Position numbers and translations under genes: made by a program. From IMG/VR virus record IMGVR_UViG_3300045741_000433, positions 1-63,120 of that record: DNA of 63,120 nt, one strand, 5' to 3'. The notes beneath the pieces were generated by a model. That model was not told where the DNA came from. It searched no databases and saw only the letters and a list, made by a program, of their open reading frames with translations. The DNA is from a virus (taxonomy: Duplodnaviria > Caudoviricetes). This document shows, piece by piece, positions 1-63,120 of the stretch; position 1 is the stretch's first letter, and the number at the start of each line of letters is the position of its first letter.

Positions 1-1371
1 AAAGAATGGTATTGTGATAGCTGTTTTAGTGATAAATTTATAAGTTGTCCGAACTGTAATGAAGTTGTAGACAAAGATGCTTACTTGCCGCCAACAAATC
101 GCAATACTAGATCAATGAAACAAGGCGGCTGCAAAGTATGCAGTATCGAATGCTATGGTTGTGAAAAAATAATTGATAAAGATTATACATATCCAGCCGA
201 TGATCACGAATACTGCGAAGATTGTTATTCAGAATATTTTACAACATGTGAAGAATGCAATGATACAATTGATAGAGATAGTGCTAACTATGTTGAAGAT
301 GTTGGAGATTTTTGCAATACATGCTATAATGATAAATTTGTCACATGCGAATCTTGCGAAAAAACTATAGACAAAGAAGATGCATTAGAATTAGATAAAG
401 AATATTATTGTGAGGATTGCTATCAAAAAATAGCCCCAACTAATTATAAAGAATATACTCAAAATTTTGAAGACTTTTCTTATACTAAAAAAGATAAATA
501 TTTAAATATATTAGCAAAAATAGTTCCAATTTCAATTAAAGATTTAAAATCAAAATATCCATCTATGGCTAATGGTTTAAATGATTTAATCGTATTTGGT
601 AAAGGAAAGCCATTAACATTGGAATTAATTCAACAATATAGAGCAACTTTAAATCCTGAAGAATTTCCAGTTGAATATACAGCTTGGGCAGGATTACAAA
701 GATCTGTTGATAAGTTAGAGCAAAATCCAATTGATAAGCCTCAATTAGTTATTAATGTTTTGCCAAGCAATGAAATGTTGGACAAATTAAAAACTAATCC
801 TGCAATATATGATTTGTTTGATAAAATCAATACATTATCAAAACAATCAACTCATCCTTATGTAAAAGATCAAATTGGCTGGATTAGATTAGAATTAGAT
901 CCAAATGGCGAATATATTCTTGTTGATGAAATTCAAAGCGATCATTCAAATGCCAGTTTGAAATTAAAAAATCACGAAAATAATCTTGATATTAAAAAAA
1001 TACGTAGTAGTTTAAAAAACAAATATAATTTAGATGATGAAAGTTTAGATAAGTTATTAATTGAATATGCAACAATACTAAAAGATTTTCCTAATATAGC
1101 AACTGAAGCTGTTAATAAATTTGCTCGCAAAAACAATTTTAAAAAGATTTATTGGCACACTTATGAAAGTGGCAAAAAACTTAAAGATAATGAGCCGCCA
1201 AAATCTCTTTATGAGAAAGTGCCAAAAGAAAACTTTTTCTTACCTTCCCAAAATAAACCATTTGGATTAGAAGGAGAGTTTTTTGAAAAAGACGCTAAGA
1301 AAGCAAAAACATTATATAAATTAGCAAGAAAGCTATATTTTAGAAATGTTTTAAATAATATAAAGGTATAA
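1..1371 (+). CDS. Zn-finger-repeat protein with C-terminal DEIQSD domain; 5' end runs off the window
   Basis: Frame is open from base 1 (KEWYCDSC...); repeated CxxC pairs; GWIRLE...LVDEIQSD motif resembles phage polyvalent-protein domains. Confidence 0.6.
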   Translation, partial: KEWYCDSCFSDKFISCPNCNEVVDKDAYLPPTNRNTRSMKQGGCKVCSIECYGCEKIIDKDYTYPADDHEYCEDCYSEYFTTCEECNDTIDRDSANYVEDVGDFCNTCYNDKFVTCESCEKTIDKEDALELDKEYYCEDCYQKIAPTNYKEYTQNFEDFSYTKKDKYLNILAKIVPISIKDLKSKYPSMANGLNDLIVFGKGKPLTLELIQQYRATLNPEEFPVEYTAWAGLQRSVDKLEQNPIDKPQLVINVLPSNEMLDKLKTNPAIYDLFDKINTLSKQSTHPYVKDQIGWIRLELDPNGEYILVDEIQSDHSNASLKLKNHENNLDIKKIRSSLKNKYNLDDESLDKLLIEYATILKDFPNIATEAVNKFARKNNFKKIYWHTYESGKKLKDNEPPKSLYEKVPKENFFLPSQNKPFGLEGEFFEKDAKKAKTLYKLARKLYFRNVLNNIKV

Positions 1372-1452
1372 TTGATTCTATCAATTTCTATGTATTCTTT
1401 TACATTAAAGTAAGCTTATAATTTAGCAAACAATAATTTTATTGGAGATATC

Positions 1453-2388
1453 ATGCCAGCTCACATCCCATTTCCTTGTTCACACTCTACACTAACATCT
1501 CCTACGGGATTTGGTGGTAATAAAGTATTTTTAATGAATACTGGGTCTTGGCCAGGATTTTCTAACTATTTAAATCAAACCTGGACATGGAACGGAACAG
1601 ACTGGACCAGAGTTAATTCTGGAACAATAGATGCTGCCGGTCCATTACCTTTACGTACTGATGCTGCCATTAGCTACGATGGTTATAACGTTATGTTATT
1701 CGGTGGTCGTGGTGAAAGTGAAACTAGCGGTGTCCTTCAAGATACTTGGACATTCAACGGGACTACTTGGACTAAAGAAGCTCCAGCAACTGTACCATTC
1801 GGTAGATTCAAAGCTGAGTTATCTTTAATCACTGCCGCTGGCGCAAATAAGGCTGTCATGTTCGGCGGACACAATATCTTAAACTTATTAAATGAAACTT
1901 GGGTTTGGAACGGTTCTGCAAAGACTTGGACCCTTGCAACTCCAACTACTCCTCCACCAGCCAGAATTGATCATATGCTTGCAAACGGATCAACATTCTG
2001 CGTATTATTTGGTGGTAAAGGAATTAATAGCTTATTCGGTGATACTTGGAAGTTTGACGGAGCCCAATGGACTCAATTAACTCCAACTACTCCTCCACCA
2101 GCAAGAGCAGAAGCAGCGTTTGCTTTTGATACCACTCGTACCCAATATGTTATGTTCGGTGGAAGAAATGATAATAACATATTAGGAGCCGAAACTTGGT
2201 TACTTAATAGCACAGGAACTGCTTGGACTAAAGCTGCCCCAGCAACTAGCCCATCTGCCAGAGTAGGCGCTCAAATGACCTTTGATACTCAATCTGGAAA
2301 CATTATCATGTTCGGTGGAAATGATGTTGCTGGAAACTCATTCAGCGATACTTGGTCTTGGAACGGAACTACCTGGACCCAATTATGA
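1453..2388 (+). CDS. Kelch-repeat beta-propeller protein
   Basis: Repeated MFGG...DTWxWNGxxW units. Confidence 0.85.
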   Translation: MPAHIPFPCSHSTLTSPTGFGGNKVFLMNTGSWPGFSNYLNQTWTWNGTDWTRVNSGTIDAAGPLPLRTDAAISYDGYNVMLFGGRGESETSGVLQDTWTFNGTTWTKEAPATVPFGRFKAELSLITAAGANKAVMFGGHNILNLLNETWVWNGSAKTWTLATPTTPPPARIDHMLANGSTFCVLFGGKGINSLFGDTWKFDGAQWTQLTPTTPPPARAEAAFAFDTTRTQYVMFGGRNDNNILGAETWLLNSTGTAWTKAAPATSPSARVGAQMTFDTQSGNIIMFGGNDVAGNSFSDTWSWNGTTWTQL

Positions 2389-2431
2389 AAAATCCGGTTT
2401 AGCTTGATATATAGTGTTTTGGAGGTCAGGA

Positions 2432-3352
2432 ATGACAATCGAAACACCCATAAAAGAAAACAGAATTTATTTCATTTATTGTATTACAAATTTAATAAAT
2501 AATAAAAATTATATTGGACAAACTGTAGATCCATCTTCAAGATGGCGAGGCCATCGAAGAGATTCTGCCAATCCAAAAGTTCCAATACAATTTGCTATCA
2601 AAAAATATGGCTCTCATAATTTTAAATTTACAATAATTGCATCTTGCAAAACACAAGAGGATGCCAACGAATTAGAAACATTATTAGTTTCACAATATGA
2701 AAGTCATGTCTCAACTGGTAAAGGATACAATGCCACCCATGGTGGCATGAATGCACCTAAAACTGAAGCTTGGAAACAAATGATGCGAGATCATTGGGCA
2801 GACCCAGAATGGCGAGACAATCAAATTAAATCTCTAATTCAAGCGCAAGCCGTTCGCACTCCAGAAGAAAAAGAGCAAACCGCTCAATTATTATCCGAAA
2901 TATTTTCTGGAAGACACTTATCACCTGACACTGAATTCAAATCAGGTCATAAATTATCTGAAGATATAATTAATAAAATTTCTGCATCACTTCAGGACCG
3001 AGAGGCTTGGAATAAAGATACGATAGAAATTATGAAACCAAATGAAACAAGTTTTCAAGTTGGAAATATTCCTTATAATAAAGGAACAAATATGACCAAT
3101 TCTGGAAGCTTTACAACAGGACACATTCCATGGAGTAAAGGCAAAACTTATAAAAAGAAAAATATTTCTTTAGGTGAAAATACCTCAAGAGCCAAATTAA
3201 ATTCACAACAAGTTTTAGAAATAGTAAAATTATATAGAGAGAATGAATTGTCTCAACAAGAGATAGCTGAAAAGTTTAATATTAATAGAACTGCTGTAAG
3301 TGGAATTTTAACTGGTAGAAACTGGAATCATATAACTAATATAAAAAATTAA
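2432..3352 (+). CDS. GIY-YIG homing endonuclease with NUMOD3-like repeats and C-terminal HTH
   Basis: FIYCITNLINNKNYIGQT; F-x-x-G-H/N-I-P-W/Y repeats. Confidence 0.85.
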   Translation: MTIETPIKENRIYFIYCITNLINNKNYIGQTVDPSSRWRGHRRDSANPKVPIQFAIKKYGSHNFKFTIIASCKTQEDANELETLLVSQYESHVSTGKGYNATHGGMNAPKTEAWKQMMRDHWADPEWRDNQIKSLIQAQAVRTPEEKEQTAQLLSEIFSGRHLSPDTEFKSGHKLSEDIINKISASLQDREAWNKDTIEIMKPNETSFQVGNIPYNKGTNMTNSGSFTTGHIPWSKGKTYKKKNISLGENTSRAKLNSQQVLEIVKLYRENELSQQEIAEKFNINRTAVSGILTGRNWNHITNIKN

Positions 3353-3647
3353 AGATATCCTTTATCTTTACCCCAATCAATCCAAGCCTGACATACAGAA
3401 TAAAAATCTCCCGTATATTCATCTAGAATATATGGGAGTTCTTTTTTGTCTACAATATCATGTAATATTTCTATCCAACTCCAACTTCTATTAACTCTGT
3501 TAAGAATTAAAGGAATTAATATTTCTGGATTTTTAATAGCCCAATTTAAAATTACTTTATAATAAACGTTATCTACATCTATAAAAGAATTATATTTAGT
3601 TTTTTCTTCTAATAAATTAGCAATTAAATCAAAAATTTGAATTTGAT

Positions 3648-3848
3648 TTAGCAAGTATATCCCCAACCTTGACCTGGGCAGAAACAAGAGTTTCCAACCG
3701 GCGTCCAATTAACTAAATAGCAACGAATTACTCCATTACCATCACAACATTGACGAGAATAAACTACTTGTGCATCAGCCTTTTGTTCGGGCAATACAAC
3801 AGCAACACCAATGACAGCAGCTAATAAAATTCCAAATAATTTCTTCAT
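3648..3848 (-). CDS. Small secreted Cys-rich protein
   Basis: Signal peptide, 6 Cys, GGAG RBS. Confidence 0.55.
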   Translation of the reverse strand: MKKLFGILLAAVIGVAVVLPEQKADAQVVYSRQCCDGNGVIRCYLVNWTPVGNSCFCPGQGWGYTC

Positions 3849-4084
3849 TTCTTTCTCCTATTTAATTATATAACAAAATCAATCAAACTCTCCCATATCT
3901 TCTAATTCATTATGAAGATCTATGGCGTCTTGAATTGGCATATCAAATTGCTTGGCAACATCATTATCATCTGGCCTACGCCCAGAAAGATGCTCTTGAA
4001 GAACCCAATCTAATACTGCTAACATTAGTTCGGCTCTATCTTTATATTTTCCGCAATAAGAATATTTAATCATAATAACTTTCT

Positions 4085-4106
4085 TGGTAGGCAGTAAGGG
4101 TTACGA
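4085..4106 (-). pseudogene. 3' fragment of a Val-like tRNA
   Basis: rc TCGTAACCCTTACTGCCTACCA resembles the 3' end of tRNA-Val at 4748. Confidence 0.5.
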
Positions 4107-4108
4107 TT

Positions 4109-4116
4109 GATATATA
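4109..4116 (+). promoter_or_regulatory. Example of recurrent phage promoter-like motif G[AT]TATATA
   Basis: Also at 2406 and 30218 (+) and 5343, 13628, 23052, 27691, 28571, 44439 (-), each just upstream of a gene or tRNA. Confidence 0.55.
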
Positions 4117-4123
4117 ACCTATC

Positions 4124-4606
4124 ATGGAACAAATCACTAAGAAATGCGGTTGGTGCGATAAAAATTTTACGGTTGATTCTTATACTCACAAAAGAGGTAA
4201 TGGTAAATTTTGTTCTCTAACTTGTGTAGGCTTTCATACGGCCAACAAAAATAAACCTCAACCTAATACTGAGTGTGCCTACTGCCAAACTCCTCTGTAT
4301 CGAAATGCAACAGCTTTAAAAAAATCTAAATCCAAAATCTTCTTCTGTTCAATGGAACACAAAGTGTTATCACAGTCATATGGTGGTCCACTATACAATG
4401 ATACAGTTATGAAAGATTATAGACTCATTGTATTTAGAAGCGGACGACCCAAAATCTGCGCCAATCCTAGCTGTAGAATTAACGATTTAGATGTGCTAAA
4501 AGTACATCACAAAGATATGAATCACTCGAATAACGAGTTGGACAATCTTGAAATTCTTTGTGCCAACTGTCATACAAAGGAACATAAGAAGCGTGGTCTC
4601 CGGTGA
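4124..4606 (+). CDS. HNH endonuclease
   Basis: VHHKDMNHSNN...LCANCH; Zn-ribbon N-terminus; stop codon lies inside the antisense tRNA-Val. Confidence 0.85.
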   Translation: MEQITKKCGWCDKNFTVDSYTHKRGNGKFCSLTCVGFHTANKNKPQPNTECAYCQTPLYRNATALKKSKSKIFFCSMEHKVLSQSYGGPLYNDTVMKDYRLIVFRSGRPKICANPSCRINDLDVLKVHHKDMNHSNNELDNLEILCANCHTKEHKKRGLR

Positions 4607-4667
4607 GGGAATCGAACCCACGTATTCTGCGAGTCAAGCAGATGCTCTTCCATTGAGCTAACCGGAG
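4594..4667 (-). tRNA. tRNA-Val(GAC)
   Basis: Cloverleaf, loop TTGACTC, CCA. Confidence 0.9.
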
Positions 4668-4669
4668 AT

Positions 4670-4744
4670 TGGTTGGAGATAAGGGAATCGAACCCTAAAT
4701 CTTCTGAGTGTAAAACAGATATTCTACCACTGAACTAATCTCCA
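4670..4744 (-). tRNA. tRNA-Val(TAC)
   Basis: Loop TTTACAC, CCA. Confidence 0.88.
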
Positions 4745-4747
4745 ATA

Positions 4748-4823
4748 TGGTAGGCGATAAGGGATTCGAACCCCTGACTTCAACCGTGTAAAGGTTGCAC
4801 TCTAGCCGCTGAGTTAATCGCCC
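4748..4823 (-). tRNA. tRNA-Val(TAC)
   Basis: CAACC-TTTACAC-GGTTG, CCA. Confidence 0.93.
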
Positions 4824-4865
4824 ATGTTGCGGTATTTAATATACCACTAAAATCATATATCTTGT

Positions 4866-5255
4866 ATGAAAAAATATCAAGCCCAACTTTTAAAATTAGC
4901 TAATAAGTTTTATAATAAATACGCCCAATCTCAAACACTTGAACAAATTATTGAAAATGCTGCAAGTTATGGTGAAGGTGGTGCTAATGGTATTATGAAT
5001 TTCCAAGCACAATTAGATAAAGATAATGCAAACTTGCTTCTTGTTTTAATTATTAGCACAGATAATGTTGGCGGATATGATTTTACTGTTGGAAATGCTA
5101 TTACCAATCCACCACAATTTACACAAAACTATTCTAAACTTGGCCCTCAAGTTAAAAGCTATCTTGAAAAAAATATTAATAATTTCCCTCAAATTCAACC
5201 AGGAACTTATGAATTAAACTTTGGTCCTAAAAATCCTAGAATAGCTAAATTATAA
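4866..5255 (+). CDS. Hypothetical protein with shared N-terminal helix
   Basis: ORF; LLKLANKFYNKYA. Confidence 0.6.
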   Translation: MKKYQAQLLKLANKFYNKYAQSQTLEQIIENAASYGEGGANGIMNFQAQLDKDNANLLLVLIISTDNVGGYDFTVGNAITNPPQFTQNYSKLGPQVKSYLEKNINNFPQIQPGTYELNFGPKNPRIAKL

Positions 5256-5257
5256 AT

Positions 5258-5332
5258 TAGTCGTGGTGATGGGAATCGAACCCATTCAATACCGCTTATG
5301 AGACGGTTGCACATCCAATATGCTACACCACG
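5258..5332 (-). tRNA. tRNA-Met/Ile2(CAT)
   Basis: ACCGT-CTCATAA-GCGGT; 3' end ACTA. Confidence 0.85.
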
Positions 5333-5571
5333 ATGCTTGCATTATATATCACATTATTCCTTGATTTGTGGTCCCTTACCTTCAAGCATGTGAATTAAAT
5401 GCAATAAAGCGTCCTGGGCTCCCTGAAGATATTCGGGACAATCTTTATTAACATTTAATGTTGGTGCTCCCAAACTTAATGCCTCTAATTCTAAATCGGA
5501 ATTAACTTCTTGATGTGGCATTAAAAAAGATATTCTAAATGCTGCCATTCTAACTTTAGCTTCATTATTCA

Positions 5572-6201
5572 TTAAAAATCCTTAAAAGATAATTGCTTTG
5601 GATTTACAATCTCCATATTTTTCATAGGAGCATATGACATCCTATGTAATGGACTTGGACCAAATTTCCCAATAGCAACTAAATGATCTTTACTCCCATA
5701 GCCAACATTATGATCCCAGCCATACATCGAATGCAAATTATGAAGATTCTTCATCTTTTCATCACGATAAGTTTTAGCCAATATTGATGCGGCCATAACA
5801 GCAGGAATTTTAGTATCAGCTTTAATTAGAGATACCTTATCATAAGCATCGACACCAAGATTGTCAAATTTTAAAATTCCGTCTGAAATTATTAACGAAT
5901 CTTGTTGATAAAGTTTATGAAAACATTCAACATAAGCGTCCTTTAAAGCTATTGCTACTCCTACTTTATCAATCTCAGTATTAGATCTTTCAGCTAAATG
6001 CCAAGTAATTTCTTTTTTTAAAATTGCTTCATTAAGTTTGGTGCGCATTGCCTCGCGTTTCTTTTCCGATAATTTCTTAGAATCGTTTAGGCCGTCTAGA
6101 GACCAACCTTTTGGCGCCCTGACTCCAACTACAACTAACGGACCAGCAAGGCAACCATACCCAACTTCATCACAGCCTACTATAAAGGTCTTCTCAGTCA
6201 T
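5572..6201 (-). CDS. rnhB: Ribonuclease HII
   Basis: GCDEVGYGCLAGP, LNDSKKLS, AASILAK, GYGSKDH. Confidence 0.93.
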   Translation of the reverse strand: MTEKTFIVGCDEVGYGCLAGPLVVVGVRAPKGWSLDGLNDSKKLSEKKREAMRTKLNEAILKKEITWHLAERSNTEIDKVGVAIALKDAYVECFHKLYQQDSLIISDGILKFDNLGVDAYDKVSLIKADTKIPAVMAASILAKTYRDEKMKNLHNLHSMYGWDHNVGYGSKDHLVAIGKFGPSPLHRMSYAPMKNMEIVNPKQLSFKDF

Positions 6202-6223
6202 ATTACTATCCTTGTATTAAAGC

Positions 6224-6535
6224 ATGAGTTTCAATAAAATATCTGAATTAGTTGATGAATTTGTTATTAAAATAGCAGAACATCAATATGATAGCAAAGC
6301 TCCTGCCGATAAAAAAGCTTCAGATTTTGAACCAGACGAAGCTGAGTTTATTAGATCGCTATCTAAAAAAGATAATAATCAAGCTAAAGATGAAAATAAT
6401 ATTGATGAAAAGATTTGGTCACGAGCCAAAAAGGCTGTAAAGAAATACTGGAAAGGTTATGAAGAACCTTGGGCAGTAGTCTATGACGTCTATCGTAAAA
6501 TGGGCGGAAAGCCCCAAAAGAAAAAGAAGAAATAA
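6224..6535 (+). CDS. Hypothetical protein
   Basis: ORF; WSRAKKAV...VYRKMGG. Confidence 0.6.
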   Translation: MSFNKISELVDEFVIKIAEHQYDSKAPADKKASDFEPDEAEFIRSLSKKDNNQAKDENNIDEKIWSRAKKAVKKYWKGYEEPWAVVYDVYRKMGGKPQKKKKK

Positions 6536-7228
6536 TTATCCTGGCCAAGGATAAGATATAATCACCTCTAATCCATCAATGAAGGTTTTCTTCAATAAAG
6601 GATCTTCTGGAAGATCACAATAATAAATTCCTGGCCATGATCCAGTGCTTTTATCTAAAAGGTCTGCCATATCTCTAAGAGCTTTAATAGTTCTTTTTCT
6701 TAATTCATCATCACCAACTGTCATTCTTAAATTATGGAATTTATCATGACTATCAATTTTTCGTAAGCATTGTGCTTTATAAAAAGTTAAAAAGTTTTCT
6801 AAATCTTTATCGCCAATCTCTTTTGCAAATTTAATTTTTTCATCAAGTAGTTCATCTGATTTTTGAGACGGCGATTTATATTGAGGGGCATCTGGATTAT
6901 ATAATTCTTTTTCAGGAATGTCTTCATACCGATCAAATAGATTATTTATCCGCTCGCTTGGCTCACCACGTCTAGCAAACTCTTCTCTAATTTCTTTATA
7001 TTTGCTTTTAAAGCTTGGAAGATAATTAATATATCTATATGTAAGATGCAATAATGTATACATTGCAGATGTACTAACTCTAGATAAAATCATATCACGT
7101 ATAATTGAATCTACAGCTTCAAATTTTTTTTCAGAACATAATGGAATTATTACATCAAATAATTGATCAACACCATCTGCTCTACTAGATACACATTGTT
7201 TATATAAGTTATCAAGAAATTCTTTCAC
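6536..7228 (-). CDS. Hypothetical protein
   Basis: 230-aa ORF in operon. Confidence 0.6.
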   Translation of the reverse strand: MKEFLDNLYKQCVSSRADGVDQLFDVIIPLCSEKKFEAVDSIIRDMILSRVSTSAMYTLLHLTYRYINYLPSFKSKYKEIREEFARRGEPSERINNLFDRYEDIPEKELYNPDAPQYKSPSQKSDELLDEKIKFAKEIGDKDLENFLTFYKAQCLRKIDSHDKFHNLRMTVGDDELRKRTIKALRDMADLLDKSTGSWPGIYYCDLPEDPLLKKTFIDGLEVIISYPWPG

Positions 7229-7998
7229 AACTAGCCTCCATTACTTTTAGTGCCGCCATTGGATCGCAACCATAAAGGCCTGATGCCCACGCTTGATTGG
7301 TTTCAATAATTGCCAACCCTCTGCCTCGTATTCTTCCAATGTCTATAACAGAAGGTTTACGAATACAATAGACCGCAAACTTCTCGCGCAACTCTTCGAA
7401 AACTTTCTTGGTAGAAATCTTGTCATCAATATTAACGTGAGCTAATTTGGCAAGCTCAGGATTTACATTCTTGTGAAAATGTTCATCAGAAATATAAATT
7501 AAGATTGGGTGTTTTGCATTTGGCATTTTAACATTGCGAGCATAATATAATGCTGACAATTCGTAAGCCTCATGAGCGCCTTCAGGTCCAGCCCCTCCAC
7601 CAATAACGAATTGTTTCAATTCATCTTCCATCTTCCATCTTACGACCTTTTACAAATTCTCTAACTTGTAAGGGGTAAGTATCTTCTTGATCAGCTGTGG
7701 CTGCAAAACTAATCTCACAATCAGGTCCAAGATATTCTTTCGCTTCATTATCTAAGTAAGGAAGCTTAGAAAAAATAGTTGCCGGCCAATCTCCCATTGA
7801 TCCTGTAACATCACAAAGAATAACTACTGGTGCCTTAGCATCTGTCTTAAGTTTTTTAGGAACCATGTCTGAAGCTGCCTTATTAGCAATCTTTGCTGCA
7901 TCATAGGCACGCCCTGCATGCTGGTCATAGCTCTTTCGAGCCGCTGTAAAATCATAACCTTTCCAATCGCCTGGGCTGTAATCTGATGTTTCTGACAT
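7212..7998 (-). pseudogene. vWA-domain gene split by a 7-bp duplication, ending in an ATP-grasp-like tail
   Basis: CDVTGSM MIDAS in 7621-7998 continues in another frame (EAYELSALYY); ATGGAAG duplicated at the junction. Confidence 0.7.
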
Positions 7999-8074
7999 AA
8001 TCTTATCTCCTATAATCTATCATTTATGAATAGTTAAGTGGCAAAAACTTGCGCTATCAATCAAAACTGATTGA

Positions 8075-9070
8075 TTAACTATTAAATCCTGCAATGTCTT
8101 TCATTCCCGATCTTGTGCGACCAAAAGAATCATAACGAACTTTAACAAAATCTTCAAACAAATCTTTTTGAGGTCTTTGCAAAACATCCCTCTTAACTAA
8201 AGAAGAAATGAAATTTGCCATAGGATCTGGCACTGAAGCTGGTACTTCTTTCTTATCTAGTCTTTTGCCGCCATTTAGCGCATAAATCATTAACATGCCC
8301 GCACTATAATAATCAGATGCTGGCAACAACGTTTTGCCATCAATTTGTTCTGGAGAGGCAAAAGTTGGAGTATATCCAATAGACTTATCAGAACTACCTG
8401 GACGAACCATTGCTAAACCAAAATCAACTAATACAACTGAATGCGTCTTTGGTTGAATGATAACATTTTGTGGCTTAATATCACCATGAATAACTCCATG
8501 GTGATGAAGATAAAGTAAAGCATTAAAAATACGCTCAGAAATCCAAGCGGTTGTTTCTGGATCAATCTTTCCGGCCTTCTCTACTATTTGTTCTAAAGTA
8601 TAACCAGGAATATAAGACATGATAAGGGCGAGACTGCCATCATCAAGTCTTTGAAGATCGCGCATAACTGGGAGAGCATAATGCCTTAGGTCCCAAATTG
8701 ACTTCATTTCTTGAATAAGAACCGCATCATGTGCGGGTGAGACCATGGAGCAATGTTTGATACACACAGGGTCTTTTGTGATAATGTGTTCGCCTTTGTA
8801 AGTAGAACCGAAGCCTCCTTCAGCGATTGATTCAAGAACACGATAGCTTCCAATAATGGCTCCCTTCTTGTTTTGAAGATCTTTATCAAATTTTTTCCTT
8901 TTGTTTGAATCGGAAAGAATTTCATAGGCTGCATTTAATTCCTTTGCTTTAGCTTCATTACCAGAATGATCTGGATGATGTAATTTTATTAATGCTTGGT
9001 ATGCAGCTTTAATAACAGTAACGCTTGCTCTATTACTTACTTCCAAAACTTTATACGGATCATTATTCAT
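8075..9070 (-). CDS. DnaJ-domain Ser/Thr protein kinase
   Basis: HPD J-domain; GGFG, HGDIKPQN, DFG. Confidence 0.92.
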   Translation of the reverse strand: MNNDPYKVLEVSNRASVTVIKAAYQALIKLHHPDHSGNEAKAKELNAAYEILSDSNKRKKFDKDLQNKKGAIIGSYRVLESIAEGGFGSTYKGEHIITKDPVCIKHCSMVSPAHDAVLIQEMKSIWDLRHYALPVMRDLQRLDDGSLALIMSYIPGYTLEQIVEKAGKIDPETTAWISERIFNALLYLHHHGVIHGDIKPQNVIIQPKTHSVVLVDFGLAMVRPGSSDKSIGYTPTFASPEQIDGKTLLPASDYYSAGMLMIYALNGGKRLDKKEVPASVPDPMANFISSLVKRDVLQRPQKDLFEDFVKVRYDSFGRTRSGMKDIAGFNS

Positions 9071-9890
9071 AAATCTACCTTACAATGAGAATAATCATTA
9101 AAATTACCACGTCAAGACAAAAGTAATTTTTAAAATTAAATAAGAAATGGTCTTCCAGAAATCAAATCATTTAAAGCAACAGAGAACTTTACCATATCTT
9201 TTGCTTGATCTTTAAATCCATTATCAGAAAGCTCATCTGCAACATCACTAGAAATTTCAGAAAGCTCACGCATAACTTCTTGGGCAGTATAATTCATTAA
9301 AATATCTTTCAAAATTTGTCTATCTTTAATCAACATTACTATTGCCTTTCTAAAAGTTAAAAAGAAAATGGGGGCAGATAGCCCCCATTTGAATTAATAT
9401 AAAGTTATAAATTAGTTAATGCTTAACATGGCGGCTGTTTTAATATTGCTTTCATATTCTGAAATCAATTTTATACAGTCATTGGCTTGACTAACAGCAT
9501 CACCAAAATAAGCATTTTTACAAATACTAGTTAAAAAGCTCTTAATAAGCGGCAATGATTGCTGTTTTACTATGCCTGTTTTAATGGACTCTTCAACTCC
9601 AAGTTCTAAAATATTTTGAATTTGATTTTGAACTTGCCATCCTAACTTATTAAATTCTTGACAAATATTAATAATATCAGAGATGTCTAAAGGTATTGAA
9701 AATTCTTCTTCATCGGTGGAGGTTGTGCTAACTAATGTTAGCGCTTCTAAATCGTGTGCAGTCATTGTGCAACTCCATTTTATTATAAACAAGTAAAACA
9801 ATTAAGTAAAATTAAGAATATATTTATTGCCTCCTATTGGATATTAATAATATGTTATTTTATTAATAAATAAAATGCAATAAGAATATA

Positions 9891-10226
9891 TCAACCTAAT
9901 TTTTTACTTGCTTTAATTGCACTATCTAAATCGGAATTTATTACTTTATACAAATCATCTGTAGAATATCCTGGATGAGCAGTACCAGTTGAATGAAAAA
10001 TTTCTGCCTTAATATGACAATCAGAGCACAATGAGATTCCATTCTGAACTACATAGCCGCCATTAGGAAGTAAATTACGATCTGTAATATGGTGCGCATC
10101 TAAATCTTCTTCAGCGTTCTCTGGAGAAGATTTAAATTTACACATAGCACAACAATACTTATCACGCTTATAACAAGCATCTCTAAATGCTTTTCTAATT
10201 AGCTTTTTTTCTGTACCCATAATCAA
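9891..10226 (-). CDS. HNH endonuclease
   Basis: RDKYCCAMC, AHHI, NGISLCSDCH. Confidence 0.85.
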   Translation of the reverse strand: MIMGTEKKLIRKAFRDACYKRDKYCCAMCKFKSSPENAEEDLDAHHITDRNLLPNGGYVVQNGISLCSDCHIKAEIFHSTGTAHPGYSTDDLYKVINSDLDSAIKASKKLG

Positions 10227-10723
10227 CCATCAAGTTCCTCATAAATAACATCAAAACCATATTCTTCATATAATTTCAATAAGCTATCATGAACTTCAGG
10301 GTACTTTGCAGAAAGATTCGTAACAGCATTCTTGCCATCATGAACTTCATAGAAAACATCTTGTAAAATATTACTTCCACAAATTTTTTCTAAACGATCT
10401 AACTCAGAAGTTAGATCTTCTAAATCAGACTCTAAATTTTCAGAAGGTAACTCTTCTACTTTAACTACTTTTTTGGTTAAAGCAAATGGAACGTGCTTCC
10501 AGGGTTGCTCTACAAATTTTTCTCTAGATGCAGTTTTGCTAGAAGCAAAATGAATTAATACTTGATGTTCTCCAATTCTATCTGGAACAGAATTTAAAAC
10601 ATCAACATTCATATACTTAACATAAACTGCTAGTTTTGAGCTTTCATCCAATCCAACATCAAAAAACCAGTCGCGTCCTTTGAACATTTGACTAAGCTCG
10701 GCAAGACCTTGATTAATTTCCAT
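10223..10723 (-). CDS. Hypothetical protein
   Basis: ORF with GAGG RBS and upstream TTGAC promoter. Confidence 0.65.
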   Translation of the reverse strand: MEINQGLAELSQMFKGRDWFFDVGLDESSKLAVYVKYMNVDVLNSVPDRIGEHQVLIHFASSKTASREKFVEQPWKHVPFALTKKVVKVEELPSENLESDLEDLTSELDRLEKICGSNILQDVFYEVHDGKNAVTNLSAKYPEVHDSLLKLYEEYGFDVIYEELDG

Positions 10724-10807
10724 AATTTATCCTCAATTGCAAATAAAATAATCATGCACAATAAAAAGTCAAGGCGCCGACAATCTTTAAAATTGTAAGC
10801 GCCTATT

Positions 10808-10878
10808 TGGCAGGATCGGAGAGAATCGAACTCTCTTCCAGAGATTTGGAGTTTCTGTTGCCACCTTGGCTCGACCCC
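10808..10878 (-). tRNA. tRNA-Trp(CCA)
   Basis: Loop CTCCAAA, G73-CCA. Confidence 0.8.
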
Positions 10879-10881
10879 ATA

Positions 10882-10975
10882 TAGTCTATAATAAAAGAGG
10901 ACTCGAACCTCATTCCCTTAGGAGCCCTACCCTATCTCGGGAGGCATAGTCGCCTAACTATGATTAGTATTATAG
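10882..10975 (-). ncRNA. Non-canonical tRNA-like RNA
   Basis: 8-bp end pairing CTATAATA/TATTATAG, T-arm GAGG-TTCGAGT-CCTC, 7-bp D-like hairpin, no canonical anticodon loop. Confidence 0.55.
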
Positions 10976-11065
10976 TGGCGGAGAGTACAGGATTCGAACC
11001 TGTGGAGGTTTTTACGCCTCAAGAGTTTAGCAAACTCTCACCATAGACCACTCGGACAACTCTCC
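10976..11065 (-). tRNA. tRNA-Ser(GCT)
   Basis: Loop TTGCTAA, long V arm, GCCA. Confidence 0.93.
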
Positions 11066-11088
11066 GTGTTAGCATGTAATATATCTTG

Positions 11089-12177
11089 TTATGCCTTGAT
11101 TTTATCAAGAACCGATGGAATTGCCTCAACCAATTCATTAAAATTTTTATAGGCCGGATATTGTTTCATAATTTTTTCCAGATGCACAAAATAAACTCTA
11201 GTAATATCCATATTGAATCTATGAGATTGCCCTGCCGCATCTAAAATTGGCTTTAAATACTTTCCATATCGAACTAGCCCAGCTTCCAATCCATAATCTT
11301 TTAGATAGTGGAAAGCAATATAGAGATGTCCAAAATGATTAAACCTTTTTAAATCTAGATACCCGCTCTCAAAAGCAAAGACAGCTTCATCTGGAATGTA
11401 AGGAAGATTCTTTTTAAATTCTCCTTTGATAATTTGAGCATCGATATACTTAACCAATTGCTGACGCAACTCATTAGACATAGTATATTCTTTCATATGT
11501 TCTTTGCCGCGTTGCTGAAGTAGTTCATCCACCTCTGCAATATGGCGAGCTGGAAGAGCCATACGGCCACAGATGCAATCTGTTTCACAACTCTTATCGA
11601 TAGCTTGCTGAGGAACTTTCAAATACTCAGAGATTTTTAGAATCTCACTCTTCCATAAATGAATGATTGGTTGAAGACTAACTGCCATAGATGCATTGCT
11701 ATAATTATAAAGTTCCTCTTCTGTACGGTTTCTAGTGCCCACCACCCAGTATTGATCCTCAGGCAGTCGCATCATACGTTTCTTATCATTAGAAACGACA
11801 GATAAATCCATTAGGTATCCCCAACGTAATCCATCACAACGCCAATCAATTGAAGTATCTACTATAATATCCGCGCCAGGAGCCTGCTCTTTAAGCCAAG
11901 GAATAACATTATCTTTAAACCAAAGATGAGTTTTTGCCTCAGGATGATCATATAAAAAATCTTCTGACGGAGCAAAATGAACTCCAAAAACACGATTAGA
12001 CTTACCAGCTTTTTCACATGCTTTAAATGCCGCAAGAAAAACAACTAAAGAATCAGTTCCGCTTAATCCAACAAGAAAACCTGGAGCACCTTGCTGAAGC
12101 TTATCATAAAACCATTGAGCCAATGCATCAAAAGTGGTTGCGGCGTCAATACTTCGAGGAATATCTAATGTCTTCAT
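11089..12177 (-). CDS. NAD synthetase (NadE)-like protein with extra C-terminal domain
   Basis: GLSGTDS PP-loop, VVGTRNRTE, PIIHLWKSEI. Confidence 0.75.
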   Translation of the reverse strand: MKTLDIPRSIDAATTFDALAQWFYDKLQQGAPGFLVGLSGTDSLVVFLAAFKACEKAGKSNRVFGVHFAPSEDFLYDHPEAKTHLWFKDNVIPWLKEQAPGADIIVDTSIDWRCDGLRWGYLMDLSVVSNDKKRMMRLPEDQYWVVGTRNRTEEELYNYSNASMAVSLQPIIHLWKSEILKISEYLKVPQQAIDKSCETDCICGRMALPARHIAEVDELLQQRGKEHMKEYTMSNELRQQLVKYIDAQIIKGEFKKNLPYIPDEAVFAFESGYLDLKRFNHFGHLYIAFHYLKDYGLEAGLVRYGKYLKPILDAAGQSHRFNMDITRVYFVHLEKIMKQYPAYKNFNELVEAIPSVLDKIKA

Positions 12178-13115
12178 TGTATTTCAATATTAAGCAGTTC
12201 GTCTGTCAAACCCTGTAATAACTCAAAATTCTCTACCTGATTTTTATATTCTTCTGGAATGCCTTCTAAACCGTAATAGGTGCCAGCTAAAGCCCCTACA
12301 ATGGCCGCAGTAGTATCAGTATCCCCACCAGCCCTAACTGCCATTACAACAGCCTCCTGGAAGCTCCTGGTGGCACTAAAACAAAATAATGCTGCTCCAA
12401 CAGTCTCTGGTACATAACCGCTAACACCAATCTCCGCAAAAGCATAAGATGATACATCAGCTATAGGCGTGTGCCTTTCTGCCCATTTTGAAGCTAATTC
12501 TAATTTAGTTTTAATAATAGAATCAGGAATAATATCAAGTATATCTTCTGGTAAACTTTTTGGCGAACTAACTCCAGTTGCTAACAATGCTGTAGTTATA
12601 GCTACTACAACAGAGCCTATCTTTGGCTCCATTGAGTTATGAGTAATACTTGCATCTTTTATAGCACACTCCATCAATTTAGTCAAGTCATGTCTATAAA
12701 CCAAACCAATAGGCGATGCTCTCATTGCTGTACCATTACCACCAGCAGGTAATCCGTCATAGCCTACAATCAAACCGCTTTCTTTATAATTAGCACCTAA
12801 TTTTAAATTAACCATAGCGCTTGCAGTAGTTGTTCCAATGCCTCTAGTATTTCCAGTATCATACCAAGCTAAATATTCTTTGGCAACATCATCTGGATCA
12901 AATCCATTACATTGTAATAAACTTTTAGATAGTGCAATACTCATAAGAGTATCATCGGTATATTGTCCGGCTTCACCTTTCCAAAATGTTCCGCCAGCTT
13001 TGAATTGTCCATCCCATTCTTTAAGTAATGGACTAATGGCTGGTTTCATTTCGAAAGGGTTGCCAAGCGCATCACCAATTGCGCAACCTACTAATGTAGC
13101 AATTGTTTTAGACAT
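12174..13115 (-). CDS. ADP-ribosylglycohydrolase (DraG/ARH family)
   Basis: GDALG, YTDDT, GNGTAMR, GGDTDT. Confidence 0.93.
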   Translation of the reverse strand: MSKTIATLVGCAIGDALGNPFEMKPAISPLLKEWDGQFKAGGTFWKGEAGQYTDDTLMSIALSKSLLQCNGFDPDDVAKEYLAWYDTGNTRGIGTTTASAMVNLKLGANYKESGLIVGYDGLPAGGNGTAMRASPIGLVYRHDLTKLMECAIKDASITHNSMEPKIGSVVVAITTALLATGVSSPKSLPEDILDIIPDSIIKTKLELASKWAERHTPIADVSSYAFAEIGVSGYVPETVGAALFCFSATRSFQEAVVMAVRAGGDTDTTAAIVGALAGTYYGLEGIPEEYKNQVENFELLQGLTDELLNIEIQ

Positions 13116-13139
13116 ATATTACCTTTTAATAAAAAATAC

Positions 13140-13230
13140 TGGAGGAAGTGGAGGGATTCGAACCCCCGGAGGCTTTTTAGACCCCTTTCGTTTTCAAGAC
13201 GAACCGTTTAAACCGCTCACGCACACTTCC
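13140..13230 (-). tRNA. tRNA-Ser(TGA)
   Basis: Loop CTTGAAA, long V arm. Confidence 0.93.
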
Positions 13231-13444
13231 CTAATTAAATCTCTCTTGCTAACCTATATTGCTCTTCTTTTAACTTTTCAATTTCTTTCTTACCAAGATC
13301 ACAAACTACATCTGATTCATATGTTTTTAAAATATCTTTAATTTCTTTTGCTCTAGTTTTCTTATTATCAATATTATTTGATGAGTAATCTAAAAAACCA
13401 AACATATTATTATCTAAACATAGGAAACACATTTTAATTTACCT

Positions 13445-13532
13445 TGGAGGAAATAGAGGGATTCGAACCCCCGGAGGCTTTCACCCCTCTTGTTTTCTAG
13501 ACAAGTACCATAAACCACTCGGTCATACTTCC
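13445..13532 (-). tRNA. tRNA-Ser(AGA), A34
   Basis: CTTGT-CTAGAAA-ACAAG, long V arm, CCA. Confidence 0.88.
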
Positions 13533-13540
13533 TTAAAAGC

Positions 13541-13616
13541 TGGAGTCGCGAGTCCGAATCGAACGGACAATCAACCGGGTTGCAGCCGGTGCCATTAGCC
13601 ATTTTGGTACCGCGAC
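13541..13616 (-). tRNA. tRNA-Cys(GCA)
   Basis: ACCGG-CTGCAAC-CCGGT, U73. Confidence 0.92.
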
Positions 13617-13848
13617 TTAATGTATCATATATATCGTGTTATTGACAGTTTAAATAAAAGCTTTCAATCTTATAATTCTTAACATTTCTTCTTCAGTATA
13701 CCATATTTTATTATAACGATATTTATTACCATGAGCTATCGTCTCAATTCTATAAATTGAATCAGTTCCTATATGCAATTCATATGAGTCTATAATTGAT
13801 GGGCCCGATATTCGGTTACCAGTAGCTTCCCAAAATTTTCTAATCTCT

Positions 13849-14382
13849 TCATTCATGTAATTTCTTGTCAGCCAAACTAAAATTATTAAATCTTTTATCT
13901 TTAGTTACTTCCTTTATAACTTTAAGAAACGGAGGAAGCTCTATCGTATCATTCTTATCTTCTAATTCAATCTCTAATATTGCCAAACCTTTTAAAGGTC
14001 CTTTGAATACGTCTAATTCAAATATCTGATCATTATATTTAAAAACAAATCTAGTTTTATCAATAGCGATTTTATTAGGATTACTTTTCTTTAATGAATT
14101 TTCGTATTCAGTTTTGTTAATTTCGTGTTCAGTTTCTTCATGAACACCAGAATCTACTGGCTTCTTTTGATTATAGTGATAGACAGTAGTTGTATCTCCA
14201 GTTAAACCCTCAACAGTTTTTCTAACTCTTGCTGCCTGTTCGCCCTCTTCTGCTTTAAGATAAGTTTGAGAAATTCTTTTTACATCAACCAAATCATCAA
14301 ACATTTCAGATAATGCTGACCATGAAGATGGAAATTTAACCAGGAATTTTCTTTCAATTTCCAAATGAGTACTCATTTCCAA
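13849..14382 (-). CDS. CYTH-domain protein
   Basis: EIERKFLV, ELDVF, EIEL. Confidence 0.9.
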   Translation of the reverse strand: MEMSTHLEIERKFLVKFPSSWSALSEMFDDLVDVKRISQTYLKAEEGEQAARVRKTVEGLTGDTTTVYHYNQKKPVDSGVHEETEHEINKTEYENSLKKSNPNKIAIDKTRFVFKYNDQIFELDVFKGPLKGLAILEIELEDKNDTIELPPFLKVIKEVTKDKRFNNFSLADKKLHE

Positions 14383-14933
14383 TGATTACCTTTCACAATA
14401 TCAAATATTGTTGTTATCGCTACAGCATATTTTTTTGATAAGAAAGTCATTGCCCCATATTTACTTCCAGTTTTGGGGTTTTTATATTTAAGATATTCAT
14501 CTCTAATTTGAATAACTTGCCAGGTTTCTAATACTGAATTAGAATTGCCTTCACCTTTACGGTCACGAGACATTTTATTTTTAGTTTTTAAAGAATGTTT
14601 TGTTCCTTTTCTATTATTAGAAAACTCTAAAATATTATAACCATTTTTTAAACTATCAAATTTATACATAAAAAAATTTTCCCAATAATCAGCCATCTCT
14701 TGAGTATGGCAAATGGTTAGTAGTTCTATTCTAAAATTTTGTTTACCATATTTATTAATAGCCCTTCGAAGTTTTTTACAATGATTAGCTGTGCTATTTT
14801 GCAAATGAGTTTGAAATCTACGAACAATTGAACGCCAAGTTTGACCAACATAGACTTTTTTATTTATAGAATTTTTAACTATATAAATTGAACAAATACA
14901 TGGGCTAGCAATATCATATAAAGGACGTTTCAT
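14373..14933 (-). CDS. GIY-YIG homing endonuclease
   Basis: SIYIVKN...VYVGQT, KGTKHS NUMOD3. Confidence 0.85.
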   Translation of the reverse strand: MKRPLYDIASPCICSIYIVKNSINKKVYVGQTWRSIVRRFQTHLQNSTANHCKKLRRAINKYGKQNFRIELLTICHTQEMADYWENFFMYKFDSLKNGYNILEFSNNRKGTKHSLKTKNKMSRDRKGEGNSNSVLETWQVIQIRDEYLKYKNPKTGSKYGAMTFLSKKYAVAITTIFDIVKGNHWK

Positions 14934-14967
14934 ATAGCATATGAAGTATTATACATAGAATTTTCTC

Positions 14968-16251
14968 TCAATCAAATTTTCGTTCAATTCCATCGGTTGA
15001 TTTAGATAAATCAAAATTATCATCAATAAATTTGATTACATCATAAGGATGCATACTTCTATTAAAAACTATATTTGGTCCATGATTATCTAGATAAACA
15101 CACTTAATGCCGGGCACTTCTTCTTTAAGTCCCTGACTTGTATTCTGACCACATTCATGACTACCACATTCAAAATATCTTTGAGATCTTACAGATAATT
15201 TACTTCCTGGTTTTGGTGGGCAGTGAAAATGAACTATGCAGTCTGTATCGGGGTGATCTTTGAAAACAATTCTTTGAGATTGCCCGCCAACAGAAGGCTT
15301 AGCTCCATAAGCAATAACAGAATTCTTATCTTCAGCCCTACAAAAAACCATTCCCACTTCATTTAATTTATTAAAATTAACTTTACGCTTTGAAGTAATG
15401 AAGTCTGTATTATTTACTTTAACTGCGAAGTGCCCAACCGTTGCACCATTAAATGGTTTATAAGCACCAGCTTTAATGCAATGATCAACAACAACTCTTA
15501 AGGATGATGGTATGAGATGAGAATTCCATGGAATTGAATCACCTTCTACAACAGTTGAGCGAGTAAAGTTTGAATCAGCTCTTGCTAAAGCCATTTTAGC
15601 TAAAGCATTAAGAACCTCATTTCTATCAGTAGAAACATTGTATCTTGCTTGTTCTGGAGTTATAATCATATTGATACGAGTTTTTGTATCATTAGCCAAA
15701 ACAAGGTTGCATGAAGAAGATTTGAGTAAGTGCAGCCCAGTTAAAAACTGCTCATCTTCAGTTGCCCCACAAGTTGTCTTGAACCCAACTAAAAATATAT
15801 CCTTACGCTCTCTTCGAATTTTAGAAATTATTTTATCGGCTGGCCATAAAAGCAACTGCTGATCCCCAGCAGAAGTTTTTAAACGCGTTTCATACTTACC
15901 GCTCTTGGTTAAATTAGAAGATGGCGCATCAAAACTAAAACCTTGTTCTTCATCTTCAATTACAGCCGCGTTAAAATCAACTAAAGCCGGATTAAAGAAA
16001 ATAATTTTAGTATTAGGATCAACAATTAATTCATCAACTAATTTAGAAATATCTTCATTAGTTTCTAGATAACCTTGACCACCATTAGCCATTTTAGTTA
16101 AATGTAAATTGATATTATAATGATCTGCTCCTTCTTCAAAACAATTGCCAAATAAATATCTAGCAGTATTGCCATATGCCGGAGCAGTTAAAGCAAGATG
16201 ATTGCGCACATGAAATAATGTGCCACCACCAATAATATCAATATTTTTCAT
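14968..16251 (-). CDS. CoaB (PPC synthetase)-like domain fused to class II aldolase/adducin domain
   Basis: GGGT, LVGFKT, NLVLAND; C-terminal KPS...CIVHFH. Confidence 0.7.
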   Translation of the reverse strand: MKNIDIIGGGTLFHVRNHLALTAPAYGNTARYLFGNCFEEGADHYNINLHLTKMANGGQGYLETNEDISKLVDELIVDPNTKIIFFNPALVDFNAAVIEDEEQGFSFDAPSSNLTKSGKYETRLKTSAGDQQLLLWPADKIISKIRRERKDIFLVGFKTTCGATEDEQFLTGLHLLKSSSCNLVLANDTKTRINMIITPEQARYNVSTDRNEVLNALAKMALARADSNFTRSTVVEGDSIPWNSHLIPSSLRVVVDHCIKAGAYKPFNGATVGHFAVKVNNTDFITSKRKVNFNKLNEVGMVFCRAEDKNSVIAYGAKPSVGGQSQRIVFKDHPDTDCIVHFHCPPKPGSKLSVRSQRYFECGSHECGQNTSQGLKEEVPGIKCVYLDNHGPNIVFNRSMHPYDVIKFIDDNFDLSKSTDGIERKFD

Positions 16252-16640
16252 AACTTACCTATATTTAACAATAAGGATTACATCTACAAGAATAACATAT
16301 TAATGAGCCATCTAGTTGATTTGGTTCAGAAAATTCATAATAATTATGACATTTAGTACAAGCCAAACCATTTGGATGGGCAGTAACTGCATGATTAAAA
16401 ATAAAATCTTCAATACGATCCGCCAACCAATTTAAATTAATATTGGCGTGTCTTTCTTGAATTACCCAGGATAGATAGCCCTGAGTGTTTTCCAAACCAT
16501 CTTCATTATAGTCTGCTACAGTAAAGCCTGTAGTATGATCCTGGGCCCATTCTTTAATTAATTGCTCTATTAGGTGTCTCTTCTTAGAAACCATAACTAC
16601 CTCGCACTGCGGTTAGATTACAACTAACCTTGATACGATA

Positions 16641-16988
16641 TTATTGGTTTGAATCAAATACATCAACAGAAGCTGCTGTAACAGTAGAATCAGTAGCTGG
16701 ATCAACCTTCTTAACTCTCTTTACTTTAACAACTTTAGCTGGACGAGTTCCCTTAACAAGGCCACCCTTTTTGCCACGAGTTACATATGCAATATTAGTT
16801 TCATGGGCAAAGTGATTAACAAAGCCTAAAACTCTCTTTGGCTCCATACCAACAACATTACCAACATTAACTGCAAGATCCTTTAGCTGAGTGCGCTCGC
16901 CGGCACTCATCTTTTCAAGAATACTTTCGGCCGCTTCAAAAATTTTTTGAGCTGTTTCGGTCATTGATTTAACATTTGATTTATTCAT
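16641..16988 (-). CDS. Small basic winged-helix-like protein
   Basis: VTRGKKGG wing; paralogous to 50095-50469. Confidence 0.55.
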   Translation of the reverse strand: MNKSNVKSMTETAQKIFEAAESILEKMSAGERTQLKDLAVNVGNVVGMEPKRVLGFVNHFAHETNIAYVTRGKKGGLVKGTRPAKVVKVKRVKKVDPATDSTVTAASVDVFDSNQ

Positions 16989-17390
16989 AATAGTTTCTCC
17001 GTAATTTATTTACTAAAAAATTAGAGGCGTACCTCTTTAGACAACAGATATCATAATCATAATTTATATCGTGTCAAGCGAGGGCTTAAATTAAAACATT
17101 AATAATCATCGTCCAAATAATGCGGTTGCTTACCAGCAGGTTGCCAGCCCTGTAACCACATGTTATAAAACGCTTCAATTTTTACATATTTTTCGCCTTC
17201 TATTAGATAATTAACTGAACCATAAAACGAGCCCGTTTTATGATCACAACTAATGGTTGCGCAAATAACATTAGCAATAAGCGTCTTTTTCTTTTTAATT
17301 TTTAATTGAATAGGCTTATTCGTAACAATAGCCGCAGCCAATGCATATGTATCATCCATTGCCATAATAATCCTCAATAAAATAAAAATA

Positions 17391-17881
17391 GAGAAAGCAG
17401 TCAATAAGCGGAGTCCTGTCTATAAAACGAGGCAATCATTAATCTACGCAATTAGTTACCTAATTGCTTTAGCGCTAACCCGTAAGCATCGACCACACAA
17501 GTCTCAATCGCTTACTATTTAGCTTGCAGCACCCAGGGTTTGCCTTGCCATATTTGTCTCCAAACATGCGGTAAGCTCTTACCTCACCATTTCACCCTTA
17601 CCATATAAATTGAGTCTCTTGCCGTTCCGATCGTCTTGGCGAGTTGATAACAACGGGATGCCTATACCCTATACGTTATCTTGCGTTTTTTCCCGAGACC
17701 CAACAGGGGGATAAAATGGGCCTACCCCTTACCACGCTGGTCTTTAATTTATATGGCGGTTTCTTTTCTGTTGCACTTTCCGTCACCTCACGGTGCCTGG
17801 ACGTTATCCAGTGGGTTGTGTTTTGCTGCTCCGACTTTCCTCGATAAGTTTCCTTATCGCGATTACCTAGACTACTTTCTC
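17391..17881 (-). ncRNA. rnpB: RNase P RNA (bacterial type A) with expanded P12
   Basis: GAGGAAAGTCGGAG, GGAAAGTGCAACAGAAA, GGGTGAAA, GGCAAACCC, ACAGGACTCCGCTTAT; P1 end pairing; compensatory changes in P4. Confidence 0.93.
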
Positions 17882-17895
17882 TAAATTTAAACTAA

Positions 17896-18157
17896 TAGAA
17901 TACGCAAACAGTTTCCAGAAAAGCTGGTTTGAGAAGTGCTAACCTTTAAGTGCTCATTGCTGAGTGCTTAGTGCTTACTGCTAACGATGCTATAACTGCT
18001 AACTGCTAACCAGCTTTTTAATCGCTGGTGTATTATCATTATCGAAAGCGGGTAATGTCCTTTAGGGACGCTCGGTTATTATCAATTAATTACCCGAAGG
18101 TAATTGCCCTATGACTGAGGGATTCCAACTTTAACTGTACGCGATTTGCGTATTCTA
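17896..18157 (-). ncRNA. Structured ncRNA with a loop of nine AGCA repeats
   Basis: 13-bp terminal inverted repeat; cUUCGg hairpin; AAAAGCTGGTT/AACCAGCTTTT helix closing about 7-nt periodic repeats. Confidence 0.75.
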
Positions 18158-18181
18158 GTCCTTTGCCCAATGGGCTAAACT

Positions 18182-18691
18182 TTATACAAGTACAGTATGA
18201 TTCATATCTTCTACGGCATTATTTAATGCTTCAAAAGTATCTTGAATCTCTTTGACTTGACTATCTCTCTGTTTTTCAGAAAGATCAGAAACAAACTGAA
18301 CTTCAGTAACGCGATGAACGTGCTTCATTTCAACGTCATCCCATTCTTGATTTCTTTCCTTTACAGTCTCACTACGTAAATGAAGACCCTTTAGAAAAGC
18401 AATCTGTCCCTTAAGCTCTTGGAGCATACGAACAGCTCTTGCCAACAAAAGATTCTCACCTTTAAACGGAACATATGCAGTTGCATTTGCAACAGCAATA
18501 CGACTCTCTAATTTTACCATTTCTAATTGAGCATTAGTTAATGCTTCAAATGAATCTTGAAATCTAAAGTTAGGAACCTTGGTAGATTCATAACTGACAC
18601 CAAGTTGGCAGCGCTGAGTATTTTCAGCAATCTGTCCTTTTAATTTCTTAACTCTACGCAATGCTTGTGCAATCGTCATTTTTTCAGACAT
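18182..18691 (-). CDS. DIP1984-like coiled-coil protein
   Basis: MTIAQALRRVKKLKGQI...LNNAVEDMNHTVLV; GAGGA RBS before ATG at 18691; family assigned from memory. Confidence 0.6.
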   Translation of the reverse strand: MSEKMTIAQALRRVKKLKGQIAENTQRCQLGVSYESTKVPNFRFQDSFEALTNAQLEMVKLESRIAVANATAYVPFKGENLLLARAVRMLQELKGQIAFLKGLHLRSETVKERNQEWDDVEMKHVHRVTEVQFVSDLSEKQRDSQVKEIQDTFEALNNAVEDMNHTVLV

Positions 18692-18714
18692 GTTTGTTTC
18701 CTCTTGTGGGCAAT

Positions 18715-18742
18715 AATATAACCAGCCATAACCGCTTGTCAA
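18715..18742 (-). promoter_or_regulatory. sigma70-like promoter of the DIP1984-ncRNA-rnpB unit
   Basis: TTGACA-N16-TATATT. Confidence 0.6.
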
Positions 18743-18802
18743 GGTCTGACTATTTTAAAAATGGAGTGTGACCCGATTTTCACATCGAGTCACACTTTTA
18801 AT

Positions 18803-19543
18803 TTACTTACAAGAAGCGCAATCTCCAAGCTTATCTCCGTGCATTAAATGAGCATTAACTGCTGCATTATCTACACAAATATCGTGCTTGTTACTTACGT
18901 TTCCAGGAGGAAAATGACATACTAATGTTTTACCTGGATCACAATCATGGCCAGCATCTTTATCTCCACCATTGCAAACACAAGTTCCATCTTTACATAC
19001 TTTACCTTCTGGACAAACTACTCCAGAACATTTATCAACACAAACGCCCTCTTTACATACTGTTCCACATGGACAAACTATATTAGCACATGGGTCTACA
19101 GTGCCACAAGTTCCATCATGACATACTTGCCCTTCTGGACACACTACGCCTTTACAAGGATCTGGTGTAACACAAGTTCCATCAACGCATACTTCGCCAC
19201 TTGGGCAAGTTACACCTTGACATGGATCTGGTGTAACACAAACTCCAGATACACAAACTTGCCCTCCTGGACAATCTACATTAGAACATGGATCAGTATT
19301 ACCATCTCCATCAGAACCAGCATCAACACTACCGCTAGAACTTCCACCACTTGAGCTACTGCTAGAAGAGCTTGAACTACTTCCACCAGAACTACTTGAG
19401 CTACTAACGCTTCCATCTACCACACCAGATGATGAGGTGCTACCAGCATTATCTGGAAACTCTACAACTTGTGAGCCACATCCGTAAGCAGCAATAGCTA
19501 CTAATAGTGTTGAACCAACAATAATTAATCTATTGTATTTCAT
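18803..19543 (-). CDS. Cys-rich repeat lipoprotein (myxobacterial style)
   Basis: Lipobox AYGC, Ser/Gly linker, DPCxxVxCPxGxVC repeats, VCHFPPGN. Confidence 0.75.
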   Translation of the reverse strand: MKYNRLIIVGSTLLVAIAAYGCGSQVVEFPDNAGSTSSSGVVDGSVSSSSSSGGSSSSSSSSSSSGGSSSGSVDAGSDGDGNTDPCSNVDCPGGQVCVSGVCVTPDPCQGVTCPSGEVCVDGTCVTPDPCKGVVCPEGQVCHDGTCGTVDPCANIVCPCGTVCKEGVCVDKCSGVVCPEGKVCKDGTCVCNGGDKDAGHDCDPGKTLVCHFPPGNVSNKHDICVDNAAVNAHLMHGDKLGDCASCK

Positions 19544-20595
19544 TACTTAACCTCTTTTACGATAACAAAATTAACTACAAACTCGGCTCTTCTATTAAGA
19601 ACTCGACCAGCAGCAGTTTTATTAGTTGCTACTGGAACAGTTGAACCAAATCCAACTGCACTTAACTTTTCTTTTGGAACACCATGTGCTGCCAAGAAAT
19701 CAACAACTGCTTGTGCTCTCTTTTTTGATAGCGCATCATTGTGTTTTACTTGACCTTCAGATGAGGCGTGGCCTTCAACTCTAATAGATTTGAAATCATT
19801 TGAAGATGTAATCTTCTTAACAACTTCATCTAATTGAGCTGTTGCTGTCTTATCTAAAACTGGAGAGTCCCAAGCAAACTGTACGGTTTGTTTTAACTCA
19901 ACATCAACCAATGCCTTTTTTGGTGGAGGAAGTGTTTGTTGTTGAAATGGTAAGATTGGTGGTTCAGCTGGCTTTTCAACAGGCTTTGGCTCTTGTTTAG
20001 CAACTGGTTCCATTTTTTTAACTTTGGCGCCCAATTCAAAACTCAATCCAAGAATTAAAGTTTTAGAATCATTAGTATTGACTCCGACCTTACCATCATC
20101 TTGATGAACATCTTCATATCTTACGAATGGGCCAACCCAAAGATTTCTTGCATCACTAGTTGGAACTGACGCTCCAGCTGCAACTGCCCAACCAAAACGA
20201 TCTAAACCGCCAGTGTACACATATTGCAAATCAGCATCTACCCATGGTGATACGGCAGTAAAACCACTGCCAGTATTCTTTTCATCATGAGGCCTTTTAA
20301 CACGAGCAAATCCTCCCATGGTCCACATAGTTGGAGCGGATGTTACTGAACCAGTTGATGGAAATGCTATAACTGATGCGCTTGGACCTAAACTAAAATA
20401 AGATCCTAAACCTATTTCTGGTTTAACTGCTAATGCTCCACCAATACCAAAACGTTGGGCTTGAGGATCAGTTAACGGAATTGCCACACCTGGCTCAACT
20501 CTCAATGTAACTTCTTGTGCTTTTGCAAAACTTGATAATGACAACATTGCCATTGCAAATAATACTGCACTAATTACTTTAAAATTTTTTAACAT
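19543..20595 (-). CDS. OmpA-family outer-membrane protein
   Basis: Signal peptide, beta-barrel region, VEGHAS...LSKKRA...NRRAEF. Confidence 0.9.
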   Translation of the reverse strand: MLKNFKVISAVLFAMAMLSLSSFAKAQEVTLRVEPGVAIPLTDPQAQRFGIGGALAVKPEIGLGSYFSLGPSASVIAFPSTGSVTSAPTMWTMGGFARVKRPHDEKNTGSGFTAVSPWVDADLQYVYTGGLDRFGWAVAAGASVPTSDARNLWVGPFVRYEDVHQDDGKVGVNTNDSKTLILGLSFELGAKVKKMEPVAKQEPKPVEKPAEPPILPFQQQTLPPPKKALVDVELKQTVQFAWDSPVLDKTATAQLDEVVKKITSSNDFKSIRVEGHASSEGQVKHNDALSKKRAQAVVDFLAAHGVPKEKLSAVGFGSTVPVATNKTAAGRVLNRRAEFVVNFVIVKEVK

Positions 20596-20696
20596 ATTAA
20601 TCTTTCCTTTTAAGAATTAGAATAGAACGGTACCATTAGGTTCCGACCACTCAACTAATATGTCATGACATATTAAAAATTAAATATTAAAAATTA

Positions 20697-21227
20697 TTAC
20701 TCCCAAATATCACAAACTAAATATACAAACAGATCATTTGAAATCATTGGAGCAGATGCAACTACATATTTTCTTTTATAATATTCACTATCAACTGCTT
20801 TTTGACTATCCATCTTATCAATCAATTTAAGTTGTAACATTCTACTATATTTGCCTGCACAACCTCTAGAACAAAATGGGCCAGCTTTATTTTTCTTTGC
20901 TTTATCTCTTATAAGACGAGGGCTTCTCTCAAACTCTTTATCACACCAAGCACATGTAAATTTAACTAATTTAACTCGGCGAGTATCATCTCCAGAGTGT
21001 TGATCTCTTGGAACTAATCTTAAATTATTAAGATCATTATTTTCAAAATTAGAATCCCAATGATCTACTGTTTCTAAATTTGGATCTAATTTACGACCCA
21101 ATTGCATTTCCATTAACCATTTAGGATAAGATACAGTGCGGCGCTTACCATTATTCTCAATGATAATAACTATTTGACGCCCATCTTTTCTTTTATATGG
21201 GCCATGCACTTTAAATGGTTCAGCCAT
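20697..21227 (-). CDS. HNH endonuclease
   Basis: ETVDHWDSNFENNDLNNL. Confidence 0.8.
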   Translation of the reverse strand: MAEPFKVHGPYKRKDGRQIVIIIENNGKRRTVSYPKWLMEMQLGRKLDPNLETVDHWDSNFENNDLNNLRLVPRDQHSGDDTRRVKLVKFTCAWCDKEFERSPRLIRDKAKKNKAGPFCSRGCAGKYSRMLQLKLIDKMDSQKAVDSEYYKRKYVVASAPMISNDLFVYLVCDIWE

Positions 21228-21244
21228 ACAAAGATGCTAAACTA

Positions 21245-22174
21245 TTAGTAAAGACGGTTGTTATAGCCTGGCTTTACTGGATTTTCATTTGTTGGTGAAA
21301 GTTCTAAAATTTTATCTTGATAAAATTTAGGTAAGTTATTGAAATAACATTCTTCTTTATTAGAAAGCTTTTTTCCTTGACGAAAAGATATCGGATTTTG
21401 TGGAACCCAAGATTTTTCAGTTCCAACAAGAATTGGCTTGCCTTTATCATTAAATATATTTAATTTGGTAAGAGGATCTTTTTTATATACTGGATATTCT
21501 CTTAAACAAAGAAAACGAAGCCCAGACCAATAACCATACCAATTAGCTATATTCCATTCAGTTTTCCAACTATGAGACACTCCACCATGTTTTTTGTTTT
21601 TATCAGCAGGAATAAACCAAAATAATTTATTTCCAACTTTACCAACAATTCTACCACTCAACCAATTAGCAATTTCATTTGTATTGTATTTAACAAATTT
21701 TTGATTGGGTCTAGGTATTTTAGTTTTTTGACGAAGAATTCCGGCATCATCTACATAAAAAGCATACCTATAATATGATACGGTCCAATCTTCTGGCTTA
21801 TAAGATCTGCCGCGATAATCAAGATTCTCTTGCTCCTCTACAGAGGAAAGCAAATGATCAAATACAATATGGCGACCAGCAGTAGTTCTAGTATCAAATT
21901 TTTTAGCTACTTCAGATCTAACATCATTCCAAAGTCTGCCGCATTGACTCTCTAACCAACGATTCATTGGGCCAAGTTTATCTCTAAACTCTTTATAAAC
22001 ATTAGCTGTTGGCTCAATATCATAATCGTACCAGTTTTCAGAATCATGCTTTATATCTGCGAGATAATTTTTTTCATGGGCGCGATTTTCAGAATGAGAG
22101 TTTCGACGCTCCCATTTATTTCTACGATATCTTCCGCCCTCAATAACAGACTTAGATAAATTTTTAGTACTCAT
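21245..22174 (-). CDS. Hypothetical protein
   Basis: 309-aa ORF with GGAG RBS. Confidence 0.7.
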   Translation of the reverse strand: MSTKNLSKSVIEGGRYRRNKWERRNSHSENRAHEKNYLADIKHDSENWYDYDIEPTANVYKEFRDKLGPMNRWLESQCGRLWNDVRSEVAKKFDTRTTAGRHIVFDHLLSSVEEQENLDYRGRSYKPEDWTVSYYRYAFYVDDAGILRQKTKIPRPNQKFVKYNTNEIANWLSGRIVGKVGNKLFWFIPADKNKKHGGVSHSWKTEWNIANWYGYWSGLRFLCLREYPVYKKDPLTKLNIFNDKGKPILVGTEKSWVPQNPISFRQGKKLSNKEECYFNNLPKFYQDKILELSPTNENPVKPGYNNRLY

Positions 22175-22813
22175 TCATTCTCCATAAGAGACAATTATTG
22201 AAAGACTAATATAGTCTTTACTCTATTCAAAATATTTTCTTTATTAGTTTTTTGAAAATCAAATAACAATTTACTATAATTAAATATTTTAGGAATTTGT
22301 TTTTCTATTATTCTATTTTCGGCATCAGTATTGTAAATTAATATTGATGTTTTTTCTTTAATTTGTCTAAATTGAATTATAGTATATAAGTATTTGTCAT
22401 GATAAATTTTAACTATCTCTTCAGAGAGCTTTATTGTTCCATAATATAAATCATTAATTAAAATTGTATAATGGTTATAATCAGTTGCACAAGCATAATT
22501 ATATTTTCCGCTCGGTCGATGAACATTACTATCAAACATATCAACTTGACCTTTACAAAGCGGACATTTTAAAGAATTTAAAAATACTTTAGTTGCTTTA
22601 TCCATTTAGTAAGACCAAGTCAAATTTCTTTTTCTTTTTTCTTCTCTACTTAAAAGCCAATACACAAGCGAAACAATTTGCTTGTGCTTCATTCCATCAA
22701 TGCGAAGTTTAAGCCATTTAGCCAGTCTCACAACATCTTCTGGCTTTGCCGCTTTTAATGTAGAGCGTTTCATTTTACAACCTAATAATTTTAACTAAAA
22801 ATATTATAATAAA

Positions 22814-22889
22814 TGGGAGCGGAACCAGGAGTCGAACCTAGTGTCTTGAGCGTATGAGACTCAAATGGAAGCCGTTTCACTCTTCCGCT
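22814..22889 (-). tRNA. tRNA-Met(CAT)
   Basis: TGAGT-CTCATAC-GCTCA. Confidence 0.85.
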
Positions 22890-22890
22890 A

Positions 22891-22964
22891 TGGTCCCAGA
22901 CTAGGGAATCAAACCCCAATTAATTGGTTCAGAGCCAACTGTCTTATCATTAGACCAGTCTGGA
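22891..22964 (-). tRNA. tRNA-Gln(CTG)
   Basis: Loop CTCTGAA. Confidence 0.88.
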
Positions 22965-22967
22965 ATA

Positions 22968-23041
22968 TGGCTGAGGAACTAGGAATTGAACCTAGATAGC
23001 GGGATTCAAAGGCCCGAGTCCTTCCATTGAACGATTCCTCA
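22968..23041 (-). tRNA. tRNA-Gln(TTG)
   Basis: Loop CTTTGAA, U1, G73. Confidence 0.88.
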
Positions 23042-23395
23042 ATCTATTGATTATATATCTTTATTACTAGAAAGATCTGCAAACTCTAAAATTTTAAATA
23101 TTTCAGCATCTATCTGATCCATTAACTGTTTTCGAGCCGTTTCAATTGCTTGAAAAAAAAGACTATCTGAAATTTTCATTATTTTATTATTTGATGTAAC
23201 TATTATCTCGTCATACATTATCTATCTATCAAAGAAAATCTTCTTCGTTTAACATCCCCTATACGTATGGTTGGAGTAGAAACAATTTCAAATAAAGGCA
23301 TTATAACTTTTCCTGCAAAGCCTGTATTTACTTTTGTTCCAATTTCATTGGTATCTGTTATAATGATTTCATCATGTTCCATTACAGAACATATA

Positions 23396-23626
23396 TCATT
23401 TAATTCCTGGGCCTATTGGACCCGTAACGCCAATTACAACATCAATTGAAACATAATTTGGAAAATATGGAAGTCCGCATGGAACAAATGTAAATCCACT
23501 CATCCAAGGAAATCCTGGAGAACCTTGAACCCCTTGAGGCCCTGTAGGCCCAGAATAATTGGCACTATATACTACATTTCTTTTAGAAATTAAAATTATA
23601 TCATACATTGCAGTATCATATAACAT
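23396..23626 (-). CDS. Small protein with collagen-like GXY stretch
   Basis: GPTGPQGVQGSPG. Confidence 0.45.
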   Translation of the reverse strand: MLYDTAMYDIILISKRNVVYSANYSGPTGPQGVQGSPGFPWMSGFTFVPCGLPYFPNYVSIDVVIGVTGPIGPGIK

Positions 23627-23752
23627 GGTCTTCCGAGCTGGGCTCACACCAACACCTTCTTTCGTAGAGAAAGCACTCTAATACGAATACTAATTAATAC
23701 AAATTTTAACGCGTCAATTTATATTAAGTTTTCTTCTTTAAGTTATCGGAAG
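23626..23752 (-). ncRNA. tRNA-like RNA with about 55-nt D-loop insertion, possible CUA anticodon
   Basis: CTTCCGA/TCGGAAG-A-CCA, T arm GTTGG/CCAGC, inserted AT-rich hairpin. Confidence 0.6.
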
Positions 23753-24012
23753 ATAATTAGCTTATAAAATTTCCTAATAATAATTGCTTTTTGGCTTCTT
23801 TAATTATTTCAATCTGATTCTTACGCAAAATATTATATTCTTTTATTTCATTTTGACTGTTAATGATTATTGGATGATTCATTTGGTGTCTCGCTCTAGA
23901 ATTACACTAGATTCTCTGTCTATGCCAGTTTCTTTGTTTGCAGCCGCGGAAGACAGCCAGCAGAAATTATTTCGATTTGCGAGACATATATTATTATTTG
24001 ATTATATATAAT

Positions 24013-24399
24013 ATGATTAAACTAATTAAACATGTTTATAATATATTAAGAAATTCAACTAGAGATATTGGAGTTACATCTAAACGATCTTCTCAATGGC
24101 CTAAAGTAGAAAAAGATTTTCTATCTAAAAATCCTTGTTGTGCTATTTGCAATAGCAAATCAAACCTTAATGTCCATCACAAGAAACCATTTCATCTACA
24201 TCCTGAATTAGAATTAGATGAATCTAATCTAATTACTCTTTGCATGGGAAATAAAGAATGTCACCTTATGATTGGTCATGGAGACAATTTTAAAGCTTAT
24301 AACCCAAACATTACGGCTGATGCTCAAACCCTTCATAAAGATATTTCTAAATTTGCTGAGGTGGCAGCAACAGCCAAGGAAAATAGAAAATTCGAATAA
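24013..24399 (+). CDS. HNH endonuclease
   Basis: RSSQWPKV, CAIC, VHHKKPFH, NLITLC. Confidence 0.85.
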   Translation: MIKLIKHVYNILRNSTRDIGVTSKRSSQWPKVEKDFLSKNPCCAICNSKSNLNVHHKKPFHLHPELELDESNLITLCMGNKECHLMIGHGDNFKAYNPNITADAQTLHKDISKFAEVAATAKENRKFE

Positions 24400-24495
24400 C
24401 CTCGCAAGTATCAGCCTAACATTCATATAATGACGGTTTGCTGGTCGTAGCCATATAACGATCTTTTTGTGCACATAGCGCAATACTTGAAAGTT

Positions 24496-24572
24496 TGGTG
24501 GACACAGACGGGGATTGAACTCGCTTAAGGCAGTTTGCAGAACTGCTACATTCCCATTAATGCTACTGGCCC
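24496..24572 (-). tRNA. tRNA-Ala(TGC), irregular
   Basis: G3-U70, loop TCTGCAA. Confidence 0.75.
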
Positions 24573-24575
24573 ATT

Positions 24576-24651
24576 TGGTGGATCATTCGGGATTCGAACC
24601 CGATGTCCCCTATCACTAAAGTATAGGGGCCAGCCTTTTCATCAAAGACCC
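24576..24651 (-). ncRNA. D-armless Ala-identity tRNA-like RNA (resembles the tmRNA tRNA-like domain)
   Basis: G3-U70, A73-CCA, canonical T arm, unpaired D region, long helix in place of anticodon arm. Confidence 0.65.
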
Positions 24652-24762
24652 AACTAGGAACAGTTTTTTCGAATTAAGTCATGTTCCAGGACTTAAAGGG
24701 CAGATTAGCCCAAGTTTGTACTGAGCGTGAAATTAAATGATTAACATTTAACCAGTCAGTTA

Positions 24763-24836
24763 TGGTGAACCTCCAGGGAATCGAACCCTGATTTTCTCGC
24801 AGCCAGCGAAACGTTATACCGTTTAACTAGAAGCCC
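24763..24836 (-). tRNA. tRNA-Ala(GGC)
   Basis: Loop CTGGCTG, G3-U70. Confidence 0.8.
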
Positions 24837-24860
24837 ATCTATATGATTTTATTGCAGATT

Positions 24861-24934
24861 TTGTGGACCGTCAGAGAATCGAACTCTGAACTCCTGCGTG
24901 CAAGGCAAGCGTTATACCGTTTAACTAACAGCCC
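24861..24934 (-). tRNA. tRNA-Ala(TGC)
   Basis: CTTGC-CTTGCAC-GCAGG. Confidence 0.9.
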
Positions 24935-24967
24935 ATATAATTTATATCAACATATTCGTAGAATATA

Positions 24968-25052
24968 TGGTGGGTCCAGAGAGAATCGAACTCATCAATG
25001 TCTTTCGACGTCCGGTTAAAAGCCGGGTACCTTACCATTAGGTTATAGACCC
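24968..25052 (-). tRNA. tRNA-Lys(TTT) with extra variable-arm hairpin
   Basis: Loop CTTTTAA; GTC-GAAA-GAC in the V region. Confidence 0.85.
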
Positions 25053-25256
25053 ATATACATTATTTTCTTTTACATTCAGGACAAACATCTATACTACGTG
25101 AATACCCAGTCGATCCGCAATCATCAATTTCTTTTACTATCCATCCATTTGGAACTGGACCATTGCTAATATTATTATTCATACATTTAACTCTTTTAAC
25201 AAAAGCTTCCTTACTACATATATCGCAAACTAATTTGTAAGATAATAATTGAACTC

Positions 25257-25547
25257 TCATTTTTTGTCCTGCTTAATTAAAAGCTCTACTTCTGGACTAC
25301 AAGGAACATTAGTATATATAGTAGCAGTACCTATAGGATATTCACTAACATAACTTTGTACAAAACATAATCCGGTTCTCTGATCTTTTATATACTGAAT
25401 GTTATTTGCACTCTCTTGAATTGCCTTTTGTTGATTACGTTCAGCCCGCTCACAACCAACAAGCATTAATAAACAAATTAATATCAGTTTCATTATTATT
25501 CTTTCGAATTGAAATGGTGAGCAGCTTGCTCTACTTCTTTGGTACAA
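25257..25547 (-). CDS. Small lipoprotein, paralog of adjacent gene
   Basis: LVGC lipobox; YIKDQRTGLCF...NVPC. Confidence 0.6.
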   Translation of the reverse strand: MYQRSRASCSPFQFERIIMKLILICLLMLVGCERAERNQQKAIQESANNIQYIKDQRTGLCFVQSYVSEYPIGTATIYTNVPCSPEVELLIKQDKK

Positions 25548-25783
25548 GGAACATTAGCTAATGTTGCTGCCACTGTTTTTACCCAAACTCCAGCAAAACA
25601 AAGATTAGTTGTATCATCTTTAAAATATTTCAAATCTTGAGACAGATATTGTGTTTCGCTTAATTTAGGCGGCAAATCGCAACTACAAATTAAAAGACTA
25701 ATTATCATCACCTTGAGCAAACGCATGTTTAATTTTTCCTTGTAATGAAACGAAAACAAATCCTTTAAAAGAATCTCCATCAT
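25496..25783 (-). CDS. Small lipoprotein, paralog (true start likely downstream)
   Basis: YFKDDTTNLCF...NVPC. Confidence 0.55.
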   Translation of the reverse strand: MMEILLKDLFSFHYKEKLNMRLLKVMIISLLICSCDLPPKLSETQYLSQDLKYFKDDTTNLCFAGVWVKTVAATLANVPCTKEVEQAAHHFNSKE

Positions 25784-26643
25784 CTATGGCATCATTAATA
25801 AATTCAAACGAAAGCAAATTACTATTGACATCGCTTAATCGAAGTGAATTTAATAACCAATGCTCTGGTTTATTAGCTTCTGATTTTAAGAAGTCAGCCA
25901 TCGAATCATTATCTTCCAACAATTTGGAATAGTCTCCAAGAGGAGCAATATTAACAAGCTGTAAAGTTAATTCTTCTGCATTTGAAATTACATATTTCGA
26001 AAGAGCTTCTTGCATTTCAGGAACTGAAACTCCAAGCTTTTCTTTTATTTTAGAATCAATTTCCTCAACGGAATCAGTTTCTTTTAAATCGAAATCTTCA
26101 ATTTTCTCAATCATGCTAATATTATAAACATTGAAATTGGGGGCGCAAGGGGCCGTTAATTTTTATCTTTCAATAATTGTAGAAACTTTCTCAGTAGTAG
26201 TTGTAAAAGTTAATCTCATTAATCCGTTTGTATTTTTACGGATATGCTCTAAATATTCTTGAGCTTCTTTTTTATCAGTGAAAGTTTTCTCAAAACAATC
26301 AGCATCACTTCGACCACAAGGATCATAATTACTTGTGCTGTATTGCCAATAAGACACTTTATATTTTTTAATAGTATATTCTTTCATGATACACCTTTAA
26401 TGAAAAGCCCATAATTTTGAATCTAATTTCGATTTAATTAAATGTAAAATATCATCTATGCAATCGCGACAATAATATTCAGCTCTAGAGCCACCTAAAT
26501 TAATCATAACTACTGTTGTATCAACTTTTATATACCAAACATCACCCAATATATTTACCATACTTTGAGGGTTTCTTTTACAATTAATATTACTACAATG
26601 AACTCCTGTACGATCTAATTTAAAAAGTTCAACATTAATCATA

Positions 26644-26720
26644 TGGTGGGTCCACTGGGATTCGAACCCAGACTGGTCAGATTAAAAGTCTGATGTGCTA
26701 ACCGTTAACACTATAGACCC
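26644..26720 (-). tRNA. tRNA-Lys(TTT)
   Basis: TCAGA-CTTTTAA-TCTGA. Confidence 0.93.
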
Positions 26721-26917
26721 ATTATAATTTTGGAAAACAACAATCATAATGCATAAATGGAGCAAATGCTGCTCTACTTGCACAAAGATCAGCTTCTGAT
26801 AAAGGAAGCTTACAACCGTAACAATTAAATTTAGTTAAACGCTCTCCAAATGGTTTATGCTTTTCTTCATCAAGAATTTCCCATTCATATACTTCTTCTG
26901 CATATATGTTTTTCATT

Positions 26918-26995
26918 TGGTGGGTTTGGAGGGACTTGAACCCATCAATTATGTCTCCTTAAGAGGGAGCTACCATGCCATTAGGTGACAAACCC
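26918..26995 (-). tRNA. tRNA-Lys(CTT)
   Basis: Loop CTCTTAA. Confidence 0.85.
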
Positions 26996-27684
26996 ATTTT
27001 AATATGCTTTCTTACAGCATTATCACTTACCCCTAAACGTCTTCCACATTCTACGTATCCGAATTTTTGAGTCATATCAATCAATTCATCTATAGCTGGC
27101 CACTTAATTTTAGTGGGTGTATTTTTTCTTTTGCACGATACACACCAAATAGAAGATCTATGTATTTCTATTTTACAAACAATACATTGATTAGGTTTTC
27201 TTTTTTCTGATTTTCTATTTTTTCCACAAAAATTATCAGTTAATGAATGACAGTTAGGGCAAAGAAATCTTAAATTTTCCAATCTATTATCAGTTTTAAT
27301 TCCATTAATATGATCCATTTGCAAATTTAATTTTTTACCAATCCATTCGGATATTCCGCAATCTTTACCATGACATTTATATTCAAGTAAATTGTCTTTT
27401 ATTATTAATTTTTTAACTAATTTGTAATCATTATAAGAGCCATTAGCTACAAATAATTTTTCTTTAGACTTATTTTTTAATAAATTTTTAGAACGATTTG
27501 ACAAATCTTTTTTAGAGCTAAAATGTGATGTATCTAACTTAAGGCGAGATATATGAAATTTTATACTTTTATAAGATCCTCCCCTTACTAAACCTAAAGA
27601 ATCTATAACATCTGATAAACATTTAGATTTACCAACTATATTTATCAAATCATTATCTGACCAAGTGCGTTTTATTCGAACCAT
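26959..27684 (-). CDS. HNH endonuclease reading into tRNA-Lys(CTT)
   Basis: QMDHINGIKTDNRLENLRFLCPNCH; stop TAA is in the anticodon loop. Confidence 0.88.
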   Translation of the reverse strand: MVRIKRTWSDNDLINIVGKSKCLSDVIDSLGLVRGGSYKSIKFHISRLKLDTSHFSSKKDLSNRSKNLLKNKSKEKLFVANGSYNDYKLVKKLIIKDNLLEYKCHGKDCGISEWIGKKLNLQMDHINGIKTDNRLENLRFLCPNCHSLTDNFCGKNRKSEKRKPNQCIVCKIEIHRSSIWCVSCKRKNTPTKIKWPAIDELIDMTQKFGYVECGRRLGVSDNAVRKHIKMGLSPNGMVAPS

Positions 27685-27707
27685 AACTATTATATATCAC
27701 AATATTG

Positions 27708-28319
27708 CTAGGGTTCGATATTTTTATATTCTTGATTTACAAAATCTTTGCTTAAAGTTTTCATTGGATTTAACATTGAACGTGGATAAATAAATTGTTC
27801 ATGAGGTTGAAAATTATTTCCCATAGCTCCCCAATTTTTAATTTCTCTAAATTGATTTATCATAAAGTAATGGCGCCTTAACAAATCTGTCATGCCCCAA
27901 CCAATTAACCAAATAGTTTTATCTTTAAAAGACAAATTTTTTGAGGTTGTTAATACCATTGGCAACTCGCCTTGATCTCTATCTTGAATCATTAACCCAT
28001 CAGTTGGGTCGCCTATCCATCTTACATTTACTTGGCCTACATCTGGGTAGTTATGAAACTCACCAGGCTTTGTTACTCTGGCTTTTTTTCCTGCCCATTG
28101 ATGAATGGCATACTCTGAACGTTTTGAAAATATTGCATACCTTAAACTGGCTTCAGGATCTTTATTAATAGCTCTGTCATTTAGATTTCGTTCTTTAGAC
28201 TGCTTCTCTTGAAGCATCCCCATCTCTGTGGCTAACTTATCCAATTCATTATCTAAAACAACTGGAATCCAATCATCTTCGGTAGTTACTAAACATTTTG
28301 ATAATACTACTTGCCCCAT
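27708..28319 (-). CDS. Hypothetical protein
   Basis: 203-aa ORF. Confidence 0.6.
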   Translation of the reverse strand: MGQVVLSKCLVTTEDDWIPVVLDNELDKLATEMGMLQEKQSKERNLNDRAINKDPEASLRYAIFSKRSEYAIHQWAGKKARVTKPGEFHNYPDVGQVNVRWIGDPTDGLMIQDRDQGELPMVLTTSKNLSFKDKTIWLIGWGMTDLLRRHYFMINQFREIKNWGAMGNNFQPHEQFIYPRSMLNPMKTLSKDFVNQEYKNIEP

Positions 28320-28765
28320 TGTTTACCTTACATAAAAACCCATAACTTGGGATTTAAAATCTTTTTTATATCTTCATAAATAATTTCTATACAATCTCTA
28401 CAATAATAAGAAGTATTATATCCAGCGGCACTATCCATTGTAATTGCTACACAAGTTGTATCAGTTTTAATTCTACCTTTATCGGTAATAAATTCTTGCT
28501 TTTTTCTGCAACTTAAATTTCTGCATTTGGCTCGGCCGCTTGCTTTGATTAATTTAATCTTCATGCCGACTATATAACGCTATAATGGTTTGATTAAAGT
28601 TAGATAATAATCCGATTGATAATCTTCCATGCCGGAATCAAATTTAATATAATATGGAAAATAAAGATTTTCTTTTATAGAAATAATCTTTCCTTTACCA
28701 AATAAAATATGTTTAACTTTATCGCCTACTTTAAATTTTAAATTATTTTTTGTCATGACTTTATA

Positions 28766-28842
28766 TGGTGGTGCCTATTGGTTCTGCCCCAATTTCGTCT
28801 GCTCTTCAGGCAGCGGTCTTTAGCTAAAAATACGAAAGCACC
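28766..28842 (-). tRNA. tRNA-Phe(GAA)
   Basis: Loop CTGAAGA; atypical T loop. Confidence 0.78.
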
Positions 28843-28845
28843 ACA

Positions 28846-28953
28846 TGGTCCCTCAAGATAGATTCGAACTACCGTCCTCCCGCTTTCGGCGAGCGCTCTA
28901 CCGAAGTAATCTTTTATGTACACTAATTGGATTACTAGCTGAGCTATTGAGAG
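28846..28953 (-). ncRNA. tRNA-like RNA with D-loop hairpin carrying a GATTAC motif; shrunken GAA anticodon loop
   Basis: Complete acceptor and T arms, CCA; AGTAATC...GATTACT hairpin inside the D loop. Confidence 0.7.
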
Positions 28954-29138
28954 ATTTATTATTCAATATCGTATCCGCACAATTTATTACATTGTTCAAT
29001 ACAAAATTCATTATCACAAGTCAGATATCTTTTTAATACTGGCTCATTACATATCATACAATTAAAATCTTCATTTGGATCTATATTGGAAACAAATAAA
29101 GGTCTAATTAATTTAAAGAAATAGTGTTTTAGTTTCAT

Positions 29139-29214
29139 TGGAATCATTATGGGACTTGCACCACATATCTCCCAGCTATCACGCCAGGCACTCTGCTTGT
29201 TGAGCTAAACGATT
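29139..29214 (-). tRNA. Degenerate tRNA-Ile(GAT)-like
   Basis: D arm TAGCTCAA...GAGT, irregular anticodon and T arms. Confidence 0.55.
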
Positions 29215-29215
29215 T

Positions 29216-29372
29216 TTCCACAGGTTCCAACGATGTGGGCACGCTTGAGGATTTACTACCTGATCTCAAAATCAGGTCCTCGTCACAGTTTCCGGCCATG
29301 TGAGCAGGTAAGGAGAGCGACTCCTCATTGTATACTTATGGATACTTCCTAGCGGGAAGGCCATATGTATTA
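29216..29372. ncRNA. Unassigned multi-hairpin RNA
   Basis: GC-richer non-coding stretch with several inverted repeats. Confidence 0.45.
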
Positions 29373-29375
29373 GTA

Positions 29376-29450
29376 TGGTCGGGCATAATGGTAACGCTCC
29401 ATTTTCTATACTTTATCAGAGTATCGTCTTAACTTCTGGACGAATGCCCG
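29376..29450 (-). tRNA. tRNA-Ile(GAT)
   Basis: ATACT-CTGATAA-AGTAT. Confidence 0.85.
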
Positions 29451-29842
29451 ATTATGATGAGCAAGCTCACCATACCTTTTTATAACTGACGCAAAATTTC
29501 TTTTGCTTCATCTGCTACGTTAGGTCGAAAAAGCAATGCAGCGACCGAAGTTTCCTCTGGCTTCCACTGCCCTTCTAAACCGTAACATGAACAATGTGAT
29601 CCGTTGACTTCGTACAATTTACCTTCCTTTCGAAAAATAACGTGTGCCCAACCTTCGTAATCACCTGTGCTATAACATGCATACAATATTTCTACTCCTT
29701 CCAATTTCTCGGAATCAATAGCAAAACTGTTCATCATGTCTTCTTGTGTATTTAAATTATCAAAATATATTTTCATAGTATCTCCCTTTCGTTACAAGAA
29801 ATATCCATACTATTAAATATAATTTTAATTATTCAATCACAA

Positions 29843-29918
29843 TGGTGGTGCCTAGTAGAATCGAACTACTCACATTCTGCTTATCAGACAGACATTCTAA
29901 CCACTGAATTAAGGCACC
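29843..29918 (-). tRNA. tRNA-Ile(GAT)
   Basis: Loop CTGATAA, CCA. Confidence 0.92.
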
Positions 29919-30235
29919 GTTATCCTATCAAATCTTCTTTCATATCTTCTTCGCATTGATGCATGTAATCTAGAACTGCACATGCTGCATGTCTCCAAGC
30001 ATCTTGTCCAACTTTTCCTAGGTCTTCCCATTTAGGGAGATTCTTTCCATTATAATTAATGTAATCAACTTTTTCAGCATATTTATCATATGCTATTCTT
30101 CCAATATCAATTGCCATATTACTTTCCTTACATCAAATCTATATCTTCATCTTCTGCAAGTGGATTCATTAACTCTTGAGCTTTCATAAGTAAAAAGGGT
30201 AGAGACGCGTATCATACGTTATATATCAGTATGCC

Positions 30236-30700
30236 ATGAGAAAAAGAACATATACAGAACAAGAATTTATTGATGCTGTTAAAAATAGTTTTTCTATAGC
30301 TCAAGTATTACAAAAATTAAATTTAACTCCAGCTGGTGGATCATATAAAACTTTTTATAACACTGTTAAAAATTTACAATTAGATACCTCACATTTTTTA
30401 GGACAAGGACATCTAAAAGATAAGAATCATAATTGGACACCACCACGACCATTATCACAAATATTGGTGGAAAATAGTGAGCATGCCAGCAGTTATACTT
30501 TAAAAAATCGTTTAGTAAAAGAAGGATTACTTACTTATTTTTGTGAAGAATGTGGGCTTAATGAATGGAATGGTAAAAAATTATCATTACACCTTGATCA
30601 TATTAACGGAGATCATTCCGATAACAGATTACAAAATTTAAGAATAATGTGCCCAAATTGCCATTCACAAACAGAAACTTATTGTAAAAAGAAGTTGTAG
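30236..30700 (+). CDS. HNH endonuclease
   Basis: LHLDHINGDHSDNRLQNLRIMCPNCH; paralog of 26959-27684. Confidence 0.9.
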   Translation: MRKRTYTEQEFIDAVKNSFSIAQVLQKLNLTPAGGSYKTFYNTVKNLQLDTSHFLGQGHLKDKNHNWTPPRPLSQILVENSEHASSYTLKNRLVKEGLLTYFCEECGLNEWNGKKLSLHLDHINGDHSDNRLQNLRIMCPNCHSQTETYCKKKL

Positions 30701-30780
30701 TCGTAGAGGGACTCGAACCCCCAAGCCCTTACGAGCGAGCAGTTTTAAGCAGCTTGTGTATACCATTCCACCATACGACC
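30695..30780 (-). tRNA. tRNA-Leu(TAA)
   Basis: Loop CTTAAAA, long V arm. Confidence 0.85.
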
Positions 30781-30787
30781 ATAATTT

Positions 30788-30933
30788 AGAAACAACAAAA
30801 ATATAAAGTCTATGTCTTTCGACACTAATGCGTTTGCCATTCCGCCATCCAAACCATAAGCTTGGAGTGAGACTCGAACTCACATATCTGTTAAGATGTT
30901 AGTTTTAATGTAAACCTTATTGCATTTGTTTCT
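30788..30933 (-). ncRNA. YrlA-like Y RNA with permuted tRNA domain
   Basis: Order is T arm, loop-closed acceptor stem, D arm, inside a terminal stem bearing AATGC...TTTACATT. Confidence 0.8.
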
Positions 30934-30968
30934 TGGTTATTTATTTAATATTTAAACTAAACAAATAA

Positions 30969-31505
30969 TTAAATATCTAAATCATTTTCTCTTTGACCAT
31001 GTAATTTGGCATGATCATTTTTATTCATAACTTCTAAATTTTCTAATCTATTGTCCCAGCGTTTACCATTTTTATGATGAACTATTTCTTCTTTATTTAA
31101 TCTTCTTCCTATTATTTGTTCTGCTACAATGCGATGTTCATAAACATATCCCCAAGTATTAGCTTCTGTATGCATTGGAACATATATTCTAACATATCCT
31201 AATGTCTTATCTATTTTTCTAGAAGAGTTTTCCAAGCAAGATGGAATATCTAAAAACTTTTTACTTACCCTACTATTATAAAAAGATATACATTTTTTAG
31301 AACAAAACTTTATTTCATGTCCAATGTTTTTAGAATATTGAAATTGCCAACCACATTCTATACAATTAACTGTAATAAATATATTTTTACGCTTTTCGTT
31401 AAGCCTACGAGATTTTGCTAATTGATAACAATTTCTAGAACAATATTTTGTATTACAAATATTTGTAACAAAAATTACATTACAACAAACACAATTGATA
31501 TTCAT
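30969..31505 (-). CDS. HNH endonuclease
   Basis: YVYEHR...VHHKNGKRWDNRLENL. Confidence 0.88.
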   Translation of the reverse strand: MNINCVCCNVIFVTNICNTKYCSRNCYQLAKSRRLNEKRKNIFITVNCIECGWQFQYSKNIGHEIKFCSKKCISFYNSRVSKKFLDIPSCLENSSRKIDKTLGYVRIYVPMHTEANTWGYVYEHRIVAEQIIGRRLNKEEIVHHKNGKRWDNRLENLEVMNKNDHAKLHGQRENDLDI

Positions 31506-31506
31506 A

Positions 31507-31591
31507 TGGTGGGAGCATGGGGAATCGAACCCCTGGCATGGAGACCCGAGAGTTTATAAGACTCTCTGCAAGAACCACTCGCGCTGCTCCC
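31507..31591 (-). tRNA. tRNA-Ile(TAT)
   Basis: AGAGT-CTTATAA-ACTCT, enlarged V region. Confidence 0.82.
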
Positions 31592-31727
31592 ATATCTATT
31601 TAACTATATATTATTTGGTCTTTAAACCGGATTCATAGTCCTAATATATTGTTTATCTAACTCGGTTAATTAAGGCGGTTAGAACGGTTCATAGTTTTTA
31701 TTCTATTAATAGATGACCGTAATATCA

Positions 31728-31784
31728 GCGGCAACAAAGATTGATGAGATTTTTTTGTTGAAATGTAATCACATCGGCATTCGC
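31728..31784 (-). ncRNA. Minimal Y-like RNA (motif only)
   Basis: AATGCCGATGTGATTACATT...ATCTCATC...TTTGT. Confidence 0.65.
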
Positions 31785-31787
31785 CTA

Positions 31788-31863
31788 TGGCGCTTCTGAT
31801 GGGGCTCGAACCCACCTGGGCTTGCTTGACAAACAAGTGAACTCACCCGAGTTCTACAGAAGC
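31788..31863 (-). tRNA. tRNA-Asp(GTC)
   Basis: Loop TTGTCAA, G73. Confidence 0.85.
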
Positions 31864-32343
31864 GTATCTGTTTCTATTAGCACAAACTAAACTACAATAC
31901 TTATGTCCTCTTTTAAGATACTTGGCTTTGAAATAAAATTCTTTCTTACAAAATAAACAGCTTGCTTTTATTTTGGGCTTAGTATTCTTACCCCTCATAC
32001 TCTGACTTATTTTATCTTTTACTTCCTGTGGAGTAATGAATCCGTATCTACCATCCCCACCGAGAGTTCCATTTGTTAATTCGCAACCTATACTTTTGTA
32101 ATAGGCAATTAACTCTATTTCTTTTTCTAGAGCTTCAACTTCTGAAATAGCTTCTTCTAAAACAATAATCTCTGGTTTAAAATTATCTTTCAAAAGACTT
32201 CTTAACCATGCAGATTTATGAGTAGCTCTCTTTAGATTTGAAGGCAATAAATGTTCTTTATATCTTTCCATATAATCTGAACTATAACCTATATATCTTA
32301 ATTCTTTAGAGATTGGATGTAGTAAACCATAAACATAAAACAT
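31843..32343 (-). CDS. GIY-YIG endonuclease between two Asp tRNAs
   Basis: FYVYGL...RYIGYS; ATG 1 nt after the upstream CCA. Confidence 0.85.
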   Translation of the reverse strand: MFYVYGLLHPISKELRYIGYSSDYMERYKEHLLPSNLKRATHKSAWLRSLLKDNFKPEIIVLEEAISEVEALEKEIELIAYYKSIGCELTNGTLGGDGRYGFITPQEVKDKISQSMRGKNTKPKIKASCLFCKKEFYFKAKYLKRGHKYCSLVCANRNRYASVELG

Positions 32344-32344
32344 C

Positions 32345-32419
32345 TGGCGGCACCGAGGGGAATCGAACCCCCATTGGAGCATTGACAATGCTCTGTCCTA
32401 ACCATTGAACGACGGCACC
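32345..32419 (-). tRNA. tRNA-Asp(GTC)
   Basis: GAGCA-TTGTCAA-TGCTC. Confidence 0.92.
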
Positions 32420-32426
32420 ATTATAC

Positions 32427-32858
32427 TTATGTTAAATCTTGACTAAAATCAAGAAGATGATCAAAGGGTCTTACTAATCTTCCTATTGTCAAATGATACC
32501 AAGGCTTGAAAACAAATCCAAGTTCTTGACGTATCGCCGACAAATCTTCTGAATAAACATCGACCCAAGCATGCTTACCATTTTCAAATCTTATTAAATG
32601 ACTGTAATGAAATTTAACTTCATAACCTTCATACTTGCCCCAATGTTCTGGTTTAGGAGGAGCTTCACCTTTCAATACTGAAACATGAGTTCCCCATAAC
32701 CCTTTATCATTAGGATGAAGTTCCATACCATTTCTTTTCAAAAGCCAAGAATAGTATGCAGATATATCATTATCGCAAGTTAATAAACCCCAATGAGGAA
32801 CAAACTTTTTGCTTCCTTTGCCAGGATCATATTGAAATATTCCAGTTGATGTAAACAT
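32427..32858 (-). CDS. Putative 2H phosphoesterase
   Basis: Two H-x-S/T motifs: THVSV and YHLTI. Confidence 0.65.
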   Translation of the reverse strand: MFTSTGIFQYDPGKGSKKFVPHWGLLTCDNDISAYYSWLLKRNGMELHPNDKGLWGTHVSVLKGEAPPKPEHWGKYEGYEVKFHYSHLIRFENGKHAWVDVYSEDLSAIRQELGFVFKPWYHLTIGRLVRPFDHLLDFSQDLT

Positions 32859-32876
32859 GACTTACTCATTTTAATT

Positions 32877-32949
32877 TGGCTCTCCCCCAAGGACTTGAAC
32901 CTTAACTCTCGACCTCAAATGGTCGCCGTGCTAATTACACTAGAGAAGA
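32877..32949 (-). tRNA. Gln-like tRNA with abnormal anticodon loop
   Basis: U1, G73-CCA, loop ATTTGA. Confidence 0.6.
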
Positions 32950-32956
32950 ATATTTT

Positions 32957-33154
32957 GATGACTAAAGTAGTAAAGATAATAATTACTAGATTAACCCAAC
33001 TAGAAATCATATGGGACATGAACGAACTGTTGCATGCTTTTGTACTTGTAGTTTGCTCCACTAACAAGTTTTTAGAATATCTGGCTAAAACACCCTGCCT
33101 GATACAGTAGTTAGGTGCGCTCGGTATTGCATTGTAATCTTTACAGCATTCATC
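32957..33154 (-). ncRNA. Y-like RNA with about 150-nt non-tRNA cargo
   Basis: GATG-AATGCTGTAAAGATTACAAT...ATCTTTAC...TTTAGT-CATC. Confidence 0.65.
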
Positions 33155-33218
33155 GGATACAACTTTTCTTCGCTCAAGAAACCATTTCTATGTTGCAATG
33201 CGGCCGTTGTGTGACCTT

Positions 33219-33296
33219 TAGTTCTTGCCACAGGATTTGAACCCATTCCTTCCAGCCTTCAATTGACTTGATGTGCGCGCCATACACTGTGCAGAA
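33219..33296 (-). pseudogene. Degenerate tRNA (TTG-like)
   Basis: T loop GTTCAAATC, weak stems. Confidence 0.45.
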
Positions 33297-33298
33297 TC

Positions 33299-33390
33299 TG
33301 GTCCCCTTCCCAAGACTTTCACTTGGATCACTCCGTTTAGACAGGAGCGTCATACAGGTTCGTTATGGCCTGTTATTAAACCAGAAGGAG
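33299..33390 (-). ncRNA. tRNA-like RNA with D-loop hairpin and CUA-containing loop
   Basis: CTCCTTC/GAAGGGG-A-CCA; ACAGG...CCTGT insert; loop TGTCTAAAC. Confidence 0.65.
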
Positions 33391-33519
33391 ATAAATTTTG
33401 ATTGTGCTAAAACCGTCACTGAATGTACTTATCAGATCTTTTTTTAGTCCAGGAGTAAAGGTCCAGATGCTCTTACATTACACAATCAGGATCCTCATTT
33501 CGAACTGAGATTATCCTTT

Positions 33520-33651
33520 TGGCTCTAAGACTAGGACTCGAACCTAGAAAGTGTTTTACCACCGGGCGGTTATCTTTGGAACATTCCGAATCGAACGGAC
33601 ATTTACCTTTAGTTCCCACAGCCGCCTGCCTTGCCATTAGGCTATCTTAGA
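33520..33651 (-). tRNA. tRNA-Asn(GTT) interrupted by a 45-nt nested mini-tRNA
   Basis: GGCGG-CTGT[33573-33617]TAA-CCGCC; G73-CCA. Confidence 0.8.
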
Positions 33652-33654
33652 ATA

Positions 33655-33820
33655 TAGTGACAAAAATTGTAAAGATACTTTGCGCCCTTGCACTTTATGA
33701 TTCTCTTTCGAGAACCCCACTTGTGCTACGGTAGTTCAACTTATATCACAAAGTTGCCGGTGAGGTTTGATACTCACACCATCAGAGCATGATTAAATGT
33801 AATCCTTACTGCATTCACTA
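33655..33820 (-). ncRNA. YrlA-like Y RNA with elaborated tRNA domain
   Basis: TAGTG-AATGCAGTAAGGATTACATT...TTTTGT-CACTA; GTGAG/CTCAC T arm. Confidence 0.72.
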
Positions 33821-33833
33821 ACTGAATTATGTA

Positions 33834-33909
33834 ATTAATTTATCCATCCCATTAACGTGCCTGTTGGGCAAACAGGATGACACGGGGTTGCCCAGAATAA
33901 ATTAACTAC
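33834..33909 (-). ncRNA. Unassigned structured RNA, possible pseudoknot
   Basis: Terminal stem; GGGCAA can pair with loop TTGCCC. Confidence 0.45.
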
Positions 33910-33987
33910 TGGCTCCGAAGGCCGGATTCGAACCAGTAACAAAACGAAGTTAACAGCTTCGCGGTTTCACCATTCACCCACCTCGGA
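33910..33987 (-). tRNA. tRNA-Asn(GTT)
   Basis: CGAAG-CTGTTAA-CTTCG. Confidence 0.92.
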
Positions 33988-34070
33988 ATATTGCGTTGTA
34001 AGTCTAGGATCCTTTCCTGTTTTAGCAAACTTACAACTATAATAGTAGCTAAACTATCCAACTATCATAA

Positions 34071-34132
34071 ATTATGCGGCGGACTTAAACCACCTCTGAT
34101 CCTTATGTCAGATCCTTTTGCTGGAACATAAT
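34071..34132 (-). ncRNA. D-armless tRNA-like RNA
   Basis: T arm GGTGG-TTTAAGT-CCGCC, TCTGA/TCAGA arm, ATTATG/CATAAT ends. Confidence 0.5.
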
Positions 34133-34133
34133 G

Positions 34134-34211
34134 TGGTGGGAGAGGATGGAATTGAACCACCGCGCCTTAAACTTTTTAAGGTTTAATGCTCTTTCTCTGA
34201 GCTACTCTCCC
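34134..34211 (-). tRNA. tRNA-like RNA with 8-nt anticodon loop (CTTAAAAA)
   Basis: Good D, T and acceptor arms, CCA. Confidence 0.7.
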
Positions 34212-34252
34212 ATATAAAAGTATGCGCCTTATTTAAGGATATCAGCATACTC

Positions 34253-34327
34253 TGGCGCCGCCAACTGGACTTTCACCAATATCTCCGCCCGTTAAAAGGG
34301 GCGTTTTAATATTTAAACTAAAGCGGC
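34253..34327 (-). tRNA. tRNA with ambiguous 8-nt loop (CTTTTAAC)
   Basis: Cloverleaf, G73-CCA. Confidence 0.6.
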
Positions 34328-34336
34328 ATAATAAAA

Positions 34337-34413
34337 TGGTGACCCTGGTGGGAATTGAACCCAACATTTGGAGGGTGAAAATCTCCGATCCTGAACCATT
34401 AGAAGACAGGGCC
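34337..34413 (-). tRNA. tRNA-Glu(TTC)
   Basis: Loop TTTTCAC. Confidence 0.88.
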
Positions 34414-34416
34414 ATT

Positions 34417-34498
34417 TGGAGCGAATAGTGGGACTCGAACCCACGTTGTTGTATTTCTGCTTGGAAGGCAGATGCCGTCGCCACTGAGCCATATTCGC
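34417..34498 (-). tRNA. tRNA-Gly(TCC), enlarged V region
   Basis: TCTGC-CTTCCAA-GCAGA, U73. Confidence 0.88.
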
Positions 34499-34503
34499 TT
34501 AAC

Positions 34504-34632
34504 TGTAACAACAAGAATCGAAGAGTCTATTTTAACTTAGCACCAACTCTCCCATATAGTGGGAGATAAGAGAATCGGACTCTATTCAGTTCTTTTTTCC
34601 TAAGATGTAAACCCTTACAGGCATTTGTTACA
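34504..34632 (-). ncRNA. YrlA-like Y RNA
   Basis: TGTAACA-AATGCCTGTAAGGGTTTACATC...TTGT-TGTTACA; T-like arm and loop-closed acceptor stem. Confidence 0.7.
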
Positions 34633-34709
34633 TGGCAGGTGCCGAAGGGGTTACACCTTCACTTTGACAGTCTTTGTGACTGTTGCCTCTATATTTGGGC
34701 TAGACACCT
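34633..34709 (-). tRNA. Atypical tRNA (loop CACAAAG, Trp-like acceptor)
   Basis: AGG...CCT-G-CCA; A at position 33. Confidence 0.55.
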
Positions 34710-34732
34710 ATAAATAACTTAATTATACTAAC

Positions 34733-34808
34733 TGGTCAGGGCTACTGAAATTGCATCAGTACCGCTCGGCTCCAGACCGACTATGCTGCTGTTAAACACC
34801 AAACCCTG
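34733..34808 (-). tRNA. tRNA-Pro(TGG), atypical
   Basis: C1-G72, A73, loop TCTGGAG. Confidence 0.7.
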
Positions 34809-34820
34809 ATATACTTACCA

Positions 34821-35333
34821 TCACAAAATTAGCTCACCACTATGATAAGCTGCATGACAATTTTTACATAATAAAACACAATTTACTAACTCTTTATCAA
34901 TTTTACTTCTTGTCCAGTATCTTATTGATGAAAATGAAATATCTTTTTTCGATGGATCAGGATGATGAACATCTAAAGATGATTTCCATTTAGAAAAATT
35001 ACAACAAATATTTGAACATTTGCCGCCTAATTTTTCAAGAATATAAATTCTATTTTCTTGACCTTTTAGAAGAGTATATTTACAATGACACTTTGCACAC
35101 ACTGTAGTTTTATTTCCATAAAATTTAAAGGGATCAGTTTCGCCACATCCACATTTTCTTTCAAAAAGAAAATCTTTTGGCTTTTTACCCCTAGCTCCTC
35201 TCTTTAGTTTTAACTCAAACTTTTTAAGCCAATATCTAACATTAGAGATAGAAGTATTACATTCTATAGAAATTTGTTTTAAAGTAAAACCACGCTCAAT
35301 TAATTCATGAAGTATTGTTTTTTCCATACCCAT
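34821..35333 (-). CDS. HNH endonuclease with N-terminal HTH
   Basis: LDVHHPDP...CVLLCKNCH. Confidence 0.85.
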   Translation of the reverse strand: MGMEKTILHELIERGFTLKQISIECNTSISNVRYWLKKFELKLKRGARGKKPKDFLFERKCGCGETDPFKFYGNKTTVCAKCHCKYTLLKGQENRIYILEKLGGKCSNICCNFSKWKSSLDVHHPDPSKKDISFSSIRYWTRSKIDKELVNCVLLCKNCHAAYHSGELIL

Positions 35334-35357
35334 TGATATAACATAGGTTGGTAAACA

Positions 35358-35433
35358 TGGTCAGACCACTCAGATTTGAACTGAGACTATCGCAACCCAA
35401 ATGCGATGTGATACCAGATTTCACTATGGTCTG
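35358..35433 (-). tRNA. tRNA-Pro(TGG)
   Basis: TCGCA-TTTGGGT-TGCGA. Confidence 0.92.
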
Positions 35434-35521
35434 AAAATTATTAGATTGTCAAGAAACATGCCGCAAATACTTTACCTAGTTTGCTCTGATAAAATACTGA
35501 AACCTAAATTCCTAATACGGT

Positions 35522-35603
35522 TGGTGGAGCAGGTAGGAATCGAACCTACTGGCGGAAAGCGGGGAGGTTACAGCTCCCTGGATACCCATTATCCATCTAC
35601 TCC
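35522..35603 (-). tRNA. tRNA-Tyr(GTA)
   Basis: GGGAG-CTGTAAC-CTCCC, long V arm. Confidence 0.9.
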
Positions 35604-35606
35604 ATA

Positions 35607-35660
35607 GCTGACAAAATTTGATGAGATTTTTTTTCCAATGTAATCACATCTGCATTCAGC
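35607..35660 (-). ncRNA. Minimal Y-like RNA (motif only)
   Basis: GCTG-AATGCAGATGTGATTACATT...ATCTCATC...TTTGT-CAGC. Confidence 0.68.
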
Positions 35661-35754
35661 ATGGTGCCCTTAATTTGATGTAATCTCACCAAGGACATTA
35701 ATGTCCAGATGTCAGTTGCGTCTTAAGTCACGACTTATATATGACATCTAAACT

Positions 35755-35837
35755 TGGTGGGGGAGCCAGGAATTAAACCTGGGACCTCAACGTTTTCCTT
35801 ACGGTATCGTTGCGCTCTTTCTCTGAGCTACTCCCCC
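35755..35837 (-). ncRNA. tRNA-like RNA with elongated anticodon arm
   Basis: Same D arm as 34134-34211; CAACG-ATA-CC-GTAA-GG-AAAA-CGTTG. Confidence 0.7.
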
Positions 35838-35994
35838 ATATAAAATGGTGAATCGTATCTTTTATATATCCTTATTGATAGAAGTTTTTTATTTTTCTTT
35901 CAATTTTTTGTTGCTGCGTGCCAATCAATATAACCGCACAAATTGACCTGTCAAGCCGGCTTATTTTTTTAAATAACTTACAGGCGGGCAAACA

Positions 35995-36525
35995 TTAATC
36001 TTGCTCTTCATCACCAAACTTTATAAAACCAAACTTATTTTTAATTTCATTAGCAATGAAAGGTGGCACAAAACTAGAAATATCACCTTCAAATCTAGCA
36101 ATTGTTTTAGCCCCAGAAGAAGATACTACTGCCAAATTTGGACTAGTTGGCAAAAATACCGTCTCAATTTCTGGCGCTAAAACTTTATTTACATTAGCTA
36201 AATTAATTTCATATTCGAAATCAGATACAGATCTAATTCCTCTAATTAAAACTTTTGCATTTAATTCTTTTGCAAGATTAACTATTAATCCATTAAAAGA
36301 AACAACACTTACATTTTTATTATTTAATGATTCGGTAAAGCCGGAAGCTAAAACATAATTAATCATTGCCAATCTTTCATCAATAGAAAACATTGTAGTC
36401 TTCTTTTCATGATTAACTCCAATTGCAATAACTAATTTATCACATATAGATAAACTTCTTTTAAGAATATCTATATGTCCATTAGTTATTGGATCAAAGC
36501 TTCCGGCGTAAATACCTGTAATCAT
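35995..36525 (-). CDS. coaD: Phosphopantetheine adenylyltransferase
   Basis: YAGSFDPITNGH, IRGIRSVSDFEYE, VSSS. Confidence 0.93.
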   Translation of the reverse strand: MITGIYAGSFDPITNGHIDILKRSLSICDKLVIAIGVNHEKKTTMFSIDERLAMINYVLASGFTESLNNKNVSVVSFNGLIVNLAKELNAKVLIRGIRSVSDFEYEINLANVNKVLAPEIETVFLPTSPNLAVVSSSGAKTIARFEGDISSFVPPFIANEIKNKFGFIKFGDEEQD

Positions 36526-36534
36526 TTATTTTTA

Positions 36535-37173
36535 TTACTTTTTATCTGGGGTTTTGTTATTGAAAAAGTTTTGTTGAGGATTAACTGAACTACGATAATT
36601 GCCAACTGATTCAGAAACGCTTCTATATAAATCACGAGTTCCGGCAGCGGTTGCATTATAATTCATAGTATTTGCAGCGGCAACACCAAGAGAAACGCCC
36701 TCTGCAATTGCATCAATGTTAGCTCCCATAAATACAAATTCCCAATTATAAGTATTACGTTGATGCTCTACCATTTCTTTAATTTGAGCTTTTGTAAATT
36801 CACGGCTAGCATTTTCTTGACCATCAGTAATGATTAAGAATAAAACTTTAGAAGGTCTTTCACTCTCTGGCATGGCGGCTAATTTAGCGCCAACAGAATT
36901 AATTGTATTACCCATAGCATCTAACAAAGCAGTGCTGCCATTTGGCTTATAAACTTTATCATCAAGATTAGGAACAGAACCCAACTTAACAAAATCATGA
37001 ACTAATCTATAATCAATATTGAAAGTGCAAAGAGTAAAATTTGCTTCACCAGGAAGAACTTTTTGTTCAGAAAGGAAAGTATTAAAACTTCCAATAGTAT
37101 CAGTAGCTAAATGTTGCATAGATCCGCTTTGGTCTATAATTACATTAATTGAGGTAAAATTTTCTTTTGTCAT
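36535..37173 (-). CDS. vWA-domain protein
   Basis: DQSGSM, TALLDA, ITDGQENAS. Confidence 0.9.
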   Translation of the reverse strand: MTKENFTSINVIIDQSGSMQHLATDTIGSFNTFLSEQKVLPGEANFTLCTFNIDYRLVHDFVKLGSVPNLDDKVYKPNGSTALLDAMGNTINSVGAKLAAMPESERPSKVLFLIITDGQENASREFTKAQIKEMVEHQRNTYNWEFVFMGANIDAIAEGVSLGVAAANTMNYNATAAGTRDLYRSVSESVGNYRSSVNPQQNFFNNKTPDKK

Positions 37174-37182
37174 AATTGTTTC

Positions 37183-37476
37183 CTATTTCTTAAAAATTGA
37201 GTCTAACACAGATATAACCTTTTCGCAAAATTCTTTGCCATAAGAATCTGAAATAGATTCTTCTAATTTTGAAATAATTCTATCGTGTTTCATGCCAGCA
37301 TTTTTAGCACTTTTATATAAATCAATCCAATCTGGTACATAACCTTTTTCTATAAATAAACTAAATATTACATCAAGCGGTAATCCATGAGTTTCATAGA
37401 ATTTATATATTCCAGACATAACAGGCTTGTCGCCAGAAACTCCAGATTGAATTAAAATATCTTTATGTAATTTCAT
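37183..37476 (-). CDS. Stand-alone AlaRS helical-domain-like protein
   Basis: YKFYETHGLPLD resembles the AlaRS F-x-LYDTYGFP-x-D motif. Confidence 0.55.
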   Translation of the reverse strand: MKLHKDILIQSGVSGDKPVMSGIYKFYETHGLPLDVIFSLFIEKGYVPDWIDLYKSAKNAGMKHDRIISKLEESISDSYGKEFCEKVISVLDSIFKK

Positions 37477-37708
37477 TTAATTTTAACTTTTCTGCTCTGG
37501 ATAATTGTTTTATTTTATATTCTAATTTTAATGCGGCTGATTTGTTTTCTACTTCAAAATATTTTAATAATGAAACCGGCCTTCTACTTTTGGTATAACG
37601 AGCCCCTTTGCCATCATTATGAGCTTTAATTCTTTTATCTAAATTATTAGTAATACCAGTATAAAGTGAATCATCTCTCGAACAACGAACAATATATACG
37701 TACCACAT
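37463..37708 (-). CDS. UPF0213 GIY-YIG nuclease
   Basis: YVYIVRC...LYTGIT...HNDGKGARYT. Confidence 0.9.
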   Translation of the reverse strand: MWYVYIVRCSRDDSLYTGITNNLDKRIKAHNDGKGARYTKSRRPVSLLKYFEVENKSAALKLEYKIKQLSRAEKLKLNEIT

Positions 37709-38426
37709 TATTTTAATTTAGCAATACGCGTTGTTTCAACTTTATCAATTTCTACATAAGCCAACCACTTATCACCTTCATGGTTTTTTAAAACATTATT
37801 TGCATAATCAAATGCATCATCTAATACATTAAATGAAGTAGCTCTAATTGTTCTATCATCAATTTTATCTGATGGTATTGCCTCTTCATCCCAAGAAAGG
37901 CCAGCAGATTTTTCTTCATCAACTGCAAAATCACCAACGCTAACTACATATGAAATTGTCATTTAAAATTTCCTTAACTTTTTTGGCATATAATTTAATT
38001 CATCTTTTAAACATGCCCTGCCTAATTTAGGATCTTTCTTTATAAAATTAGAATACCTTGATTCCAAATATTTTTTATATGTGGGATATTTTTTAGGAAC
38101 TGGTTTCCATTTTTCTGAACAACATTCATCAGAAATCATTCCCTTATATTTAAAACCTAATTCATGGGCAAAAACTATTTCAAGATAAAATATCCACAAA
38201 TCACCATGACGATGTTCTAATTTTCTTTTGGACTCAATCCATATAATAAACCCTGATTCATAACCAGTTTTTTGTTTAAAAGAGATATACCAACAACCAT
38301 CCCATTCAGGATCTTCTTTTATAGAAAGCAATCCATTGAATCTTCTTTGATTTATTTCCTGAAGATCTTTATATACTTCATCTTTCTTTAAATTCTTTTT
38401 AGAAGAAATATAACCATGATTAGCCA

Positions 38427-39268
38427 TTAAACACCAAACACTTTTTTGAAAGTATCAAACAAAACAGTTGGCTGTCTCGTATCATATACAGCAAATGTAA
38501 CGTGTTCAAATTCTTTAGGAACATCTTCTAACATATCTTTAAATGTTTGAGCAATTAACTCTGGATTGTTTCGATACGCACCACACCCCCAAGCACCAAG
38601 AATAATATTTTTGTGACCATTCAATGTTGCTACTTTTAGAATTTTTCTAATTCTATGAGCTAAAAATTGTAAAGTAATAAGTTCTTCTTCATCTTCCATT
38701 CCATTTAAATTTGGGGCAGGCGATGAAACAATTGAAAGATTAAATGGTTCATTTAAAAATTCTAATTTTTCATTTCTAAAAAAGGTACATTTGGGGAATA
38801 TATAATACCATCAGTATAATAATTATTATCAAAAAGTATATTAGCATTATAAAATAATGGCTTACTTTTTAAACAACTATATAATCCAGAACATCTACAT
38901 AAATCTTCTTCTTGAGCAATTGCTCCAGCCAGAAATCCACCTCCAGGAGTTTTACCAGAAGCAAAATTTAAAGCAACCAAATTTTCTTTACCTTCTGAAT
39001 ATAGTCTAACAGCTGTTTGAGCGGTCGTTTCATTTACCACCTCTATCTTAAATAATGGCTCTCCTTTTTCAGAACTATAATCATACTTATAATCAGCAGA
39101 ATAATATTTCGTGCCACTAACGGCAGCATCAAGCGCTACAGAGATATCAACTTCATTACCATTTAAAGAAGTATACTTCTTTTCTTTTAAAAGATTAATA
39201 GTTGCTTTAGCAATAGAAACATTTTGTGTTCTAGCATTCATTATTTCTACGCCATCTCGTTTAATCAT
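38427..39268 (-). CDS. TIGR02452 microbial PARG-like protein split by a -1 frameshift
   Basis: LNFAS...GGGF...QEE in ORF1; SPAPN and LGAWGCG in the -1 frame. Confidence 0.8.
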
Positions 39269-40149
39269 TTTAAAATCCTTTCAAAAAAATTTAATCTATC
39301 TTCATTGTCTGGTATAGCTGAAACTTGTCCATCACCAACCTCAATGCAAGTCCATGAATTGTTTTTTAATTGAACAACATCTATTGTAAATAAATTGCTT
39401 TTGGTTGTATTGAAAATTTGATTTGCAATCAATTGAATAAATTCGGCAGGAGGCTTATCACCAACATAATTACCTTGATCCCAATAATTATAAGTATTAA
39501 TGGGTTTGCCATTTAAAACAAACGTTCTAAATTCTTTGGCCAAAGGCATTCCACTTTTATTATGATTACCAATTTGCTTAAAATCTACAAATTTTCTAAC
39601 AACAAGATTTCCTTGTAAATCTTTATCATCTTGTTTTATTGTAATAAAAGTAGAGATAACTTTACATACATTAAAAATATTTGAATCTTTAGGAATGAAA
39701 CAAGCTTCATTCCACATATGTTTTAATGATTTAACATAATCTTTAATTATAACAGCGCAATCATTGCGATGCATAAATTGCATAACTTGCTCCGCCATCT
39801 TCCTCAAATCATCAATTTCTACAATCAAAGACTTTGGAGTAAGACCTTCAATGGCATCATACCAACCATTGAAATAATGGCACGCAACATATTGTTCGGG
39901 CGAATTAATTAACTCGTATCCAAATTCTCTACACTTATTATAAAATTTAGTATAGTATTCTGGCGGCATCATCCAGCCATGATAAACTAATTTTTTAAAT
40001 TCGACTTGCGGTAAAACAAGAGAATCAATATTATAAATATCGAATAGATGAACTTTAGTTAAAGTTTTAGCAACATCATATTCTGTTTGATAAGACTCGT
40101 CTGGTTTCTTTTTAGAAAGCGGACTTGCGCACATAATAATATCAAACAT
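39265..40149 (-). CDS. ATP-grasp domain protein
   Basis: IKDYVKSLKH, EFRTF, IEVGDGQVS. Confidence 0.8.
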   Translation of the reverse strand: MFDIIMCASPLSKKKPDESYQTEYDVAKTLTKVHLFDIYNIDSLVLPQVEFKKLVYHGWMMPPEYYTKFYNKCREFGYELINSPEQYVACHYFNGWYDAIEGLTPKSLIVEIDDLRKMAEQVMQFMHRNDCAVIIKDYVKSLKHMWNEACFIPKDSNIFNVCKVISTFITIKQDDKDLQGNLVVRKFVDFKQIGNHNKSGMPLAKEFRTFVLNGKPINTYNYWDQGNYVGDKPPAEFIQLIANQIFNTTKSNLFTIDVVQLKNNSWTCIEVGDGQVSAIPDNEDRLNFFERILK

Positions 40150-40168
40150 AATAAACTTTCTTTTTAAT

Positions 40169-40235
40169 TGGGCTCCCACATTGAACTTGCATCAATGACC
40201 CTAGTGAATAAATAGGGTGCCCTTCGGCTAGGAGC
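40169..40235 (-). ncRNA. Compact tRNA-like RNA directly 3' of the Ro60 gene
   Basis: GCTCC/GGAGC-CCA, D-, anticodon- and T-like hairpins. Confidence 0.55.
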
Positions 40236-40246
40236 TTTGAATCTTT

Positions 40247-41821
40247 TTACAGATCAATTGACTCAATGGTTTTGACCCACAAGTCTTTGTTGTTACCAAG
40301 CTCAACGAATCTTGCGATTACGTCAAATACTTGGTCACTGAATCCACCAACATTTAAAATGTCATCGCGATCATGTGCTTGAGTAGTTCCGTTAGGAGTT
40401 ACATCAATGCACACAAGCTTTGCATTTGGATTACGGGCTTTGAACTTATTCCATTCATTCATGGTAGCAGTGCTACGATAAATGTTTTTATCAACCCAAG
40501 ACTCATTATCAGACACATAAATAACAAGGTCACCCTTGGCATTCTTACGATTGACATGTGCCAATGCTTCTGAGCAATTCGTTCCTCCACCACCAAAGTT
40601 AGCTAGAGTTCTAGCATTAGTCATGATTGAATCCATTGGATTCAAACAGTGACCATGAACTTGAGTATCGAATGGAATTACTTCAGTATCAACATTTTTG
40701 CGCATTACTGCTGCTGCAACTAAGGCTGCAACATCAATGCAACGCATCTTTGAAGAAACCGTACCACGGTGACCCGTGACAGGAGAACTCATAGATCCAG
40801 AAGTATCAACCATAACATAAACCTTACCATCGAATTCAGGAACATTCTCTAAAGCAACCTCAGCGGCTTTTTGCAAAGCAACTGAAACCTTAGCAGGAAT
40901 AGTAGATTCGATGTTTAAGAATGCGGTGAATAATTGATATGGGAAAACTTTCGCTCTCTTGATCTGCTCTTCATCTTGCAACTTATCTACAACAATAGAA
41001 GTCAATTTAGGATCTGCGAATACGCCATGACGTTCGAACGTATTAAGGTTCATTCTAGTCTGGGTCCAAGTTGCATTTTCAGCAATTTGTTTCCAGTGAT
41101 TATCAGTCAAAGGTAATGCAGTAAGCATTTGAAAAGGAACATCAGGAATTTCTCCCTTCATGTCCTTCTTGAAAGCTTCGAAATCTTTTGCTAACTTGCA
41201 AAGATCTTTCTTGTTATACTTTTTGTCAAGTAAGTATCCAAACAAAGCAGAACGCTTTTTGTTGTTTGGCTTTGGATGAACAAGCTTAATAATGTCTTGT
41301 AATGACGGATCATTACCAACATCTGCCTTGAACAATTGTTCATCAGTTAAGTTCTCAAGATATTCTTGAATCAATTTCTTTGGACGAGTTCCCAAAGACT
41401 TACGGCCAGTTGCGCCGGAACGAATAATCTGAACGAAGTTTCTCAACATCTTTGGATTATCAATAACACGAGGAAAAATTTTAGACAAAAGTTCAGAATC
41501 TTTGCCAGCAACAACTGCTGTCAATACAGCTGGCATATCCTTCATTAAACCTTTTTCACGAGCATAAACCGCAAGTTTCGCAACAAACTCAACTGGAAGC
41601 TTGTTAGCTAATTCAAGAGTTCTTTTTAATTGTTCCTTGTCAGAAACATAATAGGTTCCATTAAAGCAACCAGTCATAGCTAATTGAGCAAGGCCAGCCT
41701 TATCGCTTAAAGAATAGGCGTTTCCACCAGCATTATTTACAGTGTCAGTTGGCTTGGTAACCTTATTGAACTTAGTAGAAATGAAAGACTTTTTCGAATT
41801 AAATAAATTTTTAGATGACAT
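40247..41821 (-). CDS. rsr: Ro60/Rsr TROVE-vWA RNA-binding protein
   Basis: NNAGGNAY, MNLNTFERHG, FPYQL, DTSGSM, GGGTNC, VSDNESW, GGFSD. Confidence 0.92.
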   Translation of the reverse strand: MSSKNLFNSKKSFISTKFNKVTKPTDTVNNAGGNAYSLSDKAGLAQLAMTGCFNGTYYVSDKEQLKRTLELANKLPVEFVAKLAVYAREKGLMKDMPAVLTAVVAGKDSELLSKIFPRVIDNPKMLRNFVQIIRSGATGRKSLGTRPKKLIQEYLENLTDEQLFKADVGNDPSLQDIIKLVHPKPNNKKRSALFGYLLDKKYNKKDLCKLAKDFEAFKKDMKGEIPDVPFQMLTALPLTDNHWKQIAENATWTQTRMNLNTFERHGVFADPKLTSIVVDKLQDEEQIKRAKVFPYQLFTAFLNIESTIPAKVSVALQKAAEVALENVPEFDGKVYVMVDTSGSMSSPVTGHRGTVSSKMRCIDVAALVAAAVMRKNVDTEVIPFDTQVHGHCLNPMDSIMTNARTLANFGGGGTNCSEALAHVNRKNAKGDLVIYVSDNESWVDKNIYRSTATMNEWNKFKARNPNAKLVCIDVTPNGTTQAHDRDDILNVGGFSDQVFDVIARFVELGNNKDLWVKTIESIDL

Positions 41822-42049
41822 GATAATCTCCTTTTAGATTTGGACAATAGGTCCAACAAATTGTTATTGCCGTGCGGGCGGATTGTAATCCCCTACAATT
41901 ACGCCGTCAAGTATTCGCTAATTTTTAGAATTAGCAAAAGATATTAAGTTTTAAATATAGTAAAGAATTAAGTTCAATTACTTGAACCAATACTTGCCAC
42001 TAATCGTTTCCCCTCGATCGTAAATCGTATATAACATTATTGATAGATT

Positions 42050-42598
42050 TTACACCGGAGGAAGTAAAGAAATATTTTCCACACAAATTTTATCTACTTG
42101 CGACGGAAGAATTTTGAACTGACGGAATTTATTAACTGAACACATTTTGCGAAGCTTATCCTTAGCCAACGTAAGCTCTCTTTTATTACTAGTTGGATAA
42201 TGTCCAGGCATAATGACCCGCTTGTTATTAACAAGACCATACAAATGTAAAACATTAGTCTTGGTGTGTAACTTAACGCCTTTAATGTATTTTCCATTTT
42301 CGTCGAAAAATCTGGTGTACTCATCATCAATCTCCTCAACAGGAGTATTTGCCATTTTATTCAGTGATGAATTATAACCATCAATTAATTCTTCTTTGGC
42401 TCTGGCCAACATATCATCAGCAGGAACATAGCTCTCTAAAACAAAAATAGATTTCTTTAATGCATTTTCATAACTAATATGAAAAATAATATTATAATCT
42501 GCAACTTCACTATATTCATTTCTATAACCGATAAGTGAAAGAAAAGTAGCTGAAGGACGCAGCTTTGCTAACTCAGAAACAAATTGCTCTTTATTCAT
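42050..42598 (-). CDS. Hypothetical protein
   Basis: 182-aa ORF. Confidence 0.65.
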   Translation of the reverse strand: MNKEQFVSELAKLRPSATFLSLIGYRNEYSEVADYNIIFHISYENALKKSIFVLESYVPADDMLARAKEELIDGYNSSLNKMANTPVEEIDDEYTRFFDENGKYIKGVKLHTKTNVLHLYGLVNNKRVIMPGHYPTSNKRELTLAKDKLRKMCSVNKFRQFKILPSQVDKICVENISLLPPV

Positions 42599-43209
42599 TA
42601 CTTACCTTTCATAATTACTTCTAATCTTTTTTCAACTAAAGAGTTTTTAAAAGTTTCTAACACTTCTTTTTCAGCTACTGCTCTTACATATTTTTTTACT
42701 ACATCACGAATTGATTCTAATTTAGACCAATCTAATTTTGTATTTACACAATGATAATGATCTCCATTATGATAACTTTCATCATAAGAATAAACTTCAA
42801 TTTCCTTTTTATTGAAATCAATATTCAATGAATCATTATCTCTTTTAGGAATAGATTCATCAGAAATTAAAGAGTGTGTAATACAAAATTCTCCATCTCC
42901 ACGCTTTTGAAAATTGTAATCTTTTCCAGAAAGATATTCAAGCATGTTACGAATTTCTTTTTCTTTACTAATCATAATAAGCAATATAAATCTTTAAAAT
43001 TAACTGTCAATATTTTTTAAATTTTAAAATTAGTCTCGCAAAATTTTACAAAGCCCACCACATGGACATTCTAATTCCATCTTATCTTCATCTACTCTTT
43101 GTAGATCGTCTTCTTCCTCAAAATCTACACTCAATACCATTTCGCAATCTTCACATCTAAAAAGAAATTTTCGTTTTTGATTATTGAACATATATCTATA
43201 TGATATAGT

Positions 43210-44409
43210 TCATAGAACAACTGAAAGAATTTGCCCAATAGTTGTCCAATCTGTTAATTCTTTTTTAATTAAATCATTTATAGAATGAATTTCTATAAAT
43301 GTTTTTTCAGAATCTTCAACATTTCCATGAACGGTTCCCTCTTGAGACTCAAACCATTTTAATTCTTCTTCTGTTAATTCAGCAGAATAAAGATATGATT
43401 TATGAGAAGAGAATGTTCCGGCTAATTGTCTTGCTCCATGAAACTTTAAGCGCTCTGGATCAATATGAAATGAAGTCTCTTCATAAACTTCATGAGCCGC
43501 AATTTCTTTTGGCTCTTCATTTTCATCAGATGCAGATGAGCCTCCTGGCAACTCTCTTACAAAACCATCTTTAGTATTTGCTGGAGATCTAAATTCTTTT
43601 ATTAAAATGACTTTATAATCTTTACTGTCTCCCCAATCACCAGACTTATGATACAAGCATACAGAAGAAATGTCAGTACGCGCTAAAACAAATTCATTTG
43701 TTTTATTTCTATTCTCTGACTCGACAAAAATATCTACCTTAAGAACCCAGGCATAAACAAACTTTTTATTACCAGGGCGAAAAGACCAAAGTAATTCTGC
43801 ATGATCTAAACGATTGCCGGCTTCTTTTTGCGAAAGATACCATGATTGAAAAGAGGGTGTTTTCCAAATAAATAGTGGAACATATCTCTCGCCTTCAGTA
43901 CGACCATCGCCTTCACCTAACATATCAAGAGCTGCATCTAATGTTTCTGTTAAAGTAGTTCCGCCTTCAACATTATAAAAGTCAGCGTAATATTTAAGAT
44001 ATTTGTTTTTTCTTTCTTTTAAATCTGGCGGGCAACCAAATACAACTTTACCTGAATCTGCCCAAGCTCCCCATTCTACATTAGTGGTAAAAGCAGGCAA
44101 CTTCAATTGATCATTTTTGTCGAGAGATACATCGCGAGGAACCCAGAAAACAATACAGTCGGCTAAATTAAGATGTTTATGTTCCCAATCAATCTGATCA
44201 TCATAACTAAAATCTTTATCAAACTTACCATCTTTATTTTCTGGGCAGAAGATAACGCCATCAAATCCTTTATCTTTTAGAATTTGAATGGCATCATTAC
44301 GCCATGATTCCATCTCTTTTTCTTGCCCAGGTCTAAGGGAAGGACCGGCCAAAAATATACTACTTGTAATGGTTTCTGGCATCTCTTCACCGGTATAAAC
44401 GATTTTCAT
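43210..44409 (-). CDS. Nucleoside 2-deoxyribosyltransferase-like domain fused to NUDIX
   Basis: IFLAGP...WE...FW...TTNVEWG; ELPGG...EVYEET. Confidence 0.8.
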   Translation of the reverse strand: MKIVYTGEEMPETITSSIFLAGPSLRPGQEKEMESWRNDAIQILKDKGFDGVIFCPENKDGKFDKDFSYDDQIDWEHKHLNLADCIVFWVPRDVSLDKNDQLKLPAFTTNVEWGAWADSGKVVFGCPPDLKERKNKYLKYYADFYNVEGGTTLTETLDAALDMLGEGDGRTEGERYVPLFIWKTPSFQSWYLSQKEAGNRLDHAELLWSFRPGNKKFVYAWVLKVDIFVESENRNKTNEFVLARTDISSVCLYHKSGDWGDSKDYKVILIKEFRSPANTKDGFVRELPGGSSASDENEEPKEIAAHEVYEETSFHIDPERLKFHGARQLAGTFSSHKSYLYSAELTEEELKWFESQEGTVHGNVEDSEKTFIEIHSINDLIKKELTDWTTIGQILSVVL

Positions 44410-44471
44410 AATTCCTCTATTAGATATCTATAAAACCATATATATCCTATAAAGACTTTTATAAGGACACA

Positions 44472-45881
44472 ATGAATAAGTTGGCTGAAATCCTACAATT
44501 AGCAGAAGCGTTTTACAAAAGAGCTATGTTTGCTTTACGTATAGAAGCTCAAAACGGTGGATATTATATGCCAGATGATCCCGAAGATGATACTTCAGGA
44601 TCTGTTGGTGGCGATATTGATGCACAAGCTGAACAGTTTGATATCAAAGATGAAGAGCTATTCAATCAATTTGAAGGATTCATGAGTGCCTATCATGATT
44701 TAATGGATTCTCTTAATATAGATCCTTCTCATTTAACTCAAGAATCTATGAGCGAGGCCGCTCAATTAATTGATGTTCTTAATACTAGATACGAAAGAAT
44801 AATGAATAATCAATATTTGAATGCTTCAAAAGAGTATTCAGAAGATTTTGATCCATCCAAATTAACTTCGTTCGTTCAAAGTGTAGTTAAGGACGCTGAA
44901 GCAAAACTTAATAGTGTTGCTGGAGAAGACATTGATGTTGATGAAGTAATAGCAAATCAATACGCTCAAGAATTTAATCAACAGATGCTTGATAAGGGCG
45001 ATAAAAATATTACTTATACTGGAAATAAAGTACAACAACTTTTAGAGGCTAGACGCAACTGGTTTAAAAAACTTATGTTTATTAAAAAGGTTGGCAAGTC
45101 TCATCCAGAGTATGAAAGATTTGAAAGATATATTGCGGGGCGTCGTAAAGCTTATCAAGAAATTATGGCCGACCCAGAAAGAAAAGCAATCTACAGAGAT
45201 AATGTTAAGAAAAGATTTGGTGAATGGTATAAAAAAATTAATGATCAACAAAAACAATTAACTGATCTTTTAGAAAAAACAACTGATCCAAAAAAGAGAC
45301 AAGAGATACAAGATAAGTTAAGTCATATAGAAAATATGATTGCAAAAGAAAAGCAAAGACAAAAACGTAGTCACGAAAATGTTAAGAAGAAAATGCAATC
45401 AGAAGGACTTACTGGCGCACTTGAAAAGCTTAGAGTTAAAATTAAAACTCAACAAAGTGAAATTGCTAAAAAAGTTAAAGCAAAAGCTGCGCAAGACCCT
45501 TACTTCAACTCATTCAAACAAGCAGTTCAAACGGCTAAACAAAATTATGATAATGATCCATCACCAGCAAATGACAGATTATTAAAAGAATCCATTTCTA
45601 AAGAGGCCGAAGCCCTTATAAAATATCTTAATGAAAATCAAGTTGTTGTTCAAGTTAGAACAGACCTGGCTTTGTTATATGCTTACAGAGATAAGGTAAA
45701 GCCAATAGATGAAATGGTTGCATCTCATGAAACGGCCAATGCGGTTTCAAATGAAGCAAAGCCATTGCTAGTTCAATTAATTGGAGAAGGCCAGCAATTA
45801 ATTTCACAATACGGTAAGTTTTACCGCGCTCCAATAGCATCTATTCAAGAGATAGTTGATATATTAAAATCAAAATTATAA
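44472..45881 (+). CDS. Coiled-coil protein with shared N-terminal helix
   Basis: 469-aa ORF; KLAEILQLAEAFYKRA. Confidence 0.7.
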   Translation: MNKLAEILQLAEAFYKRAMFALRIEAQNGGYYMPDDPEDDTSGSVGGDIDAQAEQFDIKDEELFNQFEGFMSAYHDLMDSLNIDPSHLTQESMSEAAQLIDVLNTRYERIMNNQYLNASKEYSEDFDPSKLTSFVQSVVKDAEAKLNSVAGEDIDVDEVIANQYAQEFNQQMLDKGDKNITYTGNKVQQLLEARRNWFKKLMFIKKVGKSHPEYERFERYIAGRRKAYQEIMADPERKAIYRDNVKKRFGEWYKKINDQQKQLTDLLEKTTDPKKRQEIQDKLSHIENMIAKEKQRQKRSHENVKKKMQSEGLTGALEKLRVKIKTQQSEIAKKVKAKAAQDPYFNSFKQAVQTAKQNYDNDPSPANDRLLKESISKEAEALIKYLNENQVVVQVRTDLALLYAYRDKVKPIDEMVASHETANAVSNEAKPLLVQLIGEGQQLISQYGKFYRAPIASIQEIVDILKSKL

Positions 45882-46044
45882 GGTATGTTTATGAGTATAA
45901 AAAATAGAAAACAACAATTAGAAAAACTTTCAAAGCAAGCAGAGCAAGACGCTTTAGTAAAACAAGCGGCTGAAGAAGCTGATCAACAAGCCGCTGATTC
46001 TACTGATTACTCTGAAAAGATTTTCGCCAAACTACTTCAATCAA

Positions 46045-46647
46045 TTAAGATTGAGGGGCTTGAAGATTAAGTATATTCTCTTTTAAATGAGAAATTACTT
46101 TATTAATTGATTTAACTATATAGACACTATTTTTGTGTCCCAATGACTTTACCCAATCCAAGTTTTCACCTGGAATAGAAAAATTATATTCAAACCATCT
46201 TTCTCTTGGAATAAGATCTGCCGAAGATAACCAAAAACAATAGTCTCGCATAACCGAGACTCCAATGCTTTCATAATCTTTATATTCAGCTTGATTACCA
46301 GTTCTATTTAAAAACACTATAAAATCTTTATTATAATCAAATAATTGAACTAAATCTTTTGGAGAGAAAATTCCATCTATAACAAAATTATTTGAATCTT
46401 CTCCATAAGTATTTATTGAATCACAAATATTATCTTTTATAAAAGAAGGATTAACTTTCATTCTATGAGTTAGCCAAGAATGTAATTCATCATGATATTG
46501 TTGTGGATGTTCCGAAGGTAATTGATCTCTAAACGTAGATTTAACCCATGAAGATGCATCGATATAACGGTAATCTAGATCTTTAGCTAAAGCTTTTGAC
46601 ACCGTTGTTCGACCACTTTGCGGCATACCCACAACAAAAATCTTCAT
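46045..46647 (-). CDS. P-loop NMP-kinase-like protein
   Basis: GMPQSGRTT, FVIDG. Confidence 0.65.
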   Translation of the reverse strand: MKIFVVGMPQSGRTTVSKALAKDLDYRYIDASSWVKSTFRDQLPSEHPQQYHDELHSWLTHRMKVNPSFIKDNICDSINTYGEDSNNFVIDGIFSPKDLVQLFDYNKDFIVFLNRTGNQAEYKDYESIGVSVMRDYCFWLSSADLIPRERWFEYNFSIPGENLDWVKSLGHKNSVYIVKSINKVISHLKENILNLQAPQS

Positions 46648-46706
46648 GATTACTTAACCTTACCCTTTACGATACAAATCTTCCATACATAATATAGCAT
46701 TTTATA

Positions 46707-47312
46707 ATGAAGTTTTTTTGGAGTTCATTATCTTATATTTATACTCAGTTATATTTTTCAGGTTTGAAAATTAAACCACCCAAAATATTATTTAATAAAC
46801 CAAAAAACAAATTATTATGTGAATATGTTGGAACAATATACGCTGATAATTCCTTTACTAATGAAGAGAGAATATTAATTCTAGAAGCTCTGGATGATTT
46901 AAATTATTTTTGTAATGGCATTATAGTTATAAATATAGAATTTACATTAGACAATACTGATGAAGAATTTATTAAAACTCACAATACAATTTTAAAAGTA
47001 ACAAAAGATCATCCAGACATAAAAGAATCAGACAATAAAATAAAAGCACAAACACTTGGATTATATTGTTATATGCAAAACTCTATTGGTAAAATATATT
47101 TAGTTTGTGATAGGCTTGGAACTTCATTAACACTAAGAACTACAGCCACTCACGAACTAGGTCATTTTATAGGACTAGAACATACTCCACATCCAAGTAT
47201 AATGCATAAACATAATTTTAATGATGTATTATTTCCAACATACTTAGATGCAAAAGACATGTCTATTGCATGGAAAATAAATCCAGAAATGTTAAGATAT
47301 TTTAAGCTTTAA
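46707..47312 (+). CDS. Matrixin-like zinc metalloprotease
   Basis: HELGHFIGLEH...SIM. Confidence 0.85.
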   Translation: MKFFWSSLSYIYTQLYFSGLKIKPPKILFNKPKNKLLCEYVGTIYADNSFTNEERILILEALDDLNYFCNGIIVINIEFTLDNTDEEFIKTHNTILKVTKDHPDIKESDNKIKAQTLGLYCYMQNSIGKIYLVCDRLGTSLTLRTTATHELGHFIGLEHTPHPSIMHKHNFNDVLFPTYLDAKDMSIAWKINPEMLRYFKL

Positions 47313-48037
47313 GTAATACAACTTCAATAGCATTAACTGCTTGAGCTACATCTAATTCTGTATAAGATTTGCCATACTTTCTAAGATTAAATTTAAATTC
47401 GTTCATAATTAAATCAACTGCTTTAATTCTGGCCTCTTCTAATGATTCAAAGAAAGAATGCCAACACCACACATCAGGAACCAAAACAGTTTCTTTCTTA
47501 CCATCAACTATTTTTTCCATCTTCTGATGGAAAGTTGTAGGCTTTAGAATGCTGGCTTTGTACTCTTCTGGTTTGCGCCAAGCAATAGATGGGTCATCCA
47601 TGGCGGTAAGAATTACTATTTCAACTTCGAAAATAGTAGTCTTATTTTTTTTGGATTCAATTGCAAATTTTTTCATTACCAATCTCCATAAATATAATGC
47701 TCATATGAAGCATATGCAATTCCATTATAACCGCAACCTTTGGGGCAAGGGCCAGATAAACGCGGCCAACGTTTTCTAATCTTGGAATGAGCCGGAGAGC
47801 CCATAATAAAAGCTACATCAGGAGATAAATTTGGATCAACAGTAGCTTCATCTAACATTTTTTGTGCAGCTTCTTTGTCAAACATAATGCCATGAGTACA
47901 TGCTGCTTGCTCTGGATTCTCCTCTGCCCATTTTTTATGAGCATCTTCGTTTGCTTTATTTAATTCTTCTCCAAATTTTCTCAGATTTTCTATAGATTCT
48001 TGTATAGATGGAAATTCTTTTATAGTCATTTTGCTCT

Positions 48038-48865
48038 CTAATATTTAATACAATCAAATGTTTTGCAATATTTTTCCCATGATTTATCATTAACAATTGA
48101 TTCAAATTTCATTTCTGAAAATGATTGCTTCAATGCTGGAAAATTTTTAACACCTTCATGTAAAGTAATTTCTTCTTCTGGTACAGATCTAAATTCAATT
48201 AACTGACGATTAACATTAAAGTTAGCTCTATTTTCTTCTACTTCCATAAACCTTTTAAATAAATCAGGATCCATAACTGTATTCAAAGCTTTTTTTGGTT
48301 TAAGTAAAGCCGGAATATTATCTGACTTATCACCATTTAAACACTTCCAAGCAACATATGGATAAGGCGGAGACTCCATATCAACCTTTTTAATAGGATT
48401 ATAAATCCTAATATTAGAGTATCCTCTTTGCAAAAGTTGAATATAATCAGAATCATTACTTAATACTGTTAAGTCTTCATTCTTCATATTCTCACAAAGA
48501 GTAGCTATAACATCATCAGCTTCATAGTTGGCGGCCCTACAAGTAGTAATAGGTAGATGCTGCATTAGTGGAACTATAATGTCTTTCGTTCTAAAGAAAC
48601 GATCTGATGTTTCTTGTTTTGCTGCTTGCTTAATAATACGATTGGCTTTATAATCTGAAAACAAATCATATCTAAATTGAGGATGTCCCTCTAAAACAAA
48701 AAAACATTTTTCAGGTTTAAAATCTTCTATTAATGGACGTAAGTTACGAAAGAAATTAAATGTAAAAATAATACTATCATCTACATTTTCAACAGGCGGG
48801 GCTCCAAATTTAACACAAGCTCGCCACATTTGGTTGTGAGCATCAATGAGTAATATTTTGTCCAT
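48038..48865 (-). CDS. 5'-3' exonuclease / flap endonuclease
   Basis: LLIDAHN, YKANR, YEADD, SNDSD, GDKSDNI. Confidence 0.92.
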   Translation of the reverse strand: MDKILLIDAHNQMWRACVKFGAPPVENVDDSIIFTFNFFRNLRPLIEDFKPEKCFFVLEGHPQFRYDLFSDYKANRIIKQAAKQETSDRFFRTKDIIVPLMQHLPITTCRAANYEADDVIATLCENMKNEDLTVLSNDSDYIQLLQRGYSNIRIYNPIKKVDMESPPYPYVAWKCLNGDKSDNIPALLKPKKALNTVMDPDLFKRFMEVEENRANFNVNRQLIEFRSVPEEEITLHEGVKNFPALKQSFSEMKFESIVNDKSWEKYCKTFDCIKY

Positions 48866-49205
48866 ATTTTTTAATCTTACATCTATAAATTCTACGCCAA
48901 ACTGGATAGAATAAAAACACTATAACGCCAACCAAAGCAGAATAAGAATGATTCATTATAAAATAAAGACACCAAAATAATTCTTTGCCAGCGAAATAAT
49001 ATAAAAGTTTCTTATAACATAAAACATCTGGCTGCTCTTTTAAAGCTTCCTGTTCTGCCATTCTATCTGCAATTTGCGTATGACCAAATGTTAATACAAC
49101 AGCAATTGCTGCCAATAATTCTATTGTAAATAGTTTGTATGTTACAATATTAACAATCATTAAAATGATTGAAACGCATAACATTTCTATTTTCCAAGTT
49201 TTCAT

Positions 49206-49754
49206 TTAGTTTATTTTAAATGTACTAGCAATGGTAAAACATAAATCATGGTTATCGCCTGAGCCACCACATGATAGCGCATATCCCTGACCATTCAATA
49301 GCGTCAGCCACATCCAAACTTTATTGTAATTCTTAACAGACTCTACTAACACAAACTTACGACCATTAAGCTCTATTTGTTTAGCTGAAGAAATTACACC
49401 GCCTGCATCTTTAACTCCCCTAATAGAAGTAATAATAAAATCATCATATGAATATTCATATGGATTCTTTAAAAATACAATAGCACTTTTCTTATCTTTA
49501 TTTTGATAAAGAACTGGGCACCCATCTTTTGTGCACATTTCTAACTTGTCCCAATTTGTTCCTGGTAAAACAAATTGCCAATCATTTTCCTTAACAAGAA
49601 TATTTGTCGGTGGAGTAACCGGAGGAACTGTGGCTGATGGCTCTGCATCTGGAACATTTACAACGGGAACCTTCTTTGCACAAGCTGAACAAGATATGCT
49701 ACCAATAGCAAACAGCAACGTAACAAACATAACCTTTATCATTTTTGAAAACAT
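49206..49754 (-). CDS. Putative lipoprotein
   Basis: Signal peptide with Cys, Pro-rich linker. Confidence 0.55.
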   Translation of the reverse strand: MFSKMIKVMFVTLLFAIGSISCSACAKKVPVVNVPDAEPSATVPPVTPPTNILVKENDWQFVLPGTNWDKLEMCTKDGCPVLYQNKDKKSAIVFLKNPYEYSYDDFIITSIRGVKDAGGVISSAKQIELNGRKFVLVESVKNYNKVWMWLTLLNGQGYALSCGGSGDNHDLCFTIASTFKIN

Positions 49755-50094
49755 ATTACCTTCTTTATCGTCGAACCTAAATAATATATACCGAACTCTT
49801 AATCAGTATAAACTAAACTTTATCATTTAATTTATAACTTTAACTTATATAAAAAGATCCATACGTACATTTATAAAATCAAACAAATAAAGAAATGATT
49901 TTAACCCATACTAAATTAAAGTTACAAAGGTATTATAGCTCCGCTAAATTTAGTAAAGCTAGACTAGGAACTTTTTCTCGACAAAAGTATGGGATATATA
50001 ATAGGGGAAGTAATATATAAGTACTATAGGTAAAAAAATAGAAGGTAGATCTTTTACAACCTACCTTCTATTTAAGTACAATAATTATAATAAC

Positions 50095-50469
50095 TTACTC
50101 AGTTGGAACGTTTGTTTTTGCAGCAAGCTCAGCCGCAGCCTTTGCTTCAATGGCATCTTGCATTTGTTTCTTTGCAAGATCTTTCGCAAGTTTAGCTGCA
50201 TCTTTCTTTTGCTTTTCGGAAGCTTTCATAATGCCTCCCTTAGCTCCACGAGTAACATGCCAATCAGTATGATTTCGAACATACTTTCTAACAAAAGGAT
50301 CTTCTTCTCGAACCTTCTTTTCATCCCAATTCAATCTAACAGCAATCATTCCCAAAAGAACTGGAAACTGTAAATTACCTTCGCCCGACCATTCATTCAA
50401 TGCTGTGTCTGTGGCATTCATTAGCTCACTATATTCATTAATTAATTTTTCTTTAGTATCAATGCTCAT
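50095..50469 (-). CDS. Small basic winged-helix-like protein
   Basis: VTRGAKGG. Confidence 0.55.
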   Translation of the reverse strand: MSIDTKEKLINEYSELMNATDTALNEWSGEGNLQFPVLLGMIAVRLNWDEKKVREEDPFVRKYVRNHTDWHVTRGAKGGIMKASEKQKKDAAKLAKDLAKKQMQDAIEAKAAAELAAKTNVPTE

Positions 50470-51356
50470 TTGTATTTCCTTGTTTATTAATGTAATTCCT
50501 AAGTTTGTGATTGAAATTGATCCAACAATAAACAGCCACTGCGACTAGGATCGCTACCCCCAAAGGCCAGCGTGAGCCAGGATAGGCTGCTTGTAATTCA
50601 AGCATAATCACACCAGCTACCGCTGAAGTAATGAAAACATTAGCAAATGTCATCAATAAAATAGCGGGTAACATAGTAAAAAACCGCATCAATTTGTTTT
50701 GAGATTCTTCCATTATTAAACTTTAGGAGCGAATCGACCACGACTATCACGAACATTATGATAGTTAGCATTGCCATGATTGCTAACAGCAGTTGCTTTA
50801 ACAGACTTGTTAGTACCAACTTGTTGAAGAGCATAAAGCTCGCCAAGAGTAAAAACAAAAGTTAAGTTGTTACGAACTAATTCATTGGCAACAACCATAA
50901 AATCAGTACCGTTATCAAGCTTAGCTTGCACATCACGAGCTAATACCTCAATCTTTTCTGCAAGTTGCTTGACATCATTACGAGTTGTATTTGACATAAT
51001 TTATCTCCATTTATTTGCGTATCAGAATCTTTCTAAAATATAAACACGAACTTTACGGACCACAAGGGCGCGCAAATATTTTTAATTAGTGCCGGTCAAG
51101 CCACCGCCACCACCCTTAACAATTCCTAAAATTTTAGAAAGGGGATCTTCTTTAGGAGATAGACCAGATGCTTTTTGAATTAAAACTTGAATGTCTCCAA
51201 TCAAAGCAACAGACTCTGACATAACGCCAGAAGCTAAGCCTGCGCATTTAGACATTTCTACAACATACTCACTAGCATCAGAACCATCTTTTAATCCATC
51301 GGCGGTTGCTAATGAGGACTCTAATTCTCCAACTAATTTTTTAAGTAACTTCAAAT

Positions 51357-52001
51357 CTACTTTTCCAATTGCCATGATTTATCTCCAATAAATTGTGTTC
51401 GATCAAAATCTATAAGTTTAAAATTTCCATTTGCATCTTTCATAATATTTCTAGGATGCATATCAAGATGTTTTATTTTTGATTTTTTTAATGAATCGTA
51501 AAAAAATATAACTCTTTCAAAATTAAAGTCAAGCCCGCGATTTAATCCTAATAATATTTCTTTTACTTTATCGGGCGTATAATTTTTTTTCTTTCCACGA
51601 TCCTCGTGTGAAACTAAAGAATCAAATACTTTACGCTCATCATCAGAAATTTGTTGTAATTTTTCCATTACATAATAATATAAAATATATTTTTGCTTTT
51701 TGTTTTGCCAAGCGTCTCTAACATATTGACCCATATACTCGTGCGCATACACACGCGCATATGCGGGATCATTATTAAGCATTAAATAATTTAATGATTT
51801 CGAAATGTATTTGTATGTATTTAATAGTTTTACTGAACCCGTTTCATATAACACACAAAATTTAATTACTTTATCTAATTCATCAGTAATATCAAATACT
51901 TCGCCATCAGCGCCGTCACCTAATCTATTACCAATGGAATGAACAATTTTATCTGGACAAAATTGTTGGCACAATTTTAGAACTAACATATTTAAATCCA
52001 A
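51357..52001 (-). CDS. Protein kinase-like protein
   Basis: LGDGADGEV, HLDMHPRN, LIDFD. Confidence 0.8.
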   Translation of the reverse strand: MDLNMLVLKLCQQFCPDKIVHSIGNRLGDGADGEVFDITDELDKVIKFCVLYETGSVKLLNTYKYISKSLNYLMLNNDPAYARVYAHEYMGQYVRDAWQNKKQKYILYYYVMEKLQQISDDERKVFDSLVSHEDRGKKKNYTPDKVKEILLGLNRGLDFNFERVIFFYDSLKKSKIKHLDMHPRNIMKDANGNFKLIDFDRTQFIGDKSWQLEK

Positions 52002-52052
52002 TAATAAAAAAGCCGACCAGTGGCCGGCTTTAATAATTAACAGTTGAAATTT

Positions 52053-52319
52053 TTATTCTTCGTCTTCATAAACCATAGTTAAGACACCAGTATCTTTATC
52101 AAGATGAGCCTTAACTTTAGCAGATTTTGTTTCAGCTTCTTCTTCAACAGAATCAACTGATTTCATAATCACAACGCCAGTAGAATCAGTAATTGGCTTT
52201 ACTGACACAACTTTTTTAGTGGCAGCTTTTTTAACTGGTTTTTTAGCTAAAGGCTTTTTAACTGCTTTTTTTGCCGCAGGCTTCTTAACTGGTTTCTTTA
52301 CTGCTTTCTTTGAACTCAT
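52053..52319 (-). CDS. Histone H1-like basic protein
   Basis: KKAVKKP repeats. Confidence 0.65.
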   Translation of the reverse strand: MSSKKAVKKPVKKPAAKKAVKKPLAKKPVKKAATKKVVSVKPITDSTGVVIMKSVDSVEEEAETKSAKVKAHLDKDTGVLTMVYEDEE

Positions 52320-53264
52320 TTTATATCTCCTAGGTATTATACTGCTTCAGAGATTAAATTATTATCTACCATTACTTGATGTAATTCTTCACTATTTAAT
52401 TGCTTGTTATTTAATTCTTGCCAAGCAAATAGTGCAGTAGAAATTAAAGGAACCTCATCATCTAGATAATAATATTTATTATTAATCTCAGCGACTGTAC
52501 TTCGACCATATGATGTTTCATTGGAAATTAAATTAACTTCATCTCCAAGAATAATAAAAGTAATATAGTCTTTATACACAATCATATATAACTCCTAGAA
52601 TGAAGGGTCACAATATTCCCTGCGAAAATTTAAAGAAATCGTATTCCTACAACCAAGCAAACGATATCTTCCATCTTTACGAAGAGTTGCTGTCCAAGTC
52701 TCTCCATTAAGATCTCTCTCATACAAATATGATTGAGATTCAGATATGCCATTGTTATCTATGCGAATAGATTTGTCTCTTTGCAAGACAATTTTATTAC
52801 TAGACTTAGACATTTTAACTATAGTAGCTGCAACTTGATCGCTACCAATATTAATTGTAACTCCCATTCCAATCTTAGGAACAATCGAATTCTGATTCTT
52901 CATTGTCATTTAATTTTTCCATTTCAAAATTGAAGTTTTTATCTGCGCAACTTTGTTTGCAGAACAAATTACTACCACAAAGGTTGTGCGTATAAACTTT
53001 TCCATTAAGAATATTCCCACACTCTTTGCATTTTGGTAAAGATTTATACTCATCATTAGCCCATTTATCTGCTTCAGATATTGACATTATTTGCGAATCA
53101 ATTAATAATCTAACTTTAGATTTACCCTTGCCATTCCAAATTCTTCGGATATGACTTGCCTTTAAAAACGCTTCAAATGGAGTATTAATCTTACCTAATT
53201 CATCTCTGGTAATTTGAACTACTTTACCATATTTTTCATGAACAATTTTAGATACTGAATACAT

Positions 53265-53387
53265 TGGTGGAGCGGGTAGGATTCGAACCTACAATTCGTA
53301 TCGGTTACAATCGATTTAGAATAGGTGGATTCAGAGTGATTGTACCACTCTTCGGCCTCCCGCGTACTCCAATTCCGCCACCGCTCC
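53265..53387 (-). ncRNA. Interrupted Tyr-like tRNA (123 nt)
   Basis: GGAGCGG/CCGCTCC-A-CCA, intact D and T arms, about 40 extra nt. Confidence 0.7.
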
Positions 53388-53582
53388 ATTACTTTATAAA
53401 ACCATTATAACGATCCCAAAACTCCTTTGTTTGATATTTAGATTGATCACACTCATCGCATACACAATGCGCGCCAAATTCTTTACCTGGATGAGAAACC
53501 GGATCTTCTAAATCAGGTTCAATGTAACACTTCATTGTACATTTATATACCTCATAACAGGTAGGGCAATGATGATAATGAA

Positions 53583-54692
53583 TCACTTAATCTTATTCCT
53601 CAACTCAGTAGAACTAATATCCCATCTGCCAGGAAGATCTTTTAATACCCAATATGCCTCATCTATAACATGTTGTTCTTTAAAAATCTCATCACTCTTT
53701 GCAAGAATATCATAAACATGAACTAACTTATTGTCAATGGTTCTTGCCGCCACATAAAGTCTTGTATGCAATTTCCAAAATTGAGAAATTAAATCAGATG
53801 GATCAATTCCCCATTTAGGATCAAGCATGCGTACAAGCGCATCTGTTCCTAATAAAATTGACATCCCAGGATAAGCTTTAGCCTTATCTAAATACATAGG
53901 CATATCTGTAGTAAAAATTCTATTATGGCCCTGTAAAAGCTTGGCCCTCTTAAGCATATCTTGAACAGATAATTTATCTTTATGGGGCGGCGTGGTACTA
54001 ACTTCAAACACTACTCTTTCGGAATGATCTTTTTCAAACTCAGTTGCCATACTTAAATGACCAACATGAGGCGGATTAAACGCACCAGGCATTAATGCCC
54101 AATCATTAGAATTTAAAATCGCTTCAAGCCTATATCCATTAGCAGTAAAGAATGGTCTGCGCAAGAATCTTGCTCTAGCTAAATCAGTAGCATCAATGCT
54201 ACCTTCGCTTGACTTCGTTCCAATACCTAATGCCTCATACATAAGCATGAAAGCATTCATATCAACACGAACGCCATCACGTACTCTTTGGTCAATACCA
54301 ATCCCTTTATCAAGTATAACATAGTCGGTAAGAACTTTATCATCAGTAATAACGCAAACGTTAAAACGATGGTCTCCTTTGTGAAGAACTTCAGATGCAA
54401 CAGATGCAGTAATACCAATACCAACTGGTTTCTTACCACCGAATCTATATGCTTTCATATAAGCGGCGCTAGCCAAATCAATAGCAGTTTCTTGACTAAC
54501 AAAATGTTCTGGTTTGAATCCAAGTAATTCTTCAGTTTCGGATTGATCATATGGAAATGAACAACCTGAAAGGTAAGCAGAACTACCAGGAACTTGCCAA
54601 AGCATTTGCTGAAGTCCGGCACCAGCACCAGTTGCAATAACATGAATGCTTATATTAGCACTTTTAAGTGCATTAACATCATTAGCCCACAT
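53583..54692 (-). CDS. CinA/PncC-like domain fused to nucleotidyltransferase (NadD-like)
   Basis: PGSSAYL, GIGIT; PGAFNPPHVGH, LGTD, ISSTELR. Confidence 0.75.
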   Translation of the reverse strand: MWANDVNALKSANISIHVIATGAGAGLQQMLWQVPGSSAYLSGCSFPYDQSETEELLGFKPEHFVSQETAIDLASAAYMKAYRFGGKKPVGIGITASVASEVLHKGDHRFNVCVITDDKVLTDYVILDKGIGIDQRVRDGVRVDMNAFMLMYEALGIGTKSSEGSIDATDLARARFLRRPFFTANGYRLEAILNSNDWALMPGAFNPPHVGHLSMATEFEKDHSERVVFEVSTTPPHKDKLSVQDMLKRAKLLQGHNRIFTTDMPMYLDKAKAYPGMSILLGTDALVRMLDPKWGIDPSDLISQFWKLHTRLYVAARTIDNKLVHVYDILAKSDEIFKEQHVIDEAYWVLKDLPGRWDISSTELRNKIK

Positions 54693-55265
54693 AATTACTT
54701 CCTTTTCTTATTTATTGCTAATTGCAATCTTTCTTCAACATAAGGTAAATCAATTCTAGGAAAACTAATTTGAGGCGAAATTATAAAATCATTGTTATCA
54801 CATCCGTCTTCAATCCATACATTAAAAGATAATCTTTTGTTCTTATGCATTGGTCTTCCAAAATGACCTTTAACGCCATGATTTCTTAAAAGAAAACTAA
54901 ACTCCCAACCTTCTTTGCTGTGACCGACAAACCTATCACAATTCATTTGTTTATACATTGGAGTATTATAAACCGCCAAATAGTTGTAAAACTTTTCTAA
55001 ATCTTTAGAGGTGTCAAAAGAAATCCAAACATTAGAATAACAATTTGGAGTTCTAATACACTCATCATAAGTTGATCCATTTTTATATTTATGAATCTTC
55101 CATTTGTGATTACAGCTAAACTTACAATGAGCTTGGCAAGAATTATTTGTTTTGATTCCAAGCTTCCACATTTTTTCTAAAATGGATACAATATCCATGT
55201 CAATTCTTATTTTGGATCCATTATATATTTTCCATTTAAATGGATGCCTTTTATTATTCATTTAA

Positions 55266-55889
55266 TTACTGAAATAAATAACTGGTTTCAGTTCCTTTAA
55301 CAGTTAATAATCTTTTATCAAGACCATAAACTTGCCTACGTAAGTTATTAACAACTCTCATGATAGCATCAAACCAGCGCGCAGGTAATTTAGATCCATA
55401 ATTAGGATACATTAACTTATCTCTTAACTCTGAAATAGTAATCAATTTACCAGGATTATTGTAAAAATATTTAAACATATCCCATTCAGAGTCATTAAGT
55501 TGATAAACTCCAGAACGAGTTTTAACTCTTTTAAAACCCATTGGGTCCAATTCGAAATCAATCTGAACTTGATGCTTATTATTATTTACAGGAATAACAT
55601 TGCCAGATGGTGTTCTTTTAACTTGAATAAGATTCTGTTGAGATGCAACAGGCGGAGTAGGAGGCTTAACTAATGTAATAAACTTAACATTAAAAGGAAG
55701 TGATGTGCCAGCTAAGGCAAATTTTCTTTTAATATCTGACACTACCTTCTGCATTGTTTTTAGCTTAACAGTAGATGGGGTCTTAGAAAATTGAACTAAC
55801 TCTTCCCACGCAACTTCTCTGCCAGAACGCACTTCAAGATATCTAACAACATCAGACTCTTGATTAGTTAATTTAACTCCTGTAAACAT
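55266..55889 (-). CDS. Winged-helix transcription regulator-like protein
   Basis: OmpR C-terminal-like ...LRR...LLTVKG..Y. Confidence 0.55.
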   Translation of the reverse strand: MFTGVKLTNQESDVVRYLEVRSGREVAWEELVQFSKTPSTVKLKTMQKVVSDIKRKFALAGTSLPFNVKFITLVKPPTPPVASQQNLIQVKRTPSGNVIPVNNNKHQVQIDFELDPMGFKRVKTRSGVYQLNDSEWDMFKYFYNNPGKLITISELRDKLMYPNYGSKLPARWFDAIMRVVNNLRRQVYGLDKRLLTVKGTETSYLFQ

Positions 55890-56485
55890 TATTATCCTTT
55901 AATTATTAGAGGTATATTTAAACCAAGTGTTATTCTCATCATGAAGATAAACGCGGCTTTTGCCATGCTCTTTCCAATCAAGATGAATAACAGTTACACC
56001 AGTTGATGGATCGTACTCAACACTCTCTACAAAAGCAGGGTATGGCATACTTTGAACTACAAGTCTTTCACCAATCTTAACCATTTGAATCTCCTTATAA
56101 ATAATGTACTCCCGCCGTTAGATGGTGGGATTTTACTAAATACAATTTATAGTATTAAAAAGTATATAATTACCAGTTAATTTAATAAATTCATTTATTA
56201 ACGGGCGTGGTTTGGGGTGACGCATCATTAAAACAATGGCATACAATCCCTGGGCGCGGGGCAGGGGGAGAAGTAACCCATTCTGCTTTAGCGCCAGGAG
56301 CACATGATCTAACCGGATGATCATTATCTACAATGAAAAATTCATCCCTACAAACCTCTACAGGCTTTGGTTTATCGGAACAAGCCTCAACCTTATAAGC
56401 AAAGAAGAATGCACTAATTGTAATTAGAACAACACATAGCAAAACAATTCTTGTAGTTTTTGCATCACTTTCATCTGACATAATA

Positions 56486-57022
56486 CTATCCTTTTAAATT
56501 AAGTAATTTTAAATATTTATTAGCACACTCTGAATGTGCGGGAAAAGCTAATTCTTTAGCTTCCCACATTACATTAATTGCTGTAACTTCTTCATTCGCA
56601 ACAAATGACTTTAAGGAACTTTCATTTAAGTAAAAATTATAAGCACAAAAAATAAGAATGTTTTCTTTATTTGTTGAAGATGCTACATCATATAATTGAT
56701 ATGATGATTCTTTTGTTGATATACCTAACTCCTCTTTAACTTCACGAACAGCAGCTTGTTGCCAGGTTTCTCCAGCATCAATGTATCCGCCAGTTAAAGC
56801 CCATTCACCTTTCTTTGGTTCAATAGCTCTTTCCTGAATTAGAAGACCATATCTATATCCACCAATACCATCATCACCTGAAACAACTAACATAACAATT
56901 ACAACTGGAGTTGGATTACTCCAACTAGTATTAGAACAATTATTGCAATGGCGGGGCCATTTAACTTGCTCGATAAATTCTATGCCACAATAACTGCAAT
57001 GAGAATTTTTATTGAATGACAT
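56486..57022 (-). CDS. Zn-ribbon NUDIX hydrolase
   Basis: CSYCG...CNNC...NP; GGYIDAGETWQQAAVREVKEE. Confidence 0.9.
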   Translation of the reverse strand: MSFNKNSHCSYCGIEFIEQVKWPRHCNNCSNTSWSNPTPVVIVMLVVSGDDGIGGYRYGLLIQERAIEPKKGEWALTGGYIDAGETWQQAAVREVKEELGISTKESSYQLYDVASSTNKENILIFCAYNFYLNESSLKSFVANEEVTAINVMWEAKELAFPAHSECANKYLKLLNLKG

Positions 57023-57722
57023 TGAGATGCCTCTTAACGCTTTCTTTTTTAACGCCATGTGCGGCAAACGCAATACCAAAATTACCTTCTCTTAAACGGT
57101 CTGCATTAAAACACAGTCTACAATCAGAACATCCAATGCCTCTGGTCTGGGCAGGACACGGAATCCATTTAGTATCAGATCTATCCAAAAGATAAGCCTT
57201 ATCAGATTTATGTTCCGACACAACAATAGCAGGTGCATAACCTTGCGCCCAACAATCATAAGCCTCATCTACATCAGCAACAGATGCCAACATAGAAACA
57301 TTGCTCCATTCTTTACGTGGAACATGTTTCCAAGCATGAGTATATGACCAGCAATCACCACCACCACGTTTCTTCCAACGACCAACAGCATTGTTAATCA
57401 TGCGGGTGCCAGCTAATGTACGACTATCGCCAGCAACATGGATACGTAATGCTCTTCCAGTAGGCACAGGACCACCATTATAAGACATATCAATGGCTTT
57501 AGCTTCAGCCCTAGCAACATCAAGAGCAGATCCACCACGAGCCCTACGTTCTAATCGTTGATTAATCATACCAACAAAAGAAGTTTGGGCGTAACACCCC
57601 ACTCCTTTAAGCGAACAACTATTAGGACACGTTGCCTTAATACTTGCATAGGTGGCATCTACCTTTTTTGATCCCATGATCTTGGTATTACCACTATCAC
57701 TCACATACAATGCACCATTCAT
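57009..57722 (-). CDS. Gp88-like Cys-motif phage protein
   Basis: CPNSC..GCYA, RIHVAGD, WSYTH, CPAQ..CSDCRLC. Confidence 0.6.
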   Translation of the reverse strand: MNGALYVSDSGNTKIMGSKKVDATYASIKATCPNSCSLKGVGCYAQTSFVGMINQRLERRARGGSALDVARAEAKAIDMSYNGGPVPTGRALRIHVAGDSRTLAGTRMINNAVGRWKKRGGGDCWSYTHAWKHVPRKEWSNVSMLASVADVDEAYDCWAQGYAPAIVVSEHKSDKAYLLDRSDTKWIPCPAQTRGIGCSDCRLCFNADRLREGNFGIAFAAHGVKKESVKRHLNVIQ

Positions 57723-57842
57723 AACTTGTGTAACTCCTTTTGTTTAAACCTTACTGCCGTTAGATGGTAGGAAAGGGAGCCCAATCTTATAGATTGAGCC
57801 CCCTATTAGGTGCAGCGCGTTTAATGGCAATGCACTTACCTA

Positions 57843-59087
57843 TTACCAATCGCTAGAAGATCCCCCTCCACCAGAATCTCCTCCACCAAAACCTCCAAAT
57901 CCACCATCAGAACTACCGCCACTAGAAGAGCTTCCGCCCCAATCAAAAGAACTAGAAGAACTAGAAGAGCTAGAAGAACTACTTCTGGCTTTTTCAGCCG
58001 CTCTTCGTCTATCATCTTCAGCTTCGCGCTCTCTACGAAGTCTGGCTTGGTGTTCTAATTCAGACACTACCGTAGCTGCTGGCGTAAAAGAAGGTTTAAC
58101 ATGAGAAGTTTTCAAAACAGGCCGATTTGCACTAACGGTCGAAACAACCACTTTAGATGCTTTATGTTTAGGAGTTGGTCTAGGAACCGTTGGCTTTGCC
58201 GATGCCTTAACAACAGGCTCTGTAACTGTAACAATTGCTTTAACTGGCTCAACAACCTCATCAGCAACGTTTTTAAGAGTTTGCGGGGAATAAAAAGCAA
58301 CTGGCGTTTTAATAGCTTTCATTTCATTTTTAACTTCGGGCTCAAATTCAATTTCTTTAAGAGCTTTTTTAAAAGCATCATCGCGCTTTTTGCGTAAAAA
58401 TAATGCAACACCAATCAAAACAAAAACAACTAATAGTGCCACTTCTCCCAAATAAGAAACAGATCCATCCCCGCCGACAGAAGATACACTACAGCCACTA
58501 TTAGAAGAACTAGTGGCAGTAGTTTGAGGAGGCGCAACAGGATTAGCAGGAGTTACAGTAGGCACTGGATCAGCCTTTTGATTTAATCTGCTTTCCATCA
58601 AAGATGATAGTGCATTTAAAGTGTCATCAAATCCGCCATAAAAATCACCAGACTTAAGATGAGGATTTAAATTGCGCTTAAGAATATCATTAGCTTTTAA
58701 ATCTGGCACTTCGCCTTCAACGCCTTTACCAGTTTCAATTCTAGATTTACGCTCCTTAATTGCAACAACAATTAAGCAACCATTATCTAATCCTCTCTTA
58801 CCAACTCCCCAAGCTTTATAGGTAGCATTGGCAACATCTTCAATATTATCACCACCCATATCTTGAAGTAACAAAACTCCAAATTCATTTTTGGTAGCTT
58901 TGCTAACACTATCAATCTTTTTATTAAGAGCAATGATTTGAGAATCACTCATTCTACCAGATTGATCAACAACATATCCACCATTAGGTGGCGGGGCAGG
59001 AGGCGTATATGCCAATGCATTTCCAGCAAATAACATTACGACTAACGTAACTAATACATTTAAAAATTTATTCATCTTCATCCTCAT
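57843..59087 (-). CDS. TPM-domain membrane protein
   Basis: YVVDQ, WGVGKRGLDNG, RIETGKGVEG; Gly-rich tail ending in W. Confidence 0.9.
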   Translation of the reverse strand: MRMKMNKFLNVLVTLVVMLFAGNALAYTPPAPPPNGGYVVDQSGRMSDSQIIALNKKIDSVSKATKNEFGVLLLQDMGGDNIEDVANATYKAWGVGKRGLDNGCLIVVAIKERKSRIETGKGVEGEVPDLKANDILKRNLNPHLKSGDFYGGFDDTLNALSSLMESRLNQKADPVPTVTPANPVAPPQTTATSSSNSGCSVSSVGGDGSVSYLGEVALLVVFVLIGVALFLRKKRDDAFKKALKEIEFEPEVKNEMKAIKTPVAFYSPQTLKNVADEVVEPVKAIVTVTEPVVKASAKPTVPRPTPKHKASKVVVSTVSANRPVLKTSHVKPSFTPAATVVSELEHQARLRREREAEDDRRRAAEKARSSSSSSSSSSSSFDWGGSSSSGGSSDGGFGGFGGGDSGGGGSSSDW

Positions 59088-59192
59088 TTGAATTATCAGA
59101 TTTTAATTCTTCCATTCGTTCGCGATGTTTAAGAACTAATTCAACAACACTGTAAGCGCCTATAACTAGGATTAATATAATTACCCAATCCA

Positions 59193-59609
59193 TTACCAAT
59201 CGCTCGAAGAGTCTCCATCAGAAGAACCGCCATCAGAACTTCCACCATCGGAAGATCCTCCATCAGAACCCCAATCACTAGAGGCTCCACCACCACCAGA
59301 ATCTCCTCCGCCAAATCCACCAAAAGAACTTGAGCCAGAGTCATCAGAACTTGAGCCAGAGTCATCAGAACTAGAACTACTATAACTAGAGCTAGAGCTA
59401 ACAGAAGACGATGGCCAAGCAGTTACAACAGTTGTATCACTCGAACTCTTCCAAGAGTTATCATAATCACTAGTAGTAGAACTAGGTCTATAAGGACTAT
59501 AAACGCTATCGGAATTAGAGTCAGATGACTTCATTAAGTTCCAAAGCAATAAACCCAATAAAAAAACGCCAACAAAAGCAAGCGTTAAAATTAACAATAA
59601 TGTAAGCAT
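59193..59609 (-). CDS. Single-TM Ser/Gly-rich protein with TPM-type tail
   Basis: GGFGGGDSGGGGASSDW. Confidence 0.7.
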   Translation of the reverse strand: MLTLLLILTLAFVGVFLLGLLLWNLMKSSDSNSDSVYSPYRPSSTTSDYDNSWKSSSDTTVVTAWPSSSVSSSSSYSSSSSDDSGSSSDDSGSSSFGGFGGGDSGGGGASSDWGSDGGSSDGGSSDGGSSDGDSSSDW

Positions 59610-59625
59610 AATATATTACCTTTCC

Positions 59626-59808
59626 TTACCAATCATCCGATGAACCACCGCCACCAGAATCTCCACCACCGAAACCACCAAATCCGCCATCCGAATCATC
59701 GTCATCCCAATCCATAATGATTCCTACAAAAAAGAATCCAAGTCGGAATACAAGATAAAGAACAATAAGGAAAAGGATAATTAAACCGATTATTGCAAAT
59801 GTAGGCAT
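59626..59808 (-). CDS. Small TM protein with TPM-type tail
   Basis: GGFGGGDSGGGGSSDDW; GGAG RBS. Confidence 0.7.
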   Translation of the reverse strand: MPTFAIIGLIILFLIVLYLVFRLGFFFVGIIMDWDDDDSDGGFGGFGGGDSGGGGSSDDW

Positions 59809-59820
59809 TATAATCTCCTA

Positions 59821-60543
59821 TTATTTGGTAGTTGCAGGTTGCACGGCAGGTTGAGCGGCAGGCGTACCAAAATCAAGCTTGGGAGCAGCTTTATCAGCAT
59901 CATCAGCTTGGAAATAAACACGAGGTCTAAACTCATGACCAGTAATAGGATTCATAATCTTACCGCTAACATGTCTCAATTCAGTATTGAAAGACATAAC
60001 AGCCTTATTGTATTGCTCTCGCGCTCTAAGCAATCTGTTTTCAGTACCTTCAACTTGAACCTGAAGATCGTGGAACTGCGAAGATGCTGCCAACTTAGGA
60101 TACTGGGCAGGAGCTTGCACCATAAGACGGCTCAATTGCGTTCCAAGAGCAGATTGCGCTTGCTGATAAGCAGCAAACTTTGCGGGGTCTTCCATGTCAC
60201 CAGCTTTAGGATCAAGCTTAACTTCAGGTCTAGTAGCATTGGCTTGTGCCTGAGCAATAGCAACTAAAGTAACCTCTTCATGAGCAGCAGAAGCTTTCAC
60301 GATAGAAACTAATTGAGGAACCATTTGCGCTCTACGAGTAAGGTTAGCTTCATAATCGCCCCAAGCAGCGTTACAAGCCTCATCCTTATCAACTAAAGTA
60401 TCATATTTAATGGTGCCTTTTTCAACAGGATTATCGCCCTGCTTGAAACCAACATCTTCCATATGCTTATTGACATCACAACCAGTTGCGGCAACAAACG
60501 AGGCAGCCACAACAAACGATAAAATAACATTACGAATCTTCAT
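59821..60543 (-). CDS. lemA: LemA family protein
   Basis: RRAQMVPQLV, YPKL, EGTENRL..AR..YN. Confidence 0.9.
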   Translation of the reverse strand: MKIRNVILSFVVAASFVAATGCDVNKHMEDVGFKQGDNPVEKGTIKYDTLVDKDEACNAAWGDYEANLTRRAQMVPQLVSIVKASAAHEEVTLVAIAQAQANATRPEVKLDPKAGDMEDPAKFAAYQQAQSALGTQLSRLMVQAPAQYPKLAASSQFHDLQVQVEGTENRLLRAREQYNKAVMSFNTELRHVSGKIMNPITGHEFRPRVYFQADDADKAAPKLDFGTPAAQPAVQPATTK

Positions 60544-60909
60544 TAGACATTACCTTTCTTATTTTGAGACTTAACTTCAACTGCCTTTTCTTTGGCATCA
60601 CGCTTCTCTTTAGCTTCATTAACTAAAGCTTGTAGTCTAGCTCTCTGTTTACTAGAACCAGTGGTAGGAAGAGCATCAAGCTTTGCTTGATTAGTAGGAT
60701 ACTTTTTATTGTAAGCCTCTAAACGCTCCTCAGCAGCCTTACGACGCATCGCCTTAACAGCCTTCGTAACAGGATAACCTCTATGACTCATATTTCATTC
60801 TCCTTTATTTTTAAATTGATAATATTTAGTAGTAACAAAATCTACTAATCCACGCCACCATCCTTGACATGAACAAAAATAACCCATTTCTTTTGAAGTG
60901 CATCTCATT

Positions 60910-61332
60910 TTATTCTGTCTTTAAATAAACGTTTGGAAACATTGTTTTGAAAATATTTAATGTTTTAGTATTATAATCACCGAATGCAGCCTTAGTAGAA
61001 GTAACCTCTTTAGCAGTAAGCCACTTAACTTCACCCTCTTCACTATTTGTTGGAACGCCTTCCCAATCAGTAGCATAATAACAGCGGCTATAATAATCTA
61101 CACCATTAGGCCCATCACCTAATTCTACTCGTTCGTAAAGTAATACACAATCATTTACTTTAACATCAGTCTCTTCTTTGGTTTCTCTAATAGCAGTATC
61201 TTTAGTGTCTTTGTCACCAGCCTCAGGATCAAACTTACCTCCTGGCAAACCAAAAATAGTCTTATCATGCCTGCGAGATATACCAAGAATTAAACCTTGA
61301 TTCACAATCAACATTACGCCAGCTTGCTTCAT
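60910..61332 (-). CDS. NUDIX hydrolase
   Basis: LPGGK...AIRETKEET. Confidence 0.9.
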   Translation of the reverse strand: MKQAGVMLIVNQGLILGISRRHDKTIFGLPGGKFDPEAGDKDTKDTAIRETKEETDVKVNDCVLLYERVELGDGPNGVDYYSRCYYATDWEGVPTNSEEGEVKWLTAKEVTSTKAAFGDYNTKTLNIFKTMFPNVYLKTE

Positions 61333-61360
61333 ATTAATACCTAATCTGAAATTAAATAAG

Positions 61361-61634
61361 GATGCGCCTTCAACTCGTTTCAGCGATAAATGATCCGAAG
61401 ATTATTTATCTGTGTTGTTATCTGAGTAGGCAGCTTTTGTTTAGTATTGATTCATTACTTATATTGAATGCGACTTCAAACTTCATAATGTTCCTTACCT
61501 AATGTCCATCGCTATCCTTTAGTAGCGAACTTTTTTCCTCTTGTTAGGAATCCCAAGCAGGGGTGGCTTTACGGGAGCTACTCCGTTATTAATGAGTTTC
61601 CATCTCACTAGCAGGAAGCTATCCTGCATGCATC
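61361..61634 (-). ncRNA. Putative structured RNA of about 275 nt containing a 22-codon ORF
   Basis: GATGC/GCATC end pairing, several hairpins including cUUCGg, promoter-like GGTATATA upstream. Confidence 0.45.
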
Positions 61635-62005
61635 AACCTATATACCATATTATAAGCATGCCTACCTAACAATCAAGGTAGATTAATTTTTAAAATAAAC
61701 GCCTTTACTTAGCAGATAAATTTTTAAACCAATTAACATTTTATTTACCTTTAAAATTTAAGATTATATCCTGTAGATGATTTACGCCTTTGACAATAAA
61801 AGCATTCTAAAATTACAGACTTGCGAACCTTATCAAGTTCAGCTGGCTCATAATCATGTCGTCCCATTTTACATAGCAAATTAGAGATAATAGGAATAGA
61901 ATGAGGATTAAACCTATAAAAATTAACAGTACCCATAAAGTCTTCCCAATCGCTCCAACCACGATATTTCTTTATAAGTCTTTTAAACGGTTTAAACATA
62001 ATGCC

Positions 62006-62608
62006 TCATTTATATTTAGTAATATAATCATACATAACAATTGCAGAAGATGCTGCGGCATTAAAAGACCTTACCGATCCCATCATTGGAATTGATACAA
62101 TATCTTTACACATAGAAAGCATTTCAGGAGTAAGACCAGTTCCTTCAGAGCCAAAAATCATTAACGAATTCGGCTTCCAATTATATGTAGGAAGGGAAAC
62201 AGACCCACTAACATTATCAATACCCACGAAAACATAATCATTTTTAAGCCTAATAAAATCGTAAATAGAGGCAATGAAATTTACATCAGTATAATTAAAA
62301 GTTCCAACTGCCCCTCGCTTATCATATTTTTTATCTCCCAAATAAAAAACCTCTTTAGCATTGAAACCATTTGCATTCCTAATCAAAGAACTAAAATTAA
62401 AATCAGAAGCCCAATTTTCCATGCACACTGCGAATGGATAAGAAGTTTCTTTCAAGGACCTTTTAATTTCTTCTACCGTAGAAGATTTAAAATGGTCAGC
62501 AACATTATGTTGCCAAGAACTATAGTGAGTATTACCGGCCTCAATAGCAAGGCTATGCTTAATGGAGCTTTTAGAGAAGTCTGGCGTCGTTCTGATTTTT
62601 ACTTTCAT
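62006..62608 (-). CDS. SpoU/TrmH RNA 2'-O-methyltransferase
   Basis: NFSSLIRNA, FGSEGTG, IPMMGSVRSFNAA. Confidence 0.9.
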   Translation of the reverse strand: MKVKIRTTPDFSKSSIKHSLAIEAGNTHYSSWQHNVADHFKSSTVEEIKRSLKETSYPFAVCMENWASDFNFSSLIRNANGFNAKEVFYLGDKKYDKRGAVGTFNYTDVNFIASIYDFIRLKNDYVFVGIDNVSGSVSLPTYNWKPNSLMIFGSEGTGLTPEMLSMCKDIVSIPMMGSVRSFNAAASSAIVMYDYITKYK

Positions 62609-63120
62609 AAGATAATTCTTTCTCTACTTGATTTAAAATTTCAGCCTCTTCTTCTTTAAGTCTAATCCTTGCGACTTCTTTCATATTCTCTTTGTTTTTT
62701 TATTTTTTCGCAAAATTTGTAAAGCTAAAATAAGATGCGCAAACTAAATTCTCACAGTGACTAATATAATATTTAAATTTAATTCTCATTTATCGCCTCT
62801 AAAAAATTTCATAAGGCTACGATACCAATTTGGTTTACCCTGCATCATGCAGTGGTTATTCCAATACACAATTGACTCTGCAAACTGCTGAGCGCTAAAG
62901 TCACCTTTGGTACCCCCTTTAAGATGCAAAAAGTTTCTTGCCATCGTATAAGGATCCATAGGCTCTTCCTCTTCAGTTACCCTAGCTTTGATTGCGACAA
63001 TCTCCCAATCAGCATCAGTTTCTCGCTCCCCATCAACCTCTAATACATCTGCTCTATAACAAACGAAAGTGACATACTTAGCTAATTGTTTTTTAGCCTT
63101 AGCCGACAACCTAATGAATG

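What the first reader, a model, noticed from the sequence alone, without database searches (positions are those of the whole stretch)
17896..18742. Coiled-coil gene plus an AGCA-repeat display RNA, directly upstream of RNase P RNA: candidate new RNP system
Seen: 24 nt after the stop of the DIP1984-like gene starts a 262-nt RNA closed by a perfect 13-bp stem (TAGAATACGCAAA). Its 5' half is a multi-hairpin domain, and a cUUCGg loop supports the minus strand. An 11-bp helix closes a loop of about 80 nt with nine AGCA units, mostly 7 nt apart (TGCT at 17937, 17951, 17958, 17965, 17972, 17979, 17988, 17997, 18004). rnpB begins 14 nt further on, apparently under the same sigma70-like promoter. Known: periodic single-stranded repeats are how TRAP rings and CsrA sponges bind RNA. 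Inference: the RNA is a scaffold or sponge for an oligomer of the adjacent protein, one repeat per subunit, or a type III-like RNA antitoxin.
Basis: partly seen in the sequence, partly recalled or inferred. Interest (0 to 1): 0.85.

Follow-up and report, generated by a model that had tools for sequence, protein, structure and literature searches.

The report
Phage heptad-repeat RNA with partner protein
Right behind a small helical protein gene of unknown function, this huge phage encodes a real, conserved folded RNA of about 265 bases that displays ten evenly spaced 7-base units; the gene-plus-RNA pair recurs in many uncultivated phages, is in no catalogue searched, and its job is unknown.

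Summary
At 17896-18157 (minus strand) lies a 262-nt RNA closed by a perfect 13-bp stem. It has a 5' multi-hairpin domain and nine AGC(A) units, mostly 7 nt apart.

It is a real RNA family. A covariance model finds it directly 3' of the homologous gene in every related locus with enough downstream sequence. Covariation supports helices P1, P2, P4 and P5 (35 of 40 pairs changed on both sides; 0 of 500 shuffles reach this). No Rfam family matches.

The repeat consensus is U-N-A-G-C-N-N.

The conserved closing helix (P2) pairs a 5' segment with the same 3' strand.

The protein has the DIP1984/3KDQ fold, below family cut-offs, and is predicted to self-associate.

RNase P RNA follows in 8 of 11 viral loci, yet the pair also occurs without it, so the link is to the protein.

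Best reading: a protein-RNA particle in which the protein reads the constant letters of each unit. Binding itself was not tested and the function is unknown.

The nearest analogue is VIPR (2026 preprints), which uses an unrelated protein and 5-nt units.

This scan found the same kind of pair before on other DNA, including phage T5.

The parts
18715..18742 (-). Promoter-like site TTGACA-16-TATATT upstream of the protein gene
   Evidence: 11 of 12 matches. It follows the terminator-like hairpin at 18796-18765. This is a consensus match only.
18182..18691 (-). Gene for a 169-aa helical protein of the DIP1984/3KDQ fold. ATG at 18691, GAGGA 7-8 nt upstream, stop TAA.
   Evidence: NF038048 E 1.7e-5, 25 bits against a cut-off of 70, covering 2-147 of 149 positions. 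PF20935 E 0.015. phrog_1491 E 4.3e-7. AF2 pLDDT 93.5. Foldseek top hit 3KDQ, TM 0.73/0.80.
18165..18175 (-). Optional hairpin P0 (GCCC-AUU-GGGC) between the stop codon and P1, followed by the conserved AAAGGAC
   Evidence: A hairpin at this place, with changed stem letters, is seen by eye in about 15 of 22 aligned relatives. It is absent in L013, L016, L018 and L023.
18145..18157 (-). P1, 5' strand (UAGAAUACGCAAA)
   Evidence: exact complement of 17896-17908. helix 1: 13 pairs, 10 with changes on both sides, 90% of cells paired.
18125..18131 (-). P2, 5' strand (AAGUUGG); pairs with 17921-17927
   Evidence: helix 2: 7 of 7 pairs changed on both sides; kept in 18 of 18 sequences, also where the letters are wholly different (L031, L008, L033).
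18107..18121 (-). P3 hairpin (CCCU ... AGGG)
   Evidence: helix 3: 3 of 4 pairs changed on both sides, 79% of cells paired. This is the weakest helix.
18088..18105 (-). P4 hairpin AAUUACC-UUCG-GGUAAUU
   Evidence: helix 4: 99% of cells paired, 6 of 7 pairs changed on both sides. It is the top helix of the unbiased scan.
18057..18069 (-). P5 hairpin (GUCC ... GGAC)
   Evidence: helix 5: 4 of 4 pairs changed on both sides, 87% of cells paired.
18030..18050 (-). Conserved junction CGCUUUCGAU-NNN-GAUA; no partner found
   Evidence: GAU...GAUA is invariant in 12 of 12 sequences. The scan found no covarying partner.
18010..18028 (-). P6 hairpin (CCAGC ... GCUGG) just 5' of the repeats
   Evidence: duplex energies -7 to -11 kcal/mol in the close clade. 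Letters are fully changed yet still pairing in L017, L031 and L008. It is weak or absent in L011, L023, L026 and L033. It is poorly aligned in A8 (helix 6: 65%).
17928..18009 (-). Single-stranded array of ten 7-nt units, consensus U-N-A-G-C-N-N. Unit 3 is 11 nt; unit 9 here is degenerate (UUAAAGG). The array ends in the conserved tail CUU(G/C)U(U/C)AA.
   Evidence: Information is high at U, A, G and C, and near zero at the N positions of the middle units.
17921..17927 (-). P2, 3' strand (CCAGCUU)
17896..17908 (-). P1, 3' strand (UUUGCGUAUUCUA), followed by a U-rich stretch
17389..17879 (-). Neighbour, not part of the unit: bacterial type A RNase P RNA with a long insertion
   Evidence: 270.8 bits, E 2.7e-87. 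rnpB follows the RNA in 8 of 11 viral loci.

Best explanation
A two-part module of a huge phage. One transcript from the promoter-like site at about 18742-18715 carries the gene of a 169-aa DIP1984-fold protein and then a non-coding RNA of about 265-280 nt.

The RNA folds into a handle. P1 and P2 bring the 5' and 3' ends together and enclose hairpins P3 to P6. The last strand of that junction is held open and carries ten 7-nt units, U-N-A-G-C-N-N.

I infer that the protein, as symmetric dimers that multimerise, binds the constant U/AGC letters of each unit. About one protomer would sit per unit, and the N letters would be left free or exposed. The product would be a defined protein-RNA particle of roughly 200 kDa of protein.

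Shown: the RNA family, its fold, the repeat consensus, the strict gene-RNA synteny, the protein fold, and a predicted self-interface.

Inferred: transcription, protein-RNA binding, stoichiometry, and everything about what the particle does.
For: The RNA is real:
- Model R1 finds it 3' of the gene with 25 to 285 bits in 21 full-length and 3 contig-truncated matches among 26 sources.
- The best hit in 867 kb of unrelated viral DNA is 14.6 bits.
- Covariation on 20 sequences: 86% of cells paired against 70% in shuffles; 35 of 40 pairs changed on both sides; 0 of 500 shuffles reach any of the five measures; slid controls give 31-55% paired.
- An unbiased column-pair scan returns P4, P2 and P1 as its top three.

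Synteny:
- Of 36 loci fetched by the protein, 5 end at or inside the gene.
- Of the other 31, 29 show the RNA at E < 0.001 by nhmmer or the model.
- L034 shows it at E 0.017. L032 shows it only by eye, because the contig ends 210 nt after the gene.
- The reverse search, by an RNA pattern alone, gave 6 of 6 contigs that also hold the gene.
- The 3 of 3 genome loci carry the units by eye.
- The pair persists without rnpB.

Repeats: constant U, A, G and C against free N positions.

Protein:
- The fold is confident and matches 3KDQ.
- The basic N-terminal helix (R12, K15, K16, K18) and the polar C-terminal motif (N157, N158, E161, N164, H165) are invariant in 29 homologues. They lie outside the predicted self-interface.
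- Self-association: ipSAE 0.71 against a best control of 0.00. That mark was reached by 20 of 30 solved homo-pairs and 1 of 23 single chains. The runs share at least 78% of contacts and partner pLDDT is at least 86.

A distant relative:
- T5 gene T5.085 is a phrog_1491 member (E 9e-84). Our protein also matches phrog_1491.
- T5.085 is followed by a 363-nt ORF-free gap with a 19-bp closing stem and A-rich AAAG units about 7-8 nt apart.
- So the layout recurs with a different constant motif in a different protein clade.
Against: - No direct evidence of binding or of transcription of the RNA.
- The self-association pass may rest on the model's memory of 3KDQ, a multi-chain crystal. It shows a symmetric dimer, not a filament or ring. 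The job used 4 copies, unlike the calibration.
- The N positions diverge at about the neutral rate: mean identity 0.44 against 0.36 at four-fold sites over 91 pairs. They therefore say nothing about function.
- The protein is below both curated family cut-offs.
- The link to T5.085 is weak by profile comparison: hhalign probability 7.7%, E 0.0045. T5 has no NF038048 match at E <= 1 and no R1 match better than 10.7 bits.
- Synteny alone is also expected for a cis-acting 3' element.
Confidence: 0.55

Rival explanations
1. The repeat tract is a binding platform or sponge for another multimeric RNA-binding protein, of the host or of the phage. The adjacent gene is only co-regulated with it.
For: - Periodic single-stranded units are the known way in which ring proteins bind RNA (TRAP, HutP; recalled).
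- Nothing here shows that the neighbour binds.
- The module sits in a tRNA and rnpB cluster rich in other RNA genes.
Against: - Gene and RNA stay together over protein identities from 77% down to about 41%, and in G+C-rich and A+T-rich genomes.
- They also stay together where rnpB and the other neighbours change.
- The constant motif differs between protein clades: AGC here, AAAG behind T5.085.
Confidence: 0.15
2. The particle is an RNA-guided recognition complex with a noncontiguous code, working like VIPR. Protomers hold the constant letters, and the free N letters of successive units together read a gapped target in a competing element or in the host.
For: - The layout is the same as described for vrRNA in sections read of bioRxiv 10.64898/2026.04.26.720920: a tandem array of about ten short units with constant and free letters, capped by a conserved structured part, phage-encoded, next to a small protein gene.
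- Here the free letters of units 4-9 have near-zero information, while the first two units and the last are conserved.
Against: - The protein is not a RAMP. The unit is 7 nt, not 5.
- There is one RNA per locus in every locus read.
- The free letters are no more variable than four-fold sites.
- No target was sought or found.
Confidence: 0.12
3. A cis-acting 3' element of the operon. It would be a processing, stability or read-through signal that sets the amount of the downstream RNA (rnpB or tRNA), perhaps through the competing pairings P6+P2 versus the 11-bp helix.
For: - Three mutually exclusive pairings of similar energy exist in the close clade.
- No terminator-like site separates gene, RNA and rnpB.
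- An RNA gene follows in many loci: rnpB in 8 of 11 viral loci and a tRNA-like sequence in L031 (by eye).
Against: - The alternative helix is lost in L017, L026, L031, L008 and L033, while P2 is kept in 18 of 18.
- A 260-nt multi-helix fold with ten phased units is far more than such signals need.
- The downstream gene varies or is protein-coding (L005, L012, L008).
Confidence: 0.07
4. A type III-like toxin-antitoxin pair in which the repeat RNA neutralises the adjacent protein.
For: A protein gene lies next to a repetitive RNA on one transcript, and the pair occurs on mobile DNA.
Against: - Features of known type III systems are recalled: repeats of about 34-36 nt upstream of an endoribonuclease toxin that cuts them into units.
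- Here the units are 7 nt, lie downstream, and sit inside a large fold.
- PADLOC gives 0 families at E <= 1.
- The fold's only confident solved-structure match is the uncharacterised 3KDQ.
Confidence: 0.04
5. A DNA-level element: a miniature transposon with 13-bp terminal inverted repeats inserted before rnpB.
For: Perfect 13-bp inverted ends.
Against: - There is one copy in the record.
- It has the same position relative to the gene in all relatives.
- Internal helices covary, and G-U pairs work on one strand only.
- The model scores 266 bits on the sense strand against 16 on the antisense strand of L002.
Confidence: 0.01

Closest known systems
VIPR systems (Vipr protein plus vrRNA; bioRxiv 10.64898/2026.04.26.720920, sections read; 10.64898/2026.04.26.720927 and 10.64898/2026.10.15.759431, abstracts in the search listing only)
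   Same: - Phage-encoded.
- A small protein gene next to an RNA whose tract of about 9-16 short tandem units alternates constant and free letters.
- A conserved structured part caps the tract.
- The protein is reported to oligomerise along the RNA.
   Different: - Vipr is a RAMP (RRM core), whereas this protein has the helical DIP1984/3KDQ fold.
- VIPR units are 5 nt (YNNGG) against 7 nt (UNAGCNN) here.
- The VIPR tail is 3' of the tract; here the handle is 5' and closes around the tract.
- VIPR often has several RNAs per locus; here there is one.
- VIPR function is shown by experiment; here nothing is.
DIP1984 family / Pfam DUF6847 (PF20935; NCBIfam NF038048; structure 3KDQ), also labelled 'septicolysin' in some records
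   Same: - Full-length weak profile match.
- Same fold: TM 0.73/0.80.
- Atlas neighbours carry PF20935.
   Different: - Scores are far below both curated cut-offs, and identity to 3KDQ is 13%.
- I found no paper on the family's function. 'DIP1984' gave 1 paper, read in listing only and unrelated. 'DUF6847' and '3KDQ' gave 0. The 'septicolysin' listing of 34 papers gave plasmid annotations only.
Heptad-repeat RNAs behind phrog_1491-type genes, for example phage T5 gene T5.085
   Same: - The gene is followed at once by an ORF-free stretch of 260-360 nt closed by a long end-to-end stem.
- The 5' half is structured, and units about 7 nt apart lie in the 3' half.
- Our protein matches phrog_1491 at E 4.3e-7.
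   Different: - The constant motif is AAAG or A-rich, not AGC.
- The protein is 212 aa, and the direct profile match is weak.
- Model R1 and RF03100 do not match T5, and RF03100 does not match our RNA.
TRAP on the trp leader and HutP on hut mRNA of Bacillus (recalled textbook systems)
   Same: A multimeric protein reads one short motif per subunit on a single-stranded periodic tract. As recalled, HutP reads NAG motifs 7 nt apart.
   Different: - Those tracts are parts of mRNA leaders that switch terminators.
- The proteins are beta-rich rings unrelated to this fold.
- No Pfam match to either family.
- Here the tract is embedded in a stand-alone folded RNA.
ToxIN-type type III toxin-antitoxin systems (recalled)
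   Same: A protein and a repetitive RNA are encoded side by side on mobile DNA.
   Different: - The unit length is about 36 nt against 7 nt here.
- The gene order is different.
- ToxN is an endoribonuclease.
- No PADLOC match.

Membership tests
DIP1984 family (NF038048 / PF20935) | Profile score at or above the curated cut-off | tested here: not met
   NF038048 gives 25 bits against 70. PF20935 gives 15.7 bits against 27.
DIP1984 family (NF038048 / PF20935) | Match over the whole length of the profile | tested here: met
   Residues 7-167 match positions 2-147 of 149.
DIP1984 family (NF038048 / PF20935) | Fold of the solved member 3KDQ | tested here: met
   AF2 model with pLDDT 93.5. Foldseek rank 1 is 3kdq_C: probability 1.00, TM 0.73/0.80, E 4.6e-3, 13% identity.
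Any Rfam 15 family (including RAGATH-27 RF03100, tmRNA, Y RNA, 6S, SRP, ROOL, GOLLD) | Covariance-model match over 17896-18157 | tested here: not met
   Nothing at gathering score. At E <= 10 only three chance-level matches lie outside the element. RF03100 at E <= 10 has no match there. ARAGORN finds no tmRNA.
VIPR | Vipr protein is a RAMP (RRM core, G-loop, thumb) | tested here: not met
   The model is four helices plus two beta hairpins. The only confident solved-structure match is 3KDQ. Csm chains appear only at probability 0.30-0.41 over about 70 columns.
VIPR | vrRNA made of 5-nt GGY/NN units | tested here: not met
   Units are 7 nt, U-N-A-G-C-N-N.
VIPR | The RNA co-purifies with the protein and directs sequence-specific DNA binding | not testable with these tools
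   This needs experiments.
TRAP / trp leader | Eleven (G/U)AG triplets 2-3 nt apart, bound by an 11-mer beta-sandwich ring (recalled) | tested here: not met
   The period is 7 nt, the fold is helical, and there is no Pfam match.
Type III toxin-antitoxin | Tandem repeats of about 36 nt upstream of an endoribonuclease gene (recalled) | tested here: not met
   Units are 7 nt and lie downstream of the gene. PADLOC gives 0 families.
Heptad-repeat RNA plus helical protein module (this scan's earlier finds; T5.085 type) | The protein belongs to the same PHROG as the T5 gene | tested here: inconclusive
   Our protein matches phrog_1491 at E 4.3e-7 and T5.085 matches at 9e-84. The direct hhalign gives probability 7.7%. 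BFVD structural hits of about 200-218 aa reach probability 1.00 and TM 0.50-0.64.
Heptad-repeat RNA plus helical protein module (this scan's earlier finds; T5.085 type) | An end-closed RNA directly 3' of the gene, with a phased 7-nt array in its 3' half | tested here: met
   For the window. For T5: a 19-bp closing stem that begins 10 nt after the stop, and AAAG or A-rich units.

The most novel reading that the evidence does not exclude
The heptad RNA is the guide of a second, evolutionarily independent RNA-guided system with a noncontiguous code. DIP1984-fold protomers would polymerise on the constant U/AGC letters. The three free letters of each of about ten units would together read a gapped nucleic-acid target, giving huge phages (and T5-like phages, with an AAAG variant) a programmable tool against competitors or host genes. 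It would also give the whole orphan family DUF6847 a function.
Probability: 0.1. Interest if true: 0.95.

Novelty: categorically new. Interest (0 to 1): 0.72.

Why it matters
The pair couples an orphan protein family with a solved but unexplained structure (3KDQ) to an uncatalogued structured RNA, and it is widespread. The profile of this clade alone finds 379 cluster representatives at E <= 0.001, many on contigs of 150-506 kb.

A periodic, single-stranded display of constant and free letters inside a fixed fold is the architecture that the 2026 VIPR preprints showed can encode a programmable recognition code. An unrelated protein using a 7-nt unit would show that this solution arose more than once.

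If it is only a scaffold or sponge, it is still a new RNA class. It sits in the tRNA and RNase P gene clusters of large phages, whose RNA biology is poorly understood.

A cultivable relative, phage T5, makes the question testable at the bench.

Tried and rejected
- A single-protein scan of viral contigs found no relative. An alignment-based scan was needed.
- tblastn of the protein against 50,697 phage records found nothing at E <= 1e-3.
- RNAalifold on the first MAFFT alignment of 22 sequences gave 0 pairs. On 12 sequences it was misled by the three CCAGC/GCUGG elements. I therefore set helices by hand from the window, built R1 and tested them.
One search gave no true member. One search gave one (L256), found by nhmmer. 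The stricter pattern gave only contigs already known.
- Alignment A5 was too diverse for a genome scan.
- I looked by eye for a pseudoknot between the GAU...GAUA junction and unit 3. The registers were inconsistent, and the unbiased scan gave no support.
- Sequencing runs: the two RNA runs laid cover only the conserved cores of RNase P RNA, from many organisms. One freshwater metatranscriptome (X2) also has two 151-nt contigs inside the protein gene, with 1-2 differences. Nothing covers 17896-18157 in the RNA runs. With contigs, this says nothing either way about transcription.
- The test of whether the free letters are hypervariable was uninformative, because all pairs are near saturation.
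- T5 has no NF038048 match, no R1 match and no RF03100 match. The pattern AAAGNNNAAAGNNNAAAG gave one chance-level match.
- Patescibacteria: 3 of 201 genomes sampled have a weak family match and none is over the cut-off. The family is therefore sporadic there.
- Supplementary files of the papers were not opened. VIPR type tables in supplements might list related repeat types that I could not see.
- Papers: RAGATH-27 gave 0 hits. 'heptamer repeats' + 'noncoding RNA' + 'phage' gave 0 hits. In 10.64898/2026.10.21.760802 (section 2.3 read) the period-7 cluster is an array followed by its reverse complement, with no linked protein, in Patescibacteriota. That is not this layout.
Full report
**What the window is.** The window is a whole IMG/VR virus record of 63,120 bases, rated 14% complete. 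It is therefore a fragment of a phage of several hundred kb. All RNA genes found lie on the minus strand:
- a type A RNase P RNA at 17389-17879 (270.8 bits);
- 27 tRNA matches by Rfam, 26 by ARAGORN.

**The observation.**
- The TAA stop of the upstream gene ends at 18182, and 24 nt later a 262-nt element begins.
- The element's ends, 18157-18145 and 17908-17896, are exact complements over 13 bp.
- A C(UUCG)G hairpin reads correctly only on the minus strand.
- Nine AGC(A) units lie at exactly the listed positions, and five successive spacings are 7 nt.
- None of 20000 shuffles of the 73-nt tract reaches nine AGC or five 7-nt spacings. No other place in the window has more than six AGC in such a span.
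- Folding energy is unusually low on both strands (z -4.78 and -4.20), so energy does not choose the strand.
- By Rfam's boundary rnpB starts 16 nt after the stem, not 14.

**The protein.**
- The gene is 18182-18691 on the minus strand: ATG preceded by GAGGA, 169 aa.
- It has only weak but full-length matches to the DIP1984 family. NF038048 gives E 1.7e-5, 25 bits against a cut-off of 70, over 2-147 of 149 positions. PF20935 gives E 0.015.
- It also matches phrog_1491 (E 4.3e-7; that PHROG's label 'tail fiber protein' is untested).
- An AlphaFold2 model built on 29 homologues is confident (pLDDT 93.5) and has four long helices and two beta hairpins.
- Its only confident match among solved structures is 3KDQ, the uncharacterised Corynebacterium diphtheriae protein (TM 0.73/0.80, 13% identity).
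- PADLOC has no match.
- Four copies folded together give ipSAE 0.71 against 0.00 for the best of three controls. That mark was reached by 20 of 30 solved homo-pairs and 1 of 23 single chains. The runs agree in at least 78% of contacts and partner pLDDT is at least 86.
- The predicted interface is symmetric (the same residues on both copies), so it is a dimer contact. It may be remembered from 3KDQ.
- The invariant basic N-terminal helix and the invariant C-terminal N/E/H motif lie outside that interface. That they form the RNA-binding surface is my inference.

**Relatives.**
- The word-indexed search gave 185 homologues at E <= 0.001 among 239 candidates. The listed ones are 59-77% identical, and many lie on contigs of 150-506 kb.
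- A profile search of the 50%-clustered library gave 379 representatives at E <= 0.001.
- Loci with flanks came from viral contigs (11), metagenome contigs (25) and species genomes (3: one Gammaproteobacteria MAG contig and two Patescibacteria MAG contigs).
- Some viral and metagenome loci are the same contig filed twice.

**The RNA is a family.**
- Reading the 400 nt after each homologous gene shows the same element.
- nhmmer with the window's RNA hits 25 of the 36 loci.
- A covariance model (R1) was built from six close sequences with six hand-set helices. Among 26 sources it finds 21 full-length and 3 contig-truncated matches, always just 3' of the gene, at 18.5 to 285 bits.
- Five of the 36 loci end at or inside the gene. 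Of the other 31, 29 show the RNA at E < 0.001, L034 at E 0.017 with filters off, and L032 only by eye because the contig ends early.
- In 867 kb of unrelated viral DNA the best score is 14.6 bits.
- An RNA-only pattern returned six contigs, all of which hold the gene.
- Rfam has nothing for the element at gathering score or at E <= 10.

**Structure.** On the model-fitted alignment of 20 sequences (an alignment of this kind leans towards the model), the counts are:
- 86.0% of cells pair, against 70.4% in shuffles;
- 35 of 40 pairs show changes on both sides;
- no shuffle of 500 reaches any of the five measures;
- sliding the partners by 1-3 columns drops pairing to 31-55%.

Per helix:

| Helix | Pairs changed on both sides | Cells paired |
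|---|---|---|
| P1 | 10 of 13 | 90% |
| P2 | 7 of 7 | 85% |
| P3 | 3 of 4 | 79% |
| P4 | 6 of 7 | 99% |
| P5 | 4 of 4 | 87% |
| P6 | poorly aligned | 65% |

A scan of all column pairs that ignores the model's structure returns P4, P2 and P1 as the three best runs, and finds no pseudoknot. G-U pairs, and the sense score of 266 bits against 16 bits antisense in L002, fix the strand.

**The helix around the repeats.** Three elements can pair in two ways.
- Across the family, c instead pairs with a segment near the 5' end (e), which gives P2. Strand b pairs with a strand before it (a), which gives hairpin P6.
- Duplex energies for e:c are -5.5 to -12.1 kcal/mol in 18 of 18 sequences, including L031, L008 and L033, where the letters are entirely different (L019 and L021 were left out because the model cut their 3' parts short).
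- The b:c pairing falls to -0.4 to -4.0 in L017, L026, L031, L008 and L033.
- In the window itself all three are feasible: e:c -9.4, b:c -10.9, a:b -10.8.
- The conserved picture is therefore a junction closed by P1 and P2. The repeat tract is its last, unpaired strand, anchored by P6 on one side and by P2 on the other.

**The repeats.**
- Aligned over 20 sequences, the tract has ten units plus a conserved tail (CUUGUUAA in most sequences). Unit 3 is 11 nt long.
- Information is high at U (position 1), A, G and usually C. It is near zero at position 2 and at the two positions after C in units 4-9. The first two units and the last are more conserved.
- Several relatives carry extra hairpins inserted within the tract without loss of register on either side.
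- The free positions are 0.44 identical on average over 91 pairs, against 0.36 at four-fold codon sites of the adjacent gene, 0.89 at the constant positions and 0.57 in the 5' domain. They evolve at about the neutral rate. This fits a spacer as well as a code.

**Context.**
- rnpB follows the RNA in 8 of 11 viral loci.
- It does not follow within the sequence held in L008 and L011. L009 is cut off.
- In L005 and L012 an ORF lies between the RNA and rnpB, read by eye.
- L031 has a tRNA-like sequence after the RNA.
- The G+C-rich L033, L034 and genome loci have other neighbours.
- The constant partner is therefore the protein gene, not rnpB.
- In the window a promoter-like TTGACA-16-TATATT follows a terminator-like hairpin upstream of the gene, and no terminator-like site follows before rnpB. 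This is compatible with one transcript that must then be processed.
- Transcription could not be tested. The RNA runs laid do not cover the element.

**Wider family.** Earlier notes of this scan describe the same kind of pair on other DNA, 'from T5 to bacterial chromosomes', with AAAG units, and name RAGATH-27 and VIPR as the closest known. I tested parts of this.
- RAGATH-27 (RF03100) matches neither our RNA nor T5.
- T5 has no NF038048 match and no R1 match.
- T5 gene T5.085 is a strong phrog_1491 member (9e-84).
- It is followed by a 363-nt ORF-free gap with a 19-bp end-to-end stem that starts 10 nt after the stop, and by A-rich AAAG units about 7-8 nt apart in the 3' half.
- The direct profile comparison of our clade with T5.085 is weak (probability 7.7%, E 0.0045).
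- Structural neighbours of about 200-218 aa in cultured phages reach probability 1.00 and TM 0.50-0.64.
- I therefore regard the T5 type as a probable distant relative with the same layout and a different constant motif. If true, this fits a protein that reads the constant letters.

**Comparison with what is known.**
- The VIPR preprints describe phage RNAs of 9-16 YNNGG units that a RAMP protein binds, and whose free NN letters read DNA by a gapped rule. I read sections of 10.64898/2026.04.26.720920 and saw only abstracts of the other two.
- Our module shares the architecture but fails both defining features tested: the protein is not a RAMP, and the units are not pentamers.
- A language-model survey (10.64898/2026.10.21.760802, section 2.3 read) reports periods of 5, 18 and 60-79 nt. 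It also reports a period-7 cluster with a reverse-complemented second array and no linked protein, which is a different layout.
- TRAP, HutP, CsrA sponges and ToxIN are recalled analogies. None fits in period, position or fold.
- I found no paper on DIP1984, DUF6847 or 3KDQ function.

**Verdict.**
- The element is real, and it is an RNA.
- It belongs to an uncatalogued family tied to a DIP1984-fold protein.
- The most likely mechanism is a protein-RNA particle built on the heptad array (confidence 0.55). Its function is open.
- The boldest reading still allowed is a second, non-RAMP, noncontiguous guide system (about 0.1).

Noticed in passing
window 17389-17879 (-); L002-L012: The phage encodes a type A RNase P RNA with an insertion of about 135 nt in the P12 region. 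Relatives also carry rnpB, with match lengths from 330 to 501 nt. No rnpA was looked for.
   Followed up: partly
window 4594-35837 and 53268-53387 (-): There are 26-27 tRNA genes, all on the minus strand. Two Rfam tRNA matches are very long (33523-33651, 129 nt; 53268-53387, 120 nt). ARAGORN makes two calls with odd anticodon loops (32877-32949 and 34134-34211).
   Followed up: no
window 18137-18153 (-): The 5' strand of P1 can also pair locally (UACGC ... GCGUA), giving a small hairpin that competes with P1. The same GUACG...CGUAC option is present in many but not all relatives (read by eye).
   Followed up: no
L005, L006, L007, L012, L019, L021 (repeat tract): Some relatives carry an extra hairpin of 20-50 nt inserted inside the heptad tract or after P4, with the units on both sides kept.
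   Followed up: no
L007 3008-3150; L021 2008-2200; L005 and L012 after the RNA: Small extra ORF-like stretches lie between the gene and the RNA (L007, L021) or between the RNA and rnpB (L005, L012) (read by eye).
   Followed up: no
window 18803-20595 and 20697-21227 (-): Three genes lie upstream: a 246-aa cysteine-rich repeat protein (weak DUF7107 match), a 350-aa protein with an OmpA-family C-terminal domain (1.2e-20), and an HNH endonuclease.
   Followed up: no
window 18323-18473 and 18528-18678: A freshwater metatranscriptome run (X2) holds two 151-nt contigs inside the protein gene, with 2 and 1 differences. DNA carry-over cannot be excluded.
   Followed up: partly
L283, L284 (= G002, G001), L282: The module also sits on 385-kb and 971-kb contigs of two Patescibacteria MAGs and on a 9.7-kb Gammaproteobacteria MAG contig. 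Only 3 of 201 sampled Patescibacteria genomes have even a weak family match. A prophage, a mis-binned phage or horizontal transfer would each explain this; none was tested.
   Followed up: partly

What the first reader, a model, noticed from the sequence alone, without database searches (positions are those of the whole stretch)
23626..33390. A class of CCA-ended tRNA-like RNAs with hairpins grafted into the D loop
Seen at 23626-23752, 28846-28953 and 33299-33390. Acceptor stem, T arm and CCA are intact, a 20-55 nt hairpin sits in the D loop, and the anticodon loop is non-standard. The three inserts are unrelated in sequence but occupy the same site. Inference: these are tRNA scaffolds carrying aptamer-like modules, or D-loop introns, and not random decay.
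Basis: partly seen in the sequence, partly recalled or inferred. Interest (0 to 1): 0.7.

Follow-up and report, generated by a model that had tools for sequence, protein, structure and literature searches.

The report
Hairpin-bearing tRNA-like genes, jumbo phage
Three genes in the tRNA cluster of a giant bacteriophage encode tRNA-shaped RNAs with an extra hairpin in the D region; two belong to conserved families and probably no longer read codons, which makes them an unusual variant of phage small RNAs, not introns and not mere debris.

Summary
All three sites have a 7-bp acceptor stem, an adjacent 5-bp T stem with a 7-nt loop, a discriminator A and an encoded CCA. This geometry occurs 26 times on that strand against 0.1 expected. 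The window is a 63-kb piece of a ~480-kb jumbo phage with its own RNase P RNA, Ro60 and about 30 tRNA genes.

The three are not one class.
- 28846-28953 keeps a complete tRNA core and looks Phe-derived. It has a 32-nt hairpin in the variable part of the D loop and a stunted anticodon arm. Hairpin and core are conserved in one other lineage, with 3 compensatory stem pairs and an identical 9-nt loop core.
- 33299-33390 belongs to a covarying four-lineage family of odd 74-78-nt tRNA-like RNAs. Only the window copy carries the 18-nt D-loop hairpin.
- 23626-23752 is an orphan with an Arg(ACG)-type anticodon loop and a 61-nt D-loop insert.

No bulge-helix-bulge motif brackets any insert. No splicing endonuclease was found in the window or in a complete relative. 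Best reading: tRNA-derived, tRNA-like-processed, mostly non-decoding small RNAs with D-loop expansion hairpins. No RNA data were available, so expression and function are untested.

The parts
28846..28953 (-). tRNA-like gene 2 (108 nt). It has a full tRNA core: U8, A14, G15, G18-G19, A21, C48, G53-C61 and T loop UUCGAAU. The acceptor is CUCUCAA/UUGAGGG with A73 and CCA. The anticodon arm is reduced to 5 bp plus a 5-nt loop.
   Evidence: Full-length homologs are L002:5656-5759 and L003:155-258 at 74% identity.
28905..28936 (-). D-loop hairpin of gene 2: a 7-bp stem and an 18-nt loop whose core is UAGUGUACA. It is inserted between D-loop positions 17 and 18.
   Evidence: Compared with L002 in the loop-proximal register, the 6 comparable pairs are 2 same, 1 one-sided change, 3 changed on both sides and 0 broken. 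The 9-nt loop core is identical.
33299..33390 (-). tRNA-like gene 3 (92 nt). Acceptor CUCCUUC/GAAGGGG with A73 and CCA; T arm CCAAG-UGAAAGU-CUUGG; central hairpin with a 9-nt loop. It is a member of a family of non-canonical tRNA-like RNAs.
   Evidence: Homologs are L001:6064-6137, L002:291-368 and L007:3835-3894. Of 16 pairs, 98.3% of cells are paired and 9 pairs show double changes; 0 of 500 shuffles reach this.
33355..33372 (-). D-loop hairpin of gene 3 (CAGG-10 nt-CCUG). It is absent from the 74-78-nt homologs.
   Evidence: Alignment A10 places a 17-nt gap here in all three homologs. About 230 nt around it (33290-33519) are window-specific in a 5-lineage alignment.
23626..23752 (-). tRNA-like gene 1 (127 nt). 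Acceptor CUUCCGA/UCGGAAG with A73 and CCA; T arm GUUGG-UGUGAGC-CCAGC; 7-bp stem with the 7-nt loop CUACGAA; no variable loop.
   Evidence: z = -3.19. The loop is identical to that of the relative's tRNA-Arg(ACG). No homolog was found.
23679..23739 (-). 61-nt AU-rich insert of gene 1, with an imperfect long hairpin, between the D-stem-like ACUU (23740-23743) and GAGU (23675-23678).
   Evidence: Folds. There is no repeat of it in the window.
28766..28842 (-). Neighbouring 77-nt Phe(GAA)-type tRNA-like gene, 3 nt downstream of gene 2, as in a tandem tRNA array. Its T loop is fully replaced (GGCAGAA) relative to its homologs, while the stems covary.
17389..17879 (-). Phage-encoded bacterial type A RNase P RNA, the likely 5'-processing enzyme for the island's transcripts (context).
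   Evidence: Rfam RF00010, 270.8 bits, model positions 1-367 of 367. It is conserved in L001.

Best explanation
The three sites are real genes derived from tRNA genes. They sit in the tRNA island of a jumbo phage, and in each a hairpin has been added to the D loop. The hairpins are expansion segments, not introns.

Inferred maturation: the RNAs are cut out of long island transcripts like the neighbouring tRNAs. RNase P makes the 5' end (the phage carries its own RNase P RNA), and trimming to the encoded CCA makes the 3' end. They then persist as stable tRNA-like small RNAs.

Shown from sequence: two of them (28846-28953 and 33299-33390) cannot present an anticodon, so they do not decode.

Gene 2 keeps every nucleotide needed for the L-shaped tRNA core. 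Its hairpin leaves the D loop at the naturally length-variable spot, between positions 17 and 18. There it would project from the outer corner of the molecule without disturbing the fold (inferred from standard tRNA architecture). The conserved loop would then be a recognition site for a protein or RNA partner, with the acceptor end offered to tRNA-binding enzymes (inferred).

Gene 3 is a member of a conserved family with a variant T loop (G at position 55) and no canonical D/T-loop contact. Its hairpin is a recent, lineage-specific addition.

Gene 1 is an orphan with an Arg(ACG)-type anticodon loop. It may still decode, or it may be on its way out.
For: Geometry far above chance: 26 hits on the gene strand against 0.1 expected.

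Island context:
- 26 ARAGORN tRNAs, 27 Rfam tRNA hits and one RNase P RNA hit in the window.
- Gene 2 lies 3 nt from the next tRNA-like gene.
- CCA is encoded in 23 of 26 tRNAs.

Gene 2:
- The homolog in L002/L003 has an identical acceptor and D stem.
- A14, R15, G18-G19, A21 and C48 are kept.
- The hairpin stem shows 3 double changes and no broken pair, and the loop core is identical.
- The anticodon arm differs in length (15 against 10 nt) and in sequence.
- Its 3' half is most like tRNA-Phe(GAA) of L007 and L047.

Gene 3: family covariation gives 9 of 16 pairs with double changes and 98.3% of cells paired. 0 of 500 shuffles reach this, and slid controls give 36-58% paired.

Variant T loops of the form UGNRA recur in 5 of the 7 non-canonical T loops among the 26 hits. 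They also occur in relatives' tRNAs that have normal 7-nt anticodon loops, so this loop is a clade feature and not a sign of decay.

Against introns:
- Bulge-helix-bulge-like matches occur at chance frequency and none brackets an insert.
- PF01974 is absent from the window and from the complete relative G001, and RtcB is absent from G001.
Against: - There is no expression evidence. No RNA run holds the stretch, so transcription, processing and stability are all inferred.
- The conservation of gene 2's hairpin rests on only two independent sequences, because L002 and L003 are identical.
- The hairpins of genes 1 and 3 are unique to the window, so selection on the inserts themselves is untested.
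- Gene 1 has no homolog in any of about 20 related loci, nor in a whole 480-kb relative.
- The island is full of homing endonuclease genes and tRNA fragments. In the window lineage two other tRNA-like genes have fully replaced T loops. Turnover and decay therefore do occur here.
- The Rfam tRNA model scores are below threshold or nil.
- No partner or function is shown.
Confidence: 0.6

Rival explanations
1. They are decaying tRNA pseudogenes or rearrangement debris. Insertions and deletions have hit redundant tRNA copies in a fast-turning island rich in homing endonucleases, and the stems are still paired only because the damage is recent.
For: - Genes 1 and 3 carry inserts found in no relative.
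- Gene 1 is an orphan.
- tRNA fragments and patchworks occur in relatives (L007:3601-3894) and just upstream of gene 3.
- At least 7 HNH or GIY-YIG genes lie in or near the island.
- The Rfam tRNA scores are nil for genes 1 and 3.
Against: - Gene 2 with its hairpin is kept across lineages whose neighbouring proteins are about 70-76% identical, with compensatory changes.
- The gene 3 family covaries strongly.
- All 24 acceptor and T-stem positions pair in each of the three, whereas loops differ.
- The non-canonical T loops follow one pattern (UGNRA) instead of varying at random.
Confidence: 0.2
2. They are processing punctuation, like plant-mitochondrial t-elements. What is selected is only the acceptor/T minihelix plus CCA, as an RNase P / 3'-end signal that separates the small mRNAs of the island. 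The rest of each RNA is free to drift and to take up hairpins.
For: - Acceptor and T stems are the parts kept, with covariation, while the D and anticodon regions vary.
- The genes are interleaved with small ORFs. Promoter-like matches are at chance level and no terminator-like site was listed next to the three genes.
- The phage has its own RNase P RNA.
- A similar 66-70-nt element fills the Ro60/ATP-grasp intergenic gap in three lineages.
- t-elements are a known precedent (PMC1920247; title and abstract seen in the search listing only).
Against: - Gene 2 also keeps all core tertiary nucleotides and a conserved hairpin loop, which a bare cleavage signal would not need.
- The ordinary tRNAs of the island already provide cleavage sites every few hundred bases.
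Confidence: 0.15
3. They are intron-bearing pre-tRNAs. The D-loop hairpins are removed by an unknown cut-and-rejoin activity to give working tRNAs.
For: - Relatives encode 4 RNA-ligase-family proteins, and a 2H phosphoesterase sits in the island.
- Other tRNAs of the clade carry conserved hairpins inside the anticodon loop, for example the Asn gene at 33520-33651, shared with L049.
- D-arm introns exist in archaea and nucleomorphs (PMC4090602, passages read).
Against: - No bulge-helix-bulge motif brackets any insert.
- No EndA was found in the window or the complete relative, and no RtcB in the relative.
- The inserts (18-61 nt) are far below group I intron size, and there are no intron hits in Rfam.
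- Without their hairpins, genes 2 and 3 would still lack a 7-nt anticodon loop.
- The insert-free homologs of gene 3 are equally non-canonical.
Confidence: 0.05

Closest known systems
Phage T4 species 1 RNA (rnaC), and rnaD, small stable RNAs of the T4 tRNA cluster
   Same: It is encoded in a phage tRNA cluster, directly after a tRNA and beside a homing endonuclease gene (segB). It is about 140 nt. In the T4 record rnaC has a canonical T arm (CCGGG-TTCGAAT-CCCGG) next to a terminal helix, with a large internal body. Its role is still unknown (PMC3014915, passage read; PMC9697503, passage read).
   Different: The rnaC terminal helix pairs at only 4-5 of 7 positions in my test, and no CCA is encoded. 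rnaD shows no T arm. I did not test sequence homology to the window's RNAs. That rnaC is RNase P-processed is recalled, not checked.
Non-canonical tRNA introns in D or T arms (Crenarchaeota, nucleomorphs, Cyanidioschyzon)
   Same: Short extra sequences at non-anticodon positions of tRNA genes, including the D arm (PMC4090602, passages read).
   Different: Those are defined by a bulge-helix-bulge motif and a splicing endonuclease. Neither is present here. The same review states that bacterial tRNA genes have no protein-spliced introns.
Plant mitochondrial t-elements
   Same: tRNA-like acceptor/T structures that are not tRNAs and are used for RNA end formation (PMC1920247; title and abstract seen in the search listing only).
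   Different: Organellar, not phage. Gene 2 here keeps a complete tRNA core and a conserved added hairpin, which is more than an end-formation signal needs.
Bacterial Y RNA YrlA with its tRNA-like domain, partner of Ro60
   Same: A Ro60 gene lies in the window. Jumbo phages with ROT/TROVE proteins and a 'tRNA-like partner' are noted in PMC7824862 (passage read).
   Different: In YrlA the RNA ends form the Ro60-binding helix and the tRNA-like part is internal (recalled). Here the ends form an acceptor stem with CCA. The three genes lie 6.9-16.6 kb from the Ro60 gene. There are no Y RNA hits in Rfam.
tmRNA tRNA-like domain
   Same: An acceptor stem, T arm and CCA without an anticodon arm.
   Different: There is no tmRNA call by ARAGORN. 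The only Rfam tmRNA matches are weak hits on ordinary tRNAs. There is no G3-U70 pair, no tag reading frame, and the extra sequence is in the D loop.

Membership tests
Canonical decoding tRNA (Rfam RF00005) | Score at or above the family's gathering cut-off (29 bits) | tested here: not met
   Gene 2 scores 17.1 bits (E = 0.23) on its 3' part only. Genes 1 and 3 give no match at E<=10 even when searched alone.
Canonical decoding tRNA (Rfam RF00005) | 7-nt anticodon loop on a 5-bp stem | tested here: not met
   Gene 2 has a 5-nt loop, and its homolog has a 4-nt loop on 3 bp. Gene 3 has a 9-nt loop, and family members have 6-10 nt. Gene 1 alone has a 7-nt loop (CUACGAA), but on a 7-bp stem without a variable loop.
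Canonical decoding tRNA (Rfam RF00005) | Conserved core nucleotides for the D/T-loop contact (G18-G19, U55-C56, U54-A58) | tested here: inconclusive
   Met in gene 2. Not met in genes 1 and 3, which have G at position 55 and no GG in the D region.
Endonuclease-spliced tRNA intron (archaeal/eukaryal type) | Bulge-helix-bulge motif at the exon-intron borders | tested here: not met
   A strict motif scan gave 1, 2 and 1 matches against 3.2, 1.2 and 0.9 expected in shuffles. None brackets the insert.
Endonuclease-spliced tRNA intron (archaeal/eukaryal type) | Splicing endonuclease (PF01974) available | tested here: not met
   0 matches in the window and 0 in the complete 480,838-bp relative. The control search hit 4 archaea. 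The host genome is unknown and was not tested.
Group I intron in a bacterial or phage tRNA gene | Ribozyme-sized insert with the group I fold, usually in the anticodon loop | tested here: not met
   The inserts are 18, 32 and 61 nt and lie in the D loop. No intron family appears among the Rfam matches. The size requirement is from general knowledge.
Y RNA / YrlA (Ro60 partner) | Match to the Rfam Y RNA models, and ends forming the Ro60-binding helix | tested here: not met
   No such hit. The ends form an acceptor stem plus CCA.
T4 rnaC-like stable RNA of phage tRNA clusters | Non-tRNA small RNA in a tRNA cluster, with a T arm adjacent to a terminal helix | tested here: met
   The architecture is shared. 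This is a likeness of kind. Homology and shared function were not tested.
tmRNA | Detected by ARAGORN or Rfam; alanine identity pair G3-U70; tag reading frame | tested here: not met
   No tmRNA. Pair 3-70 is C-G (gene 2), C-G (gene 3) and U-A (gene 1).

The most novel reading that the evidence does not exclude
This phage clade uses tRNA bodies as natural scaffolds. Hairpin modules are grafted into loops (the D loop here, the anticodon loop in other genes of the island) to make CCA-ended RNAs that are matured, and perhaps charged, like tRNAs. These RNAs would present a recognition hairpin for a non-translational job, for example docking or decoying a host or phage tRNA-binding factor such as the phage's own Ro60 and RNA-repair set.
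Probability: 0.2. Interest if true: 0.8.

Novelty: new variant of a known kind. Interest (0 to 1): 0.58.

Why it matters
Phage tRNA clusters are usually read as codon-usage helpers or as spares against host anticodon nucleases. Here a clade of ~480-kb phages has a near-complete tRNA set, its own RNase P RNA, CCA-adding-type enzymes, RNA ligases and Ro60. It also keeps, under structural selection, tRNA-shaped RNAs that cannot decode. One of them carries a conserved hairpin at the elbow of an otherwise perfect tRNA core.

If these RNAs are stable and bound by specific partners, they would be natural examples of tRNA-scaffolded RNA modules. They could also give a handle on the 50-year-old question of what the non-tRNA small RNAs of phage tRNA clusters (T4 species 1 and 2) are for. 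They are also a practical warning: standard tRNA finders miss them or mislabel them. ARAGORN calls the island's insert-bearing Asn gene 'His' and a Leu-type body 'Trp'.

Tried and rejected
- Expression: no RNA holder was listed for 23600-33599. Laying the contigs of the two DNA runs gave only short pieces, mostly under 90% alike, and no usable cover of the three sites.
- Closer relatives: no near match in the phage collection, and only homing-endonuclease matches in distant mode.
- IMG/VR pattern scans for gene 2 found nothing. Those for genes 1 and 3 found one chance match each, inside coding sequence, without a T arm or any tRNA.
- Both genome-contig scans found nothing. Two scans with the 203-aa neighbour protein in IMG/VR returned only L001.
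- BLAST of genes 1 and 3 against all loci and the whole relative genome gave only 11-21-nt chance-level matches. A 13-nt match in L010 lies in coding sequence.
- A 150-nt tRNA-like element at the place in L002 syntenic with gene 1 (11100-11249, ending CCU) did not align convincingly with gene 1.
- The conserved loop core of gene 2 and its complement do not recur in the window: 3 matches at up to 1 mismatch against 11.6 expected.
- The promoter scan is at chance level. Terminator-like sites are above chance, but many listed lie on tRNA T arms and none was listed next to the three genes.
- The small ORFs next to the genes gave no informative family.
- A tmRNA-like reading of the 102-nt RNA at 23884-23985 (a frame ending ...LA-stop) was dropped. 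The frame and stop are not kept in L001 (my reading).
- I made a general tRNA alignment (A6) as a basis for a covariance model but did not use it, because MAFFT split the anticodon stem.

Full report
**What the window is.**
- The window is the whole record, a 63,120-base virus contig estimated at 14% complete.
- Almost everything is on the minus strand.
- ARAGORN finds 26 tRNA genes. Rfam finds 27 tRNA matches and a full-length bacterial type A RNase P RNA at 17389-17879 (270.8 bits).
- The ORFs include a Ro60 homolog (TROVE plus vWA), NAD-related enzymes, RNase HII, LemA/TPM and many HNH or GIY-YIG homing endonucleases.
- A neighbouring 203-aa protein led to a syntenic island in a complete 480,838-bp IMG/VR phage (L001 = G001) and to 11 further metagenome loci. 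A 2H-phosphoesterase ORF led to six more IMG/VR loci.
- G001 has 56 Rfam and 57 ARAGORN tRNAs, 4 RNA-ligase-family genes and 2 CCA-adding-type genes. It has no RnpA, no EndA and no RtcB.
- The setting is therefore the tRNA island of a jumbo phage.

**The observation.**
- Read on the minus strand, the three sites each have a 7-bp acceptor stem, a directly adjacent 5-bp T stem with a 7-nt loop, A73 and CCA.
- A scan for exactly this geometry gives 26 hits on the minus strand and 1 on the plus strand, against a mean of 0.1 in 30 shuffles.
- All three candidates are among the 26. So are four other elements that ARAGORN does not call by default: 23884-23985, 28766-28842, 34633-34709 and 34733-34808.
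- Unconstrained folds give the same arms.
- CCA is the rule in this phage: 23 of 26 tRNAs in the window and 55 of 57 in G001 end in CCA.
- The Rfam tRNA model does not accept any of the three.

**Gene 2 (28846-28953).**
- After U8-A9 comes a normal D stem (GCUC/GAGC).
- The D loop reads AGCU, then a 7-bp hairpin with an 18-nt loop, then UCGGUA. A14, G15, G18-G19 and A21 are therefore in place, and the hairpin sits at the naturally variable spot before G18.
- C48, G53-C61 and the T loop UUCGAAU are also canonical.
- The anticodon arm has only 15 nt (5 bp plus CGAAA).
- L002 and L003 are identical to each other and come from the lineage closest by the neighbouring protein (76% identity). They hold a full-length homolog.
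- Between window and L002:
  - Acceptor and D stems are identical.
  - The T stem has one double change and one single change.
  - In the hairpin stem, the 6 comparable pairs are 2 same, 1 single change, 3 double changes and none broken.
  - The loop core UAGUGUACA is identical.
  - The anticodon arm shrinks further, to 3 bp plus a 4-nt loop.
- The 3' half is most like tRNA-Phe(GAA) of L007 and L047.
- I read this as a Phe-derived, non-decoding tRNA-like RNA whose added hairpin is under selection. The caveat is that only two independent sequences support it.
- It is absent from G001 and from the other loci that cover the syntenic place.

**Gene 3 (33299-33390).**
- BLAST found nothing. A local alignment of its 3' half against all tRNA-like elements gave one outlier, G001:42728-42801 (= L001:6064-6137), with score 43 against a null maximum of 29.
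- I aligned it with that element, L002:291-368 and the 3' part of L007:3835-3894. In that alignment the acceptor stem, central stem and T stem show 98.3% paired cells and 9 of 16 pairs with double changes. 0 of 500 shuffles reach this, and slid controls give 36-58% paired.
- This is a real family of 74-78-nt RNAs. They have a G55-type T loop (UGCAAGG, UGCAAGU or UGAAAGU), a 3-bp D stem and a central loop of 6-10 nt that cannot be a fixed anticodon loop.
- Only the window copy has the 18-nt hairpin in its D loop. About 230 nt around it are window-specific in a five-lineage alignment.

**Gene 1 (23626-23752).**
- The fold has a 4-bp D-like stem (ACUU/GAGU) around 61 AU-rich nt, a 7-bp stem with the loop CUACGAA, no variable loop and a T loop UGUGAGC (z = -3.19).
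- The loop is identical to that of G001's tRNA-Arg(ACG).
- The best local match of the 3' half is a tRNA(CUA) of G001, with score 38 against a null maximum of 33. This shows tRNA descent but not which tRNA.
- No homolog was found in any locus, in G001 or in IMG/VR.
- Whether this gene is functional is open.

**Introns?**
- Bulge-helix-bulge-like matches occur at chance frequency, and none brackets an insert.
- The splicing endonuclease family is absent from the window and from G001, and RtcB is absent from G001.
- The review PMC4090602 (passages read) names the motif as the hallmark of such introns. It lists D-arm positions in archaea and nucleomorphs only.
- For genes 2 and 3, excision would not yield an anticodon loop.
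- I therefore reject the intron reading for the D-loop hairpins (about 5%).
- The island does hold hairpins inside anticodon loops that are conserved between lineages (see the passing notes). For those, a cut-and-rejoin process cannot be excluded.

**Decay?** Evidence that turnover is real:
- Homing endonuclease genes are abundant in and near the island.
- tRNA fragments are present.
- Two window tRNA-like genes have T loops fully replaced relative to their homologs.

Evidence against decay:
- The non-canonical T loops follow one pattern, UGNRA, in 5 of 7 cases. This keeps U54 and A58 and changes the two bases that normally touch the D loop.
- The same pattern occurs in relatives' Pro-type tRNAs with normal anticodon loops.
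- Stems covary wherever homologs exist.

I give decay 20% overall, and more for gene 1.

**How it likely works.**
- Shown: the genes, their folds, their conservation (genes 2 and 3), the lack of an anticodon loop (genes 2 and 3) and the lack of splicing signals.
- Inferred: co-transcription with the island; 5' cutting by RNase P (host protein plus host or phage RNA); 3' maturation to the encoded CCA; stability; and a non-decoding role in which the acceptor end and, for gene 2, the projecting hairpin loop are the working surfaces.
- A pure punctuation role, like t-elements, is a partly overlapping rival (15%).

**Comparison with known things.**
- The nearest known kind is the pair of small stable RNAs of the T4 tRNA cluster.
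- In the T4 record, rnaC (139 nt) lies right after the tRNAs, beside segB. It has a canonical T arm next to an imperfect terminal helix, and no CCA. rnaD has no T arm.
- Their roles are still unknown (PMC3014915 and PMC9697503, passages read).
- My literature searches turned up no description of D-loop hairpin expansions in phage tRNA-like genes, nor of a phage-encoded RNase P RNA. These were keyword searches of an open-access library, and supplements were not seen. This is therefore weak evidence of novelty.

**Verdict.** The finding is real and more than chance, but it is not one class and these are not introns. It is a new variant of a known kind (non-tRNA small RNAs of phage tRNA clusters), with one well-supported conserved D-loop expansion. 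Interest 0.58.

Noticed in passing
window 17389-17879 (-): A full-length bacterial type A RNase P RNA (270.8 bits; 491 nt against a 367-position model, so it carries insertions) is encoded by the phage. It is conserved in L001. No RnpA protein gene was found in the complete relative G001. My keyword searches found no report of a phage-encoded RNase P RNA.
   Followed up: partly
window 40166-40236 (-), directly after the Ro60 stop codon (Ro60 ORF 40247-41821): A 66-70-nt tRNA-like element fills the Ro60/ATP-grasp intergenic gap. It has a terminal helix, one hairpin, a T arm with the loop UGCAAGU, and then CCA. It is conserved in G001 (about 37428-37497) and in L052:1792-1858, with a covarying terminal helix and an invariant GAUGCAAGUUCA. 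It is a candidate Ro60-associated RNA or a processing site. No Rfam Y RNA hit.
   Followed up: partly
window 33520-33651 (-): ARAGORN with introns calls this 'tRNA-His'. It is in fact a tRNA-Asn(GUU) with a long variable arm and a 45-nt hairpin inserted inside the anticodon (CUGU|...|UAA). The same insert (47 nt, with a compensatory C-G to U-A change) is in L049:694-827. The homologs in L001, L002, L007, L047 and L052 lack it.
   Followed up: partly
window 53265-53387 (-); G001:23903-24017: ARAGORN with introns calls this 'tRNA-Trp'. It is a Leu-type body (D arm, long variable arm) whose anticodon loop is replaced by a hairpin. It is conserved in G001 at 73% identity with a covarying inner hairpin. 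The G001 copy ends ACAA instead of ACCA.
   Followed up: partly
window 35755-35837 (-): An 83-nt tRNA-like gene with a 15-nt anticodon loop (AUACCGUAAGGAAAA). It is 93-99% identical in L001, L010, L046 and L047, which is far more conserved than its surroundings.
   Followed up: partly
window 23884-23985 (-): A 102-nt CCA-ended RNA with an acceptor stem, a T arm (loop UGUAAUU) and a long central arm but no D arm. Its interior is highly conserved in L001, L006 and L047. In the three-sequence alignment, 7 acceptor and T-stem pairs show double changes.
   Followed up: partly
window 24576-24651 (-); G001:50073-50149, 172924-172997, 173183-173255: A suppressor-type tRNA with anticodon UUA, 90% identical in L001. 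G001 also has two tRNAs with anticodon CUA, one with a Gln-like acceptor. ARAGORN calls no tRNA-Trp in G001. This may point to stop-codon reassignment, which I did not examine.
   Followed up: no
window 32427-32858 (-): A 143-aa ORF in the middle of the tRNA island with two H-x-T/S motifs (HVSV, HLTI), typical of 2H phosphoesterases. It is 65-76% identical in all related loci examined and matches phrog_12204. It probably belongs to an RNA-end repair set.
   Followed up: partly
window about 32950-33200 (-): A stretch of about 250 nt upstream of the tRNA-like gene at 32877-32949 is conserved in five lineages (window, L049, L052, L047, L001), with no convincing ORF. It may be another structured RNA.
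   Followed up: no
window 34733-34808, 34633-34709, 34253-34327 (-); L052:7607-7767; L001:5692-5768: A sub-population of tRNAs in the clade has a G55-type T loop (UGNRA) together with D loops that lack GG. Pro-type members have C instead of U at position 33, conserved across lineages. These tRNAs lack the usual D/T-loop contact, as many mitochondrial tRNAs do.
   Followed up: partly
window 28766-28842 and 29376-29450 (-): Two tRNA-like genes have T loops that differ at all or nearly all 7 positions from their homologs (GGCAGAA and AGCGUUA against UUCGAUU or UUCGACU), while the T and acceptor stems stay paired, partly through compensatory changes.
   Followed up: partly
L002:6693-6793 and L002:11100-11249: The closest relative has a tRNA-Lys(CUU) with an insert of about 27 nt in the anticodon loop. 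It also has a 150-nt tRNA-like element with a canonical T arm that ends CCU. Hairpin-bearing tRNA genes therefore recur across the clade at different sites.
   Followed up: no

What the first reader, a model, noticed from the sequence alone, without database searches (positions are those of the whole stretch)
33520..33651. tRNA-Asn with a nested mini-tRNA inserted in its anticodon
Seen: deleting 33573-33617 restores the canonical Asn loop CTGTTAA in an otherwise intact tRNA with G73-CCA. The 45-nt insert folds as GGAAC/GTTCC, a D-loop-like AAAGGTAAA and the T arm TCCG-TTCGATT-CGGA. That T arm is identical to the one in tRNA-Cys at 13541. The insert is too short for a group I/II intron and shows no clear bulge-helix-bulge. 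Inference: it is either an intron removed by tRNA end-processing nucleases (RNase P plus a 3' nuclease) and ligated, or a double-elbow decoy that hides the anticodon from anticodon nucleases.
Basis: partly seen in the sequence, partly recalled or inferred. Interest (0 to 1): 0.8.

Follow-up and report, generated by a model that had tools for sequence, protein, structure and literature searches.

The report
Mini-tRNA-shaped intron in phage tRNA-Asn
A huge phage's asparagine tRNA gene is split in the middle of its anticodon by a conserved 45-base insert that folds like the top half of a tRNA, a compact kind of phage tRNA intron that may be cut out by the cell's ordinary tRNA-trimming enzymes.

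Summary
Window 33520-33651 (- strand) is a tRNA-Asn(GUU) gene carrying a 45-nt insert (33573-33617) exactly between anticodon nucleotides 35 and 36. Uninterrupted orthologues in three related huge-phage contigs fix that junction. The same insert sits at the same site in tRNA-Asn genes of 13 viral contigs, 14 copies in all, and a diverged relative sits at the same site in one tRNA-Lys(UUU). Both insert helices are backed by compensatory changes (92.8% of cells paired against 65.4% in shuffles, 0 of 500 shuffles as high). The fold copies a tRNA acceptor/T-arm stack of 7+5 layers, with a T loop and a D-loop-like GG. In 4 of 4 complete genomes that carry it, the interrupted gene is the only tRNA-Asn, so it is almost certainly spliced. 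The 5' junction (U|G at the base of the stack) is where RNase P would cut. The 3' cut is unexplained. These phages encode ATP-type RNA ligases, but almost no RtcB and no splicing endonuclease. Two copies in one genome are 98% identical inside tRNA bodies that are 58% identical, so the insert moves. "Enigmatic" tRNA introns with a nested tRNA were already reported in Lak megaphages. This is a distinct, compact variant. No RNA data were available, so splicing is not shown.

The parts
33520..33651 (-). Interrupted tRNA-Asn(GUU) gene, 132 nt including the encoded CCA; 87 nt once the insert is removed
   Evidence: Rfam tRNA 41.3 bits, model positions 1-71; ARAGORN with introns allowed; alignment with uninterrupted orthologues
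33618..33651 (-). 5' exon, 34 nt (standard positions 1-35), ending CUGU (C32 U33 G34 U35)
   Evidence: Sequence; junction fixed by alignment A3
33573..33617 (-). 45-nt insert (intron): G+1, outer stem, AAAGG, spacer, T hairpin, outer stem 3' strand, 5-nt tail AAAGA
   Evidence: covariance model R1 scores it at 55.2 bits
33612..33616 (-). Outer (acceptor-like) stem, 5' strand GGAAC; pairs with 33578-33582
   Evidence: Covariation: 5 of 6 pairs of this helix change on both sides across 14 sequences; also predicted by RNAalifold
33606..33610 (-). AAAGG, a D-loop-like element; the A and GG sit at fixed insert positions 10-12
   Evidence: A invariant, GG in at least 90% of 14 sequences
33585..33599 (-). 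T-arm-like hairpin TCCG-TTCGATT-CGGA
   Evidence: 4 of 5 pairs of this helix change on both sides. The T loop is the same in the 5 copies found without constraining the junctions. In the later hits it was part of the search pattern.
33578..33582 (-). Outer stem, 3' strand GTTCC
33573..33577 (-). Single-stranded tail AAAGA (A opposite G+1, then 4 nt); the 3' junction follows it
   Evidence: The tail is 5 nt in all 14 sequences. In 5 of them the search pattern did not fix its length.
33520..33572 (-). 3' exon, 53 nt, starting UAA (U36 A37 A38), with long variable arm, T arm, G73 and CCA
33910..33987 (-). Second, uninterrupted tRNA-Asn(GUU) of the same phage
   Evidence: ARAGORN; Rfam 48.1 bits
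34821..35333 (-). Free-standing HNH endonuclease gene 1.2 kb upstream, a distant relative of the HNH genes that abut the interrupted tRNA-Asn in other contigs
   Evidence: PHROG HNH families, E 5.7e-13; tblastn 38-41% identity over 71 aa
17389..17879 (-). Phage-encoded RNase P RNA (bacterial class A), a possible but not required player
   Evidence: Rfam 270.8 bits; absent from 4 complete insert-bearing genomes

Best explanation
This is a genuine small intron of 45-51 nt that lives in tRNA-Asn(GUU) genes of huge phages, always between anticodon nucleotides U35 and U36. It folds into a miniature tRNA top half. An unpaired G+1 faces an A. A 5-bp stem usually extends by a T-A layer, giving 7 acceptor-like layers. 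That stem stacks on a 5-layer T stem capped by a TTCGATT T loop. An A-GG element sits where a D loop would dock on that T loop. A 5-nt tail leads to the 3' exon. The tRNA cannot decode until the insert is removed, so it is spliced.

Most likely mechanism (inferred, not shown): the mimic recruits the cell's tRNA end-processing machinery. RNase P cuts at U35|G+1, exactly where it would cut a pre-tRNA. A second endonuclease cuts after the tail, at the equivalent of tRNA position 76|77. Because both cuts would leave 3'-OH and 5'-phosphate ends, a phage ATP-dependent RNA ligase of the Rnl1 or Rnl2 type could seal the anticodon loop without end healing.

The intron is mobile at the DNA level and often travels with a free-standing HNH endonuclease gene next to tRNA-Asn.

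My odds: about 0.8 that it is a spliced intron, about 0.4 that RNase P makes the 5' cut, and lower for any named 3' nuclease.
For: The junction is fixed by orthologues with and without the insert.

There are 14 copies in 13 viral contigs, all at CUGU|UAA of tRNA-Asn. All 12 exon sets joined in silico give a standard tRNA with U1, G73 and paired stems.

Covariation supports the fold. 13 of 16 pairs change on both sides. 92.8% of cells pair, against 65.4 +/- 2.2% in shuffles (0 of 500 as high) and 25-50% when partners are slid. RNAalifold finds the same helices.

The interrupted gene is the only tRNA-Asn in 4 of 4 complete insert-bearing genomes (G001, G002, G003, G006). The complete insert-free relative G008 has two intact ones.

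Geometry fits a tRNA mimic. The stack has 12 layers in 12 of 14 sequences and 11 in two. U is at -1 and G at +1 in all. The tail is 5 nt in all.

Enzymes: Rnl1-type ligase is in 8 of 18 records (4 of 5 complete). Rnl2-type is in 12 of 18 (5 of 5 complete). RtcB is in 1 of 18. The archaeal-type splicing endonuclease is in 0 of 18.

Mobility: the two L005 copies are 98% identical while their exons are 58% identical. A same-family HNH gene lies within 260 nt in 4 of 12 loci examined.

Precedents: a tRNase Z that cuts precisely after A76 exists in Thermotoga maritima (PMC1540738, abstract seen in the listing). Lak-A1 phage introns hold a full nested tRNA whose discriminator base abuts the 3' exon, which is an RNase Z-type junction (my own parse).
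Against: No RNA data exist. The only run holding this DNA is a DNA run, so neither splicing nor any cleavage has been seen.

The 3' junction is 3 nt past the ordinary RNase Z site, and tail positions 74-76 are not CCA. No known bacterial enzyme is predicted to cut there.

None of the 18 records encodes an RNase Z-type metallo-beta-lactamase.

The ligases are equally present in the insert-free relatives G008, G009 and G010, so they do not track the intron.

Phage RNase P RNA is confined to the window's clade (5 of 17 records) and is absent from complete insert-bearing genomes.

G+1 faces A rather than C. The 7th layer pairs in only 8 of 14 sequences and the 5th T layer in 6 of 14.

A proteome comparison found no phage protein specific to insert-bearing genomes, though its sensitivity was low.

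Most family members were found with a pattern that fixed CTGTGG, the T loop and AA...TAA, so the invariance of those letters is partly built in.
Confidence: 0.5

Rival explanations
1. It is a true intron, but it is removed by something other than tRNA end-processing enzymes. Candidates are an unrecognised phage or host endonuclease that reads the internal loop between the anticodon stem and the outer stem, or a new small self-cleaving or self-splicing RNA in which the T loop is only a folding module.
For: The internal loop is as constant as the stack: 5 nt on the 5' side and 8 nt on the 3' side in all 14 sequences. The 3' junction fits no known tRNA 3' nuclease. The same genomes hold other anticodon-loop inserts that do not look like tRNA: a 36-nt plain hairpin in a tRNA-Leu-like gene of G006 and an 8-nt insert in tRNA-Phe at window 35755-35837. 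These hint at a more general removal system.
Against: No ribozyme family matches even at E up to 1. 45 nt is very small for a double-cutting ribozyme. The last intron base is not conserved (G in 8 of 14), unlike group I introns. No splicing endonuclease was found. This reading does not explain why selection keeps a tRNA-like 12-layer stack with a T loop and GG.
Confidence: 0.28
2. The insert is never removed. The 132-nt RNA is the final product and acts as a non-decoding tRNA-like RNA, for example a decoy for anticodon nucleases or other tRNA-sensing defences, or a ligand for the phage Ro60 protein.
For: The window phage also has an intact tRNA-Asn at 33910-33987, so here the interrupted copy is dispensable for decoding. 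The window encodes a Ro60/TROVE protein at 40247-41821, and bacterial Ro60 partners are tRNA-like Y RNAs (recalled, not tested). Asn and Lys tRNAs are known targets of anticodon nucleases (recalled).
Against: In 4 of 4 complete insert-bearing genomes the interrupted gene is the only tRNA-Asn. In G006 the same holds for tRNA-Lys(UUU). The two loop halves always rebuild a perfect 7-nt loop whose anticodon matches the identity of the tRNA body. TROVE is absent from 3 of 4 complete insert-bearing genomes.
Confidence: 0.12
3. It is a dead tRNA gene disrupted by a stray insertion, or an assembly artefact.
For: Default tRNA finders skip it.
Against: Exon stems stay perfectly paired through compensatory changes in 12 of 12 genes. 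The insert is conserved with covariation across 13 contigs. A second assembly of the DNA run is identical, though it may come from the same sample.
Confidence: 0.03

Closest known systems
'Enigmatic' tRNA introns of Lak megaphages (Devoto et al., bioRxiv 10.1101/356790; I read the passages found, not the figures or supplementary tables)
   Same: Huge phages, with highly conserved introns in tRNA anticodon loops. One intron was reported to 'itself encode a possible tRNA'. Excision points were set by alignment with intron-free copies. The mechanism is unknown. In Lak-A1 (MK250016) I saw a 114-nt and a 93-nt insert, each holding a full nested tRNA-like unit. One scores 30.4 bits on the Rfam tRNA model.
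   Different: My covariance model of the present family finds nothing in Lak-A1. The Lak inserts are 2-3 times longer. They begin with a leader of about 30 nt and carry a complete cloverleaf, and the nested discriminator base abuts the 3' exon. The present family has no leader, no D stem and no anticodon arm. Its 5' junction is the precise one, and its 3' junction lies at the equivalent of position 76|77.
Archaeal and eukaryotic tRNA introns (bulge-helix-bulge motif; EndA/TSEN endonuclease plus RtcB or Trl1 ligase)
   Same: A short intron without an ORF in the anticodon loop, removed by proteins rather than by self-splicing.
   Different: The position is 35|36, not 37|38. There is no bulge-helix-bulge motif: the junctions lie in a 5 x 8 internal loop with no 4-bp helix between two 3-nt bulges. 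The endonuclease family is absent from 18 of 18 records, and RtcB is present in only 1 of 18. The hosts are presumably bacteria.
Bacterial group I introns in tRNA anticodon loops (tRNA-Leu UAA, tRNA-Ile, tRNA-fMet; recalled; Azoarcus pre-tRNA-Ile paper PMC13168695 seen only in a listing)
   Same: A bacterial-world tRNA intron in the anticodon loop. The 5' exon ends in U. The intron is mobile with help from a homing endonuclease.
   Different: Group I introns are about 200 nt or more with a catalytic core and a terminal G. This insert is 45-51 nt, has no Rfam intron match and no conserved last base.
tRNA-like modules released by RNase P and RNase Z from longer RNAs (mascRNA of MALAT1, PMC8457004; plant mitochondrial t-elements, PMC1920247; both seen only in the listing)
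   Same: An acceptor/T-arm mimic embedded in another RNA that marks cleavage sites for tRNA end-processing enzymes.
   Different: Those modules mark RNA ends and the flanks are not re-joined. Here the flanks are the two halves of a tRNA and must be ligated.
Phage T4 anticodon-loop repair (PrrC nuclease, Pnkp, Rnl1; recalled)
   Same: A phage-encoded RNA ligase that seals a break in the anticodon loop of tRNA-Lys. Rnl1-family genes occur in these phages.
   Different: That is repair of damage with 2',3'-cyclic phosphate ends that need healing. It is not removal of an intervening sequence.
Collaborative homing of an intron with a free-standing homing endonuclease (cyanophage psbA intron and its neighbouring endonuclease; recalled)
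   Same: An intron without an ORF lies next to a free-standing HNH gene. There are near-identical intron copies in diverged target genes of one genome.
   Different: The HNH family also sits beside uninterrupted tRNA-Asn genes (L004/L070, L006, Lak-A1). Its target site is untested.

Membership tests
tRNA (Rfam RF00005), the host gene | Full-length match above the gathering score | tested here: met
   41.3 bits against a cut-off of 29, model positions 1-71, with the insert as a 48-nt gap in the anticodon loop
tRNA-Asn | GUU anticodon in a 7-nt loop after removal of the insert, with U1 and G73 (identity elements recalled) | tested here: met
   Loop CTGTTAA; U1 and G73 in 12 of 12 exon sets joined in silico; uninterrupted orthologues are called Asn(GTT)
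Bulge-helix-bulge (archaeal/eukaryal) tRNA intron | Two 3-nt bulges separated by a 4-bp helix, each holding a splice site | tested here: not met
   The consensus structure has a 5-nt/8-nt internal loop between the anticodon stem and the outer stem. A possible pairing of nt 32-35 with the tail is not conserved and would place the 3' site outside the bulge.
Bulge-helix-bulge (archaeal/eukaryal) tRNA intron | Splicing endonuclease (PF01974) available | tested here: not met
   0 of 18 phage records; the control search found it in 4 archaea. The host genome is unknown.
Group I intron | Catalytic core recognisable by covariance models; terminal G; length of roughly 200 nt or more | tested here: not met
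   Only the tRNA model matches at E up to 1. Length is 45-51 nt. The last base is G in 8 of 14 sequences.
RNase P substrate (tRNA-like acceptor/T minihelix) | A coaxial stack of about 12 bp ending in a T loop, with the cleavage site at its base | tested here: met
   7+5 layers in 12 of 14 sequences and 11 layers in two. T loop TTCGATT (TGCGAAT in the Lys copy). U at -1 and G at +1 in 14 of 14. The outermost layer is a G.A mismatch.
RNase P substrate (tRNA-like acceptor/T minihelix) | Actual cleavage by RNase P at that site | not testable with these tools
   No RNA reads for this phage; this needs an in vitro assay
RNase Z substrate | 3' cut directly after the discriminator (position 73) | tested here: not met
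   The 3' junction lies 3 nt further on, at the equivalent of 76|77, in 14 of 14 sequences. Only the T. maritima-type enzyme is known to cut after 76, and it does so on CCA substrates (PMC1540738 abstract).
Lak-phage nested-tRNA introns | Huge-phage tRNA intron in the anticodon loop containing a tRNA-like unit | tested here: met
   Passages of 10.1101/356790; Lak-A1 inserts inspected
Lak-phage nested-tRNA introns | Sequence or structure homology to the Lak introns | tested here: not met
   Model R1 finds no match in the 541,643-bp Lak-A1 record at E up to 1. The architecture differs (leader plus full cloverleaf).

The most novel reading that the evidence does not exclude
This would be a third enzymatic route of tRNA splicing, specific to phages of bacteria. 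The intron disguises itself as the acceptor/T-arm half of a tRNA, so RNase P cuts its 5' junction and an enzyme that measures from the tRNA elbow or acceptor end cuts its 3' junction. Both cuts leave 3'-OH and 5'-phosphate ends, which a phage Rnl-type ligase joins directly. The element spreads between tRNA-Asn (and tRNA-Lys) genes together with an HNH homing endonuclease, and may shield the gene from that endonuclease.
Probability: 0.33. Interest if true: 0.9.

Novelty: new variant of a known kind. Interest (0 to 1): 0.75.

Why it matters
Bacteria and their phages are thought to have only self-splicing tRNA introns. Protein-dependent tRNA splicing is regarded as a trait of archaea and eukaryotes. 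The Lak-phage report left the 'enigmatic' phage tRNA introns without an anatomy or a mechanism. This family is small, sharply defined and rich in covariation. It suggests a concrete mechanism that is cheap to test: a 132-nt transcript, RNase P, a 3' nuclease and a ligase. If that mechanism holds, it shows how an intron can survive by borrowing a universal RNA-processing enzyme. It would also give a minimal natural RNase P substrate. Standard tRNA finders skip or mislabel these genes: this family is called His, Thr, Ile or Arg. Anticodon inventories and codon-usage or recoding inferences for huge phages are therefore being skewed.

Tried and rejected
RNA evidence: the look-up of sequencing runs listed one run, a DNA run, with no RNA holder. 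Laying that run gave an identical contig and nothing about RNA.

Metagenome-wide scan: three calls got no answer from the machine. No metagenome scan result exists.

Exact insert core in viral contigs: 0 matches.

GenBank phage collection: no match to the whole gene at E up to 1e-3, and only unrelated tRNA hits for the 3-kb neighbourhood.

Prokaryote genomes: the pattern gave 88 stretches. I tested the 80 that were listed with model R1 and got one weak hit (27.2 bits), which is not in a tRNA. No bacterial or archaeal copy was found with this pattern.

Lys-type control pattern (CTTTGG...): 26 stretches, 0 pass R1.

A 21.5-bit full-length R1 hit in insert-free G010 is not in a tRNA.

Ro60 link rejected: TROVE is in 2 of 5 complete genomes and in none of G002, G003 and G006. 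The CCA-adding enzyme is in 4 of 5 and shows no association.

Phage RNase P RNA as a requirement rejected.

Dedicated phage splicing factor: I searched 544 G003 ORFs by tblastn against G006, G002, G001 and G008. Only 4 were shared by all insert-bearing genomes. The single one that is weak in G008 is an SF2 DNA helicase. Sensitivity was low.

K-turn, bulge-helix-bulge and guide-like pairing between intron and exons were checked by eye on the 14 sequences and are not conserved.

Literature: ten full-text searches found no description of this compact class. Only the Lak preprint describes phage tRNA introns. Its supplementary Table S6 and its Figure 5 could not be seen and may list related sequences.

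Full report
WHAT THE WINDOW IS. The window is a complete IMG/VR virus record of 63,120 bases, estimated to be 14% of its genome. That makes it a fragment of a phage of roughly 450 kb. It is AT-rich at 30-40% GC. Almost all genes lie on the - strand. It carries 27 Rfam tRNA matches and a class A RNase P RNA. No close relative exists in the GenBank phage collection.

THE OBSERVATION. On the - strand, 33651-33520 reads as a tRNA. The acceptor stem is TCTAAGA/TCTTAGA, followed by G73 and CCA. The D arm is GCCT/AGGC, the anticodon stem GGCGG/CCGCC, the variable arm 17 nt and the T arm CTAGG/CCTAG. The Rfam tRNA model matches it end to end at 41.3 bits (cut-off 29), with 48 nt in place of three anticodon-loop positions. 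Default ARAGORN misses it. So the identity of the tRNA depends on the exact junction, and comparison settles it.

RELATIVES FIX THE JUNCTION. A neighbouring gene (cytidylyltransferase, 35995-36525) led to 79 related viral loci. The closest of them share the window's order of tRNA genes. At the matching position, three contigs (L008, L002, L006) carry an uninterrupted 83-87-nt tRNA-Asn(GTT) with the same unusual long variable arm. Three others (L005, L089, L007) carry the same gene with an insert. The alignment places the insert without ambiguity between CTGT and TAA, that is between U35 and U36. ARAGORN's 'His' is an artefact of assuming the canonical intron position.

A FAMILY, NOT A ONE-OFF.
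- A pattern taken from the T hairpin and outer stem found copies in three contigs. These are the two L005 copies, the L007 copy and a new one, L081.
- A looser pattern found 16 stretches. Twelve of them lie in the anticodon loop of a tRNA-Asn. Four (L083, L084, L086, L093) are chance matches.
- With the window, that makes 13 contigs holding 14 copies and 13 distinct insert sequences of 45-51 nt.
- The tRNA bodies are of at least three kinds: long variable arm, ordinary, and others. Exon identity falls to 53%.
- ARAGORN also turned up a diverged relative in tRNA-Lys(UUU) of L094, again between nt 35 and 36 (CTTT|TAA), with T loop TGCGAAT.
- A control pattern that replaced CTGTGG with CTTTGG gave 26 stretches, none of which passes the family's covariance model.
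- In one genome for each of 185,579 prokaryote species, the pattern gave 88 stretches. I tested the 80 that were listed and found one weak model hit that is not in a tRNA.
- The element therefore looks phage-restricted, as far as this pattern can see.

STRUCTURE. I aligned the 14 sequences with their anticodon stems (A1).
- 92.8% of cells form standard pairs, against 65.4 +/- 2.2% in shuffles (0 of 500 reach it) and 25-50% when partners are slid by 1-3 columns.
- 13 of 16 pairs show changes on both sides.
- The outer stem appears as GGAAC, GAAAC, GAAGC, GATGC, GGCGC, GATAC and GGATC, each with its complement.
- The T stem appears as TCCG, CCCG, TCAG, TGAG and GGTG.
- RNAalifold independently predicts the same two helices, and 11 of its 14 pairs have compensatory changes.
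- The stems were not part of any search pattern, so this support is unbiased.
- The single sequence alone folds no better than shuffles (z = -1.26).
- CTGTGG, the T loop and AA...TAA were fixed by the second pattern. Their constancy can only be judged from the five copies found without those constraints on the junctions (window, L005a, L005b, L007, L081). Those five do share them.

ANATOMY. Reading 5' to 3', the insert has these parts:
1. G+1, which faces an A.
2. A 5-bp stem.
3. A further layer, T-A or C-G in 8 of 14 sequences.
4. A-GG at fixed insert positions 10-12.
5. A variable spacer of 5-12 nt.
6. A T stem of 4 bp plus a fifth layer that pairs in 6 of 14 sequences.
7. The 7-nt loop TTCGATT.
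8. The returning strands of both stems.
9. An A followed by 4 more nucleotides before U36.
That gives 7 acceptor-like layers stacked on 5 T-stem layers. This is the same 12-layer stack as the acceptor/T-arm limb of a real tRNA, with a canonical T loop and a GG placed where D-loop G18 and G19 would dock. Twelve of 14 sequences have 12 layers and two have 11. The 5-nt tail is constant. In tRNA numbering the insert runs from +1 to 76. It lacks a D stem and an anticodon arm, and it does not have CCA at positions 74-76.

IS IT REMOVED? No RNA data exist for this phage, so the case is comparative.
- The two loop halves always rebuild a perfect CUGUUAA loop (CUUUUAA in the Lys copy).
- The exons keep every stem paired through compensatory changes. 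They keep U1 and G73 in 12 of 12 genes.
- Whole-genome tRNA scans cover the four insert-bearing genomes that CheckV rates complete: G001 (448 kb), G002 (285 kb), G003 (203 kb, terminal repeats) and G006 (208 kb). In each, the interrupted gene is the only tRNA-Asn. In G006 the interrupted Lys gene is the only tRNA-Lys(UUU).
- The complete insert-free relative G008 has two intact tRNA-Asn genes.
- A phage that keeps a single tRNA-Asn gene under this much constraint is very likely using it, and use requires excision. I put this at about 0.8.

HOW. The known routes fail their membership tests.
- There is no bulge-helix-bulge motif. The junctions lie in a 5 x 8 internal loop.
- The archaeal-type endonuclease family is absent from all 18 records searched.
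- RtcB is present in 1 of 18.
- The insert is far too small for a group I core, matches no Rfam ribozyme or intron at E up to 1, and has no conserved last base.

What selection does maintain is a tRNA elbow set at a fixed distance from the 5' junction, with U at -1 and G at +1. That is the substrate geometry of bacterial RNase P (established knowledge, recalled).

The 3' cut is the weak point. It lies 3 nt beyond the ordinary RNase Z site, at the equivalent of 76|77. A tRNase Z that cuts precisely after A76 is known from Thermotoga maritima, but it acts on CCA-bearing precursors (PMC1540738, abstract). None of the 18 records encodes an RNase Z-type metallo-beta-lactamase.

RNase P and RNase Z-type cuts both leave 3'-OH and 5'-phosphate. 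ATP-dependent ligases join such ends directly. Rnl1-type genes occur in 8 of 18 records (4 of 5 complete) and Rnl2-type genes in 12 of 18 (5 of 5 complete). This is consistent with the model but not specific to it, because insert-free relatives have the same ligases.

The phage RNase P RNA is confined to the window's clade (5 of 17 records). It is missing from G001, G002, G003 and G006, so host RNase P would have to do the work.

A proteome comparison used 544 G003 ORFs against the other four complete genomes. It found no protein specific to insert-bearing genomes except a generic SF2 helicase. That search was insensitive: only 4 ORFs were shared by all four genomes.

MOBILITY.
- In L005 the two tRNA-Asn genes are 58% identical in their exons, but their inserts are 98% identical. 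The insert moved between them recently.
- Between those two genes lies a 185-aa HNH endonuclease gene. Homologues sit 20-260 nt from the interrupted gene in L089, L095 and L087. That is 4 of the 12 loci examined. PHROG HNH families match at E down to 1e-31.
- The same HNH family also sits beside uninterrupted tRNA-Asn genes in L004/L070, L006 and Lak-A1.
- In the window its nearest relative is 1.2 kb away, at 34821-35333.
- So this is an HNH lineage associated with tRNA-Asn genes. Whether it drives homing of the intron, or whether the intron protects the gene from it, is untested.

PRIOR ART. Ten full-text searches found one relevant source, the Lak megaphage preprint (10.1101/356790; passages read). 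It reports 'tRNAs with highly conserved introns'. It says such introns had not been reported in phages before. [quoted passage not shown]

I inspected Lak-A1 directly. My model finds nothing there. Its two long inserts have a leader of about 30 nt followed by a full nested cloverleaf whose discriminator base abuts the 3' exon. One of them may in fact be another tRNA-Asn split at 35|36 (CTGT...TAA, with G73); that is my own parse and is not settled.

The general phenomenon is therefore known and unexplained. The compact acceptor/T-arm mimic described here is a distinct variant. Together with the Lak architecture, it points to tRNA end-processing enzymes as the common theme. The preprint's Figure 5 and Table S6 could not be seen and may bear on this.

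VERDICT. The intron interpretation is well supported by comparison. The RNase P step is plausible, the 3' step is open, and the decoy reading is unlikely. Nothing has been shown at the RNA level.

Noticed in passing
window 35755-35837 (-): tRNA-Phe with a 15-nt anticodon loop (ATACCGTAAGGAAAA). The 8 extra bases can form a CC-GTAA-GG mini hairpin. The feature is conserved in L002:10755-10837, L003:4261-4343 and L005:5831-5913. Whether these bases are removed or tolerated is unknown.
   Followed up: partly
window 53265-53387 (-): A 120-nt tRNA-like gene (Rfam tRNA 37.6 bits) with 62 nt where the 17-nt anticodon arm should be. It seems to have an extended arm ending in a GAGTG/CACTC hairpin with loop GTACAAT, plus a long variable region. 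ARAGORN's Trp call with a 25-nt intron is not convincing.
   Followed up: partly
window 17389-17879 (-): Phage-encoded class A RNase P RNA (270.8 bits), 491 nt long because of an expansion of about 136 nt in the P12 loop. Relatives' copies are 330-364 nt.
   Followed up: partly
window 40247-41821 (-): Ro60-like protein (TROVE plus Ro60 vWA domains). No Y-RNA-like partner was looked for. The protein does not co-occur with the intron in other phages.
   Followed up: partly
window 32877-32949 and 34134-34211 (-): tRNAs with a 6-nt and an 8-nt anticodon loop (ARAGORN anticodons 'tt' and 'taaa'). Relatives have similar oddities and suppressor-type anticodons (tta, cta).
   Followed up: no
window 11089-13115, 35995-36525, 43210-44409, 53583-54692 (-): A scatter of NAD-related genes: NAD synthase-like, ADP-ribosylglycohydrolase, two cytidylyltransferase-like (NMNAT-type) proteins of which one is fused to CinA, and a nucleoside deoxyribosyltransferase-NUDIX fusion. 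There is also a DnaJ-Ser/Thr kinase fusion at 8075-9070.
   Followed up: no
L214:6666-6787 (G006:192665-192786): A tRNA-Leu(UAA)-like gene with an insert of about 36 nt in the anticodon loop. The insert is a plain 7-bp hairpin (CGATGGT/ACCATCG), not tRNA-like. This is a third kind of short anticodon-loop insert in these phages.
   Followed up: no
L224 c8984-9148 (Lak-A1 MK250016: 499983-500147): The Lak-A1 intron-bearing tRNA that ARAGORN calls Ser and the Lak preprint lists among Tyr(GTA) can also be read as tRNA-Asn split at 35|36 (CTGT...TAA). It has a short variable region and G73. The nested tRNA-like unit ends one base before the 3' exon.
   Followed up: partly
L007:13383-13519: A 137-nt tRNA-like gene with normal acceptor, D and T arms but about 60 extra nucleotides after a short anticodon-like hairpin. 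It does not belong to the family described here.
   Followed up: no
G008:58023-58535, G009:59790-60332, G010:37508-38026: In the window's insert-free relatives, an RNA-ligase-family (PF09414) gene lies about 1 kb downstream of the phage RNase P RNA gene. No such match is present in the window itself.
   Followed up: no
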